DNA of 64,000 bases, taken from an uncultured Pseudomonadota bacterium (GTDB lineage Bacteria; UBA10199; JADFYH01). The notes beneath the pieces are model-generated. The model was not told the origin of the DNA and did no database searches. It worked only from the letters and a program-made list of their open reading frames with translations. Location of the stretch: the NCBI GenBank assembly GCA_964384365.1, contig CAYLKF010000001.1, forward strand, positions 212,079-276,078, given 5' to 3'. The position numbers were made by a program, and so were the translations under genes. This document shows positions 1-64,000 of this stretch, one piece after another. Within the stretch, counting starts at the first letter, position 1. The number at the start of each line of letters is the position of its first letter.

Positions 1-1257
1 TAAAGAGTGAAAGAAATGTCGTCCCATTCCATTACAACCATCGTCCGTACCTGCGAGCATATAAAAATCAAAATCTTTGGGAGATGTAGAAAAAAGTCGT
101 GGGTCACAATCTGCATTGCGGCTCACAAAATCAGCACTCACAATAGGTTCGCCCGCCGCCGTTTTTGCATCAACCACTTCTTTAGGCACCGTTCCACAAC
201 CACCAGTACCATGATGAAATTTATACCTCCCAGTTCCAGCCTGCCCAACTTTTCCTAATTGAATCAAGTTACGCACCGTATTCCACTGGCTATTCTGGTC
301 GAGCAATCCATTGCGAAGATAAAAATAAAAAACCTTAGAAGCATCGGCAAATTCCATATTCAAACGATACCCTTCGGGTTCAAAACGATGGGTCCAAATA
401 GAACTTGGAAACAGCACCCTGAGTTTTTCAAGAGTATCGGGCAAGCCCCAAGAAACTCGTTCTGCCACGGTAAGATAACTACTTAAGGCCGCACGCCCTA
501 CCCAAGAAAGGCGAATTTCGGCATCGGTATAGTTGGGGGGCGAACCTTTCCAATCTTTGCATCCGCCCGAGTCAACCAAGCGCGCGGCACCTCCCAAAAC
601 ATTCGATGGGTAAAAAACAGGATCTCGCCAATCTTGGCAATTCTCGCGGTTTTTTTCGGGCCCTTCCCAGGGTCGTCGAAATCCAAACTCTTGGCCCCGA
701 TGAAGATTGCGAATGAAATTAAAAAAGGCGCGTTTTTCATCGGGCGTCCAATCATTCCAGAAAACCACCTGTTTAAAATCAGGTTTATTATCTAACCAAG
801 CATTGTACTGGCAAACCCGTTCTCCCAAACTGACTCCACTGAGCACCTCCCGTAACTGCGCCGATAAAAGAGGCGGGCTATCAAATATAAAATCGTAACG
901 ATACGCTCTCTCCGGGCAAGAGTCTTGGCCCCAATAATCTTGTCGCATCTGGTTCATACAGTTCTGAAGGCTCGTTCGGGTACTCTGGTTATTACGCCCG
1001 GAGCTCGCATCATTTGGATTCACGCGTAGAATGGTTTGAGTGCAGGTTCCTTGTAACGAAAGAAGCGAAAGGTAAAAAGCCCTCGCTTGAAGATTTCGAG
1101 CTTGAGCTTGTAAATCGGCAGCCGTCCAATAAATTTTCTTAATATTCTGAAATTGTAAATTTTGAATCGCTGGATTTTGTTGCTGAAACCCCGCTGCATA
1201 AAGATTCACAGTCGAGAAAAAGAAAATGACAAGAAGAATGAAACGAACAAAAAACAT
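1..1257 (-). CDS. Secreted hypothetical protein, 3' end truncated by window edge (at least 419 aa)
   Basis: Manual minus-strand translation from ATG at 1257..1255 (GGAG 4 nt upstream) runs with no stop to position 1. N-terminus MFFVRFILLVIFFFSTVNLYAAG looks like a signal peptide. Absent from the ORF track because no stop codon lies inside the window. Confidence 0.55.
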   Translation of the reverse strand, partial: MFFVRFILLVIFFFSTVNLYAAGFQQQNPAIQNLQFQNIKKIYWTAADLQAQARNLQARAFYLSLLSLQGTCTQTILRVNPNDASSGRNNQSTRTSLQNCMNQMRQDYWGQDSCPERAYRYDFIFDSPPLLSAQLREVLSGVSLGERVCQYNAWLDNKPDFKQVVFWNDWTPDEKRAFFNFIRNLHRGQEFGFRRPWEGPEKNRENCQDWRDPVFYPSNVLGGAARLVDSGGCKDWKGSPPNYTDAEIRLSWVGRAALSSYLTVAERVSWGLPDTLEKLRVLFPSSIWTHRFEPEGYRLNMEFADASKVFYFYLRNGLLDQNSQWNTVRNLIQLGKVGQAGTGRYKFHHGTGGCGTVPKEVVDAKTAAGEPIVSADFVSRNADCDPRLFSTSPKDFDFYMLAGTDDGCNGMGRHFFHSL

Positions 1258-1455
1258 ACTCCGAAAATTATAGCAGGAGCTCCAACCTCTCACGCTTCAA
1301 AAACGACTGAAAAAACAGAAAAAAATTTCTACAAATCTAAACAAGATACTAAAATTTTGAACTTGTTTTGCAGCTTCACTCTTCATTTAAGTTTTGCTAC
1401 GGTGGGGCTCTTTCAGTTTCCTTTTTAAAAACTTATCTACAGCGAGTAAAACAAT

Positions 1456-3690
1456 ATGCTCGATTTCTTCAGAGATATTTTTTCGGCCGACTTCATGCCT
1501 CACGGACACTGCTATTTATGGACGCCTTCTATTCTTTGGTCGATGGTTCTTTCAGATCTCGTCATTACACTGGCCTACTACTCGATTCCCATTTCTTTAA
1601 TTTATTTGGTTCGAAAACGAAAAGACATTCCCTTTGATTGGGTATTTTGGATGTTTGGTGCCTTTATTTTTCTCTGCGGCACAACTCACCTAATGAGTGC
1701 AATAACCACCTGGGAGCCTGCTTATCGACTCGAAGCCCTGATTAAAATCTTAACAGCCTTCATCTCTATTATTACAGCCATTGCCGTTTGGCCCTTGATT
1801 CCTCGTGCCTTGAAAATTCCCAACCTTCAACAACTCCAAAAGATGAAGCTGGAATTGGAAAGAAACGAAAAAAAGTTTCGAGATCTCGTCGAGTCGGCGC
1901 CAGATGCCTTGGTCATGATCAACAAAGAAGGTAAGATTGTCATGGTCAATGAGCAAACCCAAATTTTATTTGGATACGAAAAATCAGAACTCTTGGGAAA
2001 ATTAGTAGAAATCTTGATTCCAGATCGCTTTCACAAAGCTCACCCACAACACCGAAACAGTTTTTTTAACCACCCTATCCGCAGGCCCATGGGCACAGGG
2101 CTTCAACTCTATGCAAAGCGAAAAAATGGCACAGAATTCCCGGTTGAAATCAGCTTGAGCCCTCTAGAAACCGAAGAAGGCCCCCTTGTTACGGCAGCGA
2201 TTCGAGATGTCACAGAACGCAAAAAAATTGAGCAAATGAAGAATGAATTCATTTCAACGGTGAGCCATGAACTTCGAACTCCCCTCACCTCTATTCGAGG
2301 ATCCTTAGGGCTCATCGATGGAGGCTTGGGGGGTGAAATCTCAGAAAAATCTAAGCCCTTGTTAGAGATGGCTATTAACAACTGCGAGCGTTTAGCAAGA
2401 CTCATCAACGACATTCTAGATATTGAAAAAATTGAAGCAGGAAAAATCGAATTTAAGATGGAGGAAATTTCTGTTCAATCTCTCATTAAACAAGCCATTG
2501 CTACAAACGAGTCTTACGCAAAACAATATAAAGTTGAGTTTCTTTTAGAAAAAGAAAGTACTGATCTCTCCGAAGTAAAAATAAAAGGAGATAACGATCG
2601 TTTAATTCAAGTTTTAACAAACTTGCTTTCAAATGCAGCAAAATTTTCACCTCCTCATTCCAAAATACGAACGTCAATTACCAGAAACTCTTCATTCATT
2701 CGCGTGTCTGTGAAAGATGAGGGTTCCGGAATTCCAAAAGAATTTCAAAACCGTATTTTTCAAAAGTTTGCACAAGCAGATTCTTCGAGCACTCGCCAAA
2801 AGGGTGGCACAGGTTTGGGCCTCAGCATCACTAAAAGCATTGTTGAAAAACACCAGGGAACCATTGGCTTTGAACCGAATTTACCACAGGGGACCACTTT
2901 CTATTTTGATATTCCGGAATACGTGTCTCCGAAACCGGTTTCTGCAATTGAAGAAAACTCTCCAAAACCTCGGATACTTATTTGCGAAGACGATGCCGAT
3001 GTTGCGCGTTTATTGCAAATGATGCTCGATCAAGCGGGGTGTCAAAGCGATATTGTTTACACAGCAAAACAAGCCGAAGAATTCTTAGAAAAAACCCCTT
3101 ACGACGCAATGACTCTCGATATTATGCTTCCTGATCAAGATGGAGTTTCTCTGATTCATCAACTTCGAGAAAACCCAAAAACGCGCGAAATCCCAATCAT
3201 TGTAGTTTCTGTGGTGGCTCAAAAAACAAAACAAGAAGTAGAGCTCAAAGGAGATAGCATCAACATCATTGACTGGATTCCAAAGCCTATCTCTCCGCAT
3301 CGTCTTTTCAATGCAATACACACAGCACTTCGAAAGCACAAAGAACCTCATATCCTTTATGTTGAAGACGATACAGATGTGATTCAGGTGATTTCGAGAA
3401 TGTTAGAAAATGTAGCGCAGTTGACGGCTGCTTTCTCTTTGCGAGAGGCCAAAGAGAAAATTCAAAATGAAAAATTTGATTTGATTCTTTTAGATCTTGT
3501 GCTTCCCGATGGAAATGGAATTGAACTACTTCCCTTTTTAAAAACCTCTTCGGGCAGACCAATTCCCGTAGTGATTCTTTCTGCTCAGGAGGTCAATACA
3601 GAAGTCAAAAAACTCGTTGCAGCCACTTTGGTCAAGTCTTTGGCTTCGATAGAAGATATTGTGGGAACTATTCAATCGCTCCTGAAATGA
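1456..3690 (+). CDS. Hybrid sensor histidine kinase: N-terminal membrane domain, PAS, HisKA, HATPase, two receiver domains
   Basis: ATG at 1456. H-box ISTVSHELRTPLTSIRGSL, G-box GGTGLGLSITKSIV, two REC domains with conserved Asp (TLDIMLPDQDG and LILLDLVLPDGNG). N-terminal hydrophobic region with HGHCYLW motif. Confidence 0.9.
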   Translation: MLDFFRDIFSADFMPHGHCYLWTPSILWSMVLSDLVITLAYYSIPISLIYLVRKRKDIPFDWVFWMFGAFIFLCGTTHLMSAITTWEPAYRLEALIKILTAFISIITAIAVWPLIPRALKIPNLQQLQKMKLELERNEKKFRDLVESAPDALVMINKEGKIVMVNEQTQILFGYEKSELLGKLVEILIPDRFHKAHPQHRNSFFNHPIRRPMGTGLQLYAKRKNGTEFPVEISLSPLETEEGPLVTAAIRDVTERKKIEQMKNEFISTVSHELRTPLTSIRGSLGLIDGGLGGEISEKSKPLLEMAINNCERLARLINDILDIEKIEAGKIEFKMEEISVQSLIKQAIATNESYAKQYKVEFLLEKESTDLSEVKIKGDNDRLIQVLTNLLSNAAKFSPPHSKIRTSITRNSSFIRVSVKDEGSGIPKEFQNRIFQKFAQADSSSTRQKGGTGLGLSITKSIVEKHQGTIGFEPNLPQGTTFYFDIPEYVSPKPVSAIEENSPKPRILICEDDADVARLLQMMLDQAGCQSDIVYTAKQAEEFLEKTPYDAMTLDIMLPDQDGVSLIHQLRENPKTREIPIIVVSVVAQKTKQEVELKGDSINIIDWIPKPISPHRLFNAIHTALRKHKEPHILYVEDDTDVIQVISRMLENVAQLTAAFSLREAKEKIQNEKFDLILLDLVLPDGNGIELLPFLKTSSGRPIPVVILSAQEVNTEVKKLVAATLVKSLASIEDIVGTIQSLLK

Positions 3691-3734
3691 AAAAAAGAAG
3701 GGTTAAATTTTTCTGAGTTTTTTTAACACTGAAT

Positions 3735-3823
3735 TACCTCCTCATATCAGGCCCCACCGTTACAAATTCGCCCAAGCTTTCTAAACCTTCTCGAAGATGC
3801 GCGTTTCGCACATGCTCGAAGGT
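3735..3823. repeat. Left direct repeat: orphan copy of the last ~29 codons plus stop of the ABM-family gene at 11537..11818
   Basis: Base-by-base alignment of 3735..3823 with 11538..11626 gives 86/89 identical (mismatches at 3740, 3770, 3796). The minus-strand reading encodes ...FEHVRNAHLREGLESLGEFVTVGPDMRR-stop, but stops lie immediately upstream, so it is a gene fragment. Confidence 0.85.
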
Positions 3824-3860
3824 GGGCTGAGCACTGGGAATGGCATTTATAAAACCAGAT

Positions 3861-6800
3861 CTAATCTAATTTTTGGGTCAATTCACCTGCAATCATCTCC
3901 GCCTGCTTCAACACCATCTCCGTTGCCAAAGCTTGCATATCGGGTGGATAGCCATATTGGCGAAGCGTTCTTTTTACAGCAACTTTGAGTTGGGCACGTA
4001 CGCTTTCTTTGATAGTCCAATCAATCGAAGCGTTTTGGCGGATTTTTTCGGTTAAGACTACCGCCAATTCTCGTAATTTATCTTTGCCTAGAAGTTCTCT
4101 TGCGCTTTGGTTATCTGCAACAGCAGTATAAAAAGCGTATTCGTGATCGGAAAGTCCCAAAGTTTTAGGCTCTTCATCGATTGATTTGATATCTTTCGCA
4201 AGCTTGATCAGTTCTTCAATCACTTCTGCAGCCGTGATAATTTTACTGTGATAGCGCTTGATGGAATCTTCCAGCATTTCCAAAAGATGTTTGCCTTGGA
4301 TCAAATTTTTCTTCAGTCGTACTTTGATTTCGTCATTCAGAATTTTTTTGAGGGTTTCCAGAGCGATATTCTTGTGCTCCATGTTTTTGATTTCGAGCAA
4401 GAATTCTTCCGATAAAATTGAAATATCGGGTTTCTTAATTCCTGCAGCATCGAACACATCTACTACTTGAGTAGAAACTAGGGCTCGATCAATCAATTGC
4501 CGAATGGTTGTTTCCATTTCTTCATCATTTTTACCGGAGCCCGTGCTGTCAAACTTCACCAATCTCGCTTTCACCGCCTGAAAATAGGCGACTTCCTCTT
4601 TGGCATCCATCGCTTGTTCATGCGGAACAGAAATGGCAAAAGCTTTAGAAAGTGCAGTGACTTCATCAATGAATCGTTTCTTCCCTTTTTCTAAGCCCAA
4701 GATATGCTCTTCCGCAGAAAGGATGAGAGAAAGTTTTTGGGAAGTATTGGCTGAAAAATAATTTTCGTAATTAAAACCGGAAAACATTTGAGAAACCACT
4801 TCGAGCTTTTCCAACAGGAGAGCCACTGCTTTTTCTTGAGTGACTGCTGGATCGCCTTTGCCGCCACTATCCGAATAAAACGAGAGAGCTTTTTTCAAAT
4901 CTGAAGCAATCCCCAGATAATCCACTACCAAACCGCCTTTTTTATCTTTATAAACACGATTCACACGTGCAATTGCCTGCATCAAGTTATGACCTTGCAT
5001 CGGCTTATCAATGTATAAAGTATGCAAACAAGGCGCATCGAAACCGGTCAGCCACATATCCCGCACAATCACCAGCTTTAAAGGATCTTCCGGATTTTTG
5101 AGGCGGGAGGCTAAAGTTCTGCGTTGTTCCTTAGTAGTATGATGTTTGGAAAGTTCAGGGCCATCGCTGGAGGCAGCCGTCATCACTACTTTGATGAAAC
5201 CTTTGGAAAGATCTTCGCTCTGCCATTCAGGCCTCAGTTGAATGATGGCATCGTAAAGAGCCACTGCAATCCGGCGAGACATCGCCACAATCATCCCTTT
5301 GCCTTCAAACACTTCTTGGCGAGCTTCAAAATGGCTCACAATATCTTTGGCAATATTTTGGATTCGATGTTCACTTCCAATTAAAGCTTCCAGTTGCGTC
5401 CATTTCGCTTTGGCTTTTTGCATTTCCGATAAATCTTCATCCGACAATTCTTTATCTAATTCTTCGACCAATTTTTTGCCTTCTGAACTTAATTCCACTT
5501 TGGCAAGACGACTTTCATAATAGATGCGAACCGTCGCTTCATCTTCCACCGCTTTGGCAATATCGTAAATATCGACGTAAGCGCCAAACACTGCTGGCGT
5601 GTTGACATCCGTCCCTTCAATAGGCGTTCCCGTAAATCCTAGATAGGTTGCATTCGGCAAAGCATCGCGCATGTATTTAGCAAAACCATAAACGAGCTTT
5701 TGTCCAATCACATTGCCTTGGGCATCTTTTTCATCCACCGTTTTGGGTTTGAAACCATATTGCGTGCGATGGGCTTCATCGGCAATCACGACGATATTAC
5801 TTCGATTGGAAAGCTCCTCATACACATTACCTTCTTCCGGTTGAAACTTTTGAATGGTGGTAAAAACCACGCCACCCGAGGCTACCTTGAGAAGGTTTTT
5901 CAGATCTTTTCTATCTTTGGCCTGAACAGGATCTTGCCTCAGCAGTTGTTTGGAGGCCGCAAAGGTATCAAACAATTGATCATCCAGATCATTGCGATCG
6001 GTAATCACCAGAATAGTAGGATTATTTAAAGCGCGTACAATCTTGCCCGTCGCAAAAACCATGGTGAGCGACTTGCCAGAACCTTGCGTGTGCCAAACCA
6101 CGCCGCCTTTTCGATCTCCTGTTTCAGAACTCGCGCGCAAAACGGAGTCGACTGCTTTATTGACGGCATAATATTGATGATAGGCCGCCACTTTCTTTAC
6201 TGTTTCAATGCTGGTGATACCTGTTTGAGGATCTTCTTTTTTATGTTTCTCAAAGACGATGAAATTTTGAATCAAATCCAAAAGAGTTTTTTTATTCAGC
6301 ATGCCCTGGATTAAAATTTCCAGCTGGCTCACTAGGTGAGAAGCCTCTGCCTTCCCATCCACCGATTTCCACGCCATGAAGCGACTGTAATCCGAAGAAA
6401 TGGTTCCCGTTTTCGCTTCCAATCCATCAGAAATCACCACGAAGCTGTTGTAGGTGAATAAAGAAGGGATGCTGCTTTTATAGGTTCTGAATTGATCAAA
6501 GGCAGATTTAATCGTGGCGTTTTCATCTGCAGGATTTTTGAGTTCGATCACCATGAGCGGCAAACCATTCACGAAGAGAATAATATCCGGACGTTTGTTC
6601 TGGTTGTTTTCGATGACTGTGAATTGATTGACGATGCAGAAATCATTATTCTCCGGATTTTCGAAATCAATTAGCCATACGTAGTCTCCACGTTCTTCAG
6701 AACCTTCACGTACCAATACATTCACGCCTTCGATGAGCATACGGTGAAAACTTTCGTTATTGTTCATTAATTCGGGAGAATGAATGCGTTGAACTTGCCT

Positions 6801-7013
6801 GAATGCTTCTTCACGCGCTTCTTTTGAAACCTTGGGATTGATGCGATCAATGGCTTCTTTGAGTTTATCGATTAAGAGAACGTCCTCAAAATTCGAACGC
6901 AGTGGATTTTTTTCTCCTGCCGCAATTTCAGGACCGTAGAAGTATTGATAACCTTGCTTTTGCAAAAGCTGGATGGAGAATTCTTCGATGTGGGATTCGG
7001 TGAGGAGAGTCAT
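3861..7013 (-). CDS. hsdR: Type I restriction enzyme R subunit (HsdR)
   Basis: Walker A TQGSGKS and DEAH box VVIADEAHR. The track start at 7028 is a TTG; I prefer ATG at 7013..7011, which overlaps the upstream gene's TGA stop (ATGA) and has a G-rich stretch about 7 nt upstream. Confidence 0.9.
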   Translation of the reverse strand: MTLLTESHIEEFSIQLLQKQGYQYFYGPEIAAGEKNPLRSNFEDVLLIDKLKEAIDRINPKVSKEAREEAFRQVQRIHSPELMNNNESFHRMLIEGVNVLVREGSEERGDYVWLIDFENPENNDFCIVNQFTVIENNQNKRPDIILFVNGLPLMVIELKNPADENATIKSAFDQFRTYKSSIPSLFTYNSFVVISDGLEAKTGTISSDYSRFMAWKSVDGKAEASHLVSQLEILIQGMLNKKTLLDLIQNFIVFEKHKKEDPQTGITSIETVKKVAAYHQYYAVNKAVDSVLRASSETGDRKGGVVWHTQGSGKSLTMVFATGKIVRALNNPTILVITDRNDLDDQLFDTFAASKQLLRQDPVQAKDRKDLKNLLKVASGGVVFTTIQKFQPEEGNVYEELSNRSNIVVIADEAHRTQYGFKPKTVDEKDAQGNVIGQKLVYGFAKYMRDALPNATYLGFTGTPIEGTDVNTPAVFGAYVDIYDIAKAVEDEATVRIYYESRLAKVELSSEGKKLVEELDKELSDEDLSEMQKAKAKWTQLEALIGSEHRIQNIAKDIVSHFEARQEVFEGKGMIVAMSRRIAVALYDAIIQLRPEWQSEDLSKGFIKVVMTAASSDGPELSKHHTTKEQRRTLASRLKNPEDPLKLVIVRDMWLTGFDAPCLHTLYIDKPMQGHNLMQAIARVNRVYKDKKGGLVVDYLGIASDLKKALSFYSDSGGKGDPAVTQEKAVALLLEKLEVVSQMFSGFNYENYFSANTSQKLSLILSAEEHILGLEKGKKRFIDEVTALSKAFAISVPHEQAMDAKEEVAYFQAVKARLVKFDSTGSGKNDEEMETTIRQLIDRALVSTQVVDVFDAAGIKKPDISILSEEFLLEIKNMEHKNIALETLKKILNDEIKVRLKKNLIQGKHLLEMLEDSIKRYHSKIITAAEVIEELIKLAKDIKSIDEEPKTLGLSDHEYAFYTAVADNQSARELLGKDKLRELAVVLTEKIRQNASIDWTIKESVRAQLKVAVKRTLRQYGYPPDMQALATEMVLKQAEMIAGELTQKLD

Positions 7014-8053
7014 AACTCTACCCCCCAAATATTTACTGATTTCGCATCAAACAAATTAACCTTACATTTGAATGATGAGTGAATGGATTTTATATGTTTT
7101 ATATCTTTTTCAGAATAAACACCTATATAAACACTCCATAATTTGGAATCTATATCTTGTTTAGATGCTTTGTTGATAGCATCAATAATATGTTTGTCGT
7201 AATCTCCGAAATTAAAACCAAAAGTGATTAATGAACCTTCTATTGAAGAAAGTTTTTTGTAACAAAAATCAAGATATTGATTGTGTAAAATATGAGAAAG
7301 TTTTTGTTCTCCATCTCCTGCTGTTACAAATACAGGGTATTCCTTATTTTCCATTCTTGTTTTAATATTTTTTAACAAATAATTTCCGTCGTAGATTTCC
7401 TTACTTATTGCAGTGCCACTATCAAATAAATGTAATGCACCGTGTAAGTAATGCACATGTTGTTCCGTACGATTATTACCCCATTCGAGATCGCCGGCTT
7501 CAGCCTCGGCATTTTTATCATCTTCATCATTTATGAAATATTCTCTACCGAAACCGTCTATGATGTTGGCAATACCATCTTGCGAACTCATCAAAACCCA
7601 ATAAAGCAACAAATCGTAATTTGTTGTAAATACATGGCCGTCATTATCAAGATACTCCTTAAGAAATGTTGCACAAAGATTTATTCTATTTTGAGGAATT
7701 TTAAAAATATGCTCAGGATGCAACTGAGAAACGGCATCAATTAAATTTTTCTTTAATGACTCGCTAGCGGCCTTTATTGTACTAGCTAAATTTTGATCTT
7801 TAGAAAACTCAGTGGCGAGTGCGCAAAACACGTCAAGCTCCCTCATGATTTGTTCAAAATTGTATGTTTTAATTATATCAAAAAGTTTCTTTAAAAACTT
7901 ATTATCCGTTTTAAGAAGAAAATCACTTAGGGCGTTATACGAAAATATGGCTTTATCATAAGCCATACTGAAACCATTACCTAACAGTAAGTGTTTAGCT
8001 CTTTTTTTCTTATTCAAATAATTAATAATGTCAGAATACTTTTTAAGCTCCAT
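7010..8053 (-). CDS. SIR2-like (ThsA / SIR2_2 / DUF4917-type) putative NAD+-consuming effector
   Basis: Four motifs in the canonical order: Gly-rich loop LLLGNGFSMAY, FTTNYDLL, HYLHGALH, ITFGFNFGDYD, matching the ThsA SIR2 motifs GAGxS / TTNYD / HGD / GFSFxD as I recall them. Sampled lines give about 25-33% G+C, lower than hsdR. Confidence 0.6.
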   Translation of the reverse strand: MELKKYSDIINYLNKKKRAKHLLLGNGFSMAYDKAIFSYNALSDFLLKTDNKFLKKLFDIIKTYNFEQIMRELDVFCALATEFSKDQNLASTIKAASESLKKNLIDAVSQLHPEHIFKIPQNRINLCATFLKEYLDNDGHVFTTNYDLLLYWVLMSSQDGIANIIDGFGREYFINDEDDKNAEAEAGDLEWGNNRTEQHVHYLHGALHLFDSGTAISKEIYDGNYLLKNIKTRMENKEYPVFVTAGDGEQKLSHILHNQYLDFCYKKLSSIEGSLITFGFNFGDYDKHIIDAINKASKQDIDSKLWSVYIGVYSEKDIKHIKSIHSSFKCKVNLFDAKSVNIWGVEL

Positions 8054-8054
8054 G

Positions 8055-8702
8055 TTATTCTGTCTCTACATTAAACATCTTACATTCAACCGCATAAGCT
8101 CGTGGATCTATGTTATAAAGTATTTCACTAGCTAGATACGAATATTCTCCCATTACAAACTCACCAAATGAATCATCCCAAAATTCATTAAAATCTGAAT
8201 TGTCTTGGTATTCAGAAATTTTCTCCTCAGTTTGTGCTACAGTTGTAAGGGGTGATGATGTTTCAAATCCTCTAATTAATAAAGAAGCCACAATTTCAGT
8301 GGAATCGATCAAAAATTCTTTTGCTAAATGATCAATTTTATTGTTCCTATTTTTTAATTCCTCAATAGTCATACCATGAGAAGTTGAGCCAATATCGTTA
8401 CGTAAATTTCCCATCTGCTGGCCAATAGTTGCCAGAGATCTTGAAATTTGATTGACGAGTTCTTCGCTTTTATAACCAATGGCTATAAAAGCACTTTTCA
8501 AAACCGCATTCATATTTGAGGTGTTTGGCAAGGTAACATCTTTAATTTTACAAATTTCCTTCCCTATCGTTTCAAGAAGAGCTTTTGCATTTTCAAGTGA
8601 TAAGCTGAAATCAGTTTCAGCATATGCTTCTATGCGGCTTACAAAAACCTCAATATCTTTCCATCTCCCGTGTTGCTCTATGACAGCTTTTAGTTTCTGC
8701 AT
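8055..8702 (-). CDS. Hypothetical 215-aa protein, partner of the SIR2-like gene; acidic/aromatic C-terminal tail
   Basis: ATG overlaps the hsdS stop (TAATG); its stop lies 1 nt before the SIR2-like ATG. No catalytic motif recognised. C-terminus EYQDNSDFNEFWDDSFGEFVMGEY is acidic and aromatic-rich. Confidence 0.6.
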   Translation of the reverse strand: MQKLKAVIEQHGRWKDIEVFVSRIEAYAETDFSLSLENAKALLETIGKEICKIKDVTLPNTSNMNAVLKSAFIAIGYKSEELVNQISRSLATIGQQMGNLRNDIGSTSHGMTIEELKNRNNKIDHLAKEFLIDSTEIVASLLIRGFETSSPLTTVAQTEEKISEYQDNSDFNEFWDDSFGEFVMGEYSYLASEILYNIDPRAYAVECKMFNVETE

Positions 8703-9928
8703 TAGAGTGCTTCCTCTTCATACTTCACCCTCACCTCACCACTCATCAGTTTAGGTAAAAGAGTGTCGCGAAGTTTTTCTAAATTTCTTATTTGTTGGTG
8801 ATTCGAATCAATTTTTTCCCAGGCATTTTCGGTAAAATTACAAAAAGTATGTAGGATCTCTTTTGAAGGTAATTGAAACTCAACAGTTTCAATGTCAGAT
8901 GGTTTTAGAGATGGATAAGTAGAAGTTGAAGCTTCAGCAATTGTGCTTAGATATTCCGTCATTTCATTCTGAGTAAGGAGATAATAAATAAAATGCGGAT
9001 TAATAGCACTGCAAGTGAGTACGCAAAAACCAGTTGAAACAACTAAGTTATTAGGCGGATTTTTAATAAATCCATAATGTTTATGATTAGGCCTGACTGT
9101 TGAAACGATAATATCATTATGTTGAACTAACCTTTTGGCCCGACTAGGAGAATCTTTTAGGGAATAAATTTCAAATTTTTCAATTTTCCCTTCTGTAATA
9201 GAACCAGTATCCAAATATTTAATAATTTCGTAAGGATGATCCGTCCTGAGTGTAGAAATATTAGTTTTTGCAATGTCACCTATAGTAATATTTGGCCAAC
9301 TTGGATTAGCCTCCTCCACAAACCACTGCCGAAAAAGTGTTTCAGCAATAGCTTCTAGGGTTTTGTTTTGGCGGTGGAGGAGGTCAATTTTGTCATCCAG
9401 GCTGGAGAGAATTTCGGCGATGGCTTTTTGTTCGGGGAGAGGTGGTAAAAAAAATGCATAATTTTTTATTGCCGTTGGAGAAGTATGTTTTATTGATGTT
9501 CCAGATGATGCGCTGACAATATATTGTTGATACTCTCTAGTTCGCATTAACCAATAAATAAATTCTCTATCCGTATTATTATTATTATTATTATTTTTAA
9601 ATTTAACTAAACCAACTCGTTGATTATGGAGAAAAATGACACCTTCCATATAAGGTATCTTTGCTGTATACCCTAAAGTATCACCGTCTTTACTTAAATC
9701 GGTCATAGTAACAATAATGTCGTCTGGTGTAAGAATATATTCTTTTGGAAAATCAGAGGATGAAAAATACTTAAACTTATCCTGCTTAAACCCACCCCCA
9801 ATATGAAAGTTTCCAGGGGTAACTAGAATTTTATCTGTTTTTTCTTGAGTTATATATTTTCCCTTAAAAGCATAACCATGCTTTATATCTATGACTTCAC
9901 CTAATGTTGTTTCTTCCCACTCACCCAT
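8702..9928 (-). CDS. hsdS: Type I restriction-modification specificity subunit (HsdS), two target-recognition domains
   Basis: Conserved central region LPPLPEQKAIAEIL...LLHRQN and C-terminal repeat LPSKEIL...LEKLRDTLLPKLMSGEV. Start overlaps the hsdM stop by 8 nt. Confidence 0.9.
   Translation of the reverse strand: MGEWEETTLGEVIDIKHGYAFKGKYITQEKTDKILVTPGNFHIGGGFKQDKFKYFSSSDFPKEYILTPDDIIVTMTDLSKDGDTLGYTAKIPYMEGVIFLHNQRVGLVKFKNNNNNNNTDREFIYWLMRTREYQQYIVSASSGTSIKHTSPTAIKNYAFFLPPLPEQKAIAEILSSLDDKIDLLHRQNKTLEAIAETLFRQWFVEEANPSWPNITIGDIAKTNISTLRTDHPYEIIKYLDTGSITEGKIEKFEIYSLKDSPSRAKRLVQHNDIIVSTVRPNHKHYGFIKNPPNNLVVSTGFCVLTCSAINPHFIYYLLTQNEMTEYLSTIAEASTSTYPSLKPSDIETVEFQLPSKEILHTFCNFTENAWEKIDSNHQQIRNLEKLRDTLLPKLMSGEVRVKYEEEAL
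9577..9597 (-). repeat. (AAT)7 trinucleotide repeat inside hsdS encoding a poly-Asn run
   Basis: Plus strand reads (ATT)x7; minus-strand translation ...KFKNNNNNNNTDREF in the first target-recognition domain. Confidence 0.85.
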
Positions 9929-11438
9929 TCAAAACCACCTTCGCTAAATTCTCTAAAATACGTTCATTGAGCTTAACTTCTTCTTTCATCTGAGCTTCCA
10001 ACTCCGCTTTGAGAACGGTAAAGCGTTCTGCAAAATTGAAATCATCTTCAATATCTTCCAAGCCCACATAGCGGCCTGGGGTCAGCACATAATCCAACTC
10101 CTGCACACGCTGGATGCTAGCTGAATTGCAGAATCCTTTTATGTCTTGATATCCATCGTCTTCCGATCGCCAGTTATGATAAGTTTGAGCAATTTTTTGG
10201 ATGTCTTCGTGAGAAAATTCTTTTGTGCGTCGATTGATGAGATGGCCGAGGTTACGGGCATCGATAAATAGAATTTCTTCCCGGCGATAGGTTTTGCCAC
10301 GTCGCAAAAACCATAAAGAAGCGGGGATTTGCGTATTCAGAAACAATTTGGCGGGCAAGTTAACGATGCAATCCACTAAGCGAGCTTCGATCAGTGCTTT
10401 GCGGATTTCGCCTTCGCCGGAGGATTTAGAAGTAAGCGCCCCTTTCGCCATGACAAAACCGGCATGGCCACTCGGAGATAAATGATAGAGGAAATGTTGA
10501 ATCCAGGCATAGTTGGCATTGCCACTGGGAGGAACGCCATATTTCCAGCGACCATCATTGCGGAGCAAATCACCGCTCCAGTCGCTATCATTAAAGGGAG
10601 GATTCGCGATGATGAAATCAGCTTTTAGATCTTTATGCGTATCGTTAAGAAAAGAACCTTCGTTGTTCCATTTCACTTGTGAGCTATCAATACCACGGAT
10701 GGCAAGATTCATTTTCGCCAAGCGCCAAGTGGTTTGATTGCTTTCTTGACCATAAATGGAAATATCGTTGATGCGGCCTTGTCGAGCTTCCACAAATTTT
10801 TCGGATTGAACAAACATTCCCCCTGAACCGCAGCAGGGGTCAAAGACTCGGCCTTTATAGGGCTCCAACATTTCTACCAGTAATTGCACAATAGAGCGAG
10901 GCGTATAGAACTGTCCCCCTTGTTTACCTTCTGCTAATGCGAATTCACCCAGAAAATATTCAAACACATGCCCCAGTATATCGGCACTGCGGGCTTTACT
11001 TTGTTCAATATCGATATTGCTAAATTCATCGATGAGTTTGCCTAAGTTGGCAGAATCTAAATTTCCTCGGGCAAAAACTTTTGGGAGGACTCCTTTGAGG
11101 GAAGGATTATCGCGCTCGATAGCATCCATTGCAGCATCGATGTCTTTTCCTATCTCTGGCAGCTTGGCCCGTGACTGCAAGTAGTTCCAACGCGCGGAAG
11201 GAGGCACAAAAAAAACATTCTTGGCTTTGTATTCGTCACGATCTTCCGGGTCGGCTCCCGCGAACTCTCCTTCGCCTTTTTTGAGTTGTTCATAAATTTC
11301 TTCAAAGGAACTTGAAATATATTTTAGAAAAACCAACCCCAAGACGACATGCTTGTATTCTGCCGCATCAATGTTTTTGCGAAGTTTATCCGCCGCTTCC
11401 CAAAGTTTTTTTTCTAATGATTCAATTTTTGAAGTCAT
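9921..11438 (-). CDS. hsdM: Type I restriction-modification N6-adenine DNA methyltransferase (HsdM)
   Basis: Motif I DPCCGSGGMF and motif IV FIIANPPFN. ATG at 11438..11436 with AGAGGGAG just upstream. Confidence 0.92.
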   Translation of the reverse strand: MTSKIESLEKKLWEAADKLRKNIDAAEYKHVVLGLVFLKYISSSFEEIYEQLKKGEGEFAGADPEDRDEYKAKNVFFVPPSARWNYLQSRAKLPEIGKDIDAAMDAIERDNPSLKGVLPKVFARGNLDSANLGKLIDEFSNIDIEQSKARSADILGHVFEYFLGEFALAEGKQGGQFYTPRSIVQLLVEMLEPYKGRVFDPCCGSGGMFVQSEKFVEARQGRINDISIYGQESNQTTWRLAKMNLAIRGIDSSQVKWNNEGSFLNDTHKDLKADFIIANPPFNDSDWSGDLLRNDGRWKYGVPPSGNANYAWIQHFLYHLSPSGHAGFVMAKGALTSKSSGEGEIRKALIEARLVDCIVNLPAKLFLNTQIPASLWFLRRGKTYRREEILFIDARNLGHLINRRTKEFSHEDIQKIAQTYHNWRSEDDGYQDIKGFCNSASIQRVQELDYVLTPGRYVGLEDIEDDFNFAERFTVLKAELEAQMKEEVKLNERILENLAKVVLNG

Positions 11439-11536
11439 GCTCCCTCTTTATTAAAAGAAAAATCACTCATTTTTGGAATGAGGAATTTCTACTAAAGCTC
11501 CAAGCTTTGAAAAGAAAGATCTATTTTCTCTGATCA

Positions 11537-11818
11537 CTACCTTCTCATATCAGGCCCCACCGTTACAAATTCACCCAAGCTTTCTAAACCTTCTCGAATA
11601 TGCGCGTTTCGCACATGCTCGAAGGTAACTTGGGCGCCCCACTCTTCGATAAAATTAAACTGATAAGTTTCGCTTGGATTTTGTTGAAATTCAAAACCCA
11701 AACATCCCGCACTTTTTAAAGCCGCAGCAATGGTGATACTCAAAAAATTCTTCATCGCTTCTTCTTGACCCGGCAAGGCTTTATAAAGTGAAATCATCCT
11801 CACAGTTTTACGGCGCAT
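11537..11818 (-). CDS. Antibiotic-biosynthesis-monooxygenase (ABM) family protein
   Basis: About 93 aa with an ABM-like pattern (ISLYKALPGQEEA...GCLGFEF...FIEEWGAQVTFEHVRNAH). The track start is a TTG at 11830; first ATG at 11818 has GGAG 6 nt upstream. Its 3' end is the right direct repeat. Confidence 0.6.
   Translation of the reverse strand: MRRKTVRMISLYKALPGQEEAMKNFLSITIAAALKSAGCLGFEFQQNPSETYQFNFIEEWGAQVTFEHVRNAHIREGLESLGEFVTVGPDMRR
11538..11626. repeat. Right direct repeat (the intact 3' end of the ABM gene)
   Basis: 86/89 identity to 3735..3823. Confidence 0.85.
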
Positions 11819-11850
11819 TTTTTTCTCCAATTTACAAAATTAATTTTGAT

Positions 11851-11882
11851 AAAAAAAGGCCCTACAGAATTTCTGTAGGGCC
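11851..11882 (-). terminator. Intrinsic terminator 3 nt downstream of tRNA-Leu
   Basis: 10-bp perfect stem GGCCCTACAG / CTGTAGGGCC with 5-nt loop; the plus-strand A-run 11851..11857 is the U-tract on the minus strand. Confidence 0.7.
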
Positions 11883-11884
11883 AG

Positions 11885-11970
11885 TGCCCGAGGCCGGAAT
11901 CGAACCGGCACGACCGTTTCCAGTCACAGGATTTTAAGTCCTGTGTGTCTACCAATTCCACCACTCGGGC
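11885..11970 (-). tRNA. tRNA-Leu (anticodon UAA), long variable arm
   Basis: Cloverleaf folded by hand: acceptor GCCCGAG/CTCGGGC, anticodon stem CAGGA/TCCTG with loop CTTAAAA, T-stem GCCGG/CCGGC with loop TTCGATT, discriminator A. Confidence 0.85.
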
Positions 11971-12005
11971 TAGCAGATCATTCGTATTAAACGAATGATC
12001 TGCTA
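11971..12005. repeat. 15-bp perfect-stem hairpin abutting the 5' end of tRNA-Leu
   Basis: TAGCAGATCATTCGT - ATTAA - ACGAATGATCTGCTA. No U-tract, so not a canonical terminator. Confidence 0.7.
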
Positions 12006-12038
12006 GGATTTAGTAACTAGTAATTAGTTTTTAGGGGG

Positions 12039-12404
12039 TCAACTTTTATCTTCTAGATTTTTAATTAATCCGCTAAGCATTTTGGAAATTTCAACACATT
12101 CTTGTCGAAATATTTTATATTGCTCCGACGAAATGGATTGAAGATCCAGTCCAAGTTCTAAAAGGGGCACACACTCATAAGTTGATCCTCTTGCTATAGT
12201 GTAAAAATTTTTCTTTTCTTTTAAAGACTCTCTCCCCCCACCTTCTGCTATGTTTAAAGTAATACTCATCGAAGCCCTGCGAAGTTGATCACACCACGAA
12301 AAATTATTTTTTGAAAATGGGCTTATTACTTTTATTATTTGTTTAGAAAAAACAAGCGCCCTCTGATAAACATGTAACTTTTCAAATGAGAACTGTTCGT
12401 CCAT
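12039..12404 (-). CDS. Four-helix-bundle protein (23S rRNA intervening-sequence protein / Avd-like family)
   Basis: Family-typical pattern LHVYQRALVF...DQLRRASMSITLNIAEGGGRES...FYTIARGSTYEC. Confidence 0.8.
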   Translation of the reverse strand: MDEQFSFEKLHVYQRALVFSKQIIKVISPFSKNNFSWCDQLRRASMSITLNIAEGGGRESLKEKKNFYTIARGSTYECVPLLELGLDLQSISSEQYKIFRQECVEISKMLSGLIKNLEDKS

Positions 12405-12438
12405 ATCCCTATCTACTTAAAACTTAACCCTTAATACT

Positions 12439-12470
12439 AAAAAAACTTCCCCGTTAAGGGGAAGTTTTTT
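12439..12470. terminator. Bidirectional intrinsic terminator immediately downstream of tRNA-Cys
   Basis: 8-bp stem ACTTCCCC / GGGGAAGT, loop GTTAA, A-run on one side and T-run on the other. Confidence 0.7.
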
Positions 12471-12471
12471 A

Positions 12472-12543
<72 letters not shown>

Positions 12544-12555
12544 ACAAACCGCCTT

Positions 12556-12662
12556 CCATAAAAATGCATCTGCGGTGTTGCCACTCCTCAACACTCCTCA
12601 CATACCATTAGAGATATGCTCCGGTTGTTTCCTCGTGGCTGCCTAGCATCTGCAATTTTTCT
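12556..12662 (+). repeat. Intergenic block-conserved element, copy 1 of the GTTGCC / CCTCAC / GCTCCGGTTG / GCCTAGCATCTG family
   Basis: Shares four blocks at near-identical spacing with 29261..29336; an internal hairpin co-varies between copies (CATA..TATG here, CGTAC..GTACG there). Confidence 0.5.
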
Positions 12663-12687
12663 GTAAGGCTATTACCAAACTAATATG

Positions 12688-12824
12688 AACAATTCGGCAG
12701 TGTTTCTGAAAGAAGGCAAAGTGCTGAATTCTTTAGGACTCACTAATACAGATCTGCACGTAACAAATTAGTTTCCTTACAGCGCGTTTTACCTGCACTG
12801 AAGAAATACTGCCGAATTGTTTCA
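12688..12824 (+). repeat. Intergenic element with imperfect terminal inverted repeats; shares blocks with 36265..36370
   Basis: Arms CAATTCGGCAGT (12689..12700) and ACTGCCGAATTG (12810..12821). Blocks AAAGTGCTGAATT and CAGCGCGTTTT recur 45-46 nt apart in both copies. Confidence 0.5.
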
Positions 12825-12894
12825 ATTCAAAATGAGCGCTTGACCGCCTTAAAACAGGCGCTTAGCCTTACTGCATCTCACTGGGAGGTGTCAA

Positions 12895-13413
12895 TTGAAA
12901 GGGCAGATGAAAGTTTTGTTGAGTGCCGAGCAGATTCATCAACGCGTAAGCGAGCTTGCGGATGAGATTTGCCGCGACTATGCGGGCCAGGAACTCACTC
13001 TAGTAGGAGTTTTAAAAGGTTCTTTTATTTTCATGGCTGATTTGATGCGAGCCTTAAAACTCTCTCTTCGTTGCGATTTTCTGAGGATTTCAAGCTATGA
13101 TGGCAAAGGCAAGGCTGGCAATATTCGCCTGGATTTTGATCTCATTCAACCCATCGAAGGCTCTCACGTACTTTTAGTCGAAGATATTTTAGATACGGGT
13201 CAAACCCTTCGTTTTTTACTCGCCCATTTGGCTACAAAAAAACCAAAAAGTTTAGAAATTTGTAGTCTTCTTGATAAACAACTCGATTCCACCTTAAGCC
13301 AAAAAGTACGCTATGTGGGCTTTCAAGTGCCAAAGCAATATTTGGTGGGCTATGGTTTAGATTTAGACGGGCATTATCGCGAACTGCCTTACGTTGCACA
13401 GATTGAAATTTAA
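12895..13413 (+). CDS. hpt: Hypoxanthine-guanine phosphoribosyltransferase
   Basis: PRPP-binding motif VLLVEDILDTGQT. The track start is a TTG with GGGAGG 7 nt upstream; an in-frame ATG follows at 12907. Confidence 0.88.
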   Translation: MKGQMKVLLSAEQIHQRVSELADEICRDYAGQELTLVGVLKGSFIFMADLMRALKLSLRCDFLRISSYDGKGKAGNIRLDFDLIQPIEGSHVLLVEDILDTGQTLRFLLAHLATKKPKSLEICSLLDKQLDSTLSQKVRYVGFQVPKQYLVGYGLDLDGHYRELPYVAQIEI

Positions 13414-13532
13414 GAGAGTATAAAAAGATCGTTTTCTTGGGTTCTTTTCAAGAAAAATGTTTTGAACAATTCACAACAAAAGATTAGATAAAGAGAAACT
13501 ATTCGTTCAAACCCTAATCAGGGAGTTAAATC

Positions 13533-13955
13533 ATGATACCCACGAGAAGAATATTTGCCTCTTTCTTTTTGTTTTTTTGCCTTCTTGGGCTTTTTTGGAC
13601 ATCCAGTAGTTTTGGTGAAGCAGATTCCAAAAGTAATCCAGCCTTAAAAGAAGCGATGGCTCAAATGGGAGCTCTCCTCTCTGGGATCGAAATTTCTAGG
13701 ATGCGGCAGGAAAAACCCGATTGGCAAGAAATCGGACAAACGATCTCAAAGATGAGCAAATTGCTCGATAAAATTAAGAAGATGGACACTGATCACAGTT
13801 ATCAACCCTACACCGATGTACTGGGTGCCGCATTGCTTGATTTAAAGCGCAGTAGTGCAAAAAAAGATAAGAATATTTACAATCAACTCGAAGATCTGAC
13901 CGAAAAATGTTTTCGATGCCATGCCGCTCATCGATCAGATTCTTACTGGCGATAG
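13533..13955 (+). CDS. Secreted class II cytochrome c (cytochrome c'-like), C-terminal CxxCH
   Basis: Signal peptide, about 140 aa, heme motif CFRCH near the C-terminus, GGGAG RBS. Confidence 0.55.
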   Translation: MIPTRRIFASFFLFFCLLGLFWTSSSFGEADSKSNPALKEAMAQMGALLSGIEISRMRQEKPDWQEIGQTISKMSKLLDKIKKMDTDHSYQPYTDVLGAALLDLKRSSAKKDKNIYNQLEDLTEKCFRCHAAHRSDSYWR

Positions 13956-13971
13956 GTAAAGGCAATATTGG

Positions 13972-14019
13972 GTAAAAAAACAAAGGCTCTTTGCCTGAAA
14001 GCAAAGAGCCTTTTATTTT
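13972..14019. terminator. Bidirectional intrinsic terminator between convergent genes
   Basis: 13-bp stem AAAGGCTCTTTGC / GCAAAGAGCCTTT followed by TTTTATTTT, with an A-run on the other side. Confidence 0.8.
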
Positions 14020-14052
14020 CAGCCTATTGAAGGAGGTATCAAACAAAAAACT

Positions 14053-15165
14053 TTAGTTGGTATCGTTGACTACTGCTACATATGGATAAGTCGTTGCACT
14101 TCCACTCAAAAGATAAACCCCCAAAACATTATTTAAATAAACGGTATTTCCGGTGGTGGTCGACGCACCTGGAAAGATCACCTCCGCCCAGTTTGCCGGG
14201 CCAAAAGCTCCGGTGCTGGTACGCTGAACCAGGGCATATCCAGCACCCGTGGCACCATCGCTCGCACCACCCACCGTCGTCCAACTCGCCACCAAATGAT
14301 ATTGACCTTCTCCACCATCAATCCCTTCAAAATGAGTCACTTGATTGGTTTGATCGAGAAAATTATACGCTTGCCAATTTGTGGCCTGCTGCGTGGAAGA
14401 ATCCCAATCGACTAAATAAGCGACTTCACCTTCTGTTGCGAGCAAAGGATCATGATAGCCTCCCGCAATGGTATAACTAGTTCCCCCATTCCACCAAATC
14501 CCATAAGCAGAAATGCTGGTGGTACCCGATTTGGTAAGTTCGTAATAGGTAGAATTCGCTGTGTTGTAGATGAAAACGCGCCCCGAGCGAAGCTGAGTAT
14601 CAAAATTTCCAACCGCGACTCCATTCATTGTACTATGCGGCACAGTACCCGCTAAGATATCGCCTCCAGCAACTAGCGAAGTGGGTAAAAGATTAAGCCA
14701 CGTGGTTCCACTCGCATTGGGAGGACCACTATAAAAAAATCCGTAAGTTTTATTATCTCCTTGAATTTGATAAGTCCCCACAGCATTCACTTCACCACTT
14801 CTGCTACTATTATCTGGGCCATAAAGATTTGAAGAAACGATCGTCTGACCCGGCGCCAAGGTTGCAGAAGGTTGAAAAAGATTCCACGTTCCTGCCTCGG
14901 AATTTAAATTACCCTGATCGATAAAAAGTGGCCCTTGATAAAGCAAGGCTGTGCTCACACCATTCACCGTATATCCCCCGCTAATATAAACATCGGTGGA
15001 GCCAGCGACTCGGCGAATACCCGTCACAAAGGTGCTCGGATACTGTGGATCGGTCGGAAAATTATGATAAACCACGCCAGGTTCATTCGGACCACAAGCT
15101 ACAAGGGGATGAAGAAAAACTCCAAAAAGGAGCAAACTAAAAATGGAAACATATTTTTTGATCAT
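14053..15165 (-). CDS. Hypothetical lipoprotein, Gly/Thr/Ser-rich
   Basis: Lipobox-like LVAC after a hydrophobic N-terminus; no recognisable catalytic motif. Confidence 0.6.
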   Translation of the reverse strand: MIKKYVSIFSLLLFGVFLHPLVACGPNEPGVVYHNFPTDPQYPSTFVTGIRRVAGSTDVYISGGYTVNGVSTALLYQGPLFIDQGNLNSEAGTWNLFQPSATLAPGQTIVSSNLYGPDNSSRSGEVNAVGTYQIQGDNKTYGFFYSGPPNASGTTWLNLLPTSLVAGGDILAGTVPHSTMNGVAVGNFDTQLRSGRVFIYNTANSTYYELTKSGTTSISAYGIWWNGGTSYTIAGGYHDPLLATEGEVAYLVDWDSSTQQATNWQAYNFLDQTNQVTHFEGIDGGEGQYHLVASWTTVGGASDGATGAGYALVQRTSTGAFGPANWAEVIFPGASTTTGNTVYLNNVLGVYLLSGSATTYPYVAVVNDTN

Positions 15166-15319
15166 CCGAAAATTTTGAAGATTTTGTTAAATCTTGTCAA
15201 GAAATGTCCAAATTGCTTTTTATTTTTTCATCCCCCTATATTTTCAAAAAGTTAGAATTGAATCCCGGTATTTTAAACTTTCTCTTTCCAGCTTGAATCT
15301 TCTTTTATATTCTCAAGAA

Positions 15320-16582
15320 ATGCCCAACCTTTCTCAAAAACCCCGGGTAATTGTTGTCGGTGCGGGCTTTGGTGGCTTACAAGCCACTCAAGCCTTGAAA
15401 AATGCGGCTGTGCAGATTAGCCTGATCGACAAAAACAATTATCATTTATTTCAACCGTTACTTTACCAAGTTGCCACGGCAGGCCTCTCTGCTCCGGATA
15501 TTGCCGAGCCGATTCGAGGTGTATTGAAAAAGCAAAAAAATGTTGAAGTCTTGATGGGTGAAGTAAAATCAATCACATTAGCTGAAAAATCAGTTATCTT
15601 AGAAAACCGCAAACTGAATTACGATTATCTAATCCTGGCTCCCGGAGCTCATTATAATTATTTCGGCCATTCTTGGGAAAAAGATGCTCCTGGACTCAAA
15701 ACCGTCGAGGATGCGTTGTTGATTCGCCGAAAAATCCTCCTTGCCTTCGAAAAGGCAGAAGTAGAAGAAGATATTGAAACTCGTCAGGCTTTACTAACTT
15801 TTGTCATCGTGGGGGCGGGCCCGACGGGCGTTGAATTGGCTGGTTCCATTGCGGAACTCGCCCATAAAGCACTCGCCGCTGATTTTAGACGCATCAATCT
15901 CCAAGAAACCCGAATTCTCTTAATCGAAGCGGGGCCTCGCATTTTAGCTGGCTTCGATGAACGCTTAGCCCACAAGGCCCAAGAAAAACTAAAACAGTTG
16001 GGGGTAGAAATTTTACTTAGTTCCCAGGTTTCGGACATCCAAAAAACTGGGGTCCACGTAAATGAAAAATTTATCGCGTCGTATACCGTTCTCTGGGCAG
16101 CGGGGGTTGTCGCATCGCCTTTAATTGCAAAATTAGGATGCAAAACCGACAAGATTGGCCGTGCTGTGGTGGAAAAAGACCTTTCTCTTCCGGGCCACTC
16201 CAATGTTTTTGTGATCGGAGATTCTGCGTGCGTGTTTCAAGATGGGAAAGCTTTGGTGGGAATGGCACCCATGGCTAAACAAGAAGGCCTCTATGTCGGC
16301 AAATTAATCCAAGATCAATTGAAGCGAAAATCTACACCCGCTTTTCATTATTTTGATAAAGGCCAAATGGCAACGATCGGAAGAAATTTTGCCATCGCTC
16401 AAGTGGGCTCTAAAAAAATTGCGGGCTTCTTTGCCTGGTTAATGTGGCTCGTGGTGCACATTTTTTATTTGATCAGCTTTGAAAATCGTTTTTCGGTCTT
16501 CACTCAGTGGGTCTGGAATTATTTCACATTTCATCGTGGTGCACGGGTGATTACCTTCGAAAAAGACTCTCACGAACAGTAA
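15320..16582 (+). CDS. ndh: Type II NADH:quinone oxidoreductase (NDH-2)
   Basis: Two dinucleotide-binding motifs (RVIVVGAGFGG and FVIVGAGPTGVE). The track start at 15194 adds an implausible low-complexity extension; I place the start at in-frame ATG 15320. Confidence 0.85.
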   Translation: MPNLSQKPRVIVVGAGFGGLQATQALKNAAVQISLIDKNNYHLFQPLLYQVATAGLSAPDIAEPIRGVLKKQKNVEVLMGEVKSITLAEKSVILENRKLNYDYLILAPGAHYNYFGHSWEKDAPGLKTVEDALLIRRKILLAFEKAEVEEDIETRQALLTFVIVGAGPTGVELAGSIAELAHKALAADFRRINLQETRILLIEAGPRILAGFDERLAHKAQEKLKQLGVEILLSSQVSDIQKTGVHVNEKFIASYTVLWAAGVVASPLIAKLGCKTDKIGRAVVEKDLSLPGHSNVFVIGDSACVFQDGKALVGMAPMAKQEGLYVGKLIQDQLKRKSTPAFHYFDKGQMATIGRNFAIAQVGSKKIAGFFAWLMWLVVHIFYLISFENRFSVFTQWVWNYFTFHRGARVITFEKDSHEQ

Positions 16583-16693
16583 ACTTTATTCTAAAAACAA
16601 GCTCAAAAACACGCATTCATTGTAAATAATTCTCGCCAGGGATTCCCCCACGAAGTAAATCGGGGCTTCCAGCAACTTTGGAAAAATGACTTC

Positions 16694-17077
16694 TTAAAAA
16701 TGGTGAAAGTGCCGCTGAATTTTTTCTAGAAGAGCTTCGTTTTTGAAAGGCTTGAAAATAATTTCTTTCACTCCATCTCGAACCAATTTTTGTCTTTCAA
16801 TATCGTTCAAACTAAGTCCTGTAATAATTAAAACCGGAATATGCTTTGTATCCTCGTGCTTCTGGAGAGCTTTCAAAACCTCAGGTCCTTTGCCCACGGG
16901 AAGATTAAGATCGAGCAAGATCAAACCAGGCTGCTGTTTATGGGCATATTCAATCCCTCTTAAGCCTTCGTGAGCAATCGATACCGAATACCCACGCTGA
17001 TAGAGAAAAGATTCTAAAACAGCCGTGAGATCGGCATTATCATCGATAATCAAAACTTTAGATTGGCTAGTCATCAC
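16694..17077 (-). CDS. Single-domain response regulator (CheY-like receiver)
   Basis: VLIIDDNADL, phospho-acceptor in LILLDLNLP, conserved Lys in FKPF. Confidence 0.85.
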   Translation of the reverse strand: MMTSQSKVLIIDDNADLTAVLESFLYQRGYSVSIAHEGLRGIEYAHKQQPGLILLDLNLPVGKGPEVLKALQKHEDTKHIPVLIITGLSLNDIERQKLVRDGVKEIIFKPFKNEALLEKIQRHFHHF

Positions 17078-17428
17078 TCAACAAGCCTCCACTTCTTCTA
17101 ACTTCTCAAAAAAAATTTATTTTTGATCTTCTCATTCTACATTTTCTGCGCAGAAAAAAATAGAGGATTTCTAAGAAGAAATGTTTACATTTTTTAACAC
17201 TTCTTGAATCACAATTAACAAATCATTACGGATGACCGGTAATTTAATAAGGATAGCCTGAACAAATATCGGGCAAAACCAATTCAAAGCTTCTTCACCG
17301 CGAATAACTGCTTATAAACACACACAACCAAACAGAAACTCATCTCAATCGATTCTTAATGAGATCCATTTTAAAGTTTTACACTCCAATCAAAAACATC
17401 TATAATTTTTTCACCCAAGGGAGGGTTT

Positions 17429-17803
17429 ATGAAACTCAGTTTTATTTTAGTTCTCTTTTTATTTTTCGCTTTCACTGCTCAGGCTCAAGATAAACCCGCG
17501 AACGATGGCCCCTGCCGAGTAATGGAAATTCACTGCCAATGTGAAAATCCTCATCGAGATTTCATTGTCCCTAACCAAAAGGCGGGAAAATTTAACAGCA
17601 CCGAACCAGGTGTTTGTCAGTCTTCGAAAGATATTAACAATCTATTAAAAAGTCATCCTGACCTCTATTGTAGGAGAGGAAGCGATTACCAAAAAGACCC
17701 AACAAACAATGAAACAAACTGCACAAGCACTTGGCGCTGCAAAGTGCCCTGCACCATTGGGGAAATCGGAACACGCTACTCTAATCCTGCAAATGGATTT
17801 TAA
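17429..17803 (+). CDS. Small secreted Cys-rich protein (8 Cys), unknown function
   Basis: Signal peptide MKLSFILVLFLFFAFTAQA, RBS AAGGGAGGG, eight cysteines in about 100 mature residues. Confidence 0.6.
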   Translation: MKLSFILVLFLFFAFTAQAQDKPANDGPCRVMEIHCQCENPHRDFIVPNQKAGKFNSTEPGVCQSSKDINNLLKSHPDLYCRRGSDYQKDPTNNETNCTSTWRCKVPCTIGEIGTRYSNPANGF

Positions 17804-17845
17804 AGAACAAAAATACATTTTCTAAAAGTGTTTTCTCTCATTTCG

Positions 17846-19885
17846 TTATTCCATTTTGAAAACCGGCGTGCGAATCGGCGCAATCGTAAATCCAAAAGTG
17901 AAACTTTGACCCGGTGCCAGATTTTTCTGCCAACTGGGCAACTGCATCGTGGTTTGGTTTGCCGTTTTCGAAATCAAATCGACACTCCACGGCGAAAAAC
18001 CATTTCCTACATTCGCTGAAAATCGCAATCCGCTGAAGGTTGTAGATTTTGTCGTATTCTTGAGCACTGCCTTCATGTTGGCGCCACTCCAAGCTTCTCC
18101 CCTGCCCCACTCAGAATCGATTGAGAGCGTCAAGGTTAAGCCCGACGCAAGATTCTGCACCATTGATCCTTCTGTAGGATTCTGAGGGGGAGAAGGATCC
18201 GGTGCGGGGCTCGGAGCAGGGCTAGGTGGAGCAAGCTCTGTGGCGTTTTGCAAACTGAACGACGGCGTACTCAAAGGAGTCACTGTAAAACCAAAGGTAT
18301 AAGTTTCTCCAGGATCTAACGTGTTGTTGTAAGAGGGTAAACCTACCACGGTTTCAGAAGCGGTTTTCTGAACAGGATCCATACTCCAAATATTAATTCC
18401 ATTTCCTTGATTCGCTTTAATTTGAATTTGATTAAAAGTTTTGGAACTACTCATATTTTTAAGGGTGGCTTTATAAGTCGCTCCACTCCAGGGCTCCCCT
18501 TGGCCCCAAGAATTATCGACAACAAGTTGTAATTGAAAATCGGGCGAGATTGTTTGTGTTAAAGATCCGGGTGTTGGTGCAGGAGCAGGAGCTGGGCTGG
18601 GTGTTGGTGTTGGAGTTGGTGTTGGAGTCGGCGTTGGTGTAGGAGCGGGAGTAGGTGTTGGCGTAGGGCTTGGTGTGGGTGTAGGAGTGGGTGTAGGAGC
18701 AGGTGGAGGATTCCCATACAAAGTTTGAGAAACCAAAGAAGTTAAAGCATATTGATCATCGAGATCAATCGCCCAAATCATGGCTCCGCCCAGTTGTTTA
18801 TTCGTTAAATAATTCAATTTGCGGGTAATCGATTCCGAATCGTCGTAACTAATCCAATTTCCCCTTCCATCGTAGGCATAAGGCGTATCGGTATTTGAGT
18901 CCCACATACGCTGATATTGGCCACTATTCACGAGCTGCTCAATTTCATAATAAGCCATGAAACCGGCTTCTTGAGTGCAAGTGCCTCGCGGCGGATTCGG
19001 ACTCCACGGATTGGTGATCGTACTATTAGGCAGATTGGCCGAAGCGCTGCCAAAGCTTCTTCCATAAAACGGAATTCCTAAAATCAATTTCGACGAAGGC
19101 ACTCCCGCGTTGAGATAAAGATTCACAGTATAATCGATGTAAAAATGCCCATTGGGCACGGAGTCGTGCATCAAGGGCGAGTTGACTCCCGTTTTTGAAT
19201 CCCAACTTCCATGAAAATCGTAAGTCATGAGATTGATAAAATCGAGATAAGGATGAATCAAAGAAAGCTCGTAATTGGCAATGTGCGCTTCGCCCGCAGG
19301 AGCTGCGATTGTAAGCAAAAGCTTTTCTTTTCCGGCAGGAACCCGCTCGGCATCAATGGCTTGCCGAAATTCTTTGAGCAAGGCCGTAAAATTTTTCTTA
19401 TCTTGAGAAGTTCCAGAATGCTCTGCGAATCCGGGGTATTCCCAATCGAGATCAATTCCATCAAATCCGTAAGTTCGGGCATAAGTCATGGCTGAATTAA
19501 TAAAAGTTGCCCGCCGAGCAGAGCTTGAAGCCATCGCAGGAAAGGCATCACTTAAAGTCCAGCCCCCAATTGAAATCAAAGTTTTTAAATGGGGATACTG
19601 TTGTTTGAGGCTATTCAACTGCTCATACAAACCCGGAGAACCGCTGCTGATGTCATTCCACTCAACGGGTTGCACTTGATCACCCGCTCCAATTTTTGCA
19701 AAGGCATAATTGATATGCGTAAAATATTCGGGCCGGACATTGGCAGGAGTGAACTTGCATTGACCCGGCCGGTATTGAGCCCAATTGGTGAAATAGCCAA
19801 CAACTCGTGGAGTGGTATCGGCTCGCACTTCCAGAGAGAAGGCTAAAAGGAGAAATCCCAAAATCAACCGACTCAAGGCTTTCAT
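17846..19885 (-). CDS. Secreted GH18 chitinase with Pro/Thr linkers and two C-terminal CBM2-like modules
   Basis: Signal peptide, catalytic motif [11 protein letters not shown], long PT-repeat linker, two about 100-aa Trp-containing modules ([11 protein letters not shown]... and [11 protein letters not shown]...). Confidence 0.88.
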
Positions 19886-20046
19886 AAATCCCTCCTGGTT
19901 TACCCTCCCCCGCTCCCAAATAAAAAAGGATGGGGGAAAGGGTCGAATTTTTATTCTTAATTTTTTAAGACGATAGGCGGTGAGTTTAGTTTTTTGACTC
20001 GTTTAAGCAGCTTTAACGAAGTTTAGGCAGAAGTAGTAAAATAAAA

Positions 20047-20085
20047 ATCCGGCCTCTGATTTTTTCTCTTTTCGAGAGGCCGGAT
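20047..20085 (-). terminator. Intrinsic terminator downstream of the small membrane-protein gene
   Basis: 11-bp stem ATCCGGCCTCT / AGAGGCCGGAT with U-rich tract on the minus strand. Confidence 0.7.
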
Positions 20086-20161
20086 ATAAAAAACCCCTTT
20101 CACTGAACTGGCAGCGAAACAAACCAAAAATGATTTAGGCGTTTGATTCGAAGACTAAATC

Positions 20162-20404
20162 TTACGCACTAAATCGATTATAAAAATAGGCAAAGAGTGC
20201 TCCGCCAATCAAACCATCGACAAAGCCCCAAACCGCGCCAATGAATGCACCGACGGGTCCTGGAGCATAGCCGTGATAAATGGAAGCCATCACTTCAACC
20301 ACGTGGCCGCCGAATCCATAGTGAGCGGTGATTCCCGTCACAAACATGGAAAGCGCCCAGACGACTCCCATGGCAAGCGCCATGCCTTTTATAGAGAATT
20401 TCAT
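20162..20404 (-). CDS. Small Gly-rich integral membrane protein
   Basis: Start set at ATG 20404 (AAGGAGGG upstream) rather than the track start at 20506; two predicted TM helices. Confidence 0.5.
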   Translation of the reverse strand: MKFSIKGMALAMGVVWALSMFVTGITAHYGFGGHVVEVMASIYHGYAPGPVGAFIGAVWGFVDGLIGGALFAYFYNRFSA

Positions 20405-20583
20405 ATTCCCTCCTTCTTTCTGCCCCGTGCTTGTTTTCAATTCTTCAACAGAAGAATCAAAAGCCCGCACGCCCTCTATTTTCGCTCTTTTCATGGTGAT
20501 TGTCAAAGCAACCTCTAACGCCCTGCGTCGAACGTGTCGGCCGCAAACAACGTATTTATAGATATTTGTTGGCGATTTAGTTT

Positions 20584-21969
20584 TTAAGAAGAGCGTGTAT
20601 ACGGAAAAAGATGGAGAAGTTTTTCAATTTCAGAAGGATTCAAAATTTGGTGTTTTTTCAAAACCTCGCGGAGATTTTTTTTTGTGCGAACCACCTCTTT
20701 TACAATCTCTGCAGTTTTTGCATACCCAATTCGGGGCGCTAAAACCGTAGCAATCGAGGCGCTACTTTCGGCATAAAATAAACACCGATCGTCATTCGCT
20801 TCAATTCCCCGCACACAACGTTCCCCAAAAACCTTCAAAGAATTCGATAAAAGATTGAGCGACCACGGCAAAGAATACGCCACCAAAGGCAACATCACGT
20901 TGAGTTCAAGTTGCCCCGCTTGCGAAGCCAAAGCGATCGACTCGTCTAAACCTAAAACAAAAAAGCAGACCATATCGAGCATCTCGGCCATCACCGGATT
21001 CACTTTTCCTGGCATAATCGATGAACCCGGCTGAAGGGCTGGAAGCATAATCTCGGCAATCCCCGTATTGGGCCCACTGGAGAGGAGGCGTAAATCATTG
21101 GCAATCCGAATTAAATCTAAACTTAAATTCCTCAAACTATTCGATAAATTCACAAAAGGAGCAAAACTCTGCATGGCTTCGAATAAATTTGGAGAAGCTC
21201 TCAAAGGTTCGTGCGTCAGTTTTTTGAGCGCCGCAATTACTTTTTTCTGATAATGGGGGTGAGTGTTAATGCCAGTGCCCACCGCACTTCCGCCTAAGCC
21301 AATCTTGAGTAAATCTTTTTTTGCCTCTTGAATTCTCGAGAGATGATCTTTCAAACATTGGGCATAAGCTGAAAATTCTTGGCCCAAGCGAATTGGCGTT
21401 GCATCTTGAAGATGGGTTCGCCCCGATTTGAGGACACGATTAAAAGTTTTCGCTTTTTTCTGAAAAACTAAAACAAGCGAATGAAGAATCGGTAAAAACT
21501 CTTTTAATCCGCGTAAAGCCGCTAAACGAATGGCTGTGGGAATTACATCGTTGGTCGATTGACACCGATTCACATGATCGTTGGGGTGAACCGGTTTGTA
21601 AGCTCCCTTCGGCTGGCCCAAGAGTTCATTCGCCCGATTCGCAAGCACCTCATTCACATTCATATTATGACTGGTGCCCGCTCCCGCCTGAAAAACATCC
21701 ACCACAAATTGATCGCGAAATTTTCCAGCGAGGATTTCGTCGCAAACTTTTACAATCGCCTTCGCTATTTTCGGAGAAATTAATTTGAGTTCTGAATTTG
21801 TCAGGGCCGCCGCTTTTTTAATGAGGATAGTCGCTTCTAAAAAATGAGCGTGTGCTCGCCAGCCACTGATTGGAAAATTCTCGAGGGCCCGCGCGGTTTG
21901 AATTCCGTAATAAACCTCTGCAGGGATTTTTTTAGAGCCTAAAGCATCTTTTTCAAGGCGGCAGGGCAT
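20584..21969 (-). CDS. aspA: Aspartate ammonia-lyase / class II fumarase family enzyme
   Basis: Signature GSSIMPGKVNPV; the N-terminus YYGIQTARALENF resembles aspartase more than FumC. Confidence 0.75.
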   Translation of the reverse strand: MPCRLEKDALGSKKIPAEVYYGIQTARALENFPISGWRAHAHFLEATILIKKAAALTNSELKLISPKIAKAIVKVCDEILAGKFRDQFVVDVFQAGAGTSHNMNVNEVLANRANELLGQPKGAYKPVHPNDHVNRCQSTNDVIPTAIRLAALRGLKEFLPILHSLVLVFQKKAKTFNRVLKSGRTHLQDATPIRLGQEFSAYAQCLKDHLSRIQEAKKDLLKIGLGGSAVGTGINTHPHYQKKVIAALKKLTHEPLRASPNLFEAMQSFAPFVNLSNSLRNLSLDLIRIANDLRLLSSGPNTGIAEIMLPALQPGSSIMPGKVNPVMAEMLDMVCFFVLGLDESIALASQAGQLELNVMLPLVAYSLPWSLNLLSNSLKVFGERCVRGIEANDDRCLFYAESSASIATVLAPRIGYAKTAEIVKEVVRTKKNLREVLKKHQILNPSEIEKLLHLFPYTRSS

Positions 21970-22051
21970 GTTTTGATCATACGCTTTTCTTAAAGGTAAA
22001 TCTTCTCTTTTTGTTTGTCAGAAATCCCCAAAAAAGTTAACCCTCACAACA

Positions 22052-23290
22052 ATGAGCTCCATTTTGAGCACCTATTTTAATCGCCGTATCTTAACGGTAC
22101 TTCTTCTCTCATTTTCTTCGGGTCTTCCCTTAGCCATGGTGGGCGGCACTTTGCAAGCCTGGCTCGCCACCGAAAAGGTCGATATTCGAACCATCGGATG
22201 GTTCACCTTGGTTGGGCTACCTTACACCTGGAAATTTCTTTGGTCTCCTTTTTTTGATCGCTATGTAAGCCGTTTCTTAGGCCCGCGTCGTGGCTGGATT
22301 TTAGTCTTACAACTTTTATTGATGGTAGGAATTGCAGGCATGGGCTTGTTAAGCCCTCATTCCCATATTCAAATTTTGGCGCTCGTCGCTATCGGCGTCG
22401 CTTTCTTAAGCGCGAGCCAAGATATCGTCATTGACGCCTACCGGGTAGAAGTGCTCCGCCCCAATGAACGAGGTTCTGGCGCAGGAGTCACTAATTTAGG
22501 CGCTCGCGTTGCCTTACTTTTATCAGGCGCGGGGGCCCTGATTCTATCGGATCATCTTCCGTGGAATACGGTCTATTTATTGATGGCGACCTGCTTAATC
22601 TTAGGAATGGTCGCCACTTTCTTTGGCCCCGAACCCGAACGCGTCATTAAACATCCCACTTCTTTGAAAGATGCCGTGGTGGATCCTTTTCTCGATTTTT
22701 TCAAGCGCAAGGATGCCATCGCCATGCTCTTTTTTGTCATCCTTTATAAATTTGGGGATGCTTTTTCGATGGCCTTGGCCACTCCTTTTCTGCTCGATGT
22801 GGGCTTCACAAAAACCCAAATCGGTGTGGCTTTTAAAGGGGTGGGAATGGGTGCGACCATCGTCGGCGCTTTAGGTGGCGGAGCAATCATCGCTCGAATC
22901 GGCCTTAATCGTTCGCTTTGGATTTTTGGCGTACTCCAAGCCCTCTCCAATATTGGTTTTATTGTCTTAAGCTCGGTGGGAAATAGTTTCCCTTTATTAT
23001 TGACGGTGATGGGCATTGATAACATCTGCGCAGGATTAGGAAGCGCCGCCTTCTTGGCCTTTTTGATGTCGGCTTGTAATGTGCGTTATACCGCAACCCA
23101 ATATGCGTTGCTTTCCAGCGTGATGGCGATTGCAAGAACCTTTGTGGGCCCTCCGGCCGGATATGTAGTTAAAGCCTACGGCTGGCCCACCTTCTTTTTA
23201 ATTAGTATGGTCTTGGCAATCCCCAGCCTCATGCTCTTGCACCGCTTTGCCCCCTGGGGAAAATCCGACAAACAAATTGCAGAAGTTTGA
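22052..23290 (+). CDS. ampG: AmpG-family muropeptide MFS transporter
   Basis: Multi-TM protein with an AmpG-like N-terminus (LLSFSSGLPLAMVGGTLQAWL). Confidence 0.8.
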   Translation: MSSILSTYFNRRILTVLLLSFSSGLPLAMVGGTLQAWLATEKVDIRTIGWFTLVGLPYTWKFLWSPFFDRYVSRFLGPRRGWILVLQLLLMVGIAGMGLLSPHSHIQILALVAIGVAFLSASQDIVIDAYRVEVLRPNERGSGAGVTNLGARVALLLSGAGALILSDHLPWNTVYLLMATCLILGMVATFFGPEPERVIKHPTSLKDAVVDPFLDFFKRKDAIAMLFFVILYKFGDAFSMALATPFLLDVGFTKTQIGVAFKGVGMGATIVGALGGGAIIARIGLNRSLWIFGVLQALSNIGFIVLSSVGNSFPLLLTVMGIDNICAGLGSAAFLAFLMSACNVRYTATQYALLSSVMAIARTFVGPPAGYVVKAYGWPTFFLISMVLAIPSLMLLHRFAPWGKSDKQIAEV

Positions 23291-23326
23291 GCAACTTAAA
23301 CGAAAACTTAAACCGATAAAGGAATT

Positions 23327-24883
23327 ATGAAGAAAAATTTCATCTTTCTGTTTTGTGCCCTTTTCTTATTTTCTTGCAACAGCACCGATAATAATTCTTC
23401 TGAAAATTCTGCGGGAACCCCCAACAATACAACGCCCGCTTGCCAAAATAATAGTTTGGCTGCTTTTCCGGGTGCTGAGGGTTTTGGATCATGTGCAAGC
23501 GGAGGCCGGGGCGGGCAAGTTTTATACGTCACCAACTTAGAGGCTGATCCGCGAGGAGAAATTCCGGGTTCGCTTCAATGGGCGCTCAATCAACCGGGCA
23601 GACGCTATATCCTCTTTAAAGTAAGTGGCACCATCAACGGAACGGTAGAGCTCAAACAAGGTGATGTGACAATTGCCGGACAAACATCCCCCCAAGGTAT
23701 TATTGTGCGAGGCCTTGATATTCAAGGGGATCAAGTCTGCGAGGCAGATAATTGCCCTCTTCCCTCGGTTTATCCCCAAAATTTTATTGTGAGACACTTA
23801 AGATCGCGCATTGAAGGAGGCCCTGGTTCTCCCGGCTTTTTAGATGAAGATTCGCTTCGTCTTCATCATGCCGTCAACGGCATCATTGATCATTTTTCGG
23901 CGGAAAATGCGAGCGATGAGGCCATGCAGATTTCTTTTTCTCGCGATATCACCATTCAAAATAGCATCTTGGCAGAAACGATTGGAGATCACGCCCGCTA
24001 CGGAGGAATGCTCATTAATTATTCCGATCCTCCACGGGGTTTTCCACTCGATCGCTTATCGATTCATCATAATCTCTGGAATCGAATTGTCGGACGCTTG
24101 CCTGAAATCTCACGCGATAACTCTGCCTCGAATGGGAGCACCCTCGAGATTGAAGTCTCCAATAATCTTGTTTGGGATCCGGGTGTTTATATAGAACTCG
24201 CCCTGCATCAGCCCGAAAATGCCTCGGCTTTATTGTTTTATCACTTGAATGTCATCGGAAACCTTTTCTTCGCTCGAGCAGTGAATAGCGACGCTTTAGG
24301 AAATTTCACTTATGGTTTAATGGATTCCAGTTTTCTGCAAGATCTGCCTGCGACGCATCCCACCACCACTTATTTTTCAGACAATATCATTAATCTCTAC
24401 CCGGATCGTCGGGACTACCAACTTCTCTATCGCAACAATGATTATCCGACTACGCTCAGCGATGCGGCAGCATTACCTTATCCAGATGCTTCTCATCTGC
24501 CTTCTTTTGCAAGGTCCACTCGACATAATTTCCCTGCAATCACCTACACGCCTTCTACAGGGCTTCGCGCTTACATGCTCGCTCAAGCCGGTGCCTTTCC
24601 GCGTGATGCCATGGATCTCCGCTTAATGGATTTCGTGAATCGCCAAACCTTTGATACCAATCCCCGAAATCTCAATCTGCGCCGCGATGCCTTCTTAATT
24701 CCAAATTCGACGACTGGCGCTCCGGTCGATAGCGATAACGACGGCATGCCGGATGATTGGGAAAGAGCCAGAGGATTGAATCCGAGTGTGCAAGACCACA
24801 ACGGTACTCAACTCTCACCCCAAGGTTATACCAATTTAGAAGTTTATTTAAACGAGCTGGCCAATAATCGTTTGGGGAGTTAA
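23327..24883 (+). CDS. Lipoprotein with pectate-lyase-like beta-helix domain
   Basis: Lipobox LFSC, pectate-lyase-like motifs IIDHFSAENASDEAMQIS and SIHHNLWNRIVGRLPEISR, Asp-rich C-terminus. Confidence 0.6.
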   Translation: MKKNFIFLFCALFLFSCNSTDNNSSENSAGTPNNTTPACQNNSLAAFPGAEGFGSCASGGRGGQVLYVTNLEADPRGEIPGSLQWALNQPGRRYILFKVSGTINGTVELKQGDVTIAGQTSPQGIIVRGLDIQGDQVCEADNCPLPSVYPQNFIVRHLRSRIEGGPGSPGFLDEDSLRLHHAVNGIIDHFSAENASDEAMQISFSRDITIQNSILAETIGDHARYGGMLINYSDPPRGFPLDRLSIHHNLWNRIVGRLPEISRDNSASNGSTLEIEVSNNLVWDPGVYIELALHQPENASALLFYHLNVIGNLFFARAVNSDALGNFTYGLMDSSFLQDLPATHPTTTYFSDNIINLYPDRRDYQLLYRNNDYPTTLSDAAALPYPDASHLPSFARSTRHNFPAITYTPSTGLRAYMLAQAGAFPRDAMDLRLMDFVNRQTFDTNPRNLNLRRDAFLIPNSTTGAPVDSDNDGMPDDWERARGLNPSVQDHNGTQLSPQGYTNLEVYLNELANNRLGS

Positions 24884-24954
24884 TTTAATCAATCGGATTA
24901 TCCCTCAAAAAGTTCCAAGTGCAAGGCGGTGTAGGCAGGAGGCGACCAAACGCA

Positions 24955-25983
24955 CTAATACGTCTTACCTTCCATTTCTTTATTCAACTCGTTTCCCTTT
25001 TCCTCTTCTTTCAACTGAGGCAAGCTTTCGGGTGCAGTCGGTTTGGTGTAGAAAACGTAATGCAATAATTTTCCGGCAAAGAAATTGCGGAGCTCGCGCG
25101 GCGTGTTCCACTCGTTGATATTTCCGAAATGATCGGCGATGGAAACCGAATCTAAAGTAAGCTCTAGGGTGCGAGAACGTAAATCAGGTTGAGCCCGTGA
25201 AAAATAAAGGGAACAATCGTAATATAAATTTTTCACCCGAGGACGACACTTGGCTTGAGGAATTCCCACCAAGTTTCCATCGACCGTTGCCTTAAAAAAA
25301 ATCTGGAGCGAATCGGGTTTGATTCCTGAAATAAGATCCGTTGTAATCACCCGAAAGCGAATTTTAACCCAGGCACGGTTCCAGTCAAAATGGATGGGCT
25401 CAACCAGCGGCGTATAGGTCACAATTTTTTCAAGAATAGGCGGAAATTTATCTAAACTGGGAGAAGAAATTTCAATCAATCCTACCGGATCTAAATTTTC
25501 GAGTTCATCGCGGTAAGAAACCGCATTCCGAGAAGTTTGAATTAAGTCGAGCTCAATCAATTTATATTTTCCAGGCGGGATTTCAGGCGGAACCTGGACT
25601 GTGCCGATATAGCACCCTTGGCCATCGGGTTGAATCACCACACTTCGAAGCTTGGTTACTCCCACGAGACGGCTGGGCGGCTCTCCTCCCTCCAAAGTAA
25701 TCTCGATTTGGCGAAGAAAACGACGCGTTCGGGCAAAGCGCTCATCTTTTGGATTCAATTTCAAACAAAAATAGGCTTTATCGCGCTCCCCTAAATGAAC
25801 CGACTCCCCTTTATAATTCGGTTTTTTCTTATCGAGAAAAAAAGAAAGACTCCCTAAATTTACAGGAACGTAAGGAGGAGGTAAGCTGACTTGACTCTCT
25901 GCGCTCGGCTGAGAGCCAGGAGCATCTGCCCAAGCAGAGCCCATACAAACAAAACTAAAAATTAAGAAAAATAAAAAGCGCAT
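24955..25983 (-). CDS. Secreted hypothetical protein
   Basis: Signal peptide MRFLFFLIFSFVCMGSAWA; no motif recognised. Confidence 0.55.
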   Translation of the reverse strand: MRFLFFLIFSFVCMGSAWADAPGSQPSAESQVSLPPPYVPVNLGSLSFFLDKKKPNYKGESVHLGERDKAYFCLKLNPKDERFARTRRFLRQIEITLEGGEPPSRLVGVTKLRSVVIQPDGQGCYIGTVQVPPEIPPGKYKLIELDLIQTSRNAVSYRDELENLDPVGLIEISSPSLDKFPPILEKIVTYTPLVEPIHFDWNRAWVKIRFRVITTDLISGIKPDSLQIFFKATVDGNLVGIPQAKCRPRVKNLYYDCSLYFSRAQPDLRSRTLELTLDSVSIADHFGNINEWNTPRELRNFFAGKLLHYVFYTKPTAPESLPQLKEEEKGNELNKEMEGKTY

Positions 25984-25991
25984 CGGTAATT

Positions 25992-26420
25992 TTATATTGG
26001 TTTAAAAATAACAAGTAAGACCGCCGCAATCAAAATCAAAGCGGGAAATTCATTAATAAATCGGCACGCCTTCTCCGATAAAAAGAAATTTCCCTTCTTA
26101 AAGCGCTTATGGGTAATGCCTGCAAAAATTTGATACCCCAAGAGAAGGGCTACCAAGCTCAACTTCATGTGCAACCATTTCTGCGCCCACAAACTCGGAT
26201 TCAACCAAATCATTCCGAAGCCAAATAAAAAAGTAAGGGCCATGGCCGGATGCATAATCGCATAAAGCAATTTTCTTTCCATCAAACTGTAGGCTTCTCG
26301 AAGCTTAGGCTCTTCTCGAAATTTCACATGATAAACAAAAAGACGAAAAATATAGAAGAGACCCGCAAACCAAGCCACCATGAAAATAATATGGAATGCT
26401 TTAAACCAAAGATAAGGCAT
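25992..26420 (-). CDS. hemJ: Protoporphyrinogen IX oxidase HemJ family membrane protein
   Basis: N-terminus MPYLWFKAFHIIFMVAWFAGLFYIFRLFVYH matches the HemJ pattern; start moved to the first ATG (26420). Confidence 0.75.
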   Translation of the reverse strand: MPYLWFKAFHIIFMVAWFAGLFYIFRLFVYHVKFREEPKLREAYSLMERKLLYAIMHPAMALTFLFGFGMIWLNPSLWAQKWLHMKLSLVALLLGYQIFAGITHKRFKKGNFFLSEKACRFINEFPALILIAAVLLVIFKPI

Positions 26421-26631
26421 AAAGAGGGCCCTAACAGACGATTTGAATGGATGCAATCCTACTTTTCTTTCTCTAAGGATTGGCTTAGAGAAATTTAATA
26501 GTCTGCATTTCTAAAATGGATGTCATCTCGAGTCCCGCGTGGCGGAACGAAAGATCCAGTATTTTCTCAATTCAGCAAACCAGATCTCTCACTTCGTTCG
26601 AGATGACACCCCAAGAAATTACTAAAATAGT

Positions 26632-29229
26632 ATGGATTTTATTAGCTCCAAAAATTTAAGACCTCTCTTAAAAAGCATTATCGAATCGATTGTCGAATTG
26701 CATATTGGTCATCGTTTGATCGATAGTTTTTTGGTCTTAACCCCCAATGAAACAAGTGCCGAAGATTTAAGACAACTTTTTTTACAAAATCCTCAACTTG
26801 GAGGAGTGCTCACCGGCAAAAGTATCACTTCTCTGGGCAAATGGATTGCGCAATCAAGCCAAGAAATAGATTATAAAGCAAAAAAAGCACCTTCTTATAT
26901 TCAAGAAACTTTGCTCAAAAGTATTGTTCATCCCGATTTAACTGCAAATTACTCCGAGCTTTCTTACAAAAGCATTTTACTTTTGATTCAATCGTTCCGC
27001 GAGGAGTTCTTCAATGCTGCGTCTCTCAAAAATTTTCTCGAAGGATTTGACCCTGTTTTGGCGCAATATTGCCATGCGTGGTTTAAAAACTATGAACAAG
27101 CCATCGAACAGCACGCTCATCTTAAAGATTTTACCTGGCAGGCCGAGCTCTGTTTTCGGGAAATTTCTCAAAAAAAATTAACCGCTTTAAAGCCCATTCG
27201 TCGCATTTATTACTTAGGTTTTTTAGATTTCCCTCCCCTTCTCAAGAAGCTGACTCAAAGCCTTGAAAAATATTATCCAGAAATTTCTCAGATCGTGCTT
27301 TGTCAAATTCCTGAAACCTTAGACCCTCAAGATTATCTTTCTAAAACTTGGGAAGAAAATCTAAAAAATCTAAATTATTTTGAAGATAAAAGCGAAAATA
27401 CACTTTCGCTCAATGAATACACGAGCCCCTTCGAAGAAGCTTCGGCTCTCCTCTCAGAAATAAGTGAAAAAATTCAGGCGGGTGTTGATCCGAGCAGCAT
27501 TGCGCTCACGCTTCCTGCAAACGATTTCTGGCAGCACTATTACCAAGAACAACTCGAGGCCTTGGGGCTTTTTCCTCATTTTCCTTCGAATAAAAAACTC
27601 AGCCGATGTCTTATTCTTGAAGATTTTTTTGATCTTACTGCCCCACAAGCACTCGAAAAAGTAGAAACTTTACTCACTCAAAAAAGAAAAATTTTAAATT
27701 CCCTTCGCCAAACCTTGCCTGCCGAAGAATTAAAAGCGCTCGAAGGCTTTAAAGAAACTTTAGAGGAGATCCTTTTTTATCAAGAAGAATATCCGTGGCT
27801 AAAACCCCATTTTCCTTCTCTGCGTCAAATTGCTCAGCAAATTTTTCTACCTTTAAAGAGGGTTAGCCATCGCGGCATTCAAATTCGAAGCTTAGATCAA
27901 GTGGGGTTAAAACAATTTTCTTATAATTTTATTCCTCAACTCACGGAGAGCTCTTTTCCAAAAAACCCCGAACGTTTTTTGGGGCTCGCTCTCCCCAACC
28001 ATTCAAGAGAGCTCAGCTACCAACAAGCAATCTACCAAGATCTGCTGCACTCCGCTCAAGAAGTAAAAATTACTTATTCAAAAGTGGGGGTCCAGGCCAG
28101 AGAGCAAAGTCCTTCGTCGTTCATCATCGGAAATTTTAACCCAAGCTCTTTTCCAAATCTCTTTTGGGGAGCCCCTCTCCTCCCCGCTTCTTTTTCAGAA
28201 CGATTGGCCACTGAAAGGCTTCGCCAAGAAGATCTGAATTACCAACACGCTTACGGAGGCTGGATCACCAACAAGCAAACTTTAGAAAAATTGCAAAATT
28301 GGGCGGCCCAGGCTTTTTTCTCGGCCTCGCGCCTTGAAAAATATGCAAACTGCCCTTTTAGCTTCTTTGCCAGCACACTGCTCCGACTCGAAACAGAAGA
28401 AGAAAAAAATCTAGAAGGCGATGCGCGAGAGCAAGGAAAATGGGTTCACCAGTTGCTTGAAAACTTCTTCAAACAAAATCGTGATCTGCTTAAAAATGCT
28501 GGCTTCAATCGTGAACTTCGAAAAGAAGTCGAAGAAAAAATAAAAGAAGAAATTCACCGGGCCGCAGCACTTTTTTTAAAAAACAAACCTTGGGTGCACC
28601 CCAAGCTTTTTGAAGATTTTGCAGAGCGTGCCTTAAAAACCTGCCACGACCTCTTTCAACATTTTTGGAAACAATGGGAAGAAAAACGCCCCGCTCTTTT
28701 TATTCCAGAATTTTTTGAATATTCTTTCGGAAAAAATACAGCCCTTACCCTTCAACGCCAGGGCCTGCCTCCCCTTCGTTTAAAGGGTCAGATCGATCGC
28801 ATCGATGTTAGCGAAGATCGAAAAGAATTCATCACCTGGGATTATAAAACCGGCGGAGTGGAGGGGCTTACGCGAGAGATTAAAGAATTTAAAAAACTCC
28901 AACTCCCTCTCTATCTCAGGGCGGCTCAAGAGATTGAAAGTTTACAGGCAAGCACGGGGGTGGCTTCTCTTGCGCTGGGATTAAAAGAGATGAACGATAA
29001 TCAAGGCCTTGCCCAAAAAGAGCGTGCCTCCGTTTTTGGATTCAAAGGCCGTCCCGGATGCCTGCTCCCCGAAAAGGCTTGGGAGGATTTTTGGCCGGCG
29101 TTTGAAGAGAAAATTCTAGATTATTTTGAAAAAATTTATCGCGGCGATTTTCGCACTCAACCCGAACCTTGTTCGGAATATTGCGAATACCGCACGATTT
29201 GTCGATACCATGAACGCAAAAAATCTTAG
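26632..29229 (+). CDS. AddB-like PD-(D/E)XK nuclease subunit with C-terminal Cys cluster
   Basis: C-terminal nuclease motif DRIDVSEDRKEFITWDYKTG and Cys cluster CSEYCEYRTIC; no clear helicase motifs. Confidence 0.65.
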   Translation: MDFISSKNLRPLLKSIIESIVELHIGHRLIDSFLVLTPNETSAEDLRQLFLQNPQLGGVLTGKSITSLGKWIAQSSQEIDYKAKKAPSYIQETLLKSIVHPDLTANYSELSYKSILLLIQSFREEFFNAASLKNFLEGFDPVLAQYCHAWFKNYEQAIEQHAHLKDFTWQAELCFREISQKKLTALKPIRRIYYLGFLDFPPLLKKLTQSLEKYYPEISQIVLCQIPETLDPQDYLSKTWEENLKNLNYFEDKSENTLSLNEYTSPFEEASALLSEISEKIQAGVDPSSIALTLPANDFWQHYYQEQLEALGLFPHFPSNKKLSRCLILEDFFDLTAPQALEKVETLLTQKRKILNSLRQTLPAEELKALEGFKETLEEILFYQEEYPWLKPHFPSLRQIAQQIFLPLKRVSHRGIQIRSLDQVGLKQFSYNFIPQLTESSFPKNPERFLGLALPNHSRELSYQQAIYQDLLHSAQEVKITYSKVGVQAREQSPSSFIIGNFNPSSFPNLFWGAPLLPASFSERLATERLRQEDLNYQHAYGGWITNKQTLEKLQNWAAQAFFSASRLEKYANCPFSFFASTLLRLETEEEKNLEGDAREQGKWVHQLLENFFKQNRDLLKNAGFNRELRKEVEEKIKEEIHRAAALFLKNKPWVHPKLFEDFAERALKTCHDLFQHFWKQWEEKRPALFIPEFFEYSFGKNTALTLQRQGLPPLRLKGQIDRIDVSEDRKEFITWDYKTGGVEGLTREIKEFKKLQLPLYLRAAQEIESLQASTGVASLALGLKEMNDNQGLAQKERASVFGFKGRPGCLLPEKAWEDFWPAFEEKILDYFEKIYRGDFRTQPEPCSEYCEYRTICRYHERKKS

Positions 29230-29231
29230 GT

Positions 29232-29354
29232 GGCACCTCTAAAAACCACCCATCTGCCTTGTTGCCTGTTCGCTTACAATCCTCACGTACATTTAAAGTA
29301 CGCTCCGGTTGCAAGCTCACAGACGCCTAGCATCTGGACATTTTTAGAGGTACC
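29232..29354 (+). repeat. Intergenic block-conserved element, copy 2, with terminal inverted repeats, between the AddB-like and AddA-like genes
   Basis: Arms GGCACCTCTAAAAA and TTTTTAGAGGTACC (13/14 complementary); interior blocks shared with 12576..12652. Confidence 0.55.
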
Positions 29355-29368
29355 AAAAGTAAATAAAG

Positions 29369-32300
29369 ATGAAACTGAACTTTAATCAAATTCAGGCCTC
29401 TGAAAGCATCGATCAGCATGTCTGTATCTTGGCGAGCGCAGGCTGTGGGAAAACCACGGTTTTGGTCGCGCATTATCTAGAACTTCTCCGAAAGAAAAAT
29501 TTGCGGCCCTCGCAAATTGTCGTTACCACTTTTTCTGAAAAATCGGCGGCAGATATCAAACAAAAAATCCTCCATCTCTTTCGAGAATCCGAAGATTTAG
29601 CACATTTACTTCCTGAATTTCTTCAAGCGCCCATTTCAACCCTCCATGGTTTGGCGGGCCGAATTTTAAGAGATTCTTCATTCTTGCTGGGGCTCGATCC
29701 GCATTTTCGGGTTTTAGATGAAAATCAAGCCGCAAGCCTTCAAAATGAGGCCTTAAAAGAGGTTCTTCAAGAACAACTCCATCAATCCTCCCCTTTTCTT
29801 AGCCTACTCATCCAGACTTATCCTTGGAGAGGTTTAGAAAGGGAGTTTTACGATTTGCTTCAAGCCTGGCCCGAGTGGAAGGAGCGTTTTTCTCAGGATT
29901 TTGAAAAAGGCTCCGATGAGACCGAAACAAAATTAAAAGAGGCTTTTGCCCAAGTTTTTCTTAAAATATTAGAAAAATATGAAGCGAAGAAAAAAGAAAA
30001 AGAACTGCTTGATTTTAATGATTTAGAAGAAAAAGCCATTGAACTGCTTCAAAAAAATATCTGGGTGGCCAAACACTATCAAAAACAATGGAAAGCCTAC
30101 CTGATTGATGAATTTCAAGATACGAGCCACCGCCAAGATCTTCTTCTCTCTCTTTTGCTGCCCCAAAATTCCGAAGGAAAACTCTCTCTCCAAACCCATT
30201 TGGCGATTGTGGGAGACCCCAAACAATCGATTTATGGCTTTAGGGGAGCAAAAGCCCACATTTTTGAGAAGTATCAAGCCCTCATCGAAAATTCGGGAGG
30301 CATGACTGTTGAGCTCAATGAAAACTATCGAAGCCCCAGCACTCTTCTCGATTTCATCAATGCCCTTTTTACCCCTATTTTTTCGAATTACTCTTCTTTG
30401 ATCGGCAACCGAGAATTACCCCAATCTTTAGAAATTTTAAAAAGTAATGAAATCATCGAAGAAATGAAGAGCGATGAGAGAAGAAAACAAGAAGCACAAT
30501 CTTTAAGCCTTCATCTTCAACAGATTTTAAAAGAAGGAGTAAAAAGCAAAGAGATTTTCGTTTTGGTTCGTTCTTCGAGATCAATGGCTCCCTATCTGAA
30601 AGCCTTTCGAAACGCAGGGCTCCCTGTTTTTGTGAAGTCAGGAGAAAGCTTGCTCACCCGGCAAGAAATTCAAGATTTACTTCACGCCTTAAGAGTTTTT
30701 CTCTACCCCAACCAAGCCCTTTCTTGGATCGGTCTACTCCGTTCTCCCGCCTTTCATTTAAGCGATGAACAACTACTGGAATACTCGCTCGATCATGGGC
30801 TGAAGCCCGACTGGACCCAAATTCACCCTCTTGCTCAAAAGCTCCTTCAACAAGATAAAAACCAATCACCGAGCCAATTTATCGAATGGTGGCTCAACGA
30901 AACCGCACTCATTTCATTATACAGTGCAGAGCCTTCTCTTCAGCCCCAGGCACAAAACCTGCTTCAATTTTATAATTTTTGTTTTGAATGGGAACAAACC
31001 CACCCCGCAAAACTTGAAGAGTTTTTAAAAGAAATGGAGGTCTTGATTGAAGAAAATATCCCTTTCAATAGTTTGAGCGATCAGCTGGGAGGCAATCAGG
31101 CCATTACTTTCATGACCATCCATCAATCAAAAGGCCTCGATCTCCCCGTGGTGGTTTTGCCCGATCTTAAAGTCAACTCTTCTCAAGCCGAAACCCGCTC
31201 TTTAATTTGTGCCTGGGAAAAAAAATGGGGATTAAAAGTTCCCGATTCAAAACCGGGGCTCAAAAAAAATCTGAAAAGCTCAAATGCCTTTCAAGAAAAT
31301 CTCAAAAACCTTCAAGCAGCGCAGGCCGAAGAAGAAAACAGAATTTTTTATGTTGCAACAACCCGCTCTACCCAAAAACTCATCTTAGGTTTTCTACCTT
31401 CTGAAAATCAAAAACTCGGGGGCAAGCCCCCGAGTTTGATCCTGAGCGACCCTTCGACTCGCTCCGCTCGCTCAGGGTCATCCTTCTCTATATTGTCTCG
31501 GCCCCAAGGAACCGAATTTCAGGAGTCGAAGGATGAAAAAAAAGAGAGCAAACAGGCCCGCGATTTCTTACAAACCGTCGGAAAAAACTTCTCTGCTGTT
31601 CGCTGGATCTCTCCTCTTCAAGAAATTTCAGAGCCCAACGAAAATAAAATTTTAAATAAAATACAAACGCTCTCTGCTTTTAAGCACAAACAAATTCTCC
31701 ATTTTGGAGTAAGTGCTCTAGAAACTTTTCAAAGATCCCCTCAAGAATATCGAGAGCGCTATATTGATCAAATTCCTGCGGAAAGTCTCTCAGGAGCTAA
31801 CCGTTTTCGTCCGAGCTCTTCACTCAGTGGCTTGAAAAAGGGGCAAATTCTTCACGAAGCTTTGTATCTTTATTTCAAAGAAAAAACTTCTAGCCCGGCT
31901 GAAATCTTAACCAGTTGCCTGGCCAAGCATGCAATCGATTCTCAAAACCTGCCAGAACTGCTAGAAATCTTCTCGCGCACTCTGAAGCATTCAAACTTTT
32001 CTCCGATCTTAAACGCCCAAGAAGCCTATTTTGAAATCGATTTCAGGCTCCTTTTAGATTTTTACGAGATTCAAGGGGCTATCGATTGTCTTTATTTGCA
32101 TGAAAAAACCTGGAAGGTTTTAGATTATAAAACCCATGCCTTAGAAGAAAATCGAAGCAAGAAAGAGCTGCCCGCAAAACCCTTTGAGTTTCAGCTCAAA
32201 ACCTATTGTCTTGCCGCCAGCAAAATGTTGGGTCAAACTACAGAGAGAGCTGAGGTTTATTTTATTATACCCAATAAAACTTTCTCTTTTAACTTTAAAG

Positions 32301-32380
32301 AGGAAGAGCTTAAGAAACATGAGCTTTATTTAAAAAACTTAATGAATGAAATTAATCAATTCACTCTGACTTCCTCATGA
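29369..32380 (+). CDS. AddA/RecB-like UvrD-family helicase with C-terminal nuclease domain
   Basis: Walker A SAGCGKTTV, motif II IDEFQDTS, FYVATTRS, C-terminal IDCLYLHEKTWKVLDYKTH. Confidence 0.8.
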   Translation: MKLNFNQIQASESIDQHVCILASAGCGKTTVLVAHYLELLRKKNLRPSQIVVTTFSEKSAADIKQKILHLFRESEDLAHLLPEFLQAPISTLHGLAGRILRDSSFLLGLDPHFRVLDENQAASLQNEALKEVLQEQLHQSSPFLSLLIQTYPWRGLEREFYDLLQAWPEWKERFSQDFEKGSDETETKLKEAFAQVFLKILEKYEAKKKEKELLDFNDLEEKAIELLQKNIWVAKHYQKQWKAYLIDEFQDTSHRQDLLLSLLLPQNSEGKLSLQTHLAIVGDPKQSIYGFRGAKAHIFEKYQALIENSGGMTVELNENYRSPSTLLDFINALFTPIFSNYSSLIGNRELPQSLEILKSNEIIEEMKSDERRKQEAQSLSLHLQQILKEGVKSKEIFVLVRSSRSMAPYLKAFRNAGLPVFVKSGESLLTRQEIQDLLHALRVFLYPNQALSWIGLLRSPAFHLSDEQLLEYSLDHGLKPDWTQIHPLAQKLLQQDKNQSPSQFIEWWLNETALISLYSAEPSLQPQAQNLLQFYNFCFEWEQTHPAKLEEFLKEMEVLIEENIPFNSLSDQLGGNQAITFMTIHQSKGLDLPVVVLPDLKVNSSQAETRSLICAWEKKWGLKVPDSKPGLKKNLKSSNAFQENLKNLQAAQAEEENRIFYVATTRSTQKLILGFLPSENQKLGGKPPSLILSDPSTRSARSGSSFSILSRPQGTEFQESKDEKKESKQARDFLQTVGKNFSAVRWISPLQEISEPNENKILNKIQTLSAFKHKQILHFGVSALETFQRSPQEYRERYIDQIPAESLSGANRFRPSSSLSGLKKGQILHEALYLYFKEKTSSPAEILTSCLAKHAIDSQNLPELLEIFSRTLKHSNFSPILNAQEAYFEIDFRLLLDFYEIQGAIDCLYLHEKTWKVLDYKTHALEENRSKKELPAKPFEFQLKTYCLAASKMLGQTTERAEVYFIIPNKTFSFNFKEEELKKHELYLKNLMNEINQFTLTSS

Positions 32381-33795
32381 CTACAGGGGCACGGGGGATG
32401 AGGTTCGCTGCATCCCCCGATACTATGGACGCACAAACACGGCAAATTTTGGAATGGTCTGGAGAACCCGAAAAAGCCTTTTTCGATTTCCAAATCTTTT
32501 GTCAAAGGTACCAAGAAAAAACCGGCCAAGAATTTGATTTAGAACCCGTCAATGCCAAACGTCTGCTTTCAATCTTCGGAAATTCCTTTTTCTTAACCCG
32601 TTTTCTCTTAAAACACCCCGAAGAAGCCGATGGAGTTGTGAGCTCTCCCTGCTTTGAAACCGATAAATCGATTCAAGAATTCACTGAAGAACTCAATCTC
32701 TTCATTCCAAACATTTTCGAACTTCCACTCTCAGAGTTCGGTAAAAAACTTCGCTTCTACAAATATCGCGAATATTTACGCTTAACAGCTAAAGATCTTT
32801 CACAGGTTGCAGGGCTCTCTACCGTTTTAAATGAGCTCTCTTACCTGGCCACCGCCCTCATCCAAAAAACCTATGAATATTTTTATGCCCGTTTAAGCCA
32901 GGAATTAGGAGAACCCGAAACCAATAGTTTTGGCATTATTGCTCAAGGAAAACTAGGGGGCATGGAACTCAATTACTCCTCGGATGTTGATCTTCAATAT
33001 GTTTACCAAAGCGACCATGGCATTTTAAAAAAGTCTTCGCTCTCTCCTCACGAGTTTTTTGTGAAACTGGCTGAAAAAATTTCTCATTTTTTAAGCGAGA
33101 AAACCCCCGAAGGCTTTCTCTACCGCGTCGATTTAAATTTAAGACCCGAAGGCAAAAGTGGAACTCTCGCCAACTCATTATCTGCAATTGAATTGTATTA
33201 CGAAAGCTTTGGGGCTGAGTGGGAAAGACAAGCCCTAATTCGCGTTTTGCCGGTGGGTGGAAATCCTGAACTAGGAAAAACTTTTTTGAAGGTTATAGAA
33301 CCCTTTGTGTGGCGAAAAAGCATGGATCTGGGTGTGATTGAGAAAATGAAAGAGATGAAACAAAAAATTCGCCACTCGATTGCCGATTCCTTGACCAAGG
33401 GCTTTCATGTAAAACTGGGCGAAGGGGGAATTCGCGAAATTGAATTTTTTGTGCAAACCCTACAACTCTTATATGGCGGACGACATCCTGAGCTCAGAGA
33501 ACCTTCTACCCTGCCTGCCATTCAAGCTTTAAACAAATTTCAATTTATTCCGTCGCTTCAGGCCTCTCAACTCAAAGAGGCTTATCTTTTTTTACGTTCC
33601 TTGGAGCATCGTTTACAAATGGTTGAAGAAGCTCAAACCCATCGTATTCCCGAAGATTCAAAATCCCAACAAGCTTTGGCCAGGCGTATGGGATATTTCG
33701 AAGAAGATCCTGAAAAAGCCCGCGAGCATTTGCAAGATGATCTCACTCATTACACCGCTTTTGTAAAAGCAACTTTTCAGGATTTATTCCGATAA
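32377..33795 (+). CDS. glnE: Glutamine synthetase adenylyltransferase GlnE, N-terminal half as a separate ORF
   Basis: Nucleotidyltransferase motif GKLGGMELNYSSDVDLQYVY; start overlaps the addA-like stop (ATGA). Confidence 0.75.
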   Translation: MTTGARGMRFAASPDTMDAQTRQILEWSGEPEKAFFDFQIFCQRYQEKTGQEFDLEPVNAKRLLSIFGNSFFLTRFLLKHPEEADGVVSSPCFETDKSIQEFTEELNLFIPNIFELPLSEFGKKLRFYKYREYLRLTAKDLSQVAGLSTVLNELSYLATALIQKTYEYFYARLSQELGEPETNSFGIIAQGKLGGMELNYSSDVDLQYVYQSDHGILKKSSLSPHEFFVKLAEKISHFLSEKTPEGFLYRVDLNLRPEGKSGTLANSLSAIELYYESFGAEWERQALIRVLPVGGNPELGKTFLKVIEPFVWRKSMDLGVIEKMKEMKQKIRHSIADSLTKGFHVKLGEGGIREIEFFVQTLQLLYGGRHPELREPSTLPAIQALNKFQFIPSLQASQLKEAYLFLRSLEHRLQMVEEAQTHRIPEDSKSQQALARRMGYFEEDPEKAREHLQDDLTHYTAFVKATFQDLFR

Positions 33796-33846
33796 AGACC
33801 TCCTCCTCTTAAGATTAAGAGGGGGTATTAATGGATGTATTAAAAC

Positions 33847-34989
33847 ATGCTCAACAAACAAAACCTTGAAAAAGAAATTACCGAAGAAATTGAATCGTTG
33901 CCCGATCTCGAGGCCAAACTTGATATTATTCGCGTCTTTAAAAACAACCACCTCAAGGCACTTCAACAAACTGATCATAATGATTTAAACCAGCTTCCCG
34001 AAATTTTTAAAGACTTAAGCCTCATCGCCGATACCTTGGTGGAAGCCACTTTAAAACTTGCTGAAAAAGAGATTCAGAAAAACTATGGGATTCCTTCTTA
34101 TACCGATAATCTTGGAAACATCAGCGAATCCGAATTTGCGATTGTCGCTCTAGGTAAATGGGGTGGCAAAGAAATTCATTACGGCTCTGATCTTGATTTA
34201 ATCTTTCTCTATACTCGCGATGGCGAGACTCGTGGACGCAAGAAAATCACCAATAAAGAATATTACATTCTACTTGCCCAAAAACTGATCTCTTTTTTAA
34301 CGGCCTACACCTTTCACGGCTATGCCTATAAAATTGATACCCAACTTCGCCCTTCGGGCAATCAAGGCGCCTTGGTTTCTTCGCTCAATGCTTATTTCGA
34401 TTATCAACGGAACAAGGCCCAATTTTGGGAAAAACAGGCCCTACTCAAAGCCCGCTTTGTGGCCGGTTCTCCAAGTTTCGGCTCTTCTTTAAAAGGCCTT
34501 TTCCAACAACTCATTTTCTCAAAAGATTTTCCGCCCGATTTAAATACGAAAATTCACCACATGCGCATGCGTATGGAAAAAGAGAATGGCCGTGAAACGG
34601 CGAGGCGCCTTCATTATAAATTGGGATTTGGGGGTTTAACCGACATTGAATTTCTCACCCAATATCTTCAACTCAAAACCGGAAAAGTCTTTGAAAATTT
34701 TTTAACCGGGAACACGCTCGAGGCACTTCAAAAAATGGGTGAAAAGGGTCTTCTCAAAAAGACCGATTACACGCTTTTACGCGAGGCTTATCTTTTTTAC
34801 CGACTTCTAGAAACGCGAATGGAAGTCAACTTCGATCTTCGTGAGGGCTATATTGATCCAGAAAGTCATTTATTAGAAAATTTAGCCGAACTTATGGGGG
34901 AGACTTCCCAGGCATCTTTGCTTGAACATTTTCAAAAAACCCGAGATGATGTGCGTAGAATTTATTTAGAAATCTTAAAACTCGAATAA
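33847..34989 (+). CDS. glnE: Glutamine synthetase adenylyltransferase GlnE, C-terminal half as a separate ORF
   Basis: Second nucleotidyltransferase motif GKWGGKEIHYGSDLDLIFLY; separated from the first half by 51 nt containing a stop. Confidence 0.75.
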   Translation: MLNKQNLEKEITEEIESLPDLEAKLDIIRVFKNNHLKALQQTDHNDLNQLPEIFKDLSLIADTLVEATLKLAEKEIQKNYGIPSYTDNLGNISESEFAIVALGKWGGKEIHYGSDLDLIFLYTRDGETRGRKKITNKEYYILLAQKLISFLTAYTFHGYAYKIDTQLRPSGNQGALVSSLNAYFDYQRNKAQFWEKQALLKARFVAGSPSFGSSLKGLFQQLIFSKDFPPDLNTKIHHMRMRMEKENGRETARRLHYKLGFGGLTDIEFLTQYLQLKTGKVFENFLTGNTLEALQKMGEKGLLKKTDYTLLREAYLFYRLLETRMEVNFDLREGYIDPESHLLENLAELMGETSQASLLEHFQKTRDDVRRIYLEILKLE

Positions 34990-34992
34990 TTT

Positions 34993-36225
34993 ATGTCTCT
35001 TCACCTGATTTCTCAAAAATTAAATACCTCCCAAGAAGCGCTAGAAACTTATTTCCAAGCTGAATTTGAAAAAACGCCACCGCTGCTCTATCTCTCTTGC
35101 GACATTCGCAATTCTGGGCAGAAAATATCGGTGGTCGATACCAATCTTTACCCGGCGGGTTTCAATAATCTCTGCAAAGCTTATACGGCCCAAGCGGTGC
35201 ATCAATTTAAGCAATATCTTCAAAGGTTTTTTCCAACGGCCCAAAAAATATTGCTCTTCACCGAGGCACACACGCGAAACAAGTTTTATTTCGAAAATAT
35301 TTCTCGCCTCGCCGAAATGTTAAAATCCGCTGGGAAAGAGGTCGAAATCGGACATCCCCAAATCGAAAACTCAGGGCCTTTAAGCTTGCCGAACATCACG
35401 TTGAATTTGCACGCCCTACAAAAACAAAACGATCAGCTTTCGACAAAAGAAGGATGGTTTCCTGATTTAATTATTTCGAACAACGATTTTTCTTCGGGCC
35501 CCCACCCCTTGCTTGAAAATATTCAACAGACCGTGATTCCTCCCATGGCCTTAGGCTGGCACTCGCGCCAAAAGAGCGTGCACTTTCAACTGTATGAAAA
35601 AGTCTGCCAAGAAGTAGGTAAAATTTCAGGGCTTGACCCGTGGCTACTCTCCTGTGAGCAAGAACTCATGCGCAATATTCAACTCACTGAAGCAGAAGGC
35701 TTGAAAAACATGGCACAAAAGGTAGATGAAGTTTTGGCCCGCATTCAAAAAAAATATGCCGAATACAAAATCGATTCTTCACCCTACGTGTTTATTAAAA
35801 ATAACTCGGGCACTTATGGAATGGGAATTGCCTATGTAAGTAGTGCCGACGAGATTTTGAACATGAATCGCCGTTTGCGCAACAAGCTCCTCTCTTCGAA
35901 GGGCGGCGGAAGCCCGAGCGAGTTTTTGATTCAAGAAGGAATTCCTACGATTGATTCGTATAGTAGCTATCCCATGGAACCCGTAATTTACATGGTGGGT
36001 GACCAAAGCATTGGGGGATTTTTTAGACTCAATGAAGAAAAAGATGAATGGAGCTCACTCAATACCCAAGGCATGGCCTTTTCTTGCCTTTGCCTTCATA
36101 AGCTCGACGAGCCCCATGAAGAACCTTTTTTGAATTGTGCGGAAAAAGCAAATTTGCTGAAAGTATCTTTCCTGCTCGCGAAAATGGCAGCCTTAGCTGC
36201 AGCTAGGGAGAATAAAACTCTCTAA
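34993..36225 (+). CDS. Putative ATP-dependent carboxylate-amine ligase-like protein, uncertain
   Basis: 410 aa; segment YVFIKNNSGTYGMGIAYVSSADEI resembles an ATP-grasp nucleotide-binding strand; no confident family call. Confidence 0.4.
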   Translation: MSLHLISQKLNTSQEALETYFQAEFEKTPPLLYLSCDIRNSGQKISVVDTNLYPAGFNNLCKAYTAQAVHQFKQYLQRFFPTAQKILLFTEAHTRNKFYFENISRLAEMLKSAGKEVEIGHPQIENSGPLSLPNITLNLHALQKQNDQLSTKEGWFPDLIISNNDFSSGPHPLLENIQQTVIPPMALGWHSRQKSVHFQLYEKVCQEVGKISGLDPWLLSCEQELMRNIQLTEAEGLKNMAQKVDEVLARIQKKYAEYKIDSSPYVFIKNNSGTYGMGIAYVSSADEILNMNRRLRNKLLSSKGGGSPSEFLIQEGIPTIDSYSSYPMEPVIYMVGDQSIGGFFRLNEEKDEWSSLNTQGMAFSCLCLHKLDEPHEEPFLNCAEKANLLKVSFLLAKMAALAAARENKTL

Positions 36226-36264
36226 ACTAACTATAGAGCGGGTCAGCGTTTTTGAAGTGAGCGG

Positions 36265-36370
36265 AAAAGTGCTGAATTATCGATTAAAAAAAATAGAAGA
36301 ACTTTAAAAAATCTTAAATGCTTCCTCGCAGCGCGTTTTTACGCGAACTGAGAAAATGCTGAGCCGTGGC
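36265..36370. repeat. Intergenic element homologous to 12718..12824
   Basis: AAAGTGCTGAATT at 36266 and CCTCGCAGCGCGTTTTT at 36324, same spacing as the copy upstream of hpt. Confidence 0.5.
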
Positions 36371-36399
36371 TAAAAAAATGGATTTTAAAAAGAGCTCAA

Positions 36400-36765
36400 C
36401 TACTCGGCGTAATTTCTTTCGACTCGCTCTTGTTCTTCTTTACACCGAATACAAAGATCGGTCACCGGCCGAGCCTCAAGCCGCTTCACGCCAATTTCTT
36501 CTCCGCAAGATTCACAAACGCCGTAATCACCTTGTTCAATTTTAACTAAGGCCTTGTCGATTTTTTTCACCAAAGTTCGTTCGCGATCGCGAAGCAAAAG
36601 GTTCATGGATTGATCGGCCTCAGAAGAAGCGAGATCCACTTCATCGGGAAGATCATCGGTATCGACAACCAATCCGGTTTCACGCGTGCTTTGAGCACTT
36701 CTTAACAAGTCTTTCTTTCTCTCTAAAAGCAAATCTTTAAAGCGTTTTAATTCTTTCTTATTCAT
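36400..36765 (-). CDS. dksA: DksA/TraR-family C4 zinc-finger transcription factor
   Basis: CESCGEEI...LCIRC zinc finger, about 120 aa. Confidence 0.88.
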   Translation of the reverse strand: MNKKELKRFKDLLLERKKDLLRSAQSTRETGLVVDTDDLPDEVDLASSEADQSMNLLLRDRERTLVKKIDKALVKIEQGDYGVCESCGEEIGVKRLEARPVTDLCIRCKEEQERVERNYAE

Positions 36766-36894
36766 AAGTCCTCCCTCAAACCTTGAATCTTCTCAAAAAA
36801 ACCAAAGATTTGGAATATGAATTTTTGAAAAAAAGGAGAGCTTAAATCGTCAAAAAACATGACAATGTCAATGTGTTTTTGTTAGATCAAAAAA

Positions 36895-37215
36895 ATGGGC
36901 AATAAACGACCAGAATCGATTCAAGATATTTTAAGTTCGGCTTTTAAAGGCTTAGGGTTAGAGGAAAAAATTCGAAAATATACCCTCTGGAATCACTGGC
37001 CTGAAATCGTTGGCCCCAAGATCGCCGAAAAAACAAGCCCGGTCCGTGTTCAGGGGAGCACCCTAGTCATCGGCGTTGAATCTCATGCCTGGATGAATGA
37101 ACTCACCCTGATGAAATCGATGCTCCTCGAAAAAATCCATCAAAACCAAAAAAACTGTCCGATTAAAAATTTAAGATTTGAGTTACGAGGCAAAGATTCT
37201 AATCGAGCCGATTAA
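36895..37215 (+). CDS. DUF721 / DciA-like protein
   Basis: About 106 aa with the pattern WPEIVGPKIAEKTSPVRVQGSTLVIGVESHAWMNEL. Confidence 0.55.
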   Translation: MGNKRPESIQDILSSAFKGLGLEEKIRKYTLWNHWPEIVGPKIAEKTSPVRVQGSTLVIGVESHAWMNELTLMKSMLLEKIHQNQKNCPIKNLRFELRGKDSNRAD

Positions 37216-38497
37216 ACAAAAGCCCCGATAAAAGTTTAGGATAGAAGAAGGTGGATTTATGCGGCATACGCTCACCAATATTGGAGACTTCTTCCACTTG
37301 TTTCATCTTGGTAGGGTTTAAAATGAAACTGAGAGATGCTTGCCCTTTTTGAGGGGCCTGCAAGGCTTCTTGGGTATCTTTCACATAATGGATTTTCTTG
37401 GCCTCATCGCCCTCGTTTAAATTCACTTCAAACACTTGCGGAAGCAAATACTTATGGAGCAAGGTCACATCTAAATTACGAACCGCCGAGGGAATTTTGG
37501 CTAAGCTCTCGATTTTCTCCACACGAGAGGCATCGGTTTTAATCACCCAAAACTGATTGGAGGTGGCGAGTAAAAAGGCAATCGCTTGTTTGGAGTTTGC
37601 AAGATCTTTTAAAGCGAGAGCAGAATCCGTATATTCTTTCACCTCAAAATTTTTCTGAATTTTCTCAAGGGCCTTTGCAAAATCAACCTTCGGTTTTTCA
37701 ACCAAAACTCGGTGAGTCGGCAAAATCACCAAGCCTTCGTCTTCCATCGGGCAGAGATACATCATTACGAAGTTGGCTGGAGCATTTTCATCGTTCAATT
37801 TTCCTTCGGCCTTTAAATAATCCCGATAGCCTAAGGCCGTTTCATAACGATGGTGGCCATCCGCAATGAAAACGACTTTATCTTGCATGGCTTCATCCAC
37901 TTTTTGCAGAATTTGAGCCTCTGCCACGCCCCAAACCTGGTGGCGATTGCCCTCTTCGGTTTGGATATCGATTAAGAGTTTTTTACCGGGCGCCTCTTCC
38001 AATAAATTCAAAACTTTTTTGCCTGGGTCTCCATAAATGCCGAAAATAGGAGAAAGATTAGTTTGAGTCTCCTTAATCAAATGCATGCGATCGGCCTTAG
38101 GGCCCGCAAAGGTGTGTTCATGCGGGCGTATTCGCCCTGTATCAAAAGATTCCACGCGGCGCGCGGCAATAAAACCTTTTCGCGTGAGAGTTTTGCCATC
38201 GTCTAAGCGATACGTTTGGTGATAGATATAGAGCTGCGCTTGGCCATCGCGCTCCAAGATATTTTGTTTCTGCCAATCTTCTAAATACGACTTCGCCACT
38301 TCATATTTACTTTTTTGATCGCCTTCTTCTTTCGTGAGAATCAAACGCACCACATTGAAAGGGCTCTGCTGATACAGCTTTTCACGAAGTGTATCATCGA
38401 TCACATCGTAAGGAGGCGCCACCACATCGGCGATATTTTTAATTTTTTCAGGATTGTAACGAAGCCCTCTAAAGGGCGAGATGGTTTTTTTTGTCAT
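37199..38497 (-). CDS. DUF1015-family protein
   Basis: N-terminus PFRGLRYN...VVAPPYDVI, typical of DUF1015 as I recall it. Confidence 0.55.
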   Translation of the reverse strand: MTKKTISPFRGLRYNPEKIKNIADVVAPPYDVIDDTLREKLYQQSPFNVVRLILTKEEGDQKSKYEVAKSYLEDWQKQNILERDGQAQLYIYHQTYRLDDGKTLTRKGFIAARRVESFDTGRIRPHEHTFAGPKADRMHLIKETQTNLSPIFGIYGDPGKKVLNLLEEAPGKKLLIDIQTEEGNRHQVWGVAEAQILQKVDEAMQDKVVFIADGHHRYETALGYRDYLKAEGKLNDENAPANFVMMYLCPMEDEGLVILPTHRVLVEKPKVDFAKALEKIQKNFEVKEYTDSALALKDLANSKQAIAFLLATSNQFWVIKTDASRVEKIESLAKIPSAVRNLDVTLLHKYLLPQVFEVNLNEGDEAKKIHYVKDTQEALQAPQKGQASLSFILNPTKMKQVEEVSNIGERMPHKSTFFYPKLLSGLLFNRLD

Positions 38498-38586
38498 AGG
38501 GCCCCTCTTTATGAAAAGAGCTCTATAAATGTCAATGAAGGGATTAAATGATTTTTATTTAAAAATGAATGGAGAGAAGAGCGTGA

Positions 38587-39858
38587 TTAATTATGATAAA
38601 GGCTTTTCGAGGCAATATCGCGCCTGAATTGCATTCCTCGCCAATAAATCTTGGAGACGGCTTCATAGGCACGATTCACGGCCTCTTGAAGAGTATCGCC
38701 CAAGGCACTAACCAGCAAAACTCGGCCCCCATTAGTAAACCATTTGCCTTCCTTTTTAATTGTGCCCGCATGAAAAACTTTCACCTGCTCCATTTTTTCG
38801 GCGTCTTCGATTCCTTTAATTTCATCACCTTTACTTGGAGTTCCTGGATACCCTTCGGCTGCCAAAACCACACCCACACAAGATTTTTCATGCCAGGCGA
38901 TTTTATATTTCGATAAACGATTTTCAATCGTGGCAATCATCAATTCCACTAAATCGGATTTCATACGCGGCAAGATCACTTCACATTCCGGATCTCCAAA
39001 ACGCACGTTGTATTCTAAGAGTGAAGGCCGATCGTGATGAATCATCAAACCGGCATATAAAACACCGTGATAAGAGATATTCTCTTGAGCAAAACCTTCT
39101 AAGGTGGGTTCAATAATCTTCTTCATCGTTTGCTCAAAAACATCGGGGCTCACAATCGGAGCAGGAGAATAAGCACCCATTCCACCCGTATTCGGCCCCT
39201 GATCGCCTTCGAAAATTCTCTTATGATCTTGGCTGGTGGCTAAAGGAAGCGCGGTTTTTCCATCGGTAATCACCATAAACGAAGCTTCTTCGCCCTGTAA
39301 AAAACTCTCGATCACCACTTTATTTTGATCACCCACACTTTTCTTCACCAAAATCTCATCAATCGCTTCTAAGGCTTGGGCAAGATTTTCAGCAATGATC
39401 ACTCCTTTTCCAGCGGCTAATCCATCGGCTTTAATCACAATCGGAAACTCTTGGTTTTCTAAATAAGATTTTGCAGCCTGAGCCTCTTCAAACACTTCAT
39501 AAGAAGCGGTGGGAATATTATTTTTTTTGCAAAGTATTTTAGTGAATGCCTTCGAAGCTTCGAGTTGAGCCCCCTGCAAAGAAGGCCCAAAAATGGGCAC
39601 ACCCACCTTGCCACAGGCATCCACCACACCATTCACCAACGGGGCTTCAGGCCCCACCACCACCAAATCAATGCGTTGACGAAGGGCGAAATCGGCTACT
39701 TTTTCAGGAGAAAGAATATCTAAGGCAACACATTCTCCAAGCGCCGCCATTGCATCACTACCTGGGGCGATAAAAAGTTTCTTTAAACGCAGACTCTGCG
39801 TAATTTTCCAGGCCAAGGCATGTTCTCGGCCACCCGAGCCTAAAAGGAGAATGTTCAT
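38587..39858 (-). CDS. purD: Phosphoribosylamine-glycine ligase
   Basis: MNILLLGSGGREHALAWKI N-terminus; ATP-grasp core. Confidence 0.92.
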   Translation of the reverse strand: MNILLLGSGGREHALAWKITQSLRLKKLFIAPGSDAMAALGECVALDILSPEKVADFALRQRIDLVVVGPEAPLVNGVVDACGKVGVPIFGPSLQGAQLEASKAFTKILCKKNNIPTASYEVFEEAQAAKSYLENQEFPIVIKADGLAAGKGVIIAENLAQALEAIDEILVKKSVGDQNKVVIESFLQGEEASFMVITDGKTALPLATSQDHKRIFEGDQGPNTGGMGAYSPAPIVSPDVFEQTMKKIIEPTLEGFAQENISYHGVLYAGLMIHHDRPSLLEYNVRFGDPECEVILPRMKSDLVELMIATIENRLSKYKIAWHEKSCVGVVLAAEGYPGTPSKGDEIKGIEDAEKMEQVKVFHAGTIKKEGKWFTNGGRVLLVSALGDTLQEAVNRAYEAVSKIYWRGMQFRRDIASKSLYHN

Positions 39859-39880
39859 CTTTTATAACTCCAATTTTCAA

Positions 39881-40026
39881 TAGACTTCTTTCGTAACCGT
39901 CACGAGCAATTGACCTGCAAGGCGCGGTGGGACCCGTTTTCCGTAGCGTACAGTGACGTACGTGAGGAAAATGGGGGAACCGCAACGCAGCAGGGCATTT
40001 GCGCAGTAGGTTACGAAAGAAGTCTA
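39881..40026 (-). repeat. Long inverted-repeat element filling the purH-purD intergenic region (18-bp perfect arms, 110-nt interior)
   Basis: TAGACTTCTTTCGTAACC (39881..39898) and GGTTACGAAAGAAGTCTA (40009..40026). The right arm contains the purH stop codon. The interior, read on the minus strand, contains CCTCACGTAC..GTACGCT.CGG related to the 12556 and 29232 elements. Confidence 0.6.
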
Positions 40027-41604
40027 ATGCCTAAAATGCCGCATTCCGGTGAATACCATCGCCAAATTATGCTCATTCGCGGCCTGAATCACTTCTTCAT
40101 CGCGCACCGAACCACCCGGTTGAATTACGGCCGTAATTCCATATTGAGCGGCAGCATCGATTCCATCGCGAAAAGGAAAAAAGGCGTCGGACGCTAAAAC
40201 CGAGCCTTGCAAGGTTTCCTGGGCTTTTAAGCCACCCAACTTCACCGAATCAATTCGGCTCATCTGCCCTGCTCCAATTCCTACGGTATAACCCGGCTTC
40301 GCAAAAATGATGGCATTCGACTTCACATGTTTCGCCACTTTCCAGGCAAAGTTTAAGGCTTTCAGCTCACTGGCTGTAGGTTGGCGCTTACTCACAATCT
40401 TGCATTGGCTCACATCAATCTTGCCCAAATCACGGTTTTGGAGCAAAAGGCCACCCACGATTTTTCGGAGTTCTAGCCCTTCAGGCTTCCATTGCTTCGA
40501 AGAAGGCGTTTTCAAAATACGGAGATTCTTTTTTGTTTTCAGCAAATCGAGCGCTTGCGGCTCGTAATCGGGCGCTACAATCGCCTCAAAAAAAGTCTGA
40601 TTAAATTCTTGGGCAAAATCTAAATCGACTCGGGCATTCACGGCAACAATTCCACCAAACGCCGAAGTCGGATCACAAGCCTTCGCGCGATCGAAGGCCT
40701 CTTTGAGCGAATCACCCAAAGCCACTCCACAAGGATTATTGTGTTTGATGATTACACAGGCGATTTCTTCAAATTCTTTTACCGTATCTAAAGCCGAATC
40801 GAGATCTAAAATATTATTATAAGAAAGCTCTTTGCCATGCAAAACACTCGCGTTGGCGATAGAGGGTTCGTGAATGCCTTCAAAACGGTAAAAGGCCGCT
40901 TTTTGGTGAGGATTTTCTCCGTAGCGCAATAGAGAAATACCTTGAGCCTGCAAATTCAACACTTGAGGAAAGGCTTGCGCCTGAGGCACTTCTTCTGCCG
41001 CACACTCGGCAATACTGGTGAGATAATTACTAATCGCTCCATCGTAGGCAGCCGTATGCGAAAAAGCCTTTTGAGCAAAATAAAACCGCGTGGAACGATC
41101 GATCTTTCCCTCGTTCTTTTTCAAAATCTCAATCACCCTTGAGTAATCTTGAGGATCCACTACTACGGTGACCGATTCGAAGTTTTTCGCCGCCGAACGA
41201 ATCATCGAAGGCCCACCAATATCGATATTCTCAATGGCGGTTCCTAAATGAGTGCCGGACTTTGCAACCGTTTCTTCAAAGGGATAAAGATTCACCACCA
41301 CCAAATCAATGGGGCGAATTTGTTGGGCTTCCATTTCTTTGAGGTGTTTTGGATCATCGCGTTTTCCGAGCAAGCCCCCATGAATCTTTGGATGCAGCGT
41401 TTTAACCCTCCCATCTAAAATTTCGGGAGAACCCGTAAAATCAGAGACTTTAATAACCGGAATATTTTCTTTTTTCAAAATCTCGGCCGTATTTCCGGTA
41501 GAAAGAATTTCAACGTTGAGCGAGTGAAGAGTCTTGGCCAATTCTACCAAGCCTTCTTTTTTTGAAACACTCACCAAAGCACGACGAATCAAAACTTCTT
41601 GCAT
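40024..41604 (-). CDS. purH: Bifunctional AICAR transformylase / IMP cyclohydrolase
   Basis: MGS-like N-terminal domain (ALVSVSKKEGL) and AICARFT domain. Confidence 0.92.
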   Translation of the reverse strand: MQEVLIRRALVSVSKKEGLVELAKTLHSLNVEILSTGNTAEILKKENIPVIKVSDFTGSPEILDGRVKTLHPKIHGGLLGKRDDPKHLKEMEAQQIRPIDLVVVNLYPFEETVAKSGTHLGTAIENIDIGGPSMIRSAAKNFESVTVVVDPQDYSRVIEILKKNEGKIDRSTRFYFAQKAFSHTAAYDGAISNYLTSIAECAAEEVPQAQAFPQVLNLQAQGISLLRYGENPHQKAAFYRFEGIHEPSIANASVLHGKELSYNNILDLDSALDTVKEFEEIACVIIKHNNPCGVALGDSLKEAFDRAKACDPTSAFGGIVAVNARVDLDFAQEFNQTFFEAIVAPDYEPQALDLLKTKKNLRILKTPSSKQWKPEGLELRKIVGGLLLQNRDLGKIDVSQCKIVSKRQPTASELKALNFAWKVAKHVKSNAIIFAKPGYTVGIGAGQMSRIDSVKLGGLKAQETLQGSVLASDAFFPFRDGIDAAAQYGITAVIQPGGSVRDEEVIQAANEHNLAMVFTGMRHFRH

Positions 41605-41618
41605 AAAAATTTCCTTTT

Positions 41619-42749
41619 CTAATTCGATGTCGACTGAGCTCGCACTGCTAAACGAGGAACCCGACTAGAAATCCCACAAAAAATTTCGTAAGAAATTGTT
41701 TTAATTTTACTGGCCAACTCTTCGGCAAACAAAACTTCTTCGCCTTGTTTACCAATCACCACCACTTCATCTCCTAAAGCCACTTCGGGGATATCGGTTA
41801 CATCAATCAAAGTTAAATCCATGCAAACTCGCCCCACCACCGGAACCCGCCGCCCTCGCACTAAAACTTCGCCACAATTTGAAAACGAACGCGAATAACC
41901 ATCGGCATAACCTAAAGCCATAATGGCAATCTTACTCGGACGAGACGTGTAATAGCTTGCCCCATAAGATAAAGCCGCCCCTGAAGGAAATTCTTTTAAA
42001 GAAACGATCTCCGTTTTCCAACTCAAGACTGGTTCTAATCGAATTTGAGACTCAAAACGTGGATTCGGATAAGCCCCGTACAACGCGATACCCGGCCGCA
42101 CCAGGCTTGTTTGATCGACCCGTTTTTCAATTAAGGCCGCACTGTTTGCAATATGAAAAAAAGGGATCTGCATTTCGCTTAATTTTTCGCGCACCTCTTC
42201 AAATCGAGAGTACTGCTCTTCGGTGGGGTGCGGGTTTTCTTCATCCGCACAGGCGAGATGGGTCATTACTCCTTCTAATTTCAAGGCGGGAGAATCTTGA
42301 ATCAATTTCAAATAACGCGAAAGCTCTTTTGGAAAAATTCCCAAGCGCCCCATGCCGGTATCGATTTTGAGATGAAAAGGTAAAATCGAGGGCGAACCCG
42401 AAAGTTCTTGGGCCAAGCGGCGCAGAGTTTCTTCTTCAAATAGAACGGGGGTAATTTGATATTCGAGTAAATCTTTGGCACTGGCTTTAAAGGCTCCGCC
42501 AAAACACAAGATCGAACGCGAAATACCTGCTTTTCGAAGCTCCAACCCTTCTTCAATCGTCGCCACCCCAAAAGTAGTTGCGCCCTCAGCCTCTAAAACA
42601 CGCGCCACAGTAACTGCACCATGCCCGTAAGCATTGGCCTTCACCACGGCCAAAATGCCTTGATCCCCTGCACAGGCTTTTAAGGCTTGATAATTATGGC
42701 GAAGAGCGGCCAAATCGATTTCACAAAAACTAGGGCGGAAAAAGGGCAC
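41619..42749 (-). CDS. alr: Alanine racemase
   Basis: PLP-binding motif AVVKANAYGHG. Start codon is GTG. Confidence 0.9.
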   Translation of the reverse strand: MPFFRPSFCEIDLAALRHNYQALKACAGDQGILAVVKANAYGHGAVTVARVLEAEGATTFGVATIEEGLELRKAGISRSILCFGGAFKASAKDLLEYQITPVLFEEETLRRLAQELSGSPSILPFHLKIDTGMGRLGIFPKELSRYLKLIQDSPALKLEGVMTHLACADEENPHPTEEQYSRFEEVREKLSEMQIPFFHIANSAALIEKRVDQTSLVRPGIALYGAYPNPRFESQIRLEPVLSWKTEIVSLKEFPSGAALSYGASYYTSRPSKIAIMALGYADGYSRSFSNCGEVLVRGRRVPVVGRVCMDLTLIDVTDIPEVALGDEVVVIGKQGEEVLFAEELASKIKTISYEIFCGISSRVPRLAVRAQSTSN

Positions 42750-42764
42750 AGTTGCCTCGTCTAA

Positions 42765-42925
42765 ATTCCAGAATGTTTTCTTTAATTTTTTTGGATGTCT
42801 GAGCGTCCAAAAACAATCGCTCTTGAACTTTCACTCGCGGTTACTCAAAAACACGAAAAACGCACCGTGAAAGAGCGATTCAAAATCGCGAGTTTCCAAA
42901 AAAATTAAAGAAAACATTCTGGAAT
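42765..42925. repeat. 161-bp palindromic element with 30-bp perfect inverted-repeat arms in the divergent alr / MBL-gene promoter region
   Basis: ATTCCAGAATGTTTTCTTTAATTTTTTTGG (42765..42794) is the exact reverse complement of 42896..42925. The 101-bp interior has nested inverted repeats. Confidence 0.8.
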
Positions 42926-42993
42926 GGATATTATATTTTCTATTTACGCTTTTTGATTGGTGCGTTATTTCTCCTATTCTAAGGAAACGGTGA

Positions 42994-43752
42994 ATGTCAA
43001 AACTTAAAATAACATCGATTGGGCACGCGAGCCATCTCATCGAGATGGACGGCGAATTTCTGATTACTGATCCAAATTTCTCGCGAAAAATGTGGATTGC
43101 GAAACGTGAAAAAGAGCCCGGAATTGCCCCCGAAGATTTACCCCAGCTCGCCGCGATTGTTGTTACTCATGCACACTACGATCACCTCGATCTTTTTAGT
43201 TATAAATACTTCTCCATTCATATTCCAATCGTAGTGCCCGAAGGCTTGGGGAGTTTTATAAAAAAGCATCTACGAAACCCCGTAATTGAAATTCCAAAAG
43301 AAGGTTCTGTGTTGGTGGGAGGAATCAAAATCCATCGCGTGCCCGTAAAACATTTTGGTTTTCGCCTTTTCGGGCTCACCTGGCGTGAAACCACAGGTTA
43401 TCTTTTTGAAAAAAACGGCAAAAAAGTTTATTTTCCGGGCGATACCGCTTACGGCGATGGTGAGCATTTTCGAAAAGCGGCTGCAAAACACGCGATTGAT
43501 GCCGCCCTACTCCCAATTGGTGCTTATGCCCCGCGCTGGTTTATGAAAAGTCGGCATATGAATCCACCCGATGCCCTTCAAGCGTTTAGCGATTTAAAAG
43601 CAAAAGTGATGATTCCTTATCACTGGGGAGTATTTCAAATTTCTGCCGAACCTGTCGAGGCCCCGCGGGAATGGCTCGAGCAAATTCTCAAAGAAAAACC
43701 GGATTCTCGCGTAAAAATCTTGCGCCCCGGAGAACATTGGAGCTCCGAATGA
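42994..43752 (+). CDS. MBL-fold metallo-hydrolase
   Basis: Metal-binding motif VTHAHYDHLD. Confidence 0.8.
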   Translation: MSKLKITSIGHASHLIEMDGEFLITDPNFSRKMWIAKREKEPGIAPEDLPQLAAIVVTHAHYDHLDLFSYKYFSIHIPIVVPEGLGSFIKKHLRNPVIEIPKEGSVLVGGIKIHRVPVKHFGFRLFGLTWRETTGYLFEKNGKKVYFPGDTAYGDGEHFRKAAAKHAIDAALLPIGAYAPRWFMKSRHMNPPDALQAFSDLKAKVMIPYHWGVFQISAEPVEAPREWLEQILKEKPDSRVKILRPGEHWSSE

Positions 43753-44333
43753 ATTCCAAAATCTATGCTTTGATAATTCCCCTCCTCTTTTTGCCTTTTT
43801 TTCTTCACGCGGGTGAAACCCCGATTAGTGAAGGTGAGATGGTGCGCGTCATCAATTCGAATTTTGGAGATAGCCCGCTTTATCAATCGAAAGATATTCC
43901 CGATAAAGAGCTTCATGCTTTCGATTTTAACGACGACGGAAAATCGGAATGGGTGGTGATTCCCCAAAATGCCTGCGGCATTACCAATACCTGCCATATT
44001 TTTCTTCTTCAACAGACCCAACATTCGAAAGATAACTGGAAACTCCTTCTCTTGGCGAACGGAAAGATTACTTCACTCACGCCCTGGGGAATTTTAATCC
44101 TGCCCCGCAAAACCAAAGGCTATGCCGATCTGGCAACCGTCTTCGATCAAGGCCACGATTCTAAAGGCAACCGGATTCTCGATCGACGCATTTATGTTTG
44201 GAACGGAAAGCAATACGAAGAGTGGAACGGCATCTACCCTCCTCCCTCCGAAAAATCCGAAGAAATTCAAAAAAGCCTAGAACAGCTCAACCAGCTTCGA
44301 TACTCTCCAAAACTCTCTCGGAAGCCTAATTGA
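43749..44333 (+). CDS. Secreted hypothetical protein
   Basis: ATG at 43749 overlaps the upstream stop (ATGA); signal peptide MNSKIYALIIPLLFLPFFLHAG. Confidence 0.6.
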   Translation: MNSKIYALIIPLLFLPFFLHAGETPISEGEMVRVINSNFGDSPLYQSKDIPDKELHAFDFNDDGKSEWVVIPQNACGITNTCHIFLLQQTQHSKDNWKLLLLANGKITSLTPWGILILPRKTKGYADLATVFDQGHDSKGNRILDRRIYVWNGKQYEEWNGIYPPPSEKSEEIQKSLEQLNQLRYSPKLSRKPN

Positions 44334-44366
44334 CATCTCAAAAAGCTCGGTGTTACACCTTCGCAA

Positions 44367-44567
44367 ATGGAAATTCTTCTGAACGGTGAACCTTTTCAAC
44401 TCAGCTCACCCGAAACCTTAAGCGAGCTTTTAAACAAGCACTCGATTAACCTTTCGTTTTGTGCAGTCGCTGTGAACCGAAAAGTTGTTCCCCGCTCCGA
44501 ACTTGCTAAAACTCAAGTGCAAGAAGGCGATCAAATCGAGATCGTTCAAGCCGTGGGGGGGGGATGA
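44367..44567 (+). CDS. thiS: Thiamine biosynthesis sulfur-carrier protein ThiS
   Basis: 66 aa ending in GG. Confidence 0.85.
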
Positions 44568-44632
44568 AGTTTGACAACTCTCGCATTCCACTCGGAGCCA
44601 AAGGAAATGTAGGTTTTTTAGAAAGGAAGCTC

Positions 44633-47075
<2,443 letters not shown>

Positions 47076-47076
<1 letters not shown>

Positions 47077-47143
47077 GTTTAAACAAATCAAACATTTAGT
47101 TTAAATAAAGTTTAAATAAAATACTTTTAAAGTTTAAATAAAG
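47076..47143 (+). promoter_or_regulatory. Three direct copies of GTTTAAATAAA (plus a variant GGTTTAAACAAA) upstream of the HTH-ATPase gene
   Basis: Copies at 47099, 47110 and 47132; variant at 47076. Confidence 0.4.
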
Positions 47144-47162
47144 TTGATATATTCAAGTAGTC

Positions 47163-48185
47163 ATGAAAGATAAAATACTTGAATTTATTAATAAAAAACA
47201 AAAGGTTAGCACAAGCCAACTTGCCTTAACATTTCAACTCACTCCCCAGGGGATTCACAAGCATCTCAAAAAGCTTCTCCAAGAAGGTACAATCCTCAAA
47301 CAAGGAACGAGTCGAAAAACCAGTTATTATATTCCTCACAATACTTCCTCTCTTATTTCTCAAAATTCAGGTCTCGAAAGCAAATTTCGGAATATTAATC
47401 TGCAAGAAGACAAAATCTTGAAACAATTTGAACAAACGACCCCCTTTCTGAGAAACCTTCCCGAAAATACAGCTCATATTCTCTACTTTTCGTTTACTGA
47501 AATGCTCAATAACGCAATTGACCATTCTCATTCCAAAACGATTTCCATTCGATGGAATAACCAAGAAAACAAGATTTCTTTTGAGATTGAAGATAAGGGA
47601 ATTGGAATTTTTTCAAACATTCAAAAAAAGAAAAAACTTTCCAGCGATCTCGAAGCCATTCAAGACCTACTCAAAGGCAAAGAGACCACCCAACCCGAAA
47701 AACATTCGGGAGAAGGAATTTTTTTCACTTCAAAAATAGCAGACTTATTCTTTATCGACAGCCACCGCAAAAGGCTCACATTCAACAACACTCTGCCAGA
47801 CATCTTCATTCAAGACATACGAAATAAAAAAGGCACTCTCGTACATTTTGAAATTACCCGAAACACTTTAAAAAAATTAGAGAATGTTTTTCAGGAATAT
47901 ACCAATGAAGATTTTGAATTTGAGAAAACCCAGGTCAAAGTTTCTCTCTACAAACAAGGAATCGTCTATATTTCACGCTCTCAGGCAAAACGCTTATTAC
48001 ATGGCCTGATTCGTTTTAAAAAAATCATCCTCGATTTTCAAGGAGTAGAAACTGTGGGTCAAGGCTTCGCCGATGAAATCTTCCGAGTCTTTCAAAATCA
48101 ACATCCCGAAATTGAAATTTCGCCGATTCATATGCACGAAAATGTGGAATTTATGGTGAAACGGGCAAAGGCAAACAGCATGTAG
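47163..48185 (+). CDS. wHTH / GHKL-type ATPase-like / STAS-like (DUF4325-type) regulatory protein
   Basis: N-terminal wHTH (VSTSQLALTFQLTPQGIHKHLKKL), central EMLNNAIDHS...IEDKGIGI, C-terminal ILDFQGVETVGQGFADEIF. Confidence 0.5.
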   Translation: MKDKILEFINKKQKVSTSQLALTFQLTPQGIHKHLKKLLQEGTILKQGTSRKTSYYIPHNTSSLISQNSGLESKFRNINLQEDKILKQFEQTTPFLRNLPENTAHILYFSFTEMLNNAIDHSHSKTISIRWNNQENKISFEIEDKGIGIFSNIQKKKKLSSDLEAIQDLLKGKETTQPEKHSGEGIFFTSKIADLFFIDSHRKRLTFNNTLPDIFIQDIRNKKGTLVHFEITRNTLKKLENVFQEYTNEDFEFEKTQVKVSLYKQGIVYISRSQAKRLLHGLIRFKKIILDFQGVETVGQGFADEIFRVFQNQHPEIEISPIHMHENVEFMVKRAKANSM

Positions 48186-48186
48186 T

Positions 48187-48984
48187 TTACCTAAACTTCT
48201 CATCATTCAACTTCCAATCATACCCCATAAAGCGCAGATTAAAATTTCGCGGAAGCTTAGGGAGACGTATTGAAATAAAAAATCGATTCGAAACAGTCCA
48301 AATTCTAAAATCTTCGTCGAACCACAAAAACAGAGGAGAGGCGTAAAAAATATTTCGCGTGGGGTCGTAATAATTCTTGGAAAAATCGAGCAAGAAGGCC
48401 AGCACCACTGCCTCGGCCTTTTGATTAAAGGTTGCCCCGCTATAGGCCTCTTTCAAGAGCGGTGCAGAACTCATCGAGGCATTCACGCGAAGCAGATGCA
48501 AGCGCGGGTCGGGCAATTTTTCTTTGAAAACTTTTTTCTCGAAATCGAGAAAAGAAAGCTTTTCGCCCGGAAAAGCCGCCACTTCATAACGAGGCCCATC
48601 AAAAAACTTTGGAATTTGCGCCACAGTTTGAATCGGATAATGCTTCAAAACTTCATTCAAGACTAAAGCATTATAAAGATTCAACCAATAAGCCTCCACT
48701 TCTTGAATGGGCTCGAGCTTGAATCCATCCACCTTCACCATATCTTGAATATACGCCTCTAAACGGGCCAAGGCTTCTTTATCGCGCTTAAATCCTCTGT
48801 AGTTCACCAAGCCTTTTTTATCAACGTAGCGCTCGAGGAGTTCAGACAACACCACATGATTGAGTGTTTTTACCGCCGGCGCCGATTCAGATTCCGGAAG
48901 ACTTTCTTGGGCAAAACTTCGAAAAGAAAGAGATAAAAAAAGGAAAAGAAATAAAATAAATCGTTTCAAGAAATTCTCCTTCAA
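48187..48984 (-). CDS. Secreted DUF547-family protein
   Basis: Signal peptide; DUF547 hallmark AYWLNLYNALV. Confidence 0.65.
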   Translation of the reverse strand: MKENFLKRFILFLFLFLSLSFRSFAQESLPESESAPAVKTLNHVVLSELLERYVDKKGLVNYRGFKRDKEALARLEAYIQDMVKVDGFKLEPIQEVEAYWLNLYNALVLNEVLKHYPIQTVAQIPKFFDGPRYEVAAFPGEKLSFLDFEKKVFKEKLPDPRLHLLRVNASMSSAPLLKEAYSGATFNQKAEAVVLAFLLDFSKNYYDPTRNIFYASPLFLWFDEDFRIWTVSNRFFISIRLPKLPRNFNLRFMGYDWKLNDEKFR

Positions 48985-50117
48985 ACACTGCGTTCTGGAT
49001 TTTGAGAAAGAGAATCTTTCTTAAGGATCAAGGGCGATTTGATCGGTGGACGCGCTCGCGATTCAAAAGCAGCTTTCAATTGCCCGCAAGCACCCAAAAT
49101 ATCTTGCCCTCGGCTTGAGCGAATATTGGTTTGAAAGCCGTGGTCTAGAAGATATTTTTGAAAGCGCCGCACACTTTCATCGCTCGGCCTCGAAAATTCA
49201 GACCCTGGAAACTCATTAAAAGGAATCAAATTAATTTTGCAGGGAATTGTGGCCAAAAGTTTCGTTAAACGCTTGGCATCTTCTGGTAAATCGTTCACGC
49301 CCGCAAGCATGACATACTCCATGGTGATTTTCCCTTTTTTACCCAAGGGATATTTGCGGCAGGCCTCTAACAAGGCCTCCAGCGGATATTTACGATTAAT
49401 TGGCACTAACACATCACGCACCTCATTGGTGGTGGCGCATAACGAAATTGCCAACTTCACATCGGAGGCGTTTCCAAACTCGAGCATTTCAGGAACCAAT
49501 CCACTGGTCGAAACGGTGACCTTTCGTTTGGAAAGATTCAAACAGCGATCATCCACCAAAACTTGCACAGCCGGAATCACGGCTTTCAGATTATGCATGG
49601 GCTCGCCCATGCCCATGAACACAATATTGCTAATCCGCTCTCCTTCACGGAGATTACGCTTCACTGTCATCACCTGTTCCACAATCTCCCATTGAGTCAG
49701 GTGTCGTTTCAAACCCACCGTGGCTGTTAAGCAATAGCGGCAAGCCATGGCACAGCCCACTTGCGAAGAAATACAAAGAGTCAAGCGCCCTTCATTAGGA
49801 ATTAAAACCGATTCTACAGTTTGACCATCGGGTAAACGCAGCAGATACTTGCGTGTGCCATCTGAAGAGACCTGCTCAGTTTCAACTTTTAATCTTTCTA
49901 AAGAAAACTGGGCACTCAGATCTTCGCGAAGCTTTTTGGAAAGATTACTCATCTCCGAGAAATCGGCTACATCGCGTTCATAAATCCAACGCAAAACCTG
50001 ATCAAAACGATATTTTTCTACGCTGAGGGCTTTGAGTCGTTCTTTCAAATCGTCGAGGGCTAAATTTTTGATATTCTCGAGGGTCATGGCAGCCCCCATA
50101 CCAAGCAGATTTTCCAA
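48981..50117 (-). CDS. rlmN: 23S rRNA / tRNA adenine-C2 methyltransferase RlmN (radical SAM)
   Basis: Radical-SAM cluster CAMACRYC and GMGEP motif. Confidence 0.9.
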   Translation of the reverse strand: MENLLGMGAAMTLENIKNLALDDLKERLKALSVEKYRFDQVLRWIYERDVADFSEMSNLSKKLREDLSAQFSLERLKVETEQVSSDGTRKYLLRLPDGQTVESVLIPNEGRLTLCISSQVGCAMACRYCLTATVGLKRHLTQWEIVEQVMTVKRNLREGERISNIVFMGMGEPMHNLKAVIPAVQVLVDDRCLNLSKRKVTVSTSGLVPEMLEFGNASDVKLAISLCATTNEVRDVLVPINRKYPLEALLEACRKYPLGKKGKITMEYVMLAGVNDLPEDAKRLTKLLATIPCKINLIPFNEFPGSEFSRPSDESVRRFQKYLLDHGFQTNIRSSRGQDILGACGQLKAAFESRARPPIKSPLILKKDSLSQNPERSV

Positions 50118-50207
50118 CGATTAGCAAGAGAGGCAATATTTCATAAAAGGAGGTTCTTCTTGAACTTAAAAGGAAATTTTGCCTAAGAATCATTCAGGAG
50201 AAAAATC

Positions 50208-51110
50208 ATGAAAAAAACCTTAATGTTTCTGGGGCTCTTCCTCGGTATTTTACTCAGCCCTACCCTCGAATCGAAAAACCGGAGCGCCGAAAGCATTCCT
50301 CAAAAGACGGTAAAATTCTTCAGTTTTGGCGATTGGGGTTCGGGAACTCAAGATCAGAAAAACGTCGCGGAGCTCAGCAAAAAAATATGCAAAGAATTTG
50401 GCTGCGATTTTGGCTTACTTTTGGGAGATAATTTTTATCCGAGCGGCGTCAAAAACACTCAAGATCCTTATTGGAAAGATCGATTTCAAAAAATCTATGA
50501 AGGCTTGAATCTCCCGTTTTTCGCAGCGCTTGGAAACCACGACTGGCGAGGAAACGCCACGGCTCAAGTCGATTTTTCTAAGATCGACAAAAACTGGAAG
50601 ATGCCTGGATTTTTTTATAGTTTTACAGCGCCCTTGAACACGCCGAATCCCTTGCTAGAAATCTTTGTCTTAAATTCCAACCAGTTTGACACGGATTCCG
50701 AGCAATGGCTGAAAGTGGCTTTAGAAAAATCAAAGGCTCCGTGGAAAATGCTCGCCTTTCATCATCCGATTCTCAATACCGGTGATAAGCACCCTCCCGA
50801 TCAAATGAAAATGTGGCCCCGCTTGAAACCCATTGTTTGTGGAAAAATTGATCTCATTCTTTCGGGGCACGAGCACATCTTCGCCCATCTCCGCCCTCAA
50901 CCGAACGATTGTCATTATGATCAAATTATTATCGGCACAGGCGGCAAAGAGCTTTATGGCATTACAACAACCTCTGCAAACACGCTTAAACTCAATGCCG
51001 ATGCCCACTTTGGATTAGGCTGGTTTGAAGTAAGCACGAAAAAAATGGACCTGAAATTTTTCAAAGTGCCGGGAGAAGAGGCGTATTCCTACACTTGGGA
51101 GAAAAAATGA
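50208..51110 (+). CDS. Secreted calcineurin-like metallophosphoesterase
   Basis: Motifs GDWGSG, GDNFYPSG, LGNHD, GHEH; signal peptide. Confidence 0.8.
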   Translation: MKKTLMFLGLFLGILLSPTLESKNRSAESIPQKTVKFFSFGDWGSGTQDQKNVAELSKKICKEFGCDFGLLLGDNFYPSGVKNTQDPYWKDRFQKIYEGLNLPFFAALGNHDWRGNATAQVDFSKIDKNWKMPGFFYSFTAPLNTPNPLLEIFVLNSNQFDTDSEQWLKVALEKSKAPWKMLAFHHPILNTGDKHPPDQMKMWPRLKPIVCGKIDLILSGHEHIFAHLRPQPNDCHYDQIIIGTGGKELYGITTTSANTLKLNADAHFGLGWFEVSTKKMDLKFFKVPGEEAYSYTWEKK

Positions 51111-51122
51111 AAGTCGTATAAA

Positions 51123-52049
51123 TTAAAACGGCAAGCGGAAGGTTCCAACGGTAACAGAAGGCTTCATCAATTTACCACTCAACTGCAACTTATAACTACC
51201 ATCGGCTTCGCGTTGAGATTCGAGAAGGGCTAAAATCGGAAGCTTTTGAAGGCTTTCCCCCTTAATTTTTGCAACCCCTGAGAGATCGATCATATAATCT
51301 TCAATATGCATTCCGGGGGTAATCTTGCCTTTCAAATTTAATTCTAAATCCCCTCCCGCAAAAGTGAGCTCTTGAATATTCCAATCTTGCTTCGCATAGG
51401 TCGCTATCAATTTAGAATTTTTCCCGGTAGAAAGTTTAATGGCGGGGATTTCCATTTCACTGCCCGGCATATCGGGGCTCATGGGCACCTGAAAGGCCGT
51501 GGTTCCGAAATCAACAAAATTCAAATTGATTTCCCCTTCACTCTTCGAGGGATTGTTCGAATAAAAATCGGTATAAAATTTTCCGTCCAGCTTGCCTTGA
51601 AAATGCGAAAGAAGGCTACTTCCCCCTGAACTTCCAAGCTCTGCCAAATTGAGTTCATCAAAATCTAAGCGAAGCTCACTCTCCGAAGAAGAATTATAGT
51701 ATCTTCCCGAAACCTCACCTTTTCCCACCACCACATCAAAATTAAACTTGGCATTTTTCTGGAGAATCGCCAGCAACGAAGGATTCAAGCTCACCTTTGT
51801 AGCCTTTAATAACACAGTGGGTTGAGCTGAAGACTGATCGGTCACTTCAACGCCCTTGAAACTAAAACCAAAGATCAAACCCGCACTCATTTTATTTACT
51901 TTAATTCGGTATTGTTGGCCTAAGGCATCTTCGATCTTGCTCAAAACGAAATTTTTTAAGACTTCATCCGGAAAAGTCGCATACAAAAAGAAAACAAAAA
52001 AGAAAAAGAAGGCACCCGTATAAAGAATAATACGAAGAGTTTTGTTCAA
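51123..52049 (-). CDS. T2SS-associated membrane protein (GspN-like)
   Basis: Last gene of the gsp cluster; single N-terminal TM helix. Confidence 0.45.
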   Translation of the reverse strand: MNKTLRIILYTGAFFFFFVFFLYATFPDEVLKNFVLSKIEDALGQQYRIKVNKMSAGLIFGFSFKGVEVTDQSSAQPTVLLKATKVSLNPSLLAILQKNAKFNFDVVVGKGEVSGRYYNSSSESELRLDFDELNLAELGSSGGSSLLSHFQGKLDGKFYTDFYSNNPSKSEGEINLNFVDFGTTAFQVPMSPDMPGSEMEIPAIKLSTGKNSKLIATYAKQDWNIQELTFAGGDLELNLKGKITPGMHIEDYMIDLSGVAKIKGESLQKLPILALLESQREADGSYKLQLSGKLMKPSVTVGTFRLPF

Positions 52050-52648
52050 GAGGTTCCTCCTTCTTTTAAGGAGTAAGTCGAAACATCGAAAGACACATCA
52101 AAAAGCTGGCGATTATCGTAACGCGGCTTAATTTGAAGTTTTTTCACTTTAAACCCGGCCTGAGGAAAAGTTTCAATTTTATATAAATAATCGAGGGCTT
52201 GTTGAAGGCTCACCCGAGAAAGCCGCACCGAAGCACTTTGCTCATCGATAATATCACTCGAGGCACTCAGCGGATTTTCTTTGATCGAATCGATATTTTT
52301 ATCGATTCCACTCTGGGCAGAAAGTGATTCGAGCGTGGTAGAAATTGCTACCTTTCCTTTGCTGCCCCAAGCACCTTCAATAGCTTTTTGGCGACCCACC
52401 AAATCTTGGTATTCGCGCAGCTTTCCCTGCAAGTCATCCATATTTTTTTGATGATTCAAAACATTCTTCTCTTTTTTAGAAATTTTCGAGGAGGCGCAAG
52501 AAATCGGAATAAAAATTAATAGAAGAAGCACAATGCCCGACCCTACCAAAGCAATAATCTGCTGCCTGGAATCGAAGCCTAAGAAAACGTTGTAGAGTTC
52601 TTCAACATTTAAACGTTCTTTGAGCGAATATTTACTTGAGCCCGACAT
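52046..52648 (-). CDS. gspM: Type II secretion system protein M
   Basis: About 200 aa, single TM, position after gspL. Confidence 0.6.
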   Translation of the reverse strand: MSGSSKYSLKERLNVEELYNVFLGFDSRQQIIALVGSGIVLLLLIFIPISCASSKISKKEKNVLNHQKNMDDLQGKLREYQDLVGRQKAIEGAWGSKGKVAISTTLESLSAQSGIDKNIDSIKENPLSASSDIIDEQSASVRLSRVSLQQALDYLYKIETFPQAGFKVKKLQIKPRYDNRQLFDVSFDVSTYSLKEGGTS

Positions 52649-52660
52649 TCAAATCTCCGT

Positions 52661-54247
52661 TTAACTGGCTGCACCAATATCAAAAGAGAGCGAAAATTTA
52701 ATTTCATCTTGCACTCCCTTTCTTACATTTCCTGTTTGCACATTCTTAAACTGGGGAATTTTCTCTAGCGAATTTTTAACCTTATCAACCGCCTCGTAAG
52801 AAGTAGTTCTTCCTTCAAAACGCACATGATCACTGGCTACATTCAAATCATCTACTTCAAGTTTTAGATCTTGCTTCGGCGGCAAGGCACCCGAGAGCAA
52901 GCGTAAAATTTCTAGGGCCGAGAGTTCATTACCCCCTTCTAATTTTTGCAGACGATCTTTGGTTTCACTAATACGAGAATTCACCAACGAAAGAGCCTCT
53001 TGAGCCCCTTTCGGAGGTTTTTTCAAGCCCTGCAAGCCTTGGCTCACCAAATCGGAAACACTGCGATTCATGCTTTTTTCATGGCTACCCAACAAATAAA
53101 GACTCATTCCGAAATACAAAATTCCCATGAAAACAACCAAAACAGCCATCACGGCGACCTGACGCGACCAACCTGAGATCATTTGAAGATCTCTCTTATA
53201 GGCAAATTCGCCGCTTCGAAAATTAAGGGCATTTACTTTTGAAGGATACAGCGCCCGGAAAAGCAGCGCTAAAGAGGGCGCCACGACAGTTCGGGCGGCT
53301 TCAGGATCACTCAAACGCGTATAACTGTAATCTAAGACATCGAGGGGCGAAACGTTTAATCGTAAATTCGTTGAGAGATATTGATCAAGTCCCGCCAATT
53401 TCGACGTCCCTCCGGTAAGATAGACGGCTTCTATCTTTTTTCCACCGCCTTCGTAATAAGCAAAAAGAGTTTGGCGAATATGAATGAGCAATTCATCAAC
53501 GACTTCTTGAATCACTGCTGCAAGCTTATCGCCCGTTTCAAAAGGAGAAACCTGCCCCTGCTTCACTTTCATCCCTTCGGCAGTTTCGAGATCAATTTCC
53601 AACTTACGAGCGATTTCATGCGTAATATTTTTTCCGCCGATTGCTAAAGTACGAGCAAAGCGAAGCTCAGAGCCTTCCATCACACAGAGGTTAGTTTTGG
53701 AGTGCCCGATATCTAAAAGAATATAATAGCCTTCGGGGGGCAACATACCCGAAAGATGCAAGCCTGCTAAGTCGACACATTCTACACCTACATAGCGGGG
53801 CTCCGCGGCAGCTTGGGTCAAGATATTCAAAAATTTTACCAATTCTGCCTTGGGAGTATAAAACGATAATACTTTCGAATGATTGGGAGTCTTCTCGAGA
53901 ATGATGTAATCAATCGCCAAATCTTCAATCGAAAATGGCACATGCGTTTCTAATTCAAACTCTAGTGCCGAATCGATTTTTTTGGGCTGATTGAAAGGAA
54001 ATTCCAAAACACGAGAAGAACATTGATAACCTGAGAGCGAAGAAACTACCGTATCGTATTGCCATTTTTTTTCTTCAAAAAATTTAGTGAGTAAAGCCGT
54101 TGTCGCTTGCTCAGGCGTGAGCACATCGTGGGTAACGAGTGGAAGCTCATAGAAATCCGTCACGTAAAACTCCCCCAACGATCGCTCGGCACGCGCAACC
54201 TTGATGGAGTAAGATCCAACATCGATTCCCAAAATAACCTGAGGCAC
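52661..54247 (-). CDS. gspL: Type II secretion system protein L (actin-like ATPase fold N-domain)
   Basis: N-terminus ILGIDVGSYSIKVA (PilM/GspL-like), central TM. Confidence 0.7.
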   Translation of the reverse strand: MPQVILGIDVGSYSIKVARAERSLGEFYVTDFYELPLVTHDVLTPEQATTALLTKFFEEKKWQYDTVVSSLSGYQCSSRVLEFPFNQPKKIDSALEFELETHVPFSIEDLAIDYIILEKTPNHSKVLSFYTPKAELVKFLNILTQAAAEPRYVGVECVDLAGLHLSGMLPPEGYYILLDIGHSKTNLCVMEGSELRFARTLAIGGKNITHEIARKLEIDLETAEGMKVKQGQVSPFETGDKLAAVIQEVVDELLIHIRQTLFAYYEGGGKKIEAVYLTGGTSKLAGLDQYLSTNLRLNVSPLDVLDYSYTRLSDPEAARTVVAPSLALLFRALYPSKVNALNFRSGEFAYKRDLQMISGWSRQVAVMAVLVVFMGILYFGMSLYLLGSHEKSMNRSVSDLVSQGLQGLKKPPKGAQEALSLVNSRISETKDRLQKLEGGNELSALEILRLLSGALPPKQDLKLEVDDLNVASDHVRFEGRTTSYEAVDKVKNSLEKIPQFKNVQTGNVRKGVQDEIKFSLSFDIGAAS

Positions 54248-55545
54248 TATTCAACCCTCCAAAATAATTCTTTCCATTGGGCAGGATTATTGCCACTCGC
54301 GTTGAGAACTTCAACAATTTTTACACGGGCATTTCCCAACTCGCCCTTTGCGTGAATCGTAAAGATTACTTCTTGATCGGTTAACATCGAACTAAAGCCA
54401 GAAGTAGTGCCAGCAGCCGACGGCTGACTTTGAGGTGCTCCGGCAGAAGGCACCGAGGGGCTATTATTTTGAGCATTCGGAGCTGTCGCACCCAATGCTT
54501 CATTCAATGCTTGCCCCATTGCCGCCGTATCAGGACATTTACCTTGCACAGCCGACATCGCATTTTTAAGGCGTTCTGCATTGTCCATGCGTAAAGGCTC
54601 CATGTCGTCTCGCTTTTGAGTATAAGCCACGATCATCGCCTGCAATAATTCATCGGAGGCAACACACGCATTTATCTTATCGGCATCTCGATACACAGTC
54701 ACATTTTTTTTGAGCTCTTGCAATAAATCTTCTTTCATTCCCGGTACAAAAATCAGTTCTTCGACATCTAAAAGTTTCCCATTTTTAGGACGCGCTGTAG
54801 TTCCTGCATAACTCGAACTTTCACTCCCTCGTTCTCCACCCCCAAAATCATTCACCGCATCATTCTTATCGATAAAATCTGCAATTTTAGCCGCCAAATC
54901 GGTAGATTCTCGGGTTTTATCTTTGAAAAAACGCTCGAAAGGTTTTTGCTGAAGCAAAAACATAAGCACATACTTCAACCGATCGTATTCGGGTTGAGTG
55001 GCAGTAAGAGCAAAAAAAGCGTTGAGCGGTAATTTACCTTCTTCAGCATCGATATCCGATGAAAAATTTCCATCAAAATCTAAAAATTCTTTGGCAACTT
55101 TATCATTAAAACTATTCGATTTTTGTTTTACGGCTTCCAACGTTTTGGCATCTACCCCACTCTCTTCGGGTGCATTTTCTTCTACCCCTTCTCCAATGCC
55201 AGGAGTTTTCGCTAAGCCACGAAGAAGTTCAGAATTAATAGGAAGCATTTTATAAAGAGGCTTTACCTGCACATTACGGTTTAGCTTCTTGGCTGCCTCG
55301 GCAATCATTTTTTTTGCTTCTTTATCGTACTGAATCATCAATTTCGAAAAATAGAGGGCCGACTGCGCCATATAATACGATTGGAGTCGATCGCGCTCAT
55401 TCATCGCGATATTAAAAGTCACATTCGAATGGGTTGCAAAATTGATTACCAGAGTGGAAATGATCATGAGCGACGACAAAACCAATAAGAGAGATATTCC
55501 GCGGGTGTTGCCATGAAATCGTCGATGTTTTTTAGAAAAGTTCAT
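54247..55545 (-). CDS. gspK: Type II secretion system minor pseudopilin K
   Basis: N-terminal hydrophobic helix ISLLLVLSSLMIIS; position after gspJ. Confidence 0.65.
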   Translation of the reverse strand: MNFSKKHRRFHGNTRGISLLLVLSSLMIISTLVINFATHSNVTFNIAMNERDRLQSYYMAQSALYFSKLMIQYDKEAKKMIAEAAKKLNRNVQVKPLYKMLPINSELLRGLAKTPGIGEGVEENAPEESGVDAKTLEAVKQKSNSFNDKVAKEFLDFDGNFSSDIDAEEGKLPLNAFFALTATQPEYDRLKYVLMFLLQQKPFERFFKDKTRESTDLAAKIADFIDKNDAVNDFGGGERGSESSSYAGTTARPKNGKLLDVEELIFVPGMKEDLLQELKKNVTVYRDADKINACVASDELLQAMIVAYTQKRDDMEPLRMDNAERLKNAMSAVQGKCPDTAAMGQALNEALGATAPNAQNNSPSVPSAGAPQSQPSAAGTTSGFSSMLTDQEVIFTIHAKGELGNARVKIVEVLNASGNNPAQWKELFWRVE

Positions 55546-55547
55546 TT

Positions 55548-56417
55548 TTAGTAAGCCAAGGGTGCTGCATAAAGTTTTACATTTGCATAAGTTGCCAATT
55601 CAATTTCTTCATCTGAATCAGGGTCTTTCAATTTTAAGGTAATCTTAACCATTCGCGGAAGATGATTGCTAAACTCGAGTTGGGAGGAATCCCAACTTTT
55701 CGACCAATCTTTTTTAGTCGCATCGTAATATTCAAAACGCAGATCGCTCACACTCCCCACCATCTCTTCGATTTTACCCCCTTCTTCGGGGCGATCATCT
55801 AACAGCCTCTGTTCACGACGCTTCAAAATATTGGTCTCACTCTTCTCAGGATCTTTTTCTAAAAAATATCCTATTTCCCCAAAATTGTTTTCTTGGGATT
55901 CAGCAAAATAGCGCTCAATAGAGAAACTGGCAAAGTTCACATGATCTTGTTCTCCTTTAAACACTGTTTTTTTACGGCCATCGTTCCCCAGAAAATCAGG
56001 GCTCACAATCAGAAAAGACATTTCTAAATCTCGCGCCATTCGCCCCAATGCAAGAGAGGCCTGATGCATCAGTTCATCTCGATCTTCGGTACTCTGATTG
56101 GTTTTAACCGTCTCGGTCATCGAAGCATAAAGCAAAACGGTCATGAGCGCCAAAATGCTGATCGCGATCATCACCTCAATCAGCGTGAAACCCTGAGAAA
56201 ATAAATTTTGACTTGAAGATAACGGATGCCTTCTTCTTGAAGTAAAGGAAAAACAAGCCGAAGCCTCTCTATTTTGACCCAAGCAAATCGAGGAATTCGT
56301 ATAAAAAAGAGGGTTCCTTGCGGCGGATTTTTTCCTGAACGGAAAGAAGGAGGCATCTGTAAAGTAGCCTCTACTTAAGATTAGCGATGTGCGTTGTAAC
56401 GACGACTTTCTCTTCAT
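55548..56417 (-). CDS. gspJ: Type II secretion system minor pseudopilin J
   Basis: Prepilin motif GFTLIEVMIAISILAL. The track start overlaps gspI; the true start is probably a non-ATG codon further downstream. Confidence 0.7.
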   Translation of the reverse strand: MKRKSSLQRTSLILSRGYFTDASFFPFRKKSAARNPLFYTNSSICLGQNREASACFSFTSRRRHPLSSSQNLFSQGFTLIEVMIAISILALMTVLLYASMTETVKTNQSTEDRDELMHQASLALGRMARDLEMSFLIVSPDFLGNDGRKKTVFKGEQDHVNFASFSIERYFAESQENNFGEIGYFLEKDPEKSETNILKRREQRLLDDRPEEGGKIEEMVGSVSDLRFEYYDATKKDWSKSWDSSQLEFSNHLPRMVKITLKLKDPDSDEEIELATYANVKLYAAPLAY

Positions 56418-56928
56418 CTCCCTCTTCCCCTCCTTCCCCCCATGAAATGGTCACCTGAACTTCACGAATAGCCTCGGAGATTTTTTTGGTCACCACTTGA
56501 GCCATATTATTGGCAGCCATTTCAACCGCCCCATTAGCACCGCTTCCTCCGGTTGCCGCCGATAGAGTTTCTGGGCTGGGAGCTCCAGTTCCCTCCATCA
56601 TTTCGGCAGGAAGTTGTAAAACAGGAAGCTGTACTTTTTTAACGGTATAAGCCCATCTATAATCTTCGAAGGGTTTTTCAAAAGTTCCGTTTTCTTCTTT
56701 TTCATCAGGAAAAGCACCTCGCGCAATATCTTGCTCAATATTCAAAAGAATCTCCGACATTTTTTGGCGCGCTAGAAAATTTGATTTTTCGGTGCTCTCT
56801 GCCATTCCAGAAGCCTTCAAACTATTTCCAACAGAGCTATAGAGGGTAATCAACGAAATCGAAAGGATGGCCAAGGCAATCATCACTTCTAAAAGAGTAA
56901 AGGCCGAAGATGTTTTACTTTGGACCAT
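56371..56928 (-). CDS. gspI: Type II secretion system minor pseudopilin I
   Basis: Prepilin motif AFTLLEVMIALAIL. Confidence 0.75.
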   Translation of the reverse strand: MVQSKTSSAFTLLEVMIALAILSISLITLYSSVGNSLKASGMAESTEKSNFLARQKMSEILLNIEQDIARGAFPDEKEENGTFEKPFEDYRWAYTVKKVQLPVLQLPAEMMEGTGAPSPETLSAATGGSGANGAVEMAANNMAQVVTKKISEAIREVQVTISWGEGGEEGDEEKVVVTTHIANLK

Positions 56929-57021
56929 TCTTAAAATTCTCCTAGAAACCTCTGAAAACTAGCCAGACGTCAGGCATCTGCAAACGAGCAACAATGCAGA
57001 TGGGTAATTTTAGAGATTCCC

Positions 57022-57675
57022 TCACTTCTTTTCGTCTTCAGGTTTATACTCGAAATATTCGCTGCGAATCTTGCTTCGGCCCGTTGCAGGAAAAACTTCA
57101 ATCGAATAAAAGCTCTCTTCTTTTTCATCGGTCAAATTGATCACGGCTTTTTCAACCCAACCATTCGGAAAAAAATAAATCGCCACCTTTCCCGATTCCA
57201 CTTTTTTTCCATAATGTTCCACATACACATCTTTAATTCGAACCCCACTCGGAATCTCGATAGGTTTTAATAAAAAATTCGTCTCTTGATTAAAACTTAC
57301 TTGGGCGGCCCCTTCGGGCTCGGGCTCTGGAGCATTTGCGTCTGTATTGGGAGCTGTGCTTGCCTTCGGTTCAGAACCCACCGAAGGATCATCGGGAGTT
57401 CCATCTGGCGTTGCAACAATTTTAAAAGGATCTTCCGCAGATTCTACAGAAAAAGTACGAGCACCAAAATCAATTAAGAGGCGATAGTATTGATTCTTCA
57501 CCGCCGCTTCATTGTAGACATATTTGATTGTACCGGAGAGTTGATCGGCCGTGGTTGAAATCTTTTCCCCAAACAAGTCCTGCAGAGTAAAGGCAGTAAG
57601 CCCCATAATGAGGGCAATCACCGCCACCGTGACCATGATTTCAATTAAAGTGAAGCCACGTCGGCTCTTAAACAT
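57022..57675 (-). CDS. gspH: Type II secretion system minor pseudopilin H
   Basis: Prepilin motif GFTLIEIMVTVAVI. Confidence 0.75.
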   Translation of the reverse strand: MFKSRRGFTLIEIMVTVAVIALIMGLTAFTLQDLFGEKISTTADQLSGTIKYVYNEAAVKNQYYRLLIDFGARTFSVESAEDPFKIVATPDGTPDDPSVGSEPKASTAPNTDANAPEPEPEGAAQVSFNQETNFLLKPIEIPSGVRIKDVYVEHYGKKVESGKVAIYFFPNGWVEKAVINLTDEKEESFYSIEVFPATGRSKIRSEYFEYKPEDEKK

Positions 57676-57767
57676 AAGGAATCAACAAAGAGAGGTTAGA
57701 AAAGAAAATCGCTTCGACACTCAAAAATGCCCACGATACAAGGCACTCGTGCATTTTTCAGCATCGA

Positions 57768-58244
57768 TTATTTAGTAATCTCAAAGTTCTTGATATCGGT
57801 ATCGTAATCTTCTCCGCCTTCTTGCCCATCTCTTCCTAAAGAGATAATTTCATAAGGGTGCCCAGCGTTTCCGGGGCTGGTGTAAATGAGATCATTTCCC
57901 CATGCGTCTTTGGGAAGTTTTTTCAAATAACCATCTTTGGGGTAATTATCAGGAATTTTTCCTACGGTGGGTTTTTCAACCAACGCTTGCAAACCTTGCT
58001 CTGAACTCGGGTAAGAGCCGTGTCGTCTTTTATACTGATCTAAGGCCGCTTCTACATTTTTGATTCCAATTTTCGTGGTTTCCACCTTCGATTCATCAAG
58101 ATAATCTAAAACGTTGACGGTTACCAAGGCTGCGATCGAGCCGATAATAGCAACCACCACCATGATTTCGATTAGGGTCATTCCTTTTTGAGAGGTTTTA
58201 GAAGAAACTCTAGTTCTGAATTTCTGAAGCACATTCTTAAACAT
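57768..58244 (-). CDS. gspG: Type II secretion system major pseudopilin G
   Basis: KG|MTLIEIMVVVAIIG with Glu at +5. Confidence 0.85.
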   Translation of the reverse strand: MFKNVLQKFRTRVSSKTSQKGMTLIEIMVVVAIIGSIAALVTVNVLDYLDESKVETTKIGIKNVEAALDQYKRRHGSYPSSEQGLQALVEKPTVGKIPDNYPKDGYLKKLPKDAWGNDLIYTSPGNAGHPYEIISLGRDGQEGGEDYDTDIKNFEITK

Positions 58245-58300
58245 TTTTGATCTCCTTTAATTGAATAGATCTTAACGAGCCATCTTAAGACTCACAGAAT

Positions 58301-59530
58301 TTACCCTCTCGCAATTTGATTGAGCTTGAGGATTGGAAATAAAATCGAAAGAACAATAAAACTAACCACCGCCCCCATCACCACAATCATGATCGGTTCT
58401 AAGAGCGTTGTCAAAGTAGAAACTTTGGTATCGACTTGCTGATCGTAAGCATCGGCCACTCGCTCCAACATGGTTTCGAGCTCGCCCGTTTTTTCTCCAA
58501 TCGCAATCATCTGAGTAACAATGGGAGGAAATTGCCCGCTCCGTTTTAAGGGCTCTGCGAGCGATTCTCCCTCTTTCACGCTATCTTTAGTTTCTTCAAT
58601 CACTTTTGTTAAAACCGAATTTTGAACAATATTTTTCACAATGTCCATCGAAGTTAAGAGCTGCACGCCAGAAGACATCATGGTGGATAAGGTTCTGCAA
58701 AATCGAGAAATTGCAATCATCCGAAACATTTCGCCAAAAATAGGCATTTTTAACATGTTTCGATCAATAAACTCTCTTCCTTTAGGAGATTTCTGAAATC
58801 GCATGAACAAATAAGCACCCAAAGGAATCAACAGAATCACAATATACCAATACCCTGCCAAAAAATCACTCACGCCCACCAAAATTTTAGTTGGGAGAGG
58901 AAGGGTGGCCTTGGTATCGTCAAAAATTTTAGTAATTTTGGGCACCACACTAACCAAAAGAAAGCCCATCAAGAGCACACCAACCGTCATCATAATAATA
59001 GGATAAGTCAGCGCCCCTACCACTTTACTTCTCAGCTTTGCCTGACCTTCTGTAAATTCGGCCAAGCGTTTGAGAACAATTTCAAGCGCACCGGAGGCTT
59101 CACCTGCAGCAATCATGTTTACAAAAAGTTCGCTAAAAATTTGAGGGTAATGGCGCATCGCATCGGCTAAACGAGAACCTTCGGTAACCCGATCGCGAAT
59201 CTGAGAAAGCGTTTCACGCAATTTTGGATTTTCAACCTGTTCCACCAAAGCCGACAACGAATCTACCAAAGGAATATTAGCTCCAACGAGGGTGGCCAAT
59301 TGGCGAGTCATGTTGGCCAAATCTTGAACGCCCACCCGCTGAAATAAAGAAGAGAACGGATTCGCTTTCCCAAGAGTATTCGAAGAGGCTTGCCCCCCCT
59401 CAATCACTTCTGTCGGGAAAATATTCATGCGACGGAGCTTCGCCCGAGCCGCTTTAATATTTTCTGCATCCACCCGACCGGAGGATTTTTTTCCGTTTGA
59501 ATCAATCCCTTTATAAGAAAATATTGGCAT
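58301..59530 (-). CDS. gspF: Type II secretion system inner-membrane platform protein F
   Basis: GspF-like N-terminus MPIFSYKGIDSNGK and two repeated T2SSF domains. Confidence 0.85.
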   Translation of the reverse strand: MPIFSYKGIDSNGKKSSGRVDAENIKAARAKLRRMNIFPTEVIEGGQASSNTLGKANPFSSLFQRVGVQDLANMTRQLATLVGANIPLVDSLSALVEQVENPKLRETLSQIRDRVTEGSRLADAMRHYPQIFSELFVNMIAAGEASGALEIVLKRLAEFTEGQAKLRSKVVGALTYPIIMMTVGVLLMGFLLVSVVPKITKIFDDTKATLPLPTKILVGVSDFLAGYWYIVILLIPLGAYLFMRFQKSPKGREFIDRNMLKMPIFGEMFRMIAISRFCRTLSTMMSSGVQLLTSMDIVKNIVQNSVLTKVIEETKDSVKEGESLAEPLKRSGQFPPIVTQMIAIGEKTGELETMLERVADAYDQQVDTKVSTLTTLLEPIMIVVMGAVVSFIVLSILFPILKLNQIARG

Positions 59531-59701
59531 TCGAAATAATTGTCCTTAAATTTTCATTATTATAATTTCTTTTAGAACCGTTATGAGCGGGCTCAAGACA
59601 AGGCGGGCGAGGAGAAAAGCCGCAGCGTATATGAATATACGTGAGGATTTTTCGACGAACCCAACGCAGTCATTAGTCCGCGTAATAGGTTATAAAAGAA
59701 A

Positions 59702-61411
59702 TTATTCTCTCATCTGATCTTCTTGTGTAACTCGGAGCAACTCTTCAATGGTTGTTTCTCCCGCCAAAACTTTTCGCGCTCCATCTTCACGCAGAGTAAG
59801 CATTCCTTTTTCCATCGCACGTCGCTTAATCCGGCCGGCCTCGACCCCTTTCATAATCATGGAACGAAGTTCATCATCCATCACCAAAATTTCATGAATA
59901 CCGGTTCTACCGGCATAGCCCGTATCTAAGCAGGCAGGGCAACCTTTGGCCTTGAAAACAAATTTATCGACAACCTTCGCGGGATCTAAGCCTATCTGCG
60001 CCAGCTCCTCGGCACTAGGTTTATAACGAGCGCCACATTCTTTACAGACTGTTCGCAAAAGACGTTGCGCCATAATGGCGATCACCGATGAGGAAACCAA
60101 AAAAGGCTCCACACCCATATCGATCAAACGCGCAATCGAAGAGGCCGAGTCGTTGGTATGTAAGGTTGAAATAACCAAGTGTCCGGTGAGTGATGCCTGA
60201 ATTGCAATTTCGGCGGTTTCACGATCTCGAATTTCTCCGATCATCACTACGTCTGGATCTTGACGCAAAATCGATCGCAAACCGGTTGCAAAAGTAAGAT
60301 CGATCTTCGGGTTCACTTGAATCTGGTTAATACCCGGAATTTGATATTCAACAGGATCTTCAACCGTGATGATTTTCAAATCGGTGGAGTTAATCTGAGA
60401 AAGCATGGCATATAGAGTTGTCGTTTTACCAGATCCGGTAGGCCCTGTGACCAAGATAATTCCGTGACTTTTATGGATTAAACTTTCGACGGTCTTTAAA
60501 TTCTGCCCTTCAATTCCAATAACTCCCAGAGAAAGAACAACTTTACTCTTATCGAGGAGACGCATCACAACCGATTCTCCAAAACTCGTAGGCAAAGTCG
60601 AAACACGAATATCGATATCTTTTCCTGCAATTTTAATACGAATACGCCCGTCTTGAGGGAGTCGCTTCTCCGCAATATTGAGATTAGCCATAATTTTAAT
60701 ACGACTAATCACCGAATTTTGAACTTTTTTAGGCGGATGCATAATATCGTAGAGCACCCCATCGATTCGAAAACGCACGACCAAATCTCGCTCAAAGGGC
60801 TCAACGTGAATATCGGAGGCTTTCGACTTTACAGCGCGAGAGAGCAAACTATTTACAAGTTTAATGATAGGCGCTTCATCAGAAACATCTAACAAATCTT
60901 GCGGTTCTTGAAGTTCTTGAGCCAGGGTATCTAGATTTTCTTCCGAAAGATCTTCCATCACGGCCTGATCGGTTTCGGTGTTTCGATTATAAACTTCGTT
61001 AATGGTTTCTAAGATTTGAGAGGAGCTCGCAATAACGGGCTTGATCGAAAGATTGAGCAAAACATGTAAATCGTCTAGGGCATGAATATTAATCGGATCA
61101 GAGATGGCCACTTCGAGATCGTCCCCAACTTTGCGCAAAGGAAGAAGTTCATTTTTCTTCGCATAGTTAATGGGAATTTTCTTGATATAGTCGTAGGGGA
61201 TCTCATCTGTTTTCAGGCGACTTGAATAAGGAATACCCACCTGAATACTAATCGCCTTCAAAATATCTTCGGATTTTAAATAACGAAGCTGAACGAGAGC
61301 TTCTCCTAACTTTATATTCTTTTCCCGCTGAACCAGTAAGCCCTCTTCAAGCTGGGCTTCGGTGAGAGAAGTATTTTCGAGTAAAATATTTCCAAGGCTT
61401 CGATCATCCAT
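59702..61411 (-). CDS. gspE: Type II secretion system ATPase E
   Basis: Walker A GPTGSGKTTT and C-terminal Cys motif. Track start 61468 is a TTG; first ATG at 61411 has GAGGA about 10 nt upstream. Confidence 0.9.
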   Translation of the reverse strand: MDDRSLGNILLENTSLTEAQLEEGLLVQREKNIKLGEALVQLRYLKSEDILKAISIQVGIPYSSRLKTDEIPYDYIKKIPINYAKKNELLPLRKVGDDLEVAISDPINIHALDDLHVLLNLSIKPVIASSSQILETINEVYNRNTETDQAVMEDLSEENLDTLAQELQEPQDLLDVSDEAPIIKLVNSLLSRAVKSKASDIHVEPFERDLVVRFRIDGVLYDIMHPPKKVQNSVISRIKIMANLNIAEKRLPQDGRIRIKIAGKDIDIRVSTLPTSFGESVVMRLLDKSKVVLSLGVIGIEGQNLKTVESLIHKSHGIILVTGPTGSGKTTTLYAMLSQINSTDLKIITVEDPVEYQIPGINQIQVNPKIDLTFATGLRSILRQDPDVVMIGEIRDRETAEIAIQASLTGHLVISTLHTNDSASSIARLIDMGVEPFLVSSSVIAIMAQRLLRTVCKECGARYKPSAEELAQIGLDPAKVVDKFVFKAKGCPACLDTGYAGRTGIHEILVMDDELRSMIMKGVEAGRIKRRAMEKGMLTLREDGARKVLAGETTIEELLRVTQEDQMRE

Positions 61412-61468
61412 AGCTTCAATTTCCTCTTTTGAGAATGATAATATAATCTTCTTCGTCAAAGAGAACAA

Positions 61469-61506
61469 TAAAAAAGGCGTTCCGTTTCGCGGAACGCCTT
61501 TTTTTT
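61469..61506. terminator. Bidirectional intrinsic-terminator-like hairpin between gspD and gspE
   Basis: 9-bp stem GGCGTTCCG / CGGAACGCC, 8-T run on the plus side and A-run (U-tract for the minus strand) on the other; about 15 nt after the gspD stop. Confidence 0.7.
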
Positions 61507-61522
61507 GGACAGATCAAAAAAT

Positions 61523-64000
61523 CTAATCTTTAATATATTGCGAACGAGCTCCACCACTGGGCGTTCCAGGCTCTGGAGCAGGAGGAGAAGAACTGGGCGG
61601 GGGCGAACTCGCACTTGTCGAAGAGCCCGAAGAAATATTCTTCTCTTTCACGCTACTACTTTTCGAACTGACAGGTTTCGCAGCGGGAGGAGGCGCCGAA
61701 GCAGGAGCTGGAGTCGAAGGTACTTCTTCATAGAGCTTCGATTTAGGCGATTGAACTTGCACCGGCTCGTAGGTGTAATCGACCACCTGAACATCTTTCT
61801 TAAACTCCAAAAGCTCCGCCGTATGTGAACGAATCGATTGGCGAATAGCCTTTTGCTGACTCGCTCCATAGTTCTGTTCAATAAACATATTTCGCTCTTC
61901 AACTTTACGTTGCAGAACTTTCAAGAAATCAGTGGTATCACGGATAATATAAGGACGAAGGAAAACTAAGATATTGGTCTTGGTTTTCGTCATGGTTTTT
62001 CGCTTAAAGAGATTCCCTAAAACCGGAATATCTCCCAAGAAAGGAATTTTCTGATCGCGTTGACTGAGCTTATCGTCGATCAAACCACCGATCACCACGG
62101 TTTGTTGATCTTTTGCAACGATTACTGTTTCAACAGCACGCTTGGTCGTGGAGGGTCCTAAAGAAACTAGAACTGCTTCAGAAGTTCCGGGAATAACCGC
62201 TGTAATTTCTTGTTTCACTTTCAAGCGAACCATATCCCCTTCGTTCACTTGAGGAGTAATTTTTAAGGTAATACCCACGTTTTGCCGGGTGACGTTGAAG
62301 GTCGAGTTACCGCCCGAAGTCACCGTGGTACCAGTTGGGAAAGGCTCTTCACTTCCCACTACGATTTCGGCTTCTTCGTTATCGAGCGTTAACAAGTTAG
62401 GTGTCGACAAAACGTTAACGTTACGATCGGTTTGTAGGGCATTCACAATATAACCGAATTTAGGAACGGTAATCGTCGTGGTAGTTCCATCGGCATTGGT
62501 TTGAGTGAAGGTTAGATTGTCATTGGCTACCAAACCTGCCGCACCCGCACCTGAAAGAGCCGCTGCAAGTCCTGTAGAAGTGCCTCCCAGTAACGATCCG
62601 AAAATGTTCGTGCTATTTCCACCAATATCAACCGGCGCTCCGCCTTGTCCACTCACCCCAACATCGCGGTTTTTATCGATACTCAATTCCATAATCACCA
62701 CTTCAACATAAACCTGACGCCTTGGAATATCGAGACGGTTAATCACTTCATCCACTAAAGTTTCATAATCTTTTTGAGTAGAAGTAATAATCAGAGAGTT
62801 GGTGGATTCATCCGCCGCAACCTTGATGCCGCCTTCAAATTCGGCCACAGTGGGAGCTCCACCTGTTTTTGCAGCAGCTGTGGGGGCTCCGGGCGCTGCA
62901 CCAGGGGTAGCTGCTTTGGCGCTGCCTGTTAAAGCCGACAAAACATCCGCCATTTTCTTGGCTTCGGCATTTCTTAAATAATGCACATGTACTTTACCCT
63001 GCGGGCCATCTACTGCTTTATCTAACTGAGCCATCAATTCTCGCACCTTCGGGATCGCACGCTTCGAGGCTAAGATAATCACAGAGTTAGTACGTTCATC
63101 CGGAATAACCTTCGAAATAAACGGGACATCTTCTAAATCACCCGGTTTTGCCGCTCGTTTTCCAGCAGCTCCCCCTTGATCGAGATACAACTTCTGAACT
63201 TTATCAGCTACATCTTTGGCCGAGGCATTTTTCACCTTCACAATTTCGATCATTTGTTCGGGGCCCTGGGTGTCCATCTCCTTAATAATCTTGAGTAGAC
63301 GATCAATGTTGCTACCCGAATCGGTCACGATCAAAGTGTTGGTAGAAGGAATCGCAAAGAGATTTCCTTCTTTTGAAATGAGGGGCTTAATGGCTGAAGA
63401 GATATCGAGCGCACTCACATTTTTAAGACCCATGATGCGGGTAATAAAACTATCGGTAAAGGGAGAATCTTCTTTATAGATCGGAATTGGATTAGTGAGC
63501 GCATCTTTTAAAGGAACAATCTTCACCAACTCACCCGGCCCGGTCACCACCGTAAAACCTAAAACTTCAAGGGCAGAAAGAAACGCTTGATAAGCCTCTT
63601 CGAGAGTCATCTTGCGTTCCGATAAAATGGTTACTTTTCCGCGAACTTTATCGTCGATCAGAAAATTTTTGCCCGCCGCTTTACTGATCTGTTTAATGAT
63701 CTCTCGAATATCGGTATCCACCGCATTCAAAAAGAAACCTTCATCACCCCCTGCATCGGAAGGAGTCAAACCTTGAGGAGCCCCCGCTTTTGGAGGAGTT
63801 GCCGCAGGAGAATTTGTTTTACTCAAATCTTCATACCTCGGCGCCTGGGGAGTTCCGGTAGCCGCAGGGCGACTGGTAGCGGCCGTTGGAGTACCTGAAA
63901 GAGTTGGAGAAGTGGGAATTGTAGGCACACTAGGAACTGTAGGAGCAGCGCTTGGTGCAGGCCGGGAAGTTGCAGGCGTTTGAGTAAACCCGAAGGAAGC
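61523..64000 (-). CDS. gspD: Type II secretion system secretin D, 5' end outside the window
   Basis: Secretin-like N0 and secretin domains. The reading frame stays open from the track's GTG start (63928) to the window edge; C-terminal Ser/Pro-rich tail. Confidence 0.85.
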   Translation of the reverse strand, partial: ASFGFTQTPATSRPAPSAAPTVPSVPTIPTSPTLSGTPTAATSRPAATGTPQAPRYEDLSKTNSPAATPPKAGAPQGLTPSDAGGDEGFFLNAVDTDIREIIKQISKAAGKNFLIDDKVRGKVTILSERKMTLEEAYQAFLSALEVLGFTVVTGPGELVKIVPLKDALTNPIPIYKEDSPFTDSFITRIMGLKNVSALDISSAIKPLISKEGNLFAIPSTNTLIVTDSGSNIDRLLKIIKEMDTQGPEQMIEIVKVKNASAKDVADKVQKLYLDQGGAAGKRAAKPGDLEDVPFISKVIPDERTNSVIILASKRAIPKVRELMAQLDKAVDGPQGKVHVHYLRNAEAKKMADVLSALTGSAKAATPGAAPGAPTAAAKTGGAPTVAEFEGGIKVAADESTNSLIITSTQKDYETLVDEVINRLDIPRRQVYVEVVIMELSIDKNRDVGVSGQGGAPVDIGGNSTNIFGSLLGGTSTGLAAALSGAGAAGLVANDNLTFTQTNADGTTTTITVPKFGYIVNALQTDRNVNVLSTPNLLTLDNEEAEIVVGSEEPFPTGTTVTSGGNSTFNVTRQNVGITLKITPQVNEGDMVRLKVKQEITAVIPGTSEAVLVSLGPSTTKRAVETVIVAKDQQTVVIGGLIDDKLSQRDQKIPFLGDIPVLGNLFKRKTMTKTKTNILVFLRPYIIRDTTDFLKVLQRKVEERNMFIEQNYGASQQKAIRQSIRSHTAELLEFKKDVQVVDYTYEPVQVQSPKSKLYEEVPSTPAPASAPPPAAKPVSSKSSSVKEKNISSGSSTSASSPPPSSSPPAPEPGTPSGGARSQYIKD

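Follow-up and report, generated by a model that had tools for sequence, protein, structure and literature searches.

Repeats in hsdS genes of known Type I systems

Simple sequence repeats (SSRs) whose unit is a multiple of three are very common in hsdS, the specificity gene of Type I systems, and they do not phase-vary (PMC7383803). In the REBASE survey of Atack et al. (2019), 9,517 of the 11,383 SSR-bearing hsdS genes carried such an in-frame (n/3) tract (PMC7383803). Frameshifting tracts have also been described, such as AAGAC[n] in hsdS of Fusobacterium nucleatum and Mannheimia haemolytica (PMC7383803). The units of this second type are not multiples of three, so that HsdS is truncated or extended and its specificity or expression is switched.

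Only one in-frame repeat is documented to change the specificity of HsdS, the TAEL repeat of EcoR124I and EcoR124II (PMC3874165). This 12-bp unit is present in two copies in the enzyme that recognizes GAA N6 RTCG and in three copies in the one that recognizes GAA N7 RTCG (PMC3874165). It lies in the central coiled coil, as a ruler between the two target-recognition domains (TRDs).

We analysed a 64-kb stretch of DNA (the window) from an uncultured, poorly sampled lineage, in which an hsdS gene contains seven AAT units. Like the catalogued in-frame SSRs of hsd genes (PMC7383803), this tract is a trinucleotide repeat inside the hsdS open reading frame (ORF) and always keeps the frame. It thus falls in an already described and abundant class. 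Most members of the class are short (the survey threshold was three units), whereas the tract in the window, with seven perfect units, stands at the long end.

The tract resembles the AAGAC[n] tracts in being a simple repeat in hsdS that is able to slip at replication, but its unit preserves the frame. With TAEL it shares an in-frame tandem-repeat copy number within hsdS. On the other hand, it lies in a surface loop of TRD1 and not in the coiled coil. Its unit adds one residue to a low-confidence homopolymer loop without a known allelic series, whereas each TAEL unit adds about one helical turn of four residues.

The hsdS gene and its operon

The following genes, all on the minus strand, make up the operon.

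9921..11438, minus strand: hsdM, 505 aa, with domains HsdM_N and N6_Mtase (the latter 8.8e-111); its 3' end and the 5' end of hsdS share 8 nt
8702..9928, minus strand: hsdS, 408 aa, with TRD1 (about residues 1-163), coiled-coil CR1 (164-205), TRD2 (about 206-355) and CR2 (356-396)
8055..8702, minus strand: gene for an Abi_C-domain protein, 215 aa, PF14355 (2.7e-7), between hsdS and hsdR
7010..8053, minus strand: gene for a DUF4917/SIR2-like protein, 347 aa, PADLOC defence candidate PDC-S21 (1.1e-109), between hsdS and hsdR
3861..7028, minus strand: hsdR, 1055 aa, with HSDR_N, SWI2_SNF2 and T1RH-like_C domains

The HsdS protein matched Pfam Methylase_S (PF01420) in two stretches (9.7e-27) and PADLOC Specificity_I (8e-100), and its sequence also matched the solved HsdS chains 1YF2, 3OKG and 5YBB. 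An AlphaFold2 model was obtained with a mean pLDDT of 89.8 and a pTM of 0.78. The best Foldseek match of this model was 1YF2 (7e-20), and it also matched the PacII S subunit (7VRU), 1YDX, 5YBB, the EcoKI model 2Y7C and EcoR124I (7BST).

The architecture expected of HsdS was present, with two Methylase_S TRDs parted by two long conserved coiled-coil helices, and hsdM and hsdR were encoded in the same locus. By these predicted features, the product of the ORF at 8702..9928 is a canonical HsdS.

The operon order on the minus strand, hsdM-hsdS-[Abi_C-like]-[PDC-S21/SIR2-like]-hsdR, was intact, and the ORFs overlapped or abutted one another. This argued that hsdS is not decaying. The two genes embedded between hsdS and hsdR look like a slot for defence cargo inside the Type I operon; the Abi_C-domain protein had no match in PADLOC.

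Position and frame of the AAT tract

The tract and the loop that it encodes were located as follows.

9575..9595, minus strand: (AAT)7 repeat, codons 112-118 (Asn7) of hsdS
9569..9598, minus strand: flexible loop of TRD1, codons 111-120 (KNNNNNNNTD), delimited by the AlphaFold2 model and the loop lengths of homologues

The repeat is perfect, encodes Asn112-Asn118 and is flanked by the codons AAA (K111) and ACG (T119). On the plus strand the site reads ...CCG TATTATTATTATTATTATTAT TTTTA..., that is ...CCG(TAT)7TTTTA...; the 18-mers that flank the tract are GGTTTAGTTAAATTTAAA ... ACGGATAGAGAATTTATT. Tandem Repeats Finder called 9574-9599 with a period of 3 and 8.7 copies, imperfect ends counted. 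The sole long ORF over the tract was the minus-strand one of 408 aa. The initial annotation had described a perfect seven-unit trinucleotide repeat encoding Asn7 in hsdS, which agreed with the sequence, the frame and the domain matches. Its coordinates (9577-9597) were off by 2 nt and are corrected here.

An exact search for the tract found one site, against 0.00 expected from 100 dinucleotide-preserving shuffles. With Asn making up 6.1% of codons, a run of seven is expected about 7e-5 times per window. The tract is therefore above chance; it is non-random and the product of a process (probably slippage). An SSR scan found it to be the only trinucleotide tract of at least five units within the 64 kb, the runner-up being (CCA)4.

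As the unit is 3 nt long and lies inside the ORF, slippage would stay in frame, as first annotated. The accompanying suggestion of phase variation had to be abandoned, since a change in the number of 3-nt units never shifts the frame and ON/OFF switching is thereby ruled out. The survey of hsdS SSRs is in agreement (PMC7383803). The feature that marks SSRs of the ON/OFF type, a unit not divisible by three or an effect on a promoter, was absent at the AAT tract. When candidates for phase variation are scored, hsdS SSRs that keep the frame are best left out.

An hsdS shufflon or inverting switch was also considered and rejected: the operon contains one Methylase_S ORF, and no recombinase ORF was present in the 3.7-11.6 kb interval. 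No significant inverted repeats were found within or around hsdS (the best were 71-79% identical over 24-31 nt).

The loop that carries the Asn run

The tract had been assigned to the first TRD, and the model bore this out, with the run at residues 112-118 and the coiled-coil helix beginning at residue 164. The tract thus lies outside the coiled coil, where the ruler repeat of EcoR124-type enzymes is located.

In the AlphaFold2 model, the run alone among the elements of TRD1 was poorly predicted, with a mean pLDDT of 67 over residues 111-120 and values below 50 at residues 114-116. The loop links a beta-strand (105-110) to a helix (121-127), and it sits at the far end of the strand that follows the DNA-reading hairpin (FLHNQR). 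The matching loop of TRD2, between strand 301-306 and helix 311-318, has only four residues (307-310).

The position of the loop relative to DNA and HsdM was judged by mapping the sequence onto EcoKI and T. tengcongensis HsdS (TTE-HsdS) and their published contact loops. Contacts of TRDs with DNA come mainly from loops (PMC9613975). In the model of the EcoKI methylase, the DNA-proximal segments are residues 83-91, 96-118 and 139-148, and mutations at 91, 95, 105, 107 and 108 cause loss of activity (PMC2647291). When HsdS was aligned with EcoKI hsdS (E. coli K-12), N112-N113 stood opposite K115-L116, and N114-N118 were inserted before I117. This places the run at the extreme C-terminal edge of segment 96-118, downstream of the critical residues 105, 107 and 108. 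These critical residues correspond to the conserved HNQR hairpin of the HsdS in the window.

For TRD1 of TTE-HsdS, the proposed DNA-contact loops are D41-S43, P64-R66, T81-R82, S101-T102 and S141-A144 (PMC3047542). The alignment puts S101-T102 where the strand begins (STGF, the counterpart of HNQR). What corresponds to the Asn loop, about A109-E113, is at the opposite end of that strand and is absent from the proposed contact loops.

HsdM is contacted by a helix-loop in the EcoKI model (N133-A144; PMC2647291) and by N121, E128 and K136 in PacII (PMC9613975). The helices that follow the Asn loop lead to this HsdM-contacting helix-loop of EcoKI and PacII.

From this mapping we infer that the Asn loop is peripheral, away from the bases and, probably, from the M interface. 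The initial annotation had also raised variation in specificity, and this found no support: the loop lies outside the proposed DNA-contact loops, and the in-frame precedent sits in the coiled coil.

Comparison of the loop among homologues

A set of 120 homologous HsdS proteins (48,233 aa) was assembled, and from it 31 TRDs of the same 'LHNQR' type were pulled; this type could be either the N-terminal or the C-terminal TRD of a protein. The distance from G106 to F123 was used to compare the loops. It was 11 in 6 of the homologous TRDs, 12 in 18, 13 in 6 and 15 in one, and 16 in the window. None of the 31 carried poly-Asn at the loop. Elsewhere in the 120 proteins, the only homopolymer runs of at least four residues were one VVVV and one KKKKK.

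In the alignment, the closest full-length homologues lacked four residues where the run stands: VKFKNNNNNNNTDREF in the window versus VQFLSN----DVDRDF, VQFINN----DANSDF and VQFKNE----NINSEF. With the longest loop and the only poly-Asn in this comparison, the Asn run, as judged by alignment, is specific to this lineage and inserts about four codons into a length-tolerant loop. A similar fixed poly-Asn in homologous HsdS proteins, which had been proposed as a check on the tract, was not found (0/31 TRDs), and the run is therefore not conserved.

At the DNA level, the homologues read AAA AAT GAA AAT ATT AAC, ATA AAC AAT GAT GCT AAC and TCA AAT GAC GTT GAT AGA at the loop, versus AAA (AAT)7 ACG GAT AGA in the window. 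The loop in the homologues is thus rich in codons for N, D and S, with short AAT, AAC and GAT seeds. It is plausible that codons like these served as seeds for slippage of AAT.

Base composition and codon use

The GC content was uneven along the operon. It was 30.8% in TRD1 and 32.0% in TRD2 of hsdS, 48% and 40% in the coiled-coil regions, 44% in hsdM, 43% in hsdR, and 31-34% in the two embedded genes (Abi_C and PDC-S21). The host genome is about 43% GC, moderately AT-rich. This mosaic within the operon suggests a donor of higher AT content as the source of the TRDs and of the cargo. With TRDs of such an origin, a slippage-prone AAT seed would be unsurprising.

Homopolymeric Asn insertions of low complexity, rich in AAT, occur in proteins of AT-rich DNA. 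The run described here is like them in consisting of a single AT-rich codon in a surface loop of a conserved fold, attributable to slippage and compositional bias. It differs from those of AT-rich hosts in that the genome is only moderately AT-rich and the bias is local to the TRDs (31-32% GC).

The third-position GC (GC3) of hsdS was 0.25. Outside the tract, AAT and AAC were used 15:3, AAT thus being 83% of Asn codons. The purity of the codons in the tract was considered as proof of its recency and set aside as weak, because with this existing bias seven AAT codons in a row would have a chance of 0.83^7, or about 0.28.

Slippage and tolerance as the probable origin of the run

We consider it likely that (AAT)7 is a slippage-born, low-complexity insertion that is tolerated in the loop, and that the specificity of HsdS has probably been kept. 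The hsdS gene would have been acquired horizontally, and AAT would have expanded in frame by replication slippage in a very AT-rich part of it. The expansion would have made one flexible TRD1 loop, exposed to solvent, longer by about four Asn residues.

Since members of the family tolerate loops of various lengths here, a neutral or nearly neutral effect is probable for the insertion, and the predicted Type I enzyme would then probably be functional and keep its specificity. Later slippage could add or remove one Asn, and it would change the length of the loop only, the gene never being switched off. The initial annotation had allowed that the tract might be just a low-complexity loop. This alternative is the best supported, by the low pLDDT and the length tolerance of the loop and by an insertion of about four residues that the 31 TRDs lack.

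Against neutrality, the perfect, uninterrupted 21-bp repeat is unique in the 64 kb and among the homologues. This suggested that the tract is recent and potentially still mutable. Moreover, EcoKI segment 96-118 formally reaches the run, and the loop precedes the HsdM-contacting helices, so the run may affect DNA binding or the M-S interface. On the ordinary reading, the tract is one more slippage-made, low-complexity stretch tolerated in a fast-evolving defence protein, and it matters little. Published rates of trinucleotide slippage within prokaryotic coding sequences were looked for, and nothing usable was found.

Repeat number in available sequences

Among 5.8 billion protein clusters, the exact HsdS was found once (one NCBI contig of 314,704 bp plus a Logan assembly), and the next best was 67% identical. 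HsdS, HsdM, the Abi_C-like protein and the PDC-S21 protein were all singleton clusters; the exact HsdR sequence was not found in this collection. The sole second copy, the Logan contig from SRR8893623, was 100% identical to 8066-11956 of the window (3,891 bp) across the tract.

No relatives of HsdS were found in a scan of the GTDB species-representative genomes. A DNA scan of the JGI metagenomes with the pattern flank-N{3,33}-flank gave no matches, the reference allele included. The plasmid and phage collections yielded no allele, just distant matches to conserved regions of HsdS. For AspA (aspartate ammonia-lyase), the best relative was 71% identical and came from an unclassified 'bacterium' metagenome-assembled genome (MAG; STL-UBA2).

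These searches bear on the possibility that the tract is a hypermutable, in-frame contingency locus, in which the number of Asn residues would tune DNA recognition by TRD1 or the docking of HsdM and so give graded or altered methylation and restriction, as a 'rheostat'. The tract is perfect and, with seven units, exceeds the usual search threshold for SSRs (at least three units, PMC7383803). It lies within a specificity-determining domain whose DNA-contacting residues are mainly in loops (PMC9613975), and its absence from all the homologues makes it recent. A change in the number of in-frame repeats does alter HsdS specificity in EcoR124I/II (PMC3874165).

That precedent, on the other hand, is located in the coiled coil and not in a TRD, and the Asn loop is not among the proposed DNA-contact loops. 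No length variant turned up in genomes, metagenomes, plasmids or phages, and the sole second copy is identical. Seven trinucleotide units make a short tract. The window has no further long SSR, which sets it apart from organisms dependent on contingency loci. We therefore regard a contingency role as improbable.

If the tract did vary and alter the specificity or efficiency of methylation, it would represent a fourth mode of diversification of Type I specificity, by the length of a TRD loop. This mode would be distinct from frameshift, coiled-coil-ruler and recombinational variation of hsdS, and it would be relevant to epigenetic heterogeneity and to the engineering of TRDs.

Other explanations for the tract

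The poly-Asn loop might instead be functional, selected and held at seven residues, for instance because it alters a contact with HsdM or HsdR, aids solubility or lets the enzyme escape a DNA-mimic anti-restriction protein. In favour of this, the loop comes before the HsdM-contacting helix-loop of the EcoKI and PacII models, and TRD2 of M. jannaschii HsdS is N-rich at the equivalent place (FQKNNDSVNTEF). Yet all 31 homologous TRDs lack the run, and its very low model confidence is consistent with disorder. Its codons are all identical, with no synonymous changes, and so give no sign of age or of purifying selection at the protein level. A fixed function of this kind seems hardly likely.

We think it very improbable that the tract acts as DNA or RNA, for instance by providing the Abi_C, PDC-S21 and hsdR genes with an internal promoter or UP element or through RNA structure. 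In favour of such a role, the sequence is very AT-rich, and these three genes follow downstream in the same orientation. Nevertheless, neither strand had a sigma-70-like site over the tract, and 2 such sites were present in the region versus 4.7 in shuffles. The RNA around the tract was less structured than shuffles (z = +2.08), and the tight packing or overlap of the genes suggested co-transcription.

That the true number of units is lower and the tract an artefact of assembly or sequencing has only the slightest probability, for although the source is MAG-like, from an uncultured organism, and low-complexity DNA is prone to mis-assembly, 21 bp is far below the read length, the independent Logan assembly is identical, the ORF is unbroken and homologues align perfectly with the flanks.

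The RM island and its surroundings

Two copies of a direct repeat were found on either side of the operon.

3735..3823, no strand assigned: 89-nt direct repeat, left copy; encodes once more the C-terminal 29 aa of an ABM-like ORF (11537..11830, minus strand)
11538..11626, no strand assigned: 89-nt direct repeat, right copy; the 3' end of the ORF at 11537..11830 (minus strand)

The two copies are 97% identical and sharp-edged, and they bracket the entire 7.8-kb block from hsdR to hsdM. They look like att-like sequences or a duplication of the 3' end of a target gene from insertion of the RM island. No integrase was found inside the RM block.

The block adjoins genes for tRNA-Leu(taa) and tRNA-Cys(gca) (11884-12543, minus strand), a segment immediately upstream of the island. 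Between the two tRNA genes is an ORF (12039..12404) for a 121-aa '23S rRNA-intervening sequence protein' (PF05635, 9.8e-30). A perfect 16-nt inverted repeat (11970-11985 and 11991-12006) abuts the tRNA-Leu gene.

Two loci that encode the closest homologues of HsdS had other cargo in the interval between hsdS and hsdR. At one of them (L083, 5600-8278), an NTase_sub_bind/HepT-like gene lies upstream of a Polbeta-HsdS fusion; there is also an ORF of 223 aa, and hsdR is split by a DDE_3 transposase. The other (L084, 2086-6713) has several ORFs, including those for MC3 and LmuB_C (Lamassu-like) proteins. Across the window and these two loci, the hsdS-hsdR interval behaves as a variable hotspot for cargo.

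Taken with the GC mosaic, the 89-nt repeats, the adjacency to tRNA genes and the differing cargo in related loci suggest that the RM block is a mobile, modular defence island, with TRDs recently imported from AT-rich DNA.

Elsewhere in the window, a degenerate tandem array with periods of 6, 12, 18 and 30 nt (GGTGTT-type) occupies 18569-18710, in a chitinase-like ORF of 679 aa (17846..19885, minus strand). On the minus strand it encodes a linker rich in Pro, Thr and Ala; it is in frame and far longer than the AAT tract. The window also encodes the GspD secretin, AmpG and AddAB, and the organism appears to be a deeply branching Gram-negative.

Follow-up and report, generated by a model that had tools for sequence, protein, structure and literature searches.

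ERIC elements are described as MITEs of the Enterobacteriaceae and Vibrionaceae (PMC3184786, PMC10969869), and elements of the ERIC type carry terminal inverted repeats (TIRs) flanked by 5'-TA-3' (Delihas review, PMC3184786). As RNA, such repeats can act on the transcripts that contain them: the ERIC hairpin affects mRNA in Yersinia via RNase E (PMC3184786, PMC10969869), and the hairpin of the Correia element of Neisseria is cut by RNase III (2024 review, PMC10969869). In Bradyrhizobium, small RNAs have been associated with repeat-containing 3'-UTRs (2016 paper, PMC5082802). Neither PMC3184786 nor PMC10969869 mentions relatives of ERIC in other lineages or an enzyme that mobilises ERIC.

Here we describe a repeated hairpin element in a 64-kb stretch of DNA (hereafter "the window") from a genome whose nearest named relatives are MAGs labelled Deltaproteobacteria, outside the enterobacterial and vibrio range given for ERIC (PMC10969869). 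We consider it likely that this is an ERIC-type, MITE-like insertion element that is co-transcribed inside operons and belongs to a widespread superfamily of imperfect palindromes of ~125 nt that includes ERIC/IRU.

Five copies of a hairpin element lie in intergenic spacers

The window contains five copies of the element, namely four of full length (~125 nt) and one that is internally deleted. A preliminary description of this DNA had counted at least three; those three are all confirmed (97, 82 and 81 bits with the covariance model R1 introduced below), and it had missed the copy at 59571-59694 (minus strand) and the deleted one at 56942-57022 (minus strand). The copies and the parts of c2 are as follows.

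c1: 12547..12674, plus strand; full length, same subtype as c2; between tRNA-Cys (12472-12543, minus) and a phosphoribosyltransferase gene (12895-13413, plus; Pfam PF00156)
c2: 29231..29358, plus strand; full length; between an AddB-like gene (stop TAG 29227-29229) and an AddA-like gene (ATG 29369), neighbours assigned by Pfam
c2 outer stem: 29232-29245 paired with 29341-29354
c2 conserved module: CCATCTGCCTTGTTGCC at 29250-29266 opposite CGCCTAGCATCTGG at 29324-29337
c2 apical core: 29281..29308, plus strand; CCTCAC-GTAC-ATTTAAA-GTAC-GCTCCGG, an exact match to the core pattern
c3: 39881..40026, minus strand; between purH and purD; R1 match 39890-40015
c4: 56942..57022, minus strand; internally deleted; between two pseudopilin genes (Pfam N_methyl on both)
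c5: 59563..59704, minus strand; between a T2SS ATPase E gene (stop TAA 59704-59702) and a T2SS F gene (ATG 59530), Pfam T2SSE and T2SSF; R1 match 59571-59694

Copies c1 to c3 each fold into a long imperfect hairpin, with outer stems that are wholly different in sequence yet complementary. At the tip of c2, a variable loop is closed by a 5-bp stem, which is flanked by an asymmetric internal loop of 5'-TCA opposite 5'-CTSC. The model scores c2 at 97.4 bits (E 1.5e-29) and its opposite strand at just 9.4 bits; the fold of 29229-29356 reaches -40.9 kcal/mol (z -4.9 versus shuffles). Corresponding values are 81.2 bits and a fold z of -3.2 for c1, and 82 bits and -66.2 kcal/mol (z -8.3) for c3, both again relative to shuffles. 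Copy c5 scores 58.8 bits (E 7.8e-17). The core pattern, CCTCACNTAC-N4-16-TANGCTNCGG, occurs three times in the window as compared to no occurrence in 100 dinucleotide-preserving shuffles, and the E values of c1, c2 and c3 (about 1e-24 to 1e-29) belong to scores far above the best unrelated match in the window (12.5 bits), which together rule out chance for the window copies. The deleted copy c4 surfaced in an inverted-repeat search against c2 (81% over 32 nt) and scores 19.3 bits (E 8e-4); in it, the apical core is missing, and the outer stem remains together with the two halves of the CCCATCTGC..GTTGC / GCCTGACGTCTGG module.

No open frame runs through any of the five copies. Each lies on the strand of its downstream gene, and four of the five also on that of the upstream gene. 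In these four co-directional spacers, the element occupies almost the entire space, with one end at or within the stop codon of the upstream gene and the other 12-40 nt short of the next start. Given this position between co-directional genes, with neither a promoter nor a terminator of its own, the element is probably carried along in the operon transcript.

Beyond the core, identity between window copies drops to 33-56%, and they show no greater likeness among themselves than with copies of other phyla. They fall into at least two subtypes, c1 with c2 and c3 with c5, the latter pair grouped by overall similarity. The outer module of c1 and c2 is of the CATAAA.../...TTTCTGA type; that of c3 reads CTACTGCGC.../...GCTCGTGACG. 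The blocks by which the preliminary description had united c1 to c3 are accordingly of two kinds: the core is common to all three, but GTTGCC, GCTCCGGTTG and GCCTAGCATCTG are shared by c1 and c2 only, c3 being of the other subtype. Copy c3 has the terminal inverted repeat TAGACTTCTTTCGTAACC...GGTTACGAAAGAAGTCTA, into which the purH stop codon (TAG, 40026-40024) falls, and bears TA at each end, and c5 carries a core variant (CCTCACGTAT..ATACGCTGCGG) and inverted ends (AATTTCTTTTATAACC/GGTTCTAAAAGAAATT) with TA flanking both sides. Inverted ends are found in every copy, but they differ from copy to copy instead of being the shared terminal inverted repeats of a MITE, and the conserved part of the element is its centre, not its ends. 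Such differing termini, together with the low identity between copies, are unlike a recently active MITE recognised by its ends, and no parent insertion sequence or transposase came to notice.

Several other features of the window are recorded here as separate observations. A 161-bp element at 42765-42925 has perfect 31-bp terminal inverted repeats (ATTCCAGAATGTTTTCTTTAATTTTTTTGGA ... TCCAAAAAAATTAAAGAAAACATTCTGGAAT), yields no R1 match and sits in a divergent spacer between two genes, one with its end at 42749 and the other with its start at 42994; its appearance is that of a young MITE from a different family. An 89-nt direct repeat (3735-3823 and 11538-11626; 97% identical) lies in two intergenic regions 7.8 kb apart and forms a hairpin, CCTTCTCGAAGATGCGCG...CGCACATGCTCGAAGG, of no unusual fold energy (z -1.4 and -1.0). 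A tandem array with 12/18-nt periodicity (GGTGTTGGTGCAGGAGCAGGAGCTGG...) at 18568-18707 falls inside a 679-aa ORF (17846-19885, minus) and points to a low-complexity repeat segment in that protein. Next to c1, a gene for a '23S rRNA intervening sequence protein' (PF05635; 12039-12404, minus) is located between tRNA-Leu and tRNA-Cys.

Both arms of the hairpin covary

The stems are not alignable by sequence (MAFFT with RNAalifold on 82 sequences recovered the apical helix alone), so a hand-seeded covariance model was needed. This model, R1, comprises 127 positions and 38 pairs, was built from 27 copies, none of them enterobacterial, and takes its structure from pair frequencies. Applied to 765 kb of loci, it returned 120 copies at E <= 1e-3, 16 of which lack the exact search pattern. 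In the R1 alignment, standard pairs fill 83.9% of cells, as compared to 56.8% with partners shuffled and at most 42% with partners slid; two-sided changes occur in 37 of the 38 pairs, and the covariation score is 0.54 versus 0.146. Since the alignment was fitted to the structure, these figures are biased in its favour; the gap to both controls is still large.

The 16 pattern-free copies provide a view of the tip. Their apical 5-bp stem covaries (CGTAC/GTACG, CATAC/GTATG, TTTAC/GTAAA, CGTGC/GCACG), as do the closing pairs, and the asymmetric internal loop, 5'-TCA / 5'-CTSC, is fixed. The compensatory stem change that had been noticed between c2 (CGTAC/GTACG) and c1 (CATA(C)/(A)TATG) is real, and across the family this pair is GC in 79, AU in 30, UA in 6 and CG in 3 copies.

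Covariation of this kind is no proof of RNA function. Mismatches in the variable pairs are symmetric (161 GT+TG versus 152 AC+CA), so that G-T and A-C are equally frequent, and RNA selection on one strand should favour G-U. Palindromic DNA arms can also stay matched through template switching during replication. Such quasipalindrome correction is an established mutational route, reportedly described by Ripley (1982) and by the Lovett laboratory. As to the original suggestion of either an RNA family or a REP/MITE-like repeat, the repeat half of it stands, backed by multiple copies, presence or absence at orthologous sites and a structural-profile kinship to ERIC (see below); the RNA half does not follow from the covariation.

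There are signs of strandedness nonetheless. Based on crude ORF calls, copies between co-directional neighbours are in sense orientation 28 times and in antisense 13 times across the family, and the upstream gene is on the element strand 52 times versus 25 times on the opposite one. What had been described as an orientation that is always sense thus holds for all copies in the window but becomes a bias of only about 2:1 in the family at large. Conserved G-U pairs are also present at two positions of the inner module. The conserved asymmetric loop, the orientation bias and the five sense copies in the window suggest a strand-specific constraint.

Two readings other than a mobile repeat bear on these observations. 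One is a domesticated intercistronic RNA element, in which the hairpin with its invariant UCA/CUSC loop would be kept by selection for a conserved RNA-binding protein or RNase and would set the expression ratio of the flanking cistrons. The sense bias, the constancy of the asymmetric loop while the adjacent stems covary and the conserved G-U pairs would all fit, but the symmetric mismatches do not, since a constraint acting on RNA only should favour G-U, and the neighbouring genes have no function in common. Taking these together with the comparison of relatives given below, we regard this as unlikely, if deserving of attention. The other reading is a DNA-level site, that is, a folded core (cruciform or single-stranded) read by a conserved recombinase, nuclease or replication/repair factor, with the symmetry maintained by template switching. 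A symmetric mismatch spectrum, stems that covary despite sequence differences between phyla and a centre more conserved than the termini are all in line with it, and template switching would give two-sided changes without RNA selection. An orientation bias relative to transcription would not be expected, however, and we know of no candidate enzyme; we judge this reading improbable.

Gene context speaks against purine control and an independent RNA gene

Because two of the copies precede the phosphoribosyltransferase gene (hpt) and purD, the element had initially been connected with purine metabolism. A purine-responsive, riboswitch-like cis-regulatory RNA ahead of these genes would account for those two of the five copies, but the remaining three precede AddA, a pseudopilin and T2SS F, respectively. 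The neighbours as a whole (AddB/AddA, purH/purD, tRNA-Cys/phosphoribosyltransferase, pseudopilins and T2SS E/F) are unrelated and reveal no purine theme, and the family adjoins unrelated genes in many phyla. In addition, relatives have purH-purD spacers of a few nucleotides that are devoid of the element, no Rfam riboswitch, purine or other, matches it, and its hairpin is a rod that lacks the architecture of a ligand pocket. The association with purine genes hence appears coincidental; gene context refutes a purine regulator, to which we assign a negligible probability.

A search of Rfam, proposed as a check in the preliminary description, assigns the element to no family: at the gathering score, two tRNAs were the only hits in the whole window, and a permissive search around c2 (E up to 10) gave noise only, with nothing better than E = 5. 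Other look-alikes, namely the tRNA T-arm (GGTTCGAATCC in some copies), group II intron domain 5, SRP RNA, the sarcin-ricin loop, the DnaA box, parS and attC, were dropped, having neither Rfam support nor a consistent match.

An independently transcribed family of small RNA genes could be expected to have a stable, strand-asymmetric structure such as that seen here, and the Bradyrhizobium small RNAs tied to repeat-containing 3'-UTRs that are discussed in PMC5082802 offer a parallel. Yet promoter-like and terminator-like signals on the element strand around c2 do not exceed shuffle expectation, the spacers are occupied by the element from the stop codon almost up to the next start, and Rfam holds no match, which makes this interpretation very unlikely. 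The Bradyrhizobium repeats Br-REP1/2 were considered as relatives of the element and rejected, their sequences being unrelated (PMC5082802).

The element is present or absent at orthologous operon junctions

In the closest relative found (L136), the DNA of the genes shares 81-93% identity with that of the window, with full synteny. Its orthologue of c3 is 97.6% identical over a 165-nt spacer, as compared to 87.5% for purD and 93% for purH. Being better conserved than the flanking coding DNA, c3 fits a selected function better than junk, and the same figures count in favour of a domesticated RNA element. This conservation argument comes from one orthologous pair, however, and since the adjacent purH is also unusually similar, a local recombination tract is possible at c3.

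Other sites differ between relatives. Among the genomes compared, c2 is found in the window only: the addB-addA spacer of L136 consists of an unrelated 56 nt, and in a second relative (L137) addB and addA overlap. Conversely, L136 has a copy of its own at the dksA/gshA junction, where the window has none. The purH-purD site is empty in L125, L126 and L137, with spacers of 7-16 nt; that close relatives manage with such spacers, free of the element, argues against domestication. The purH-purD, addB-addA and dksA/gshA junctions of these five (window, L136, L137, L125 and L126) therefore display the presence/absence polymorphism characteristic of a MITE. The five relatives more distant than L136 (about 103 kb in total) contain no copy, and a metagenome scan for close relatives of AddA returned only homologues at 38-39% identity. 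A Logan short-read contig that carries this purD breaks off within c3, as is usual for assemblies at a repeat.

TA...TA brackets are found at c3, c5 and the dksA/gshA copy of L136, and are ambiguous at c1, c2 and c4. At the three bracketed copies, the left TA supplies the first two letters of the upstream stop codon, and the element's own first base supplies the third. Across the family, a crude test for such TA...TA ends counted 12 cases versus 7-13 in controls and did not stand out from them.

One relative (L128 6604-9958; L129 2306-5660) has purH and purD split by ~3.5 kb containing a nucleotidyltransferase/HepT-like toxin-antitoxin pair and three unannotated genes. This interruption marks the junction as an insertion hotspot in the clade.

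A common core recurs in at least 12 labelled phyla

Scanning 185,579 species genomes with the core pattern yielded at least 120 loci. For 17 fixed bases and a variable gap, we estimate that hundreds of matches would be expected by chance in 596 Gb. Among the matches listed, however, 117 of the 118 usable genome matches lie at the tip of a long hairpin (median 42 enclosing pairs, median length 157 nt), and we therefore rejected the possibility that they are mere chance; three loci (L020, L066 and L042) are chance matches and were dropped. The hairpins have 32-56 enclosing pairs, and R1 matches span 124-128 nt. Inner blocks occur at a constant distance from the core in nearly all matches listed, reading approximately YTGCGTTG in the 5' arm and CGCCTTGCA in the 3' arm. 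The consensus of the 25-base core, CCTCAC-NTAC-loop-GTAN-GCTSCGG, is found within equally long hairpins in at least 12 phyla by genome label.

Going by record titles, these comprise Nitrospirota, Desulfobacterota and other 'delta' lineages, Myxococcota, Acidobacteriota, Planctomycetota (Scalindua), Bacteroidota (Alistipes, Rikenellaceae), Fibrobacterota (Fibrobacter), Bacillota (Bacillus, Alkaliphilus and others), alpha-Proteobacteria (Rickettsia, Tisiphia, Holosporaceae, Devosia), beta-Proteobacteria, gamma-Proteobacteria (Enterobacterales, Pseudomonas, Woeseiaceae), Verrucomicrobia, Elusimicrobia (Elusimicrobium), Deferribacterales and Binatia. The core was also present in 65 viral or prophage contigs, and 43 of the 64 usable ones contain true hairpin elements, which indicates a possible route for spread. 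Other genomes have several copies per 8-kb locus. Copy pairs in tandem, almost head to tail, were seen in Mucinivorans and Woeseiaceae (L095 2902-3029 and 3056-3183; L083 5908-6029 and 6033-6154).

Just five matches fall inside long open frames, and the two of these that are named by title are from high-GC Nitrospirota MAGs, where the frames are probably spurious. In-frame gene insertion was accordingly rejected as a property of the element. We found no description of such a superfamily in the literature, be it under the core sequence, as BEE95/RSA or as ERIC-like elements beyond enterobacteria, and one may have been given earlier.

Relation to ERIC and other known repeats

The classical ERIC primers ERIC1R and ERIC2 bracket a core similar to that of the element. 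A genuine E. coli ERIC copy, in the ybhJ-ybhI spacer, reads ...CTGCGTCTGCGTTCGCTCACCCCAG-TCACTTAC-TTAT-GTAAGCTCC-TGGGGATTCACTCGCTTGTCGCCTTCCTGCAAC... and is aligned by R1 over all 127 positions, scoring 28.4 bits (as compared to 12.5 bits for the best unrelated match in the window) with an E value that for this one E. coli copy, under a rough calibration, is about 1e-7 to 1e-8. A Photorhabdus copy with an ERIC-type core (CCCCAGTCAC...GCTCCTGGGG) scores 22.8 bits. BLASTN of the ERIC copy against the window copies gave no match.

The likeness is one of architecture. ERIC and the element are both imperfect palindromes of about 125-127 nt, in which an apical TCAC-NTAC-loop-GTAN-GCTCC and inner CTGCGTT / CGCCTT blocks are set at equal spacing. 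Both are intergenic, ERIC often within transcription units (PMC3184786) and the element mostly between co-directional genes, and the TA at the ends of ERIC (PMC3184786) has its counterpart at c3, c5 and the dksA/gshA copy of L136. Stems and termini, by contrast, are entirely different in sequence, and the pairs closing the core are CCCCAG/TGGGG in ERIC and CC/GG in the element. Judging by one roughly calibrated covariance model applied to one E. coli and one Photorhabdus copy, ERIC/IRU and the window element may thus be placed in the same superfamily.

E. coli harbours a second family, which R1 also detects. A Citrobacter copy of the element matches all 5,426 of 5,426 complete E. coli genomes (median 5 places, with 12 places on plasmids). 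The K-12 copy is positioned as follows.

Second E. coli family, K-12 copy: NC_000913.3 2689507-2689670 (L122 4537-4650, minus strand); in the glrK-qseG spacer, with the exact core, unannotated in RefSeq K-12

Like c2, this family has the core CCTCACGTAC..GTACGCTCCGG, in identical form, a long hairpin and a location between co-directional genes. Its arms differ from those of the window copies, and BLASTN links just 33 nt of core. To judge by the title of Bachellier & Hofnung (1996; cited in PMC3751351), it may correspond to the 'RSA/BEE95' repeats.

Contigs of Rickettsia, Tisiphia and Holosporaceae also yield copies with the model. These have the same termini as c3, TAGACTTC...GAAGTCTA, and the outer module of c3 likewise recurs in the Rickettsia-type copies. 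Rickettsia palindromic elements (RPEs), compared here by their published description, are similar in size (about 105-150 bp; PMC3184786). RPEs are noted for in-frame gene insertion (PMC10969869), whereas every copy in the window is intergenic, as are the Rickettsia-type ones.

Correia elements (CREE) of Neisseria and other TA-flanked MITEs resemble the element in being short and non-coding, in having inverted ends and in being co-transcribed, as the element probably is. The conserved part of Correia elements is their termini, unlike the window element, where it is the centre. With REP/BIME the element has in common that these are intergenic palindromic repeats at the 3' ends of genes; REPs, however, are hairpins of ~35 nt (PMC3184786), often clustered, as opposed to single copies of ~125 nt with a different, asymmetric core.

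Discussion

With a high though not overwhelming degree of confidence, we read the element as an ERIC-type insertion element. According to this model, a small non-coding element would have moved into very short spacers between operon genes of this lineage. Where the ends are clear, insertion would have taken place at a TA within the stop codon of the upstream gene, and the stop codon would be regenerated. We know of no enzyme that moves the element. Once co-transcribed, its long RNA hairpin would change how the flanking cistrons are processed, degraded or coupled in translation, by analogy with ERIC and RNase E and with Correia elements and RNase III. For the annotation of the window, this implies that the element should be masked as an insertion-type repeat and not called as an RNA gene. 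A caution is also to be drawn from it: two-sided, seemingly 'compensatory' changes, even when abundant, are not enough on their own to demonstrate that a palindromic DNA repeat has an RNA function.

More tentatively, ERIC, the second E. coli family, the Rickettsia-type copies and the window elements could be branches of a single bacteria-wide superfamily, defined not by its ends but by an invariant 5'-UCA/5'-CUSC loop between covarying helices at the tip of a ~125-nt hairpin; we are inclined to doubt this somewhat more than to accept it. If it were true, a conserved partner would be expected to read the folded tip, either an enzyme that mobilises the element by way of single-stranded or cruciform DNA or else an RNase or RNA-binding protein, and propagation would be unlike end-recognised transposition.

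ERIC has been treated as a peculiarity of enterobacteria and vibrios (PMC3184786, PMC10969869), and the same architecture and core are found here in at least 12 labelled phyla. The reader of the core and the mode of movement thereby become questions for comparative genomics, which may look for a co-occurring gene family and for gene-carrying versions of the element, and the unannotated copy in the glrK-qseG-glrR gene cluster offers a tractable handle in E. coli.

Follow-up and report, generated by a model that had tools for sequence, protein, structure and literature searches.

Background

GlnE is the textbook case of two opposing activities residing in one protein, where intramolecular PII signalling is said to prevent futile cycling. 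Its two paralogous nucleotidyltransferase modules lie in two consecutive open reading frames in the stretch of DNA analysed here (64,000 nt, hereafter the window). Is this a once-fused gene that has recently been broken, either in the genome or in the assembly? Or does the locus encode a genuine two-protein enzyme? An earlier note on this DNA left both readings standing. Full-text searching of the literature found no report of a naturally split GlnE. Genes of this kind are currently annotated either as 'hypothetical protein' or as a full 'bifunctional' GlnE.

Results

Two reading frames with one GlnE module each

The two ORFs and the genes on either side of them are as follows.

29369..32380, + strand: addA-like helicase-nuclease, the conserved syntenic neighbour upstream, its stop overlapping the ATG at 32377
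32377..33795, + strand: ORF1 (glnE-N), predicted to be the free-standing adenylyl-removing (AR, deadenylylating) half; the longest ORF gives 472 aa
33847..34989, + strand: ORF2 (glnE-C), the predicted stand-alone adenylyltransferase (AT) core without the central R domain, 380 aa
34993..36225, + strand: gshA, glutamate-cysteine ligase of the TIGR02049 type, downstream, 3 nt after the ORF2 stop

In Pfam, each ORF contains one PF03710 (GlnE) and one PF08335 module, at 2.7e-58 and 3.5e-32 in ORF1 and with PF03710 at 6.2e-55 (profile positions 41–248) in ORF2. The two PF03710+PF08335 modules are therefore two ORFs here and not a single polypeptide. This bears out the earlier note, which had described glnE as two separately initiated ORFs of 472 and 380 aa with one nucleotidyltransferase domain each and a 51-nt gap between them, at these coordinates. 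Against the 946 positions of NCBIfam PRK11072, ORF1 matches 12–437 (337.6 bits) and ORF2 matches 591–867 (261.3 bits); both scores are below the curated equivalog cut-off of 487 bits. ORF1 residues 59–441 align with residues 29–412 of the E. coli AT-N structure 1V4A, and ORF2 residues 20–316 with 161–457 of the 3K7D chain (approximately E. coli 609–905). By alignment, GlnE-N (about 456 aa) is predicted to correspond to AT-N440, the adenylyl-removing domain of E. coli, and GlnE-C (380 aa) to the adenylyltransferase catalytic core, approximately E. coli 590–946.

Translation of ORF1 probably begins at the ATG at 32425, giving 456 aa, because the relatives begin at a homologous MDAQ... The 48 nt upstream of this ATG carry a 1-nt indel in L081 and cannot be aligned in L085, these two loci being the closest relatives (93% and 85%, respectively). 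We take the ATG at 33847 as the start of ORF2 because changes in codons 2–3 between the window and its relatives are synonymous, and this is the start position of all family members.

The catalytic motifs G-K-x-G-G-x-E...S-D-x-D-L, RPxG, WE[KR]QA, and GGxxxIEF are invariant in both halves. The pol-beta-type active site, G-x-G-G-x-E...S-D-x-D, is present in both modules, as GKLGGMELNYSSDVDL in ORF1 and as GKWGGKEIHYGSDLDL in ORF2, where it and the other motifs are invariant among 42 homologs. The class-specific residues are an Asn for AR (E. coli N169) and a Gly for AT (E. coli G697) (PMC4454073). The ORF1 motif, which is invariant in the clade members, carries the AR-specific Asn, reading ELNYSSDVD; this Asn was found in every N domain examined. 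At the position equivalent to G697, where proteobacterial AT domains have Gly, ORF2 has a clade-specific His. Fused relatives have N, S, D, T, G, or H there in their C domains, and the rule fails outside the taxa from which it came. With this variation among non-proteobacterial relatives, the G697 rule is uninformative as to AT identity here.

The AlphaFold2 model of ORF2 is a compact stand-alone fold (pLDDT 93.6, pTM 0.91). Foldseek matched it to 1V4A with a TM of 0.87 (E 4.6e-22) and to 3K7D with a TM of 0.83 when normalised by the query and 0.64 when normalised by the target, the latter value being lower because the R region is missing from ORF2. Ranking directly behind the GlnE structures is the adenylyltransferase domain of DrrA (6yx5_B, E 1.4e-06).

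The central R domain is missing

Approximately 146 residues, corresponding to the central R domain (E. coli ~444–589), have no counterpart in ORF1 and ORF2 together. PRK11072 positions ~438–590 are unmatched, and ORF2 begins at approximately E. coli 590. We take E. coli ~444–589 to be the Q1 linker plus the R domain, using boundaries that reportedly come from Clancy et al. 2007. The earlier note had read the pair as an E. coli-like GlnE with one domain per ORF. It was right about the modules and missed the absence of the R domain; with this domain deleted, the pair is not simply such a GlnE.

Between the end of the N domain and the start of the C domain there are about 153–158 residues in canonical fused relatives and 5–48 residues in fused R-less forms. 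The latter (for example P0149, P0153, P0154, P0162, and P0250–P0336) account for 25 or more of the top 150 clusters at 50% identity, and in the C-domain tree they branch nearest to the split clade. A representative-library search widened this view of the fused R-less forms; it ranked two-domain proteins over split ones, so the split clade is poorly counted there. A single origin of the R-domain loss is no more than possible: all R-less forms grouped together in only 56 of 100 neighbour-joining (NJ) bootstraps, and did so only with the R-containing L030 included.

The split is conserved across a lineage

Approximately 40 relatives of ORF2 (P0001–P0043), at 93 to 40% identity, are all free-standing proteins, ~375–396 aa long except for three of 432–435 aa; many of them are encoded on contigs of 50–418 kb. 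The ORF1 homologs (P0121–P0148) are 439–483 aa. The gene is split in 14/14 loci fetched from the lineage, with varying junction types. The halves overlap by 4 nt (ATGA) in L002, L019, L082/83, L084, and L092, and L019 is split at 35% identity. In L087, L088, L089, and L091 they are 1–9 nt apart. An 820-aa Ig-domain gene lies between the halves in L001, and two opposite-strand genes lie between them in L086; these arrangements indicate that the halves can occupy different transcription units. The frame relation of the halves also differs, being the same in the window, +2 in L081, +1 in L085, and -1 in overlaps elsewhere. More distant relatives (31–38% identity) are fused. Two other split loci, L022 and L031, resemble frameshift artefacts: they are broken within the R region, and their reading frames overlap.

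In an NJ tree the clade of the window is monophyletic in 97/100 bootstraps and its core in 100/100. ORF1 clusters with the N domains, and ORF2 with the C domains, of bona fide fused GlnE. The dN/dS values are 0.043/0.047 for the N half, 0.046/0.069 for the C half, and 0.032 for gshA, which points to strong purifying selection on both halves. The split is thus real and conserved over a monophyletic clade, with purifying selection and intact catalytic motifs in both halves.

The junction

The junction contains the following features.

33796..33846, + strand: non-coding intercistronic spacer of 51 nt, read from the sequence
33802..33825, + strand: predicted RNA hairpin, from the inverted repeat and the minimum free energy (MFE) structure
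33819..33825, + strand: SD-like GAGGGGG, read from the sequence
33831..33869, + strand: out-of-frame uORF of 12 codons overlapping the ORF2 start, MDVLKHAQQTKP*
33835..33843, + strand: in-frame mini-ORF of 2 codons, ATG-TAT-TAA

In the window ORF1 and ORF2 share the same frame. The earlier note had seen a stop between them; there are in fact three in-frame TAA codons, at 33793, 33829, and 33841, the last two inside the spacer, and in-frame translation over the junction reads LFR*RPPPLKIKRGY*WMY*N-MLNKQ... (asterisks are stops). With three in-frame stops and a 51-nt spacer, no single-base error can restore one frame. The sequence recurs unchanged over 4,602 nt in an independent Logan assembly of SRR8893623. 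The homologous spacers are 53 nt in L081 and 55 nt in L085, neither length differing from that of the window by a multiple of three, and when the window is compared with these two loci the spacer's conservation pattern is not of the coding type. On the + strand of the spacer no promoter-like or terminator-like site was found, counts being those expected from shuffled sequence. A scan of the window at Rfam gathering thresholds gave the spacer no family, finding only two tRNAs, both elsewhere.

The small elements that the earlier note had pointed out are all present. The GAGGGGG is 5 nt before the ATG of the uORF at 33831, 9 nt before the ATG at 33835, and 21 nt before the ORF2 start. Their importance is another matter. 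L081 has a uORF of 8 codons, and L085 has none. The uORF was rejected as a conserved leader peptide, and this lack of conservation leaves no evidence for its importance; the uORF and the mini-ORF are probably incidental. The case for the SD-like element being needed for ORF2 initiation is weak, as 23/43 genes in the window are without an SD at the proper spacing.

The inverted repeat, CCTCCTCTTAA / TTAAGAGGGGG, is likewise present at 33802–33812 / 33815–33825, with arms of 11 nt and one mismatch that becomes a G-U pair in RNA. The MFE structure has a 10-bp stem (33802–33811 / 33816–33825) at -14.6 kcal/mol, in which a CCUCC-rich anti-SD-like arm, 6 nt past the ORF1 stop, pairs with the purine-rich SD-like arm. 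Because 4–8 of 200 shuffles fold as stably, the hairpin of the window is by itself just mildly unusual. Its conservation is judged from two other lineages, the two closest relatives: it is kept in L081, and in L085 there is a nested double hairpin of -34.6 kcal/mol that 0/200 shuffles match, with compensatory stem changes (the window has UUAA/UUAA where L085 has CCUU/AAGG). It was rejected as a dispersed repeat, the 24-mer occurring once in the window. By sequestering the SD-like tract with the CCUCC tract, the hairpin would make ORF2 translation depend on ribosomes completing ORF1. Its unwinding would then be a form of translational coupling, equivalent in role to the ATGA overlaps of other clade members. 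Judged from sequence, coupling is the most plausible role for the hairpin, and it is the least secure of our conclusions. What makes it uncertain is that 21 nt separate the SD-like element from the ORF2 start and that roughly half the genes of the window are without an SD.

Gene neighbourhood

In the window addA, glnE-N, glnE-C, and gshA are probably co-transcribed as one unit. In most members of the clade gshA directly follows glnE-C. This adjacency is found within the lineage only, is interrupted in L084 and L085, is absent in L089, and is accompanied by the unrelated syntenic genes addA, dksA, and dciA. A functional link to gshA drawn from synteny was rejected, the adjacency being lineage-limited and part of a conserved gene order. 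Glutamine synthetase (glnA), PII (glnB/glnK), and glnD were looked for within the 64-kb window and are absent from it.

Discussion

Alternative explanations

Could a fused glnE have been broken in this genome alone, leaving a decaying pseudogene? The shared frame, the mere 51 nt with stops between the ORFs, and the fused state of relatives at 31–38% identity would fit this. Against it, the split is common to all relatives from 93% to 40% identity, and to L019 at 35%, with differing junction types and frames, and their divergence over the 40–93% range excludes contaminants of one population. Other genes stand between the halves in L001 and L086, the catalytic motifs are invariant, and dN/dS is low in both halves (0.04–0.07), as it is in the neighbouring gshA. 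The recent disruption offered by the earlier note is thus refuted by the shared split, the purifying selection, and the unlinked halves in two genomes. The same values, with the split of the close relatives, dispose of its suggestion that relatives might be fused and this copy under relaxed selection. The genuine two-protein enzyme that it also proposed is supported by the split in every relative down to 40%. A false stop or frameshift within a fused gene deserves thought, since the sequence is MAG-derived and the other split loci L022 and L031 resemble frameshift artefacts. We give a sequencing or assembly artefact a negligible chance. No single error can produce three in-frame stops and a non-coding spacer, the independent assembly is identical, homologous spacers occur in L081 and L085, from another sample, and the start of ORF2 matches that of all family members. 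The sequencing error that the earlier note had allowed for, one that restores a single frame, does not exist here.

Programmed recoding, by readthrough or frameshifting with the hairpin as stimulator, would yield a single fused GlnE, and the shared frame speaks for it, as does a stable hairpin that lies 6 nt past the ORF1 stop. It would require readthrough of three successive TAA codons, however, and the spacer has no coding-type conservation. The frame relation varies (+2, +1, and -1 in other loci) and the halves are not adjacent in L001 and L086, leaving recoding a very slim prospect. Neofunctionalisation is of another kind, as it accepts the two proteins and gives one or both of them a target other than glutamine synthetase, with GshA, a carboxylate-amine ligase, as one candidate, or holds that only one activity is still used. 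The position of gshA after glnE-C in most clade members, the clade-specific His of ORF2, the loss of the PII-responsive R region, and the lack of glnA, glnB, and glnD in the window speak for it. Yet the adjacency is confined to the lineage, travels with unrelated genes, and is interrupted or absent in three loci; both halves cluster with the matching domains of bona fide fused GlnE, and many fused homologs also vary at the G697 position. We regard neofunctionalisation as unlikely. Less likely still is a free-standing pair of AMPylation writer and eraser that acts outside PII-driven intramolecular control and whose target may differ from, or add to, glutamine synthetase. GshA, the probably co-transcribed glutamate-cysteine ligase whose gene comes right after glnE-C in most of the lineage, would be the obvious candidate, and AMPylation would then be tied to glutathione synthesis.

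Two proteins from a probable ancient fission

The explanation that we favour, with good confidence, is an ancient and fixed fission of glnE with loss of the central R domain, resulting in two separate proteins, one AR and one AT. When nitrogen is plentiful GlnE-C would AMPylate glutamine synthetase, and when nitrogen is scarce GlnE-N would strip the AMP by phosphorolysis. With no covalent link and no R domain, AT and AR would be controlled separately or through a non-covalent complex, and control would differ from the intramolecular signalling of E. coli GlnE. Glutamine synthetase as the target is presumed, as is the mode of regulation.

Comparison with known systems

The E. coli enzyme (946 aa; 1V4A, 3K7D) has the same two paralogous modules in the same order with the same catalytic motifs, and both structures are matched by the model of ORF2 (TM 0.83–0.87). 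It differs in being encoded by one gene rather than two, in having ~146 residues without a counterpart here, and in having Gly697 where ORF2 has His; no covalent path exists here for an intramolecular PII signal. AT-N and AT-C truncations were reportedly engineered by Jaggi et al. 1997. In engineered truncations the halves are expressed separately, as is predicted here. In those constructs the C-terminal half on its own AMPylates glutamine synthetase, both in vivo and in vitro, and is able to sense glutamine. The engineered AT-N440 boundary coincides with the natural break point (the end of ORF1, approximately E. coli 443). Unlike the natural split, these are laboratory constructs, in most of which the C fragment still has the central domain, whereas here there is no R domain and both halves are kept under selection. 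As to the feasibility of a stand-alone AT, engineered C-terminal-only 'unidirectional adenylyltransferases' (uATs) are active in vivo (PMC9249168), and deltaNT-GlnE is active and glutamine-responsive with GlnB-UMP control lost (bioRxiv 10.64898/2026.09.02.748916).

The fused R-less homologs (~780–866 aa) have the same N and C modules and differ in being a single polypeptide. Opposing activities on separate proteins are also found in Legionella, in the GlnE-like AMPylase DrrA/SidM, which targets Rab1, and the de-AMPylase SidD. SidD, a PP2C-like hydrolase, is unrelated, whereas the two proteins of the split clade are GlnE paralogs.

Conclusions

Each half scores under the equivalog cut-off, which makes the finding relevant to annotation. 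A lineage with stably separated activities and a discarded R domain would be the natural counterpart of the AT-N/AT-C and uAT constructs, and would provide biochemistry and ammonia-excretion engineering with minimal AR and AT enzymes of natural origin. Are covalent linkage and the R domain necessary for reciprocal control? This lineage makes the question testable. The alternatives to linkage would be separate effector sensing, with glutamine acting on AT and PII-UMP plus 2-oxoglutarate acting on AR, or a non-covalent complex of the two proteins.

Organization of the glnE locus

GlnE is encoded by two separate open reading frames, one per nucleotidyltransferase domain, as the earlier note had observed; they correspond to the adenylyl-removing (AR) half and the adenylyltransferase (AT) core. 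The ORF list and the Pfam domains agree on this, each ORF having one PF03710 (GlnE) and one PF08335 module. The features of the locus are:

32377-33795, + strand: ORF1 (glnE-N), 472 aa
33802-33812 / 33815-33825: inverted repeat between ORF1 and ORF2
33831-33869: 12-codon uORF, MDVLKHAQQTKP followed by a stop, with GAGGGGG 5 nt upstream
33847-34989, + strand: ORF2 (glnE-C), 380 aa

Both ORFs are in the same frame and are separated by 51 nt. The gap length, the inverted repeat, and the GAGGGGG-preceded out-of-frame uORF were all as first described; the one stop reported in the gap is instead a set of three in-frame TAA codons at the junction (33793, 33829, and 33841), the in-frame translation being LFR*RPPPLKIKRGY*WMY*N-MLNK. 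The true start of ORF1 is probably ATG 32425, giving 456 aa: the homologous MDAQTRQILEW is where relatives begin, and the preceding 48 nt contain a frame-breaking 1-nt indel in L081 and are unalignable in L085, the loci of the two closest relatives (93% and 85%). In the longest ORF1, the opening 16 codons (MTTGARGMRFAASPDT, window 32377-32424) are probably untranslated.

Conservation and age of the split

Is this a genuine two-protein enzyme or a recent disruption, the two alternatives left by the earlier note? The comparison with related genomes that it called for found glnE to be split in 14 of the 14 related loci read. A search with ORF2 returned 43 cluster representatives, from 93% down to 40% identity; their lengths are approximately 375-396 aa, apart from three of 432-435 aa and fragments of 290 and 316 aa, and many are on contigs of 50-418 kb. 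The search with ORF1 gave a parallel series, again stand-alone and 439-483 aa long, in which P0121 matches at 100%. The junctions vary. The halves overlap by 4 nt (ATGA) in L002, L019, L082/83, L084, and L092, are 1-9 nt apart in L087, L088, L089, and L091, and have longer spacers of 53 nt in L081 and 55 nt in L085. In L001 (3275-5737) a gene for an 820-aa protein with ASH/Cep192-type Ig domains is present between them. In L086 (1287-4883) there are two opposite-strand ORFs without Pfam matches, so the halves must be transcribed separately there.

Against L081 and L085, respectively, dN/dS is 0.043 and 0.047 for the N half and 0.046 and 0.069 for the C half, comparable to the neighbouring gshA (0.032), and the catalytic and structural motifs do not vary in either half. 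The split in all related loci read, the varied junctions, the low dN/dS, and the invariant motifs exclude a recent disruption. The same comparative data exclude an assembly error, and an independent Logan assembly (run SRR8893623) shows no difference from the window across 31459-36060. Programmed recoding is excluded, since junction types differ and the halves are not adjacent in L001 and L086. The conserved split, dN/dS in the purifying range, and intact motifs argue for a genuine two-protein enzyme.

Absence of the R domain

On the 946-position E. coli-type GlnE model, ORF1 matches positions 12-437 and ORF2 positions 591-867. In 1V4A, the structure of the adenylyl-removing N domain, residues 29-412 align with ORF1 residues 59-441, and ORF2 residues 20-316 align with 3K7D chain positions 161-457. 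We take the 3K7D chain to start at E. coli residue 449, as reportedly described by Xu et al. in 2010, which places the ORF2-aligned positions at about residues 609-905. By these alignment limits, E. coli residues ~444-589, the first linker and the central regulatory R domain, are without counterpart here. In canonical fused relatives, the stretch separating the N module from the ORF2-homologous region is about 153-158 residues long by profile matches.

An AlphaFold2 model of ORF2 with 42 homologs as input was confident (pLDDT 93.6, pTM 0.91) and matches the two E. coli GlnE domain structures with TM 0.87 and 0.83. The 3K7D chain, which is longer, is covered only in part (target-normalised TM 0.64), as would be expected if the R region is missing from ORF2. 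The AR-specific Asn, E. coli N169 (PMC4454073), is present in ORF1 within ELNYSSDVD. ORF2 has His at the AT-specific Gly697 position, which is not diagnostic here because N, S, D, T, G, or H occurs there in the C domains of sampled fused relatives.

Evolutionary placement

GlnE is fused and keeps the R region in more distant relatives (31-38% identity) from Binatia, Desulfuromonadales, Nitrospinota, Planctomycetota, and others. There is also a sizeable uncharacterised group of fused GlnE of ~780-866 aa (P0149-P0154, P0162, P0166, P0171, P0187, and P0250-P0336). Its N and C modules are 5-48 residues apart, and these forms therefore lack the R domain; they are at least 25 of the best 150 50%-identity clusters.

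C domains were placed in a neighbour-joining tree with N domains as the root. There the clade of the window comes out as monophyletic in 97/100 bootstraps, and its core in 100/100. It is placed among the R-less forms, but the grouping of all R-less forms has only 56/100 support and contains one R-containing sequence. We infer that the likeliest order of events was loss of the R domain followed by fission. Fission may be older than the well-supported clade, since L019, at 35% identity (450 + 362 aa, ATGA overlap), shares both the split and the gene order addA-glnEN-glnEC-gshA-dksA-dciA.

Split loci are also present outside this clade. In L064 (515-3116), from a Nitrospirales MAG, the halves are 447 and 422 aa with an 11-nt overlap; this locus may be an independent fission, as may L041 and L048. 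In L022 and L031 the breaks fall inside the R region with overlapping frames, and these loci look like frameshift or assembly artefacts.

The intergenic spacer

Homologous spacers are present in the window, L081, and L085; their lengths differ by 2 and 4 nt, so they are non-coding. The window hairpin has a 10-bp stem (-14.6 kcal/mol; 4-8 of 200 shuffles fold equally well), pairing a CCUCC-rich tract that starts 6 nt past the ORF1 stop with a purine-rich SD-like tract. A nested double hairpin built on the same plan is present in L085 (-34.6 kcal/mol), and none of 200 shuffles folds as well. Compared with the window stem, the inner stem of L085 differs by compensatory changes; the outer stem sequesters a further SD, which is correctly spaced to the start. 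No promoter-like or terminator-like site was found at the junction, no Rfam family matched the element, and no second copy of the hairpin is present within the window. L081 has a uORF of different length and L085 has none, and about half of the window genes, including ORF1 and gshA, are without an SD at normal spacing. From these observations we read the uORF as probably incidental; the hairpin is plausibly, with modest confidence, a translational-coupling or dosage element.

Other features of the window

A type I restriction-modification operon (3861-11438, - strand) comprises hsdM (9921-11438), hsdS (8702-9928), and hsdR (3861-7028), with two extra genes inserted between hsdS and hsdR, one DUF4917/SIR2-like (7010-8053) and one for an Abi_C protein (8055-8702). 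It looks like a composite defence island and lies next to tRNAs (11885-11970 and 12472-12543). A hybrid histidine kinase (1456-3690, + strand) has an N-terminal ethylene-receptor ETR1_N match (1.3e-39), then PAS, HisKA, HATPase, and receiver domains. A nine-G run directly precedes the thiG start (44553-45406; gtggggggggg-ATG). The longest thiC ORF (TTG 45232; 45232-47076) overlaps thiG by 175 nt, so its real start is probably later. On the - strand are a GH18 chitinase with CBM49/CBM2 modules (17846-19885) and a complete type II secretion / type IV pilus-like cluster (52661-63928; secretin, GspE, GspF, pseudopilins, PilM-like).

Proposed function and significance

Orthology predicts that GlnE-C AMPylates GS-I and that GlnE-N takes the AMP off again by phosphorolysis. 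GS, PII, and GlnD genes are absent from the 64-kb window. In work of Jaggi et al. from 1997, isolated AT-N reportedly needs PII-UMP, and isolated AT-C is PII-independent and glutamine-activated. If this behaviour holds here, reciprocal control could be achieved without an R domain, each half sensing its effectors separately. Halves expressed separately do work in engineered GlnE systems. GS is shut down in vivo by engineered 'uATs' that consist of the C-terminal part only (PMC9249168). The deltaNT-GlnE is active and glutamine-responsive and is no longer inhibited by GlnB-UMP, because that signal requires the N domain (bioRxiv 10.64898/2026.09.02.748916).

No account of a naturally split GlnE turned up in full-text literature searches, and the source names of homologs, where given, are 'hypothetical protein' or generic GlnE. 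What is chiefly added to the earlier note is the absence of the R domain, together with how widespread and how old the fission is. The split GlnE is a variant form of a well-known enzyme and not a novel type of system, of moderate relevance to specialists in nitrogen regulation.

Follow-up and report, generated by a model that had tools for sequence, protein, structure and literature searches.

A probable MITE copy with IS5-type ends over the purH stop codon in the purH-purD spacer of an uncultured bacterium

The purH-purD spacer and its palindromic element

The window analysed in this study is one stretch of 64,000 nt of DNA from an uncultured bacterium. Within it, purH (40024-41604, - strand; AICARFT/IMPCHase and MGS domains by Pfam) is followed on the same strand by purD (38587-39858, - strand; GARS N, A and C domains by Pfam), and the two genes are separated by a spacer of 165 nt (39859-40023). 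The spacer houses a palindromic element whose right end reaches into the stop codon of purH. The features of the locus are as follows.

39882-40025, + strand: element proper, a 144-bp non-coding palindromic element read here as a mobile element (MITE), delimited by its terminal repeats and a 3-bp flanking duplication
39882-39898, + strand: left terminal inverted repeat AGACTTCTTTCGTAACC, 17 bp
40009-40025, + strand: right terminal inverted repeat GGTTACGAAAGAAGTCT, 17 bp, fully complementary to the left one
39879-39881, no strand: left copy of the target-site duplication, AAT (AAT/AAT flanks)
40026-40028, no strand: right copy of the target-site duplication, AAT, in which base 40026 doubles as the initial base of the purH stop codon (- strand)
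39941-39968, + strand: invariant apical core, CCG-T-AGCGTAC / loop AGTGAC / GTACGTGAGGA, from columns invariant in alignment A2 (46 copies)
39917-39924, + strand: conserved block GCAAGGCG on the 5' side of the rod, present in ERIC too
39982-39991, + strand: conserved block GCAACGCAGC on the 3' side of the rod, from the family alignment and an ERIC match
40024-40026, - strand: purH stop codon TAG, made of the last T of the duplicated target and AG, the first two bases of the element
39868-39871, - strand: purD Shine-Dalgarno sequence GGAG, not part of the hairpin, 9 nt before the ATG at 39856-39858

As the first-pass annotation had claimed, positions 39881-39898 and 40009-40026 form a perfect inverted repeat of 18 nt (18/18 matches, or 21 nt at 95% when extended), and this 18-mer occurs at only two places within the window against a chance expectation of 0.03. 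The repeat that belongs to the element itself is 17 bp long, however; the 18th base is part of the target duplication, and an apparent repeat of 18-21 nt arises because the 17-bp terminal repeat adjoins a nearly palindromic duplicated target (18 being the repeat plus one duplicated base). The purH stop codon does lie within the right arm, and 9 nt separate the left arm from the purD GGAG, in agreement with the earlier estimate of about 10 nt. Open reading frames inside the 144-bp element are short, overlapping and devoid of support. The only other contig that encodes an identical PurD breaks inside the element.

The element is an imperfect palindrome (71% self-complementary) that is predicted to fold stably on either strand. 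The mRNA-sense strand reaches -71.6 kcal/mol (z -6.75 versus shuffled sequence) and the + strand -82.8 kcal/mol (z -9.8 versus shuffled sequence), and the predicted mRNA-sense hairpin starts with an unbroken helix of about 20 base pairs. The long stem that had been proposed from the sequence was recovered as a very stable predicted hairpin, but not the enclosed loop of 110 nt: in the predicted fold, the 110 nt between the arms pair among themselves, giving an almost continuous imperfect rod. The apical core (39941-39968) forms a 6-bp stem with a closing G-U pair, beneath which lie a GNA/GA internal loop and then a CC/GG pairing. In the predicted mRNA fold, the Shine-Dalgarno sequence and AUG of purD are unpaired and outside the stem; therefore direct translational occlusion is not indicated.

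A strong hairpin that comes right behind the stop codon of purH could also serve for intrinsic termination or attenuation between the two genes. This is extremely improbable, as the stem is followed by UAUUGAAAAUUGGAG rather than by a U-tract and is far longer than those of typical terminators, and a scan of the purH-purD element found neither a terminator-like nor a promoter-like site. Searches of the whole window with the Rfam covariance models at gathering score yielded two tRNAs only and left the element unmatched; at E<=10, the best match in the element region was noise (a miRNA model with 19 bits against a gathering score of 142).

Family copies, shared ends and conservation of the interior

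Copies of the element within the window were found by blast and nhmmer and then with a covariance model (R1), which scores the purH-purD element at 84.4 bits over 39894-40023. The + strand of this element corresponds to the 'forward' strand of the family and is antisense to purH and purD. In total, four full copies, including the one at purH-purD, and one truncated copy were detected, all of them in spacers of unrelated genes. The other copies are listed below.

59575-59702, + strand: copy B, full, 89.5 bits, between the - strand genes 58301-59530 and 59702-61468, ends decayed
29224-29354, - strand: copy C, full, 86 bits, between the + strand genes 26632-29229 and 29369-32380, different end type
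12540-12670, - strand: copy D, full, 71.7 bits, adjoining the tRNA gene at 12472-12543
56946-57029, + strand: truncated copy of C/D type, lacking the apical core, 15.7 bits, E 0.065

The window copies differ by about 35-40% in sequence, with the hairpin kept in each. The suggestion that the interior of the purH-purD element is related to a block-conserved family is borne out by the covariance model, which finds three further full copies and a truncated one. Three other long inverted repeats in the window (42765-42925, 12688-12821 and 27209-27378) were considered as family members and set aside, their interiors being unrelated.

The family extends far beyond the window. A genome scan for the apical core (pattern TCCTCACRTAY-N5-10-RTAYGCTNCGG) returned at least 120 loci, and almost every core match listed is a full-length family member according to the covariance model (40-100 bits). 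The hosts among the listed matches include Rickettsia, Tisiphia, Holosporales, Legionellales, Halomonas, Billgrantia, Enterobacterales and Burkholderiaceae; Nitrospirota, Desulfobacterota, Myxococcota, Prosthecochloris, Alistipes, Bacteroidales and Balneolales; and Bacillus, Metabacillus, clostridia, spirochaetes and a MAG of the Peribacteria (CPR). Some family copies ride on P2-like prophages, where they sit between the small-terminase and head-completion genes. In a MAFFT alignment of 46 sequences, the consensus rod comprises 21 pairs, 15 of which carry compensatory changes, and pairing and covariation compare with the controls as follows.

Cells paired: observed 92%; shuffled 72%; slid controls 20-46%
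Covariation score: observed 0.51; shuffled 0.15; slid controls 0.05-0.16

The covariation of the rod shows that the hairpin has been maintained, which for a palindromic DNA element does not distinguish between RNA and DNA.

The ends of the element connect it to a candidate transposase. When metagenomes were scanned for the exact end TAGACTTCTTTCGTAAC, 92 loci were obtained. The exact 17-mer bounds, on both sides, many metagenomic elements of 122-144 bp whose interior is a diverged version of the same interior; it also bounds internal-deletion derivatives of 44-68 bp that consist of the ends only, and elements in which the ends surround unrelated interiors. Besides the window copy, about 25 small metagenomic elements are bounded by these ends. 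On at least eight metagenome contigs, the same 17 nt form the termini of an insertion sequence, the left end lying 57 nt before an ORF that begins with MRSHYDKIKGLNEGSFRRLTGVKPKTF (HTH_Tnp_4, 7.6e-14) and the right end directly after the stop codon of an ORF that ends in RFRIVSDRYRNRRKRFALRFNLISGICNYELQN (DDE_Tnp_4, 3.1e-12). These two ORF parts are separated by a frameshift, and both match the NCBIfam model for IS5 family transposases (NF033581; 2.8e-23 and 4e-29, positions 3-136 and 160-285 of 285). The contigs with the insertion sequence and those with the MITEs derive from different metagenome samples, and the family covariance model found no match on the insertion-sequence contigs.

Target duplication was assessed by taking the element as AGAC...GTCT and comparing the three bases on each side in 29 same-end elements. 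Identical 3-nt flanks were present in 22/29, and 21 of these 22 were ANT, where the T before AGAC was fixed by the search pattern and the right-hand flank was free. A TA duplication, as in ERIC, was rejected in favour of the 3-bp ANT on comparison of these flanks. ISfinder lists an ANT duplication for the ISL2 group of the IS5 family. A 3-bp duplication fits Harbinger-type and IS5-family elements (PMC12730594).

Across phyla, the interior of the family is more conserved than the ends, and it occurs with several end types. A purely selfish DNA transposon model falls short of this pattern, as a DDE transposase should need the ends only. The invariance of the core is in part a matter of ascertainment, because the core itself served as the search pattern, and core-less derivatives persist both in metagenomes and as the truncated copy in the window. 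An all-against-all comparison of ORFs at 152 loci, made for a recurrent neighbour gene that could be the autonomous partner of the core, returned only generic ABC ATPases and the synteny of one P2-like prophage family. A literature search with the core sequence returned only primer coincidences and a paper on the ricin/sarcin loop. The two halves of the core resemble the 23S sarcin-ricin loop sequence AGUACGAGAGGACCGGAG, a curiosity to which zero weight is attached.

The conservation of the interior is also strand-asymmetric and involves non-Watson-Crick motifs. The forward strand folds better than its complement in 96/109 copies, by a mean of 7.4 kcal/mol, and likewise in 4/4 of the full window copies; this advantage is due to G-U pairs (35 G-U versus 17 A-C cells) and to conserved purine-purine internal loops that become pyrimidine-pyrimidine on the complement. 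Between co-directional genes, the forward strand is antisense in 25 copies and sense in 8, as judged with a crude ORF caller (two-sided binomial p ~0.005, with orthologous, non-independent copies included), and copies lie between convergent genes more often than between divergent ones (18 vs 8). An effect of replication direction on orientation appears unlikely in the window (n=3), where the GC skew has one sign throughout and the copies occur in both orientations, following the local genes. The orientation bias hints at selection at the RNA level; most simply, selection would disfavour the more stable forward hairpin within mRNAs.

These properties suggest two readings that place the function in the repeat itself. 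In the first, which is tentative and more doubtful than probable, the interior would be an unrecognised pan-bacterial structured module with its own function that travels with several kinds of transposon ends and unites ERIC, the approximately 150-bp repeats of E. coli and the palindromic elements of Rickettsia with thousands of copies in Nitrospirota, Desulfobacterota, Chlorobi, Bacteroidota, Firmicutes, Spirochaetes and a CPR genome. The conservation of the core CCG-N-AGCGUAC...GUACGUGAGGA and of the purine-purine loops beyond that of the ends would then point to a ubiquitous cellular factor that recognises one single strand, be it RNA or DNA. If this is true, a function of its own, such as a processing or stability signal or a recruitment site, would explain the tolerance of the repeat inside operons and genes.

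The second and distinctly less probable reading takes the + (forward) strand as the functional unit, either as a structured antisense RNA or as single-stranded DNA, with the apical motif bound by a widespread host factor; the family would have a cellular role, for example in the handling of antisense transcripts or in DNA structure, and the purH-purD copy would be one instance of it. The better folding of the forward strand, the restriction of the invariant G-U pair and the purine-purine internal loops to that strand, and a core conserved from E. coli to Firmicutes, Bacteroidota, Nitrospirota, Chlorobi and a CPR genome all argue for such a role, whereas the lack of a promoter-like site in the scanned element, the ascertainment of the core and the persistence of core-less derivatives argue against it. 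We know of no factor that binds the apical core.

Insertion at the purH stop codon and its consequences

Comparison with relatives revealed empty sites at the purH-purD junction. The closest named PurD, from a Deltaproteobacteria MAG, is 65% identical to that of the window, and other relatives reach 72-76%. The two closest relatives with adjacent purH and purD are distant (loci L124 and L126, with PurD identities of 75% and 74%). The L124 junction reads ...GGCAC TGA AAGAATCTT ATG, with a spacer of 9 nt, and that of L126 reads ...GACAT TAG GATCGCT ATG, with a spacer of 7 nt; neither contains the element. In two other lineages, different genes are inserted at the junction. The PurH of the relatives ends in RHFRH, followed by TGA, TAG or TAA and no element, and no family copy was detected across about 110 kb of the relatives' loci. 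The first-pass annotation had named this intergenic comparison beforehand as a possible refutation of its proposed control element, and the outcome, a missing element and spacers of 7-9 nt in L124 and L126, went against that proposal.

When the element and one AAT are removed, the mRNA strand reads ...CGG CAT TGA AAATTGGAGTTATAAAAG ATG. The spacer reconstructed for the time before insertion is therefore 18 nt long and carries the GGAG of purD, and the reconstructed PurH ends in RHFRH and a stop codon as in the relatives. The purH-purD element is also non-coding and below about 300 bp, has terminal inverted repeats and a flanking duplication, belongs to a set of dispersed copies, and shares its ends with an insertion sequence that encodes a transposase; filled and empty orthologous sites, another feature of MITEs, are seen as well, the relatives with the empty site being only 74-75% identical in PurD. 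The reading preferred here, to which a probability of roughly 0.8 is assigned, is that the element is a tolerated MITE copy that was mobilised by an IS5-family transposase, landed on the stop codon of purH and has since been carried passively.

According to this MITE account, a DDE transposase of the IS5 family (PIF/Harbinger-like) would recognise the 17-bp ends AGACTTCTTTCGTAACC and mobilise the element in trans, duplicating 3 bp (ANT). The element would have entered C-ATT-GA at the end of purH, the ATT spanning the last His codon and the TGA stop codon, and the junction would have rebuilt a stop codon, with CAT TAG in place of CAT TGA. With this new TAG at the junction, PurH would therefore be unchanged. 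A tblastn search of the 64-kb window found no transposase of this kind, so that mobilisation in this host is inferred.

Downstream of the insertion, purD would rely on its own GGAG, 9 nt past the end of the hairpin. Provided that purH and purD share a transcript, the element would be included in it and carried passively as a long intercistronic hairpin, in the orientation that folds more weakly. The replacement of a short spacer by a structured one of 165 nt has probably cost the operon the tight purH-purD coupling seen in the relatives. A possible further consequence is cleavage by a double-strand-specific RNase, or an altered stability of the transcript halves, as for ERIC and Correia elements; by this analogy, the element could plausibly influence how the mRNA is processed or how stable its two halves are.

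Another reading, in line with the control element first proposed, is a cis-regulatory RNA dedicated to the pur operon that would affect translation or work in the manner of a riboswitch; the very stable structure and its place immediately upstream of the purD ribosome-binding site speak for it. This reading is nonetheless very improbable. The same element is found in the spacers of unrelated genes in the window and in hundreds of unrelated contexts in many phyla, the pur operons of relatives manage with no such element, the Shine-Dalgarno sequence and AUG are not sequestered in the predicted fold, and the element has no Rfam match and is flanked by a target-site duplication. The proposal of a dedicated pur-operon control element is likewise opposed by the dispersed, mobile nature of the repeat and its IS5-type ends. 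The earlier interpretation as a translational or processing control element was only partly supported, an effect on processing or stability being plausible by analogy.

A rather unlikely variant, compatible with passive carriage, is that the MITE has been domesticated: the intercistronic hairpin would be kept because it sets the purH:purD ratio, through cleavage by RNase III or RNase E or through protection of purH from 3'-exonucleases. The basal stem of roughly 20 uninterrupted base pairs in the mRNA-sense hairpin, the still perfect arms at purH-purD next to the decayed ends of copy B, the antisense orientation bias of the family and the precedents of ERIC and Correia elements (PMC10969869, PMC2229807) are consistent with this variant. 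However, a recent insertion explains the perfect arms equally well, the relatives manage with a 7-9-nt spacer, and the orientation counts rest on a crude ORF caller and on copies that are not all independent.

Since the stem beside purD is a transposon footprint under the preferred MITE reading, it should not be reported as a purine regulator, and the value of the purH-purD finding lies mainly in annotation. The case illustrates a mobile element that would have landed on a stop codon and rebuilt it. For the repeat, the analysis puts forward an IS5-family transposase, whose insertion sequence has identical ends, as the enzyme that may mobilise it, together with the 3-bp ANT duplication. In addition, the interior module appears to link the ERIC, E. 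coli and Rickettsia repeats with copies in many phyla. If this link and the strand-specific conservation hold, the nature and persistence of intergenic palindromes, a long-standing question, become testable.

Comparison with known repeats

IS5-family insertion sequences (NF033581, with HTH_Tnp_4 and DDE_Tnp_4, related to eukaryotic PIF/Harbinger elements) have 17-bp ends identical to those of the window element. Unlike them, the window element encodes no transposase, nor is its interior what an internal deletion of that insertion sequence would leave. REP and REPIN sequences, mobilised by RAYT proteins, are short GC-rich hairpins tagged GTAG or CGTC (PMC3733652). Inspection of the element ends revealed no such tag; the ends match those of the insertion sequence with a DDE transposase.

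Rickettsia palindromic elements (RPE) are palindromic repeats of 105-146 bp with terminal inverted repeats (PMC2229807), and their hallmark is in-frame placement inside protein or RNA genes (PMC2229807, PMC10969869, PMC1166351). The Rickettsia and Tisiphia copies found in this study have AGAC...GTCT ends and ANT-type flanks like those of the window element and match its interior throughout; with 65-87 bits in the family model, they are clearly homologous to it. They lie in frame and in forward orientation in the housekeeping genes glyS, sua5/tsaC, uppS and truB, in an LD-carboxypeptidase gene and in others. These copies therefore seem to behave as RPE, a likeness drawn from ends and placement. 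The window copy differs in being intergenic, touching a gene at its stop codon only and showing no in-frame insertion, and in its host: RPE are specific to Rickettsia by definition, whereas the window host is non-rickettsial, with Deltaproteobacteria-like PurD neighbours. The target duplication of RPE is given as unknown in a review (PMC2229807 Table 1), and the genome papers of R. felis and R. bellii state the numbers of RPE and no sequences.

A dispersed repeat of about 150 bp in E. coli has the same core and blocks as the family and scores 52-64 bits. It is present in 5426/5426 complete E. coli genomes, at a median of 5 places per genome, and is probably the 'RSA' repeat; YPAL/RU-2 was considered as its identity and rejected, as the published RU-2 sequence differs. 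The MG1655 copy, which is unannotated in RefSeq, fills the glrK-qseG spacer within an operon and is antisense to the genes, as at purH-purD. The ends of the E. coli repeat (AGCCTATCC...GGATAGGCT) differ from those of the window element, and no clear duplication is visible.

ERIC sequences (also IRU) are imperfect palindromes of transcribed spacers that form RNA hairpins and are often found at or over stop codons (PMC2229807, PMC10969869); co-transcription and processing by RNase E are documented (PMC2229807 Table 1). The window element is similar in size and likewise lies over a stop codon, within a same-strand gene pair. The family model matches an E. coli ERIC collinearly, through GCAAGGCG, CC.GGAGC.TAC-loop-GTA.GTGA.GG and CAACGCAGC (19.7 bits, E 3e-4 in a 3-kb search), and the matched copy is antisense to its flanking genes, as is the window element. 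The two differ in their ends, those of ERIC being ATATACTC..., and in their duplications, TA in ERIC (PMC2229807 Table 1) and the 3-bp ANT in the window element. ERIC has been reported only from Enterobacteriaceae and Vibrionaceae (PMC2229807). The ERIC consensus core (GTGAATCCCCAGGAGCTTACAT/AAGTAAGTGACTGGGGTGAGCG) is absent from the window element, and nhmmer and blast find no identity at the ERIC level. From the collinear match, ERIC is likely a distant relative of the family with different ends.

Correia elements of Neisseria (CREE/NEMIS) are co-transcribed MITEs with no sequence relationship to the window element, from which they differ in their TA duplication, in the IHF site of the long form and in being confined to Neisseria. 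Their paired terminal repeats are cut by RNase III (PMC10969869). Correia elements offer the best mechanistic analogy for what a perfect stem of 20 bp may do within an operon transcript.

Other inverted and direct repeats in the window

Three further elements in the window are listed below; "the family" denotes the repeats that share the interior of the purH-purD MITE and its conserved apical core:
56946-57029, truncated family copy of the C/D subtype (the subtype of window copies C and D)
42765-42925, perfect 31-bp inverted repeat around 99 nt, in the spacer from alr to the next gene
12688-12821, 20-bp inverted repeat (95%) around 94 nt, directly adjoining family copy D and the tRNA gene

The truncated copy has kept the outer stem and the CAGATG and CAACAA blocks, and the apical core is absent. 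The 31-bp inverted repeat, bordered by alr (41619-42749, minus strand) and the next gene (42994-43752, plus strand), has a predicted folding energy of -66 to -70 kcal/mol, whichever strand is folded; its interior is unrelated to the family of the purH-purD element, and it therefore probably represents another MITE family. The 20-bp inverted repeat is a second hairpin element in the spacer of copy D and is likewise unrelated to the family.

Additionally, an 89-nt direct repeat (3735-3823 and 11538-11626; copies 97% identical and 7.8 kb apart) flanks a block of minus-strand genes on both sides, and degenerate short-period repeats of 12-30 nt at 18568-18703, within a 679-aa ORF (17846-19885, minus strand), constitute a low-complexity coding repeat.

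The purH-purD junction and possible variation in cargo

In other relatives, different inserts were found at the purH-purD junction (L127:6483-10000, L128, L129:9118-10000 and L130). The insert is either one ORF or a set of five, among them a HepT-like/nucleotidyltransferase pair, and insertions seem to recur at this junction. At a metagenomic locus (L182:2242-2350), what lies between the 17-bp ends of the purH-purD element is wholly different: a hairpin of high GC content (GTAGGGGCGAGG...CCTCGCCCCTAC) that resembles a GTAG-tagged REP, which suggests that these ends are able to carry different cargo.

Family copies in E. coli and P2-like prophages

Family copies outside the window include the following:
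L123:4508-4671 (NC_000913.3 2689507-2689670), family member in E. coli MG1655, antisense to the operon
L132:4861-4987, family copy in a P2-like prophage, sense orientation, in the spacer between the small-terminase and head-completion genes

The MG1655 member fills the glrK-qseG spacer and carries no annotation. Family copies are present in 5426 of 5426 complete E. coli genomes, and the median genome has them at 5 places. Seventeen syntenic viral contigs have a copy between the same two phage genes, likewise in sense orientation. P2-like prophages with a family copy are a possible vehicle for horizontal spread of the family, and prophage-borne copies may account for part of its copy-number variation in E. 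coli.

Resemblance to known elements

The halves of the core, GUACGUGAGGA and ACCGGAG (39941-39968), resemble in permuted order the universal sarcin-ricin loop of 23S rRNA (AGUACGAGAGGACCGGAG), a likeness that is probably coincidental. The family model also matched an ERIC (enterobacterial repetitive intergenic consensus) element:
L131:1459-1596, E. coli ERIC, ybhJ-ybhI spacer, 19.7 bits, E 3e-4

Three collinear blocks are common to this ERIC and the family. If the link is true, ERIC would belong to one superfamily with the Rickettsia repeats and the ~150-bp repeat of E. coli.

Follow-up and report, generated by a model that had tools for sequence, protein, structure and literature searches.

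A conserved 161-bp foldback element between alr and an MBL-thi operon in an uncultured bacterial lineage, possibly retained as the alr 5' leader

Correia elements (CREE) are not known outside Neisseria, and their TA target is duplicated. They are present in more than 100 copies per genome, some of which contain an IHF site; their ends can supply promoter elements, and most copies hold their location across strains (PMC2649163). One such element, which separates mtrCDE from its native promoter, is contained within the mRNA and is cut by RNase III, and the symmetry of its inverted repeats sets the potential for this cleavage (PMC2649163). REPINs are intergenic, vertically inherited and long-persistent, and their spacers vary between copies while the hairpin is kept (PMC3337134). 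The MITEs of bacteria have been reviewed (PMC2229807, PMC10969869). Among invertons, in which inverted repeats bracket an invertible segment, more than 75% of those known are shorter than 300 bases (PMC11602134).

The present work concerns an element, I1, found in the window, by which we mean the whole 64-kb stretch of DNA that was analysed. Like CREE/NEMIS, which are small (roughly 100-157 bp), intergenic and often located 5' of genes, I1 consists of terminal repeats around a core in the intergenic DNA next to gene starts. On its left lies alr (41619-42749, minus strand), which starts with a GTG codon (42749-42747) and whose product matches Pfam Ala_racemase_N from residue 11. The Shine-Dalgarno sequence of this gene, GAGG (42758-42755, minus strand), is located 6 nt past the left arm of the element and is identical in the sister lineage L016, a 418-kb contig of JGI 3300013121 that was found via a neighbouring 194-aa protein. 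On the right, an MBL-fold hydrolase gene (42994-43752, plus strand) heads the MBL-(194 aa)-thiS-thiG-thiC operon (42994-47076, plus strand), in which the 194-aa product is secreted or lipoprotein-like. The Pfam scan of the window ORFs thereby bore out the divergent alr/MBL-thi setting that an initial, sequence-only reading of this DNA had assigned to the repeat.

A repeat search of the window revealed that the left arm (ATTCCAGAATGTTTTCTTTAATTTTTTTGGA, 42765-42795) and the right arm (42895-42925), its reverse complement, are each 31 nt long, 100% complementary and separated by a core of 99 nt (42796-42894), giving a total of 161 bp; no strand is assigned to any of the three parts. The sequence-only reading had given 30-bp perfect repeats around 101 bp, of which the exact complementarity stands, while the arms are really 31 nt and the spacer 99 nt. 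With up to three mismatches allowed, the arm matches only its own two sites in the 64-kb window, and none of 100 shuffled sequences gave a match. For the base composition of the window, the chance expectation is about 1e-11 perfect 31-nt inverted repeats, at a spacing of up to 400 nt, per 64 kb. The inverted repeat of I1 is therefore confirmed as real and far beyond chance. When folded as a single strand, the 161 nt reach -63 to -70 kcal/mol as RNA and -46 kcal/mol as DNA, and the corresponding z-scores are -9.5 for the plus-strand RNA, -9.2 for the minus-strand RNA and -10.5 for the DNA.

The core forms small helices of its own and is no simple palindrome. The nested inverted repeats that had been noticed within the element were seen again, at 42815-42824/42871-42880 (10 nt, 100%) and at 42833-42842/42884-42893 (10 nt, 90%). 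The former corresponds to core helix 1 (42815-42880), AATCGCTCTT(GAACTTTCAC)...(GTGAAAG)AGCGATT, which was obtained both from the repeat search and from the folds of the plus-strand RNA and the DNA. The latter corresponds to core helix 2 (42833-42893), ACTCGCGGTT / AATCGCGAGT, which was obtained from the repeat search and is present in the minimum-free-energy fold of the minus strand. As the two helices interleave, they represent alternative structures that cannot both fully form. The right half of the core also harbours a 15-bp palindrome, GCGATTcaaAATCGC (42875-42889), read from the sequence and invariant in L016, which we speculate might be a protein-binding site. The internal palindromes of the arm ATTCCAGAATGTTTTCTTTAATTTTTTTGGA are no longer than TCCA/TGGA. 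The only open reading frame in I1 is a 28-aa minus-strand frame without a Shine-Dalgarno sequence, which was rejected as a small peptide gene, all three of the L016 changes being non-synonymous. An intrinsic terminator in the core (minus strand, 42869-42852) was also considered and rejected; its stem has 5 bp and is disrupted by a C-to-T change in L016.

The divergent alr/MBL pair is conserved in an uncultured clade, the nearest named relatives of which are MAGs labelled 'Deltaproteobacteria bacterium'. The gap between the two genes measures 64 bp in L014, 73 bp in L012 and 110 bp in L003 (the MBL of which shares 82% amino-acid identity with that of the window), and none of these gaps contains a long inverted repeat; I1 is absent from L003/L004/L005, L012 and L014. 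In the window, the gap is 244 bp and contains I1. In L016, where the MBL is 96% identical to that of the window at the amino-acid level, the gap is 247 bp, and the same element occupies the same site with the same orientation of both element and core. This distribution indicates that I1 either was acquired once the L003 lineage had branched off or has disappeared from that lineage, and that it precedes the split between the window and L016. The L013 gap, of 260 bp, holds a hairpin element unrelated to I1, in which perfect arms of 21 nt enclose a 92-nt spacer; this points to an independent colonisation of the alr-MBL gap by another foldback element in that lineage. The arms of this L013 element (3762-3895) are themselves palindromic (CCCCTCTTgggttAAGAGGGG), and a hairpin of 18 bp occupies its centre.

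Between the window and L016, I1 as a whole is 94.4% identical, its arms 96.8% and its core 92.9%, and the 68-nt flank on the MBL side is 95.6% identical. The corresponding values are 86.9% for alr, 86.3% for MBL, about 65% for the third codon positions of alr and MBL together, and 76-82% for the two less conserved intergenic regions. The difference is significant both with respect to the third codon positions (Fisher p=5e-16) and with respect to these two intergenic regions (p=3e-4). Along one branch, about 15 neutral hits would be expected over the 62 arm positions (Jukes-Cantor distance of 0.48 from the third positions), and the arms of the window have none. Perfect arms had been taken to imply either recent origin or selection. 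Given that I1 predates the split of the sister lineages, which differ at about 35% of their synonymous sites, the perfection of the arms reflects constraint and not youth; the low divergence thus supports selection, and a recent origin is contradicted by the presence of I1 before the L016 split. Each L016 arm carries one A-to-G change that yields a G.T (G.U) pair on the plus strand, and a C-to-T change at 42820, in core helix 1, also retains a G.U pair on that strand. On the alr (minus) strand, these three pair-preserving transitions, two in the arms and one in the core helix, correspond to C.A mismatches. Over the roughly 110 nt that run from the rightmost 40 nt of the core through the right arm into the neighbouring flank, a single change is found.

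On the minus strand, a perfect TATAAT (42935-42930), identical in L016, is located 4 nt beyond the right arm. A consensus sigma-70 scan of 42600-43100 found no full -35/-10 pair at threshold, and we regard the TATAAT as a candidate lead to the alr promoter, a -10 only, with no recognisable -35. Read on the plus strand, the same AT block (42930-42935) offers TATTAT/TATATT, candidate -10 boxes for MBL. Since I1 lies 4 nt downstream of the TATAAT and 6 nt before the alr Shine-Dalgarno sequence, nearly all of it would be transcribed as the alr leader, and an alr start about 7 nt past the TATAAT would land 2-4 nt inside the right arm. In the window and in L016 alike, the predicted minus-strand leader retains the stem of roughly 30 bp, with two C.A mismatches in the latter, and this long stem does not sequester the alr Shine-Dalgarno sequence.

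Our preferred reading, to which we give a probability of roughly one half, is that I1 is a MITE/REPIN-like foldback insertion that selection has kept in the role of alr 5' leader. The ancestor that the window and L016 lineages share would have acquired it as a small, non-autonomous insertion of this kind; at about the same time, at least two other hairpin families of 130-160 bp would have colonised intergenic DNA, and purifying selection would have held I1 in place since its insertion. A stem of about 30 bp in the alr leader could set the stability or processing of the mRNA, whether by protecting its 5' terminus or by serving as a substrate of RNase III, as for the Correia elements that lie between a promoter and a gene, the nearest analogue to have been characterised by experiment. 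On the opposite side, the right arm together with the invariant right half of the core would adjoin the MBL-thiSGC promoter on its upstream side. Because the right side of I1 is the likely upstream region of the MBL-thi promoter, this arrangement may explain the sequence conservation of the right half. I1 has probably been exapted into both the alr leader and the MBL-thi upstream region.

The mobile origin in this reading is inferred from several properties. Among the options offered by the sequence-only reading, a MITE-like element is the closest in kind: it accords with the terminal repeats, the size, the lack of a credible ORF, the absence from distant relatives and the colonisation of this stretch by other foldbacks, but it is weakened by the lack of a second copy and of a clear target-site duplication. 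Further copies of the arm, a check set beforehand, were found neither in the window, nor in about 213 kb of related loci, nor in the collection scans. Searches with blastn-short and with a covariance model, R1, based on two orthologues, matched I1 alone in the roughly 213 kb of the window and related loci. An exact 23-mer scan of the GTDB representative genomes yielded one match, a single arm in unrelated DNA of a Sphingobacteriales MAG; an exact 20-mer scan gave six single-arm chance matches in unrelated, mostly coding DNA of the JGI metagenomes and none in IMG/VR. A blastn search of I1 against plasmid and phage collections returned no match. No clear target-site duplication was found in the window or in L016: the flanks in the window (...TCTAA / GGATA...) contain no direct repeat, the GGA on each side of I1 in L016 is a weak match of 3 bp, and the AT at each end of I1 is inseparable from the inverted repeat itself. 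No transposase or recombinase, including tyrosine and serine recombinases and Y1 transposases, was detected among the 49 window ORFs scanned against Pfam. The Rfam scan that had been recommended for I1 matched no family. At the gathering threshold, Rfam found only two tRNAs in the whole window and nothing at I1, and at E<=10 over 42700-43000 it gave only generic long-hairpin miRNA models scoring at most 27 bits, against the 85 or more needed.

The window contains six further intergenic hairpin elements of 130-160 bp, which belong to two families, B and C. Family B is found at 39875-40032, between purH and purD, at 59559-59708, between gspE and gspF (hairpin I7), and at 29228-29358 on the minus strand, and in L016 at 6124-6281 and 1896-2033. 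Its members fold into near-complete hairpins, roughly 130-160 nt long, whose apex carries a conserved motif, CCGnAGCGTAC...GTACGTGAGG. Comparison of the paralogues reveals compensatory changes at 18 of 54 pairs; the element between purD and purH is 97% identical to its orthologous copy in L016. One strand of the family B elements folds 10-25 kcal/mol better than the other, owing to G.U pairs, and this strand is antisense to the operon in all three intra-operon copies. Family C is found at 12684-12825, at 36230-36372 in the GshA-DksA intergenic region, and at 56215-56365. Its members share the blocks AAGTGCTGAATT, CAGCGCGTTTT(T)AC and ACTGA..AAAT.CTG, and their outer arms covary. A further inverted repeat, I2 (27209-27378; 83%), falls within an AddB-like gene and was put down to chance.

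The sequence available for the L003 lineage spans four of the six family B and C sites. The gaps there are 16 bp between purD and purH, 6 bp between gspE and gspF and 46 bp between pseudopilin genes. Neither family had a match in the L003-lineage region, the GshA-DksA gap included, and family B is absent from the sequence examined of that lineage. Given that the GshA-DksA gap holds a family B element in L016 and a family C element in the window, the two families turn over. I1 has its size, intergenic habit and phylogenetic distribution in common with families B and C, and its sequence is unrelated to theirs: the pairwise scores of I1 against hairpins I4, I5 and I7 lie inside the shuffled nulls, and the covariance models of families B and C gave no match to I1. 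A wider reading would unite all three as persistent, vertically inherited elements of about 150 bp, at a density of about one per 9 kb, that are under selection and resemble REPINs without the REP and RAYT hallmarks, with I1 acting as a shared control of alr, an essential cell-wall gene, and of a thiamine operon that has no riboswitch; we consider this unlikely. The dense, covarying hairpin families suggest a REPIN-like system in a little-known lineage and are a more interesting lead than I1 itself.

Of the alternatives to a selected leader element, the one that survives best regards I1 as a passenger, that is, a neutral foldback insertion whose similarity between the lineages results from recent homologous recombination over a short tract. 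The low-divergence tract does extend about 60 nt into both alr and MBL, where 17 of 20 and 18 of 20 third positions are identical over the first 20 codons. The 5.6% divergence of I1 is not significantly different from the 12.5% at these adjacent third positions (p=0.16). In addition, purH, beside hairpin I4, is unusually similar between the lineages (81% at third positions), an indication that mosaic divergence occurs. However, the early-codon effect is general for most operon-leading genes in the 20-kb comparison of the window (34321-54636) with L016: most genes that follow an intergenic region reach 80-100% identity at the third positions of their first 20 codons, against 60-70% over the remainder. 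This rise is missing in thiG, thiS, the 194-aa gene and GshA, which have no substantial gap before them. The divergent promoter region between DksA and DciA is also 95% identical, and separate recombination tracts, each centred on intergenic DNA, would be unlikely. Moreover, the substitutions in I1 are non-random, in that all seven core changes fall within 42811-42854, in the left half, and none in the right 40 nt (Fisher p=0.04), and paired positions have changed only to G.U. Since the early-codon effect is general and the DksA-DciA region is equally conserved, regulatory constraint is favoured over recombination. The comparison with L016 thus leads us to favour purifying selection as the force that has kept I1, and we regard a short recombination import as unlikely.

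A different role for the transcribed element would be in plus-strand RNA, where I1 might serve as a 5' leader of MBL-thiSGC that replaces a TPP riboswitch, or as a small RNA gene directed towards MBL. A leader hairpin for these genes had been among the first proposals for this repeat, together with the remark that no TPP riboswitch was found there. The latter was upheld by an Rfam search of the window and five related thi loci, which detected no TPP riboswitch (RF00059) at the MBL-thi loci of the window, L003, L012, L013, L014 and L016, and this absence is what a replacement would call for. The two mutually exclusive core helices are switch-like, and the three paired-position changes in L016 (A-to-G, A-to-G and C-to-T) all keep G.U pairs on the plus strand only, although three transitions of the same polarity have a probability of about 1/8. 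Neither the scan nor our reading of the sequence, however, revealed a promoter-like site to the left of I1 on the plus strand, and the best -10-like boxes, which are conserved, lie downstream of I1, between the element and the MBL start. The same interval contains a motif, TTTACGC...CCTATTCTAAGGAAA, located 5' of MBL. The MBL-thiS-thiG-thiC operon is also present in L003 and L013, where I1 is lacking, and I1 has no Rfam match. These findings speak against the leader hairpin proposed for MBL-thiSGC, and a plus-strand RNA function is, in our estimation, distinctly unlikely. The motif 5' of MBL is common to the relatives, and its clade-wide form, TTTACGC ... CCTAT(T/C), could be a protein operator.

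I1 might also act as DNA, either by extruding a cruciform or by binding proteins (as an operator, or through sites for nucleoid proteins), and so co-regulate both promoters without being transcribed. The near-invariance of the right core half, right arm and flank (1 change in about 110 nt) would suit such a site, as would the position of the GCGATTcaaAATCGC palindrome, whose centre precedes the inferred MBL start by about 62 bp. The A-tracts and GCGATTcaaAATCGC can serve as examples of nucleoid-protein sites, and the single-stranded DNA fold is strong (-46 kcal/mol, z = -10.5). Long spacers strongly disfavour cruciform extrusion, however, and the spacer here has 99 nt. Single-strand folding accounts better for the constraint on arm complementarity. 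No cognate regulator came to light, and in the relatives a mere 64-110 bp suffice for the regulation of this gene pair. A purely DNA-level function is accordingly rated as very unlikely.

It is highly improbable that I1 is an inverton, in which the arms would be invertase sites and a flip of the 99-bp core would switch between alr and MBL-thi expression. The perfect repeats do bracket a short intergenic segment of the usual size beside gene starts in a divergent promoter region, as in fimS-type invertons, but no invertase or other recombinase gene was found among the 49 ORFs scanned in the 64 kb. The window, L016 and L002 all carry the core in one and the same orientation, the core contains no promoter-like hexamer pair and almost no TA-containing hexamers, and the other hairpins in the window, being near-complete palindromes (family B) or intra-operon, are unsuited to switches. 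L002, an independent assembly of the same strain, does start at window position 42891, 4 nt inside the boundary of the right arm, which might be expected of an inversion. This break was rejected as a sign of inversion: L021, a further contig from this strain, terminates at the apex of I7 (59559-59708), an unrelated hairpin, and the breaks at hairpins are therefore assembly artefacts. Breaks of this kind in short-read assemblies could pass for the boundaries of inversions or mobile elements. Finally, an origin of I1 by inverted duplication of an ancestral leader or promoter was rejected, as comparison of the L003 gap with the arms and core gave no significant alignment (p = 0.04-0.47) and a best match of 12 nt.

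Several other features of the window were observed in passing. The region 3861-12543 contains a Type I restriction-modification operon, hsdR, hsdS and hsdM, in which hsdR and hsdS are separated by the insertion of two genes, one DUF4917/SIR2-like and one with an Abi_C domain. Two tRNA genes (11885-11970 and 12472-12543) adjoin this operon and bracket a gene for a '23S rRNA intervening sequence protein' (12039-12404); the region resembles a small defence island located at a tRNA site. The adjacent ORFs at 32377-33795 and 33847-34989 each encode GlnE plus GlnD_UR_UTase domains, as if glnE (adenylyltransferase/removase) had been split into two genes at 32377-34989. A gene for a 300-aa secreted calcineurin-like phosphoesterase (50208-51110) separates rlmN from the neighbouring gene in the window and in L016, and the gap there is 43 bp in the L003 lineage.

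If I1 is indeed a foldback insertion retained as the alr leader, it would represent a clean natural example of such an insertion captured ahead of an essential gene, with the promoter on one side and the ribosome-binding site on the other. Its 31-bp stem would then have been kept without one unpaired base while synonymous sites diverged by about one third. It would also provide a case for studying how double-stranded RNA stems in 5' leaders are tolerated or used, whether in RNase III processing or in protection of the 5' end. Taken alone, I1 is an ordinary kind of feature, of which it is a well-preserved example.

The comparison with the described systems places I1 close to several of them. 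I1 resembles CREE in architecture: the size class is the same, and so is the inferred order of promoter, element and gene. It differs from CREE in that no other copy was found, its ends show no TA duplication and its host is an uncultured bacterium with relatives among the MAGs labelled 'Deltaproteobacteria bacterium'; furthermore, no IHF consensus or WATCAANNNNTTR-type site was seen on reading the I1 core. REPINs are REP doublets that form hairpins and are moved by RAYT transposases; their arms, the REPs, are short imperfect palindromes present in tens to hundreds of copies, and they flank a RAYT gene. Families B and C, with their covarying stems, fit the REPIN picture well. I1 differs from it, since its arms are not self-palindromic, its core is no simple hairpin, a single copy was seen and the window encodes no Y1 transposase. 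With MITEs, which derive from IS elements and are non-autonomous, I1 shares terminal repeats, a length well below 500 bp, the lack of a credible ORF, an intergenic location and presence or absence across related genomes, whereas neither a multi-copy state nor a clearly duplicated target site nor a parent IS whose ends match was found where it was searched for. Unlike a decaying MITE, I1 has orthologous copies that are far better conserved than neutral sites. I1 is therefore best filed beside the small intergenic MITE/REPIN-like hairpins, to which we liken it in kind and in likely action rather than in membership.
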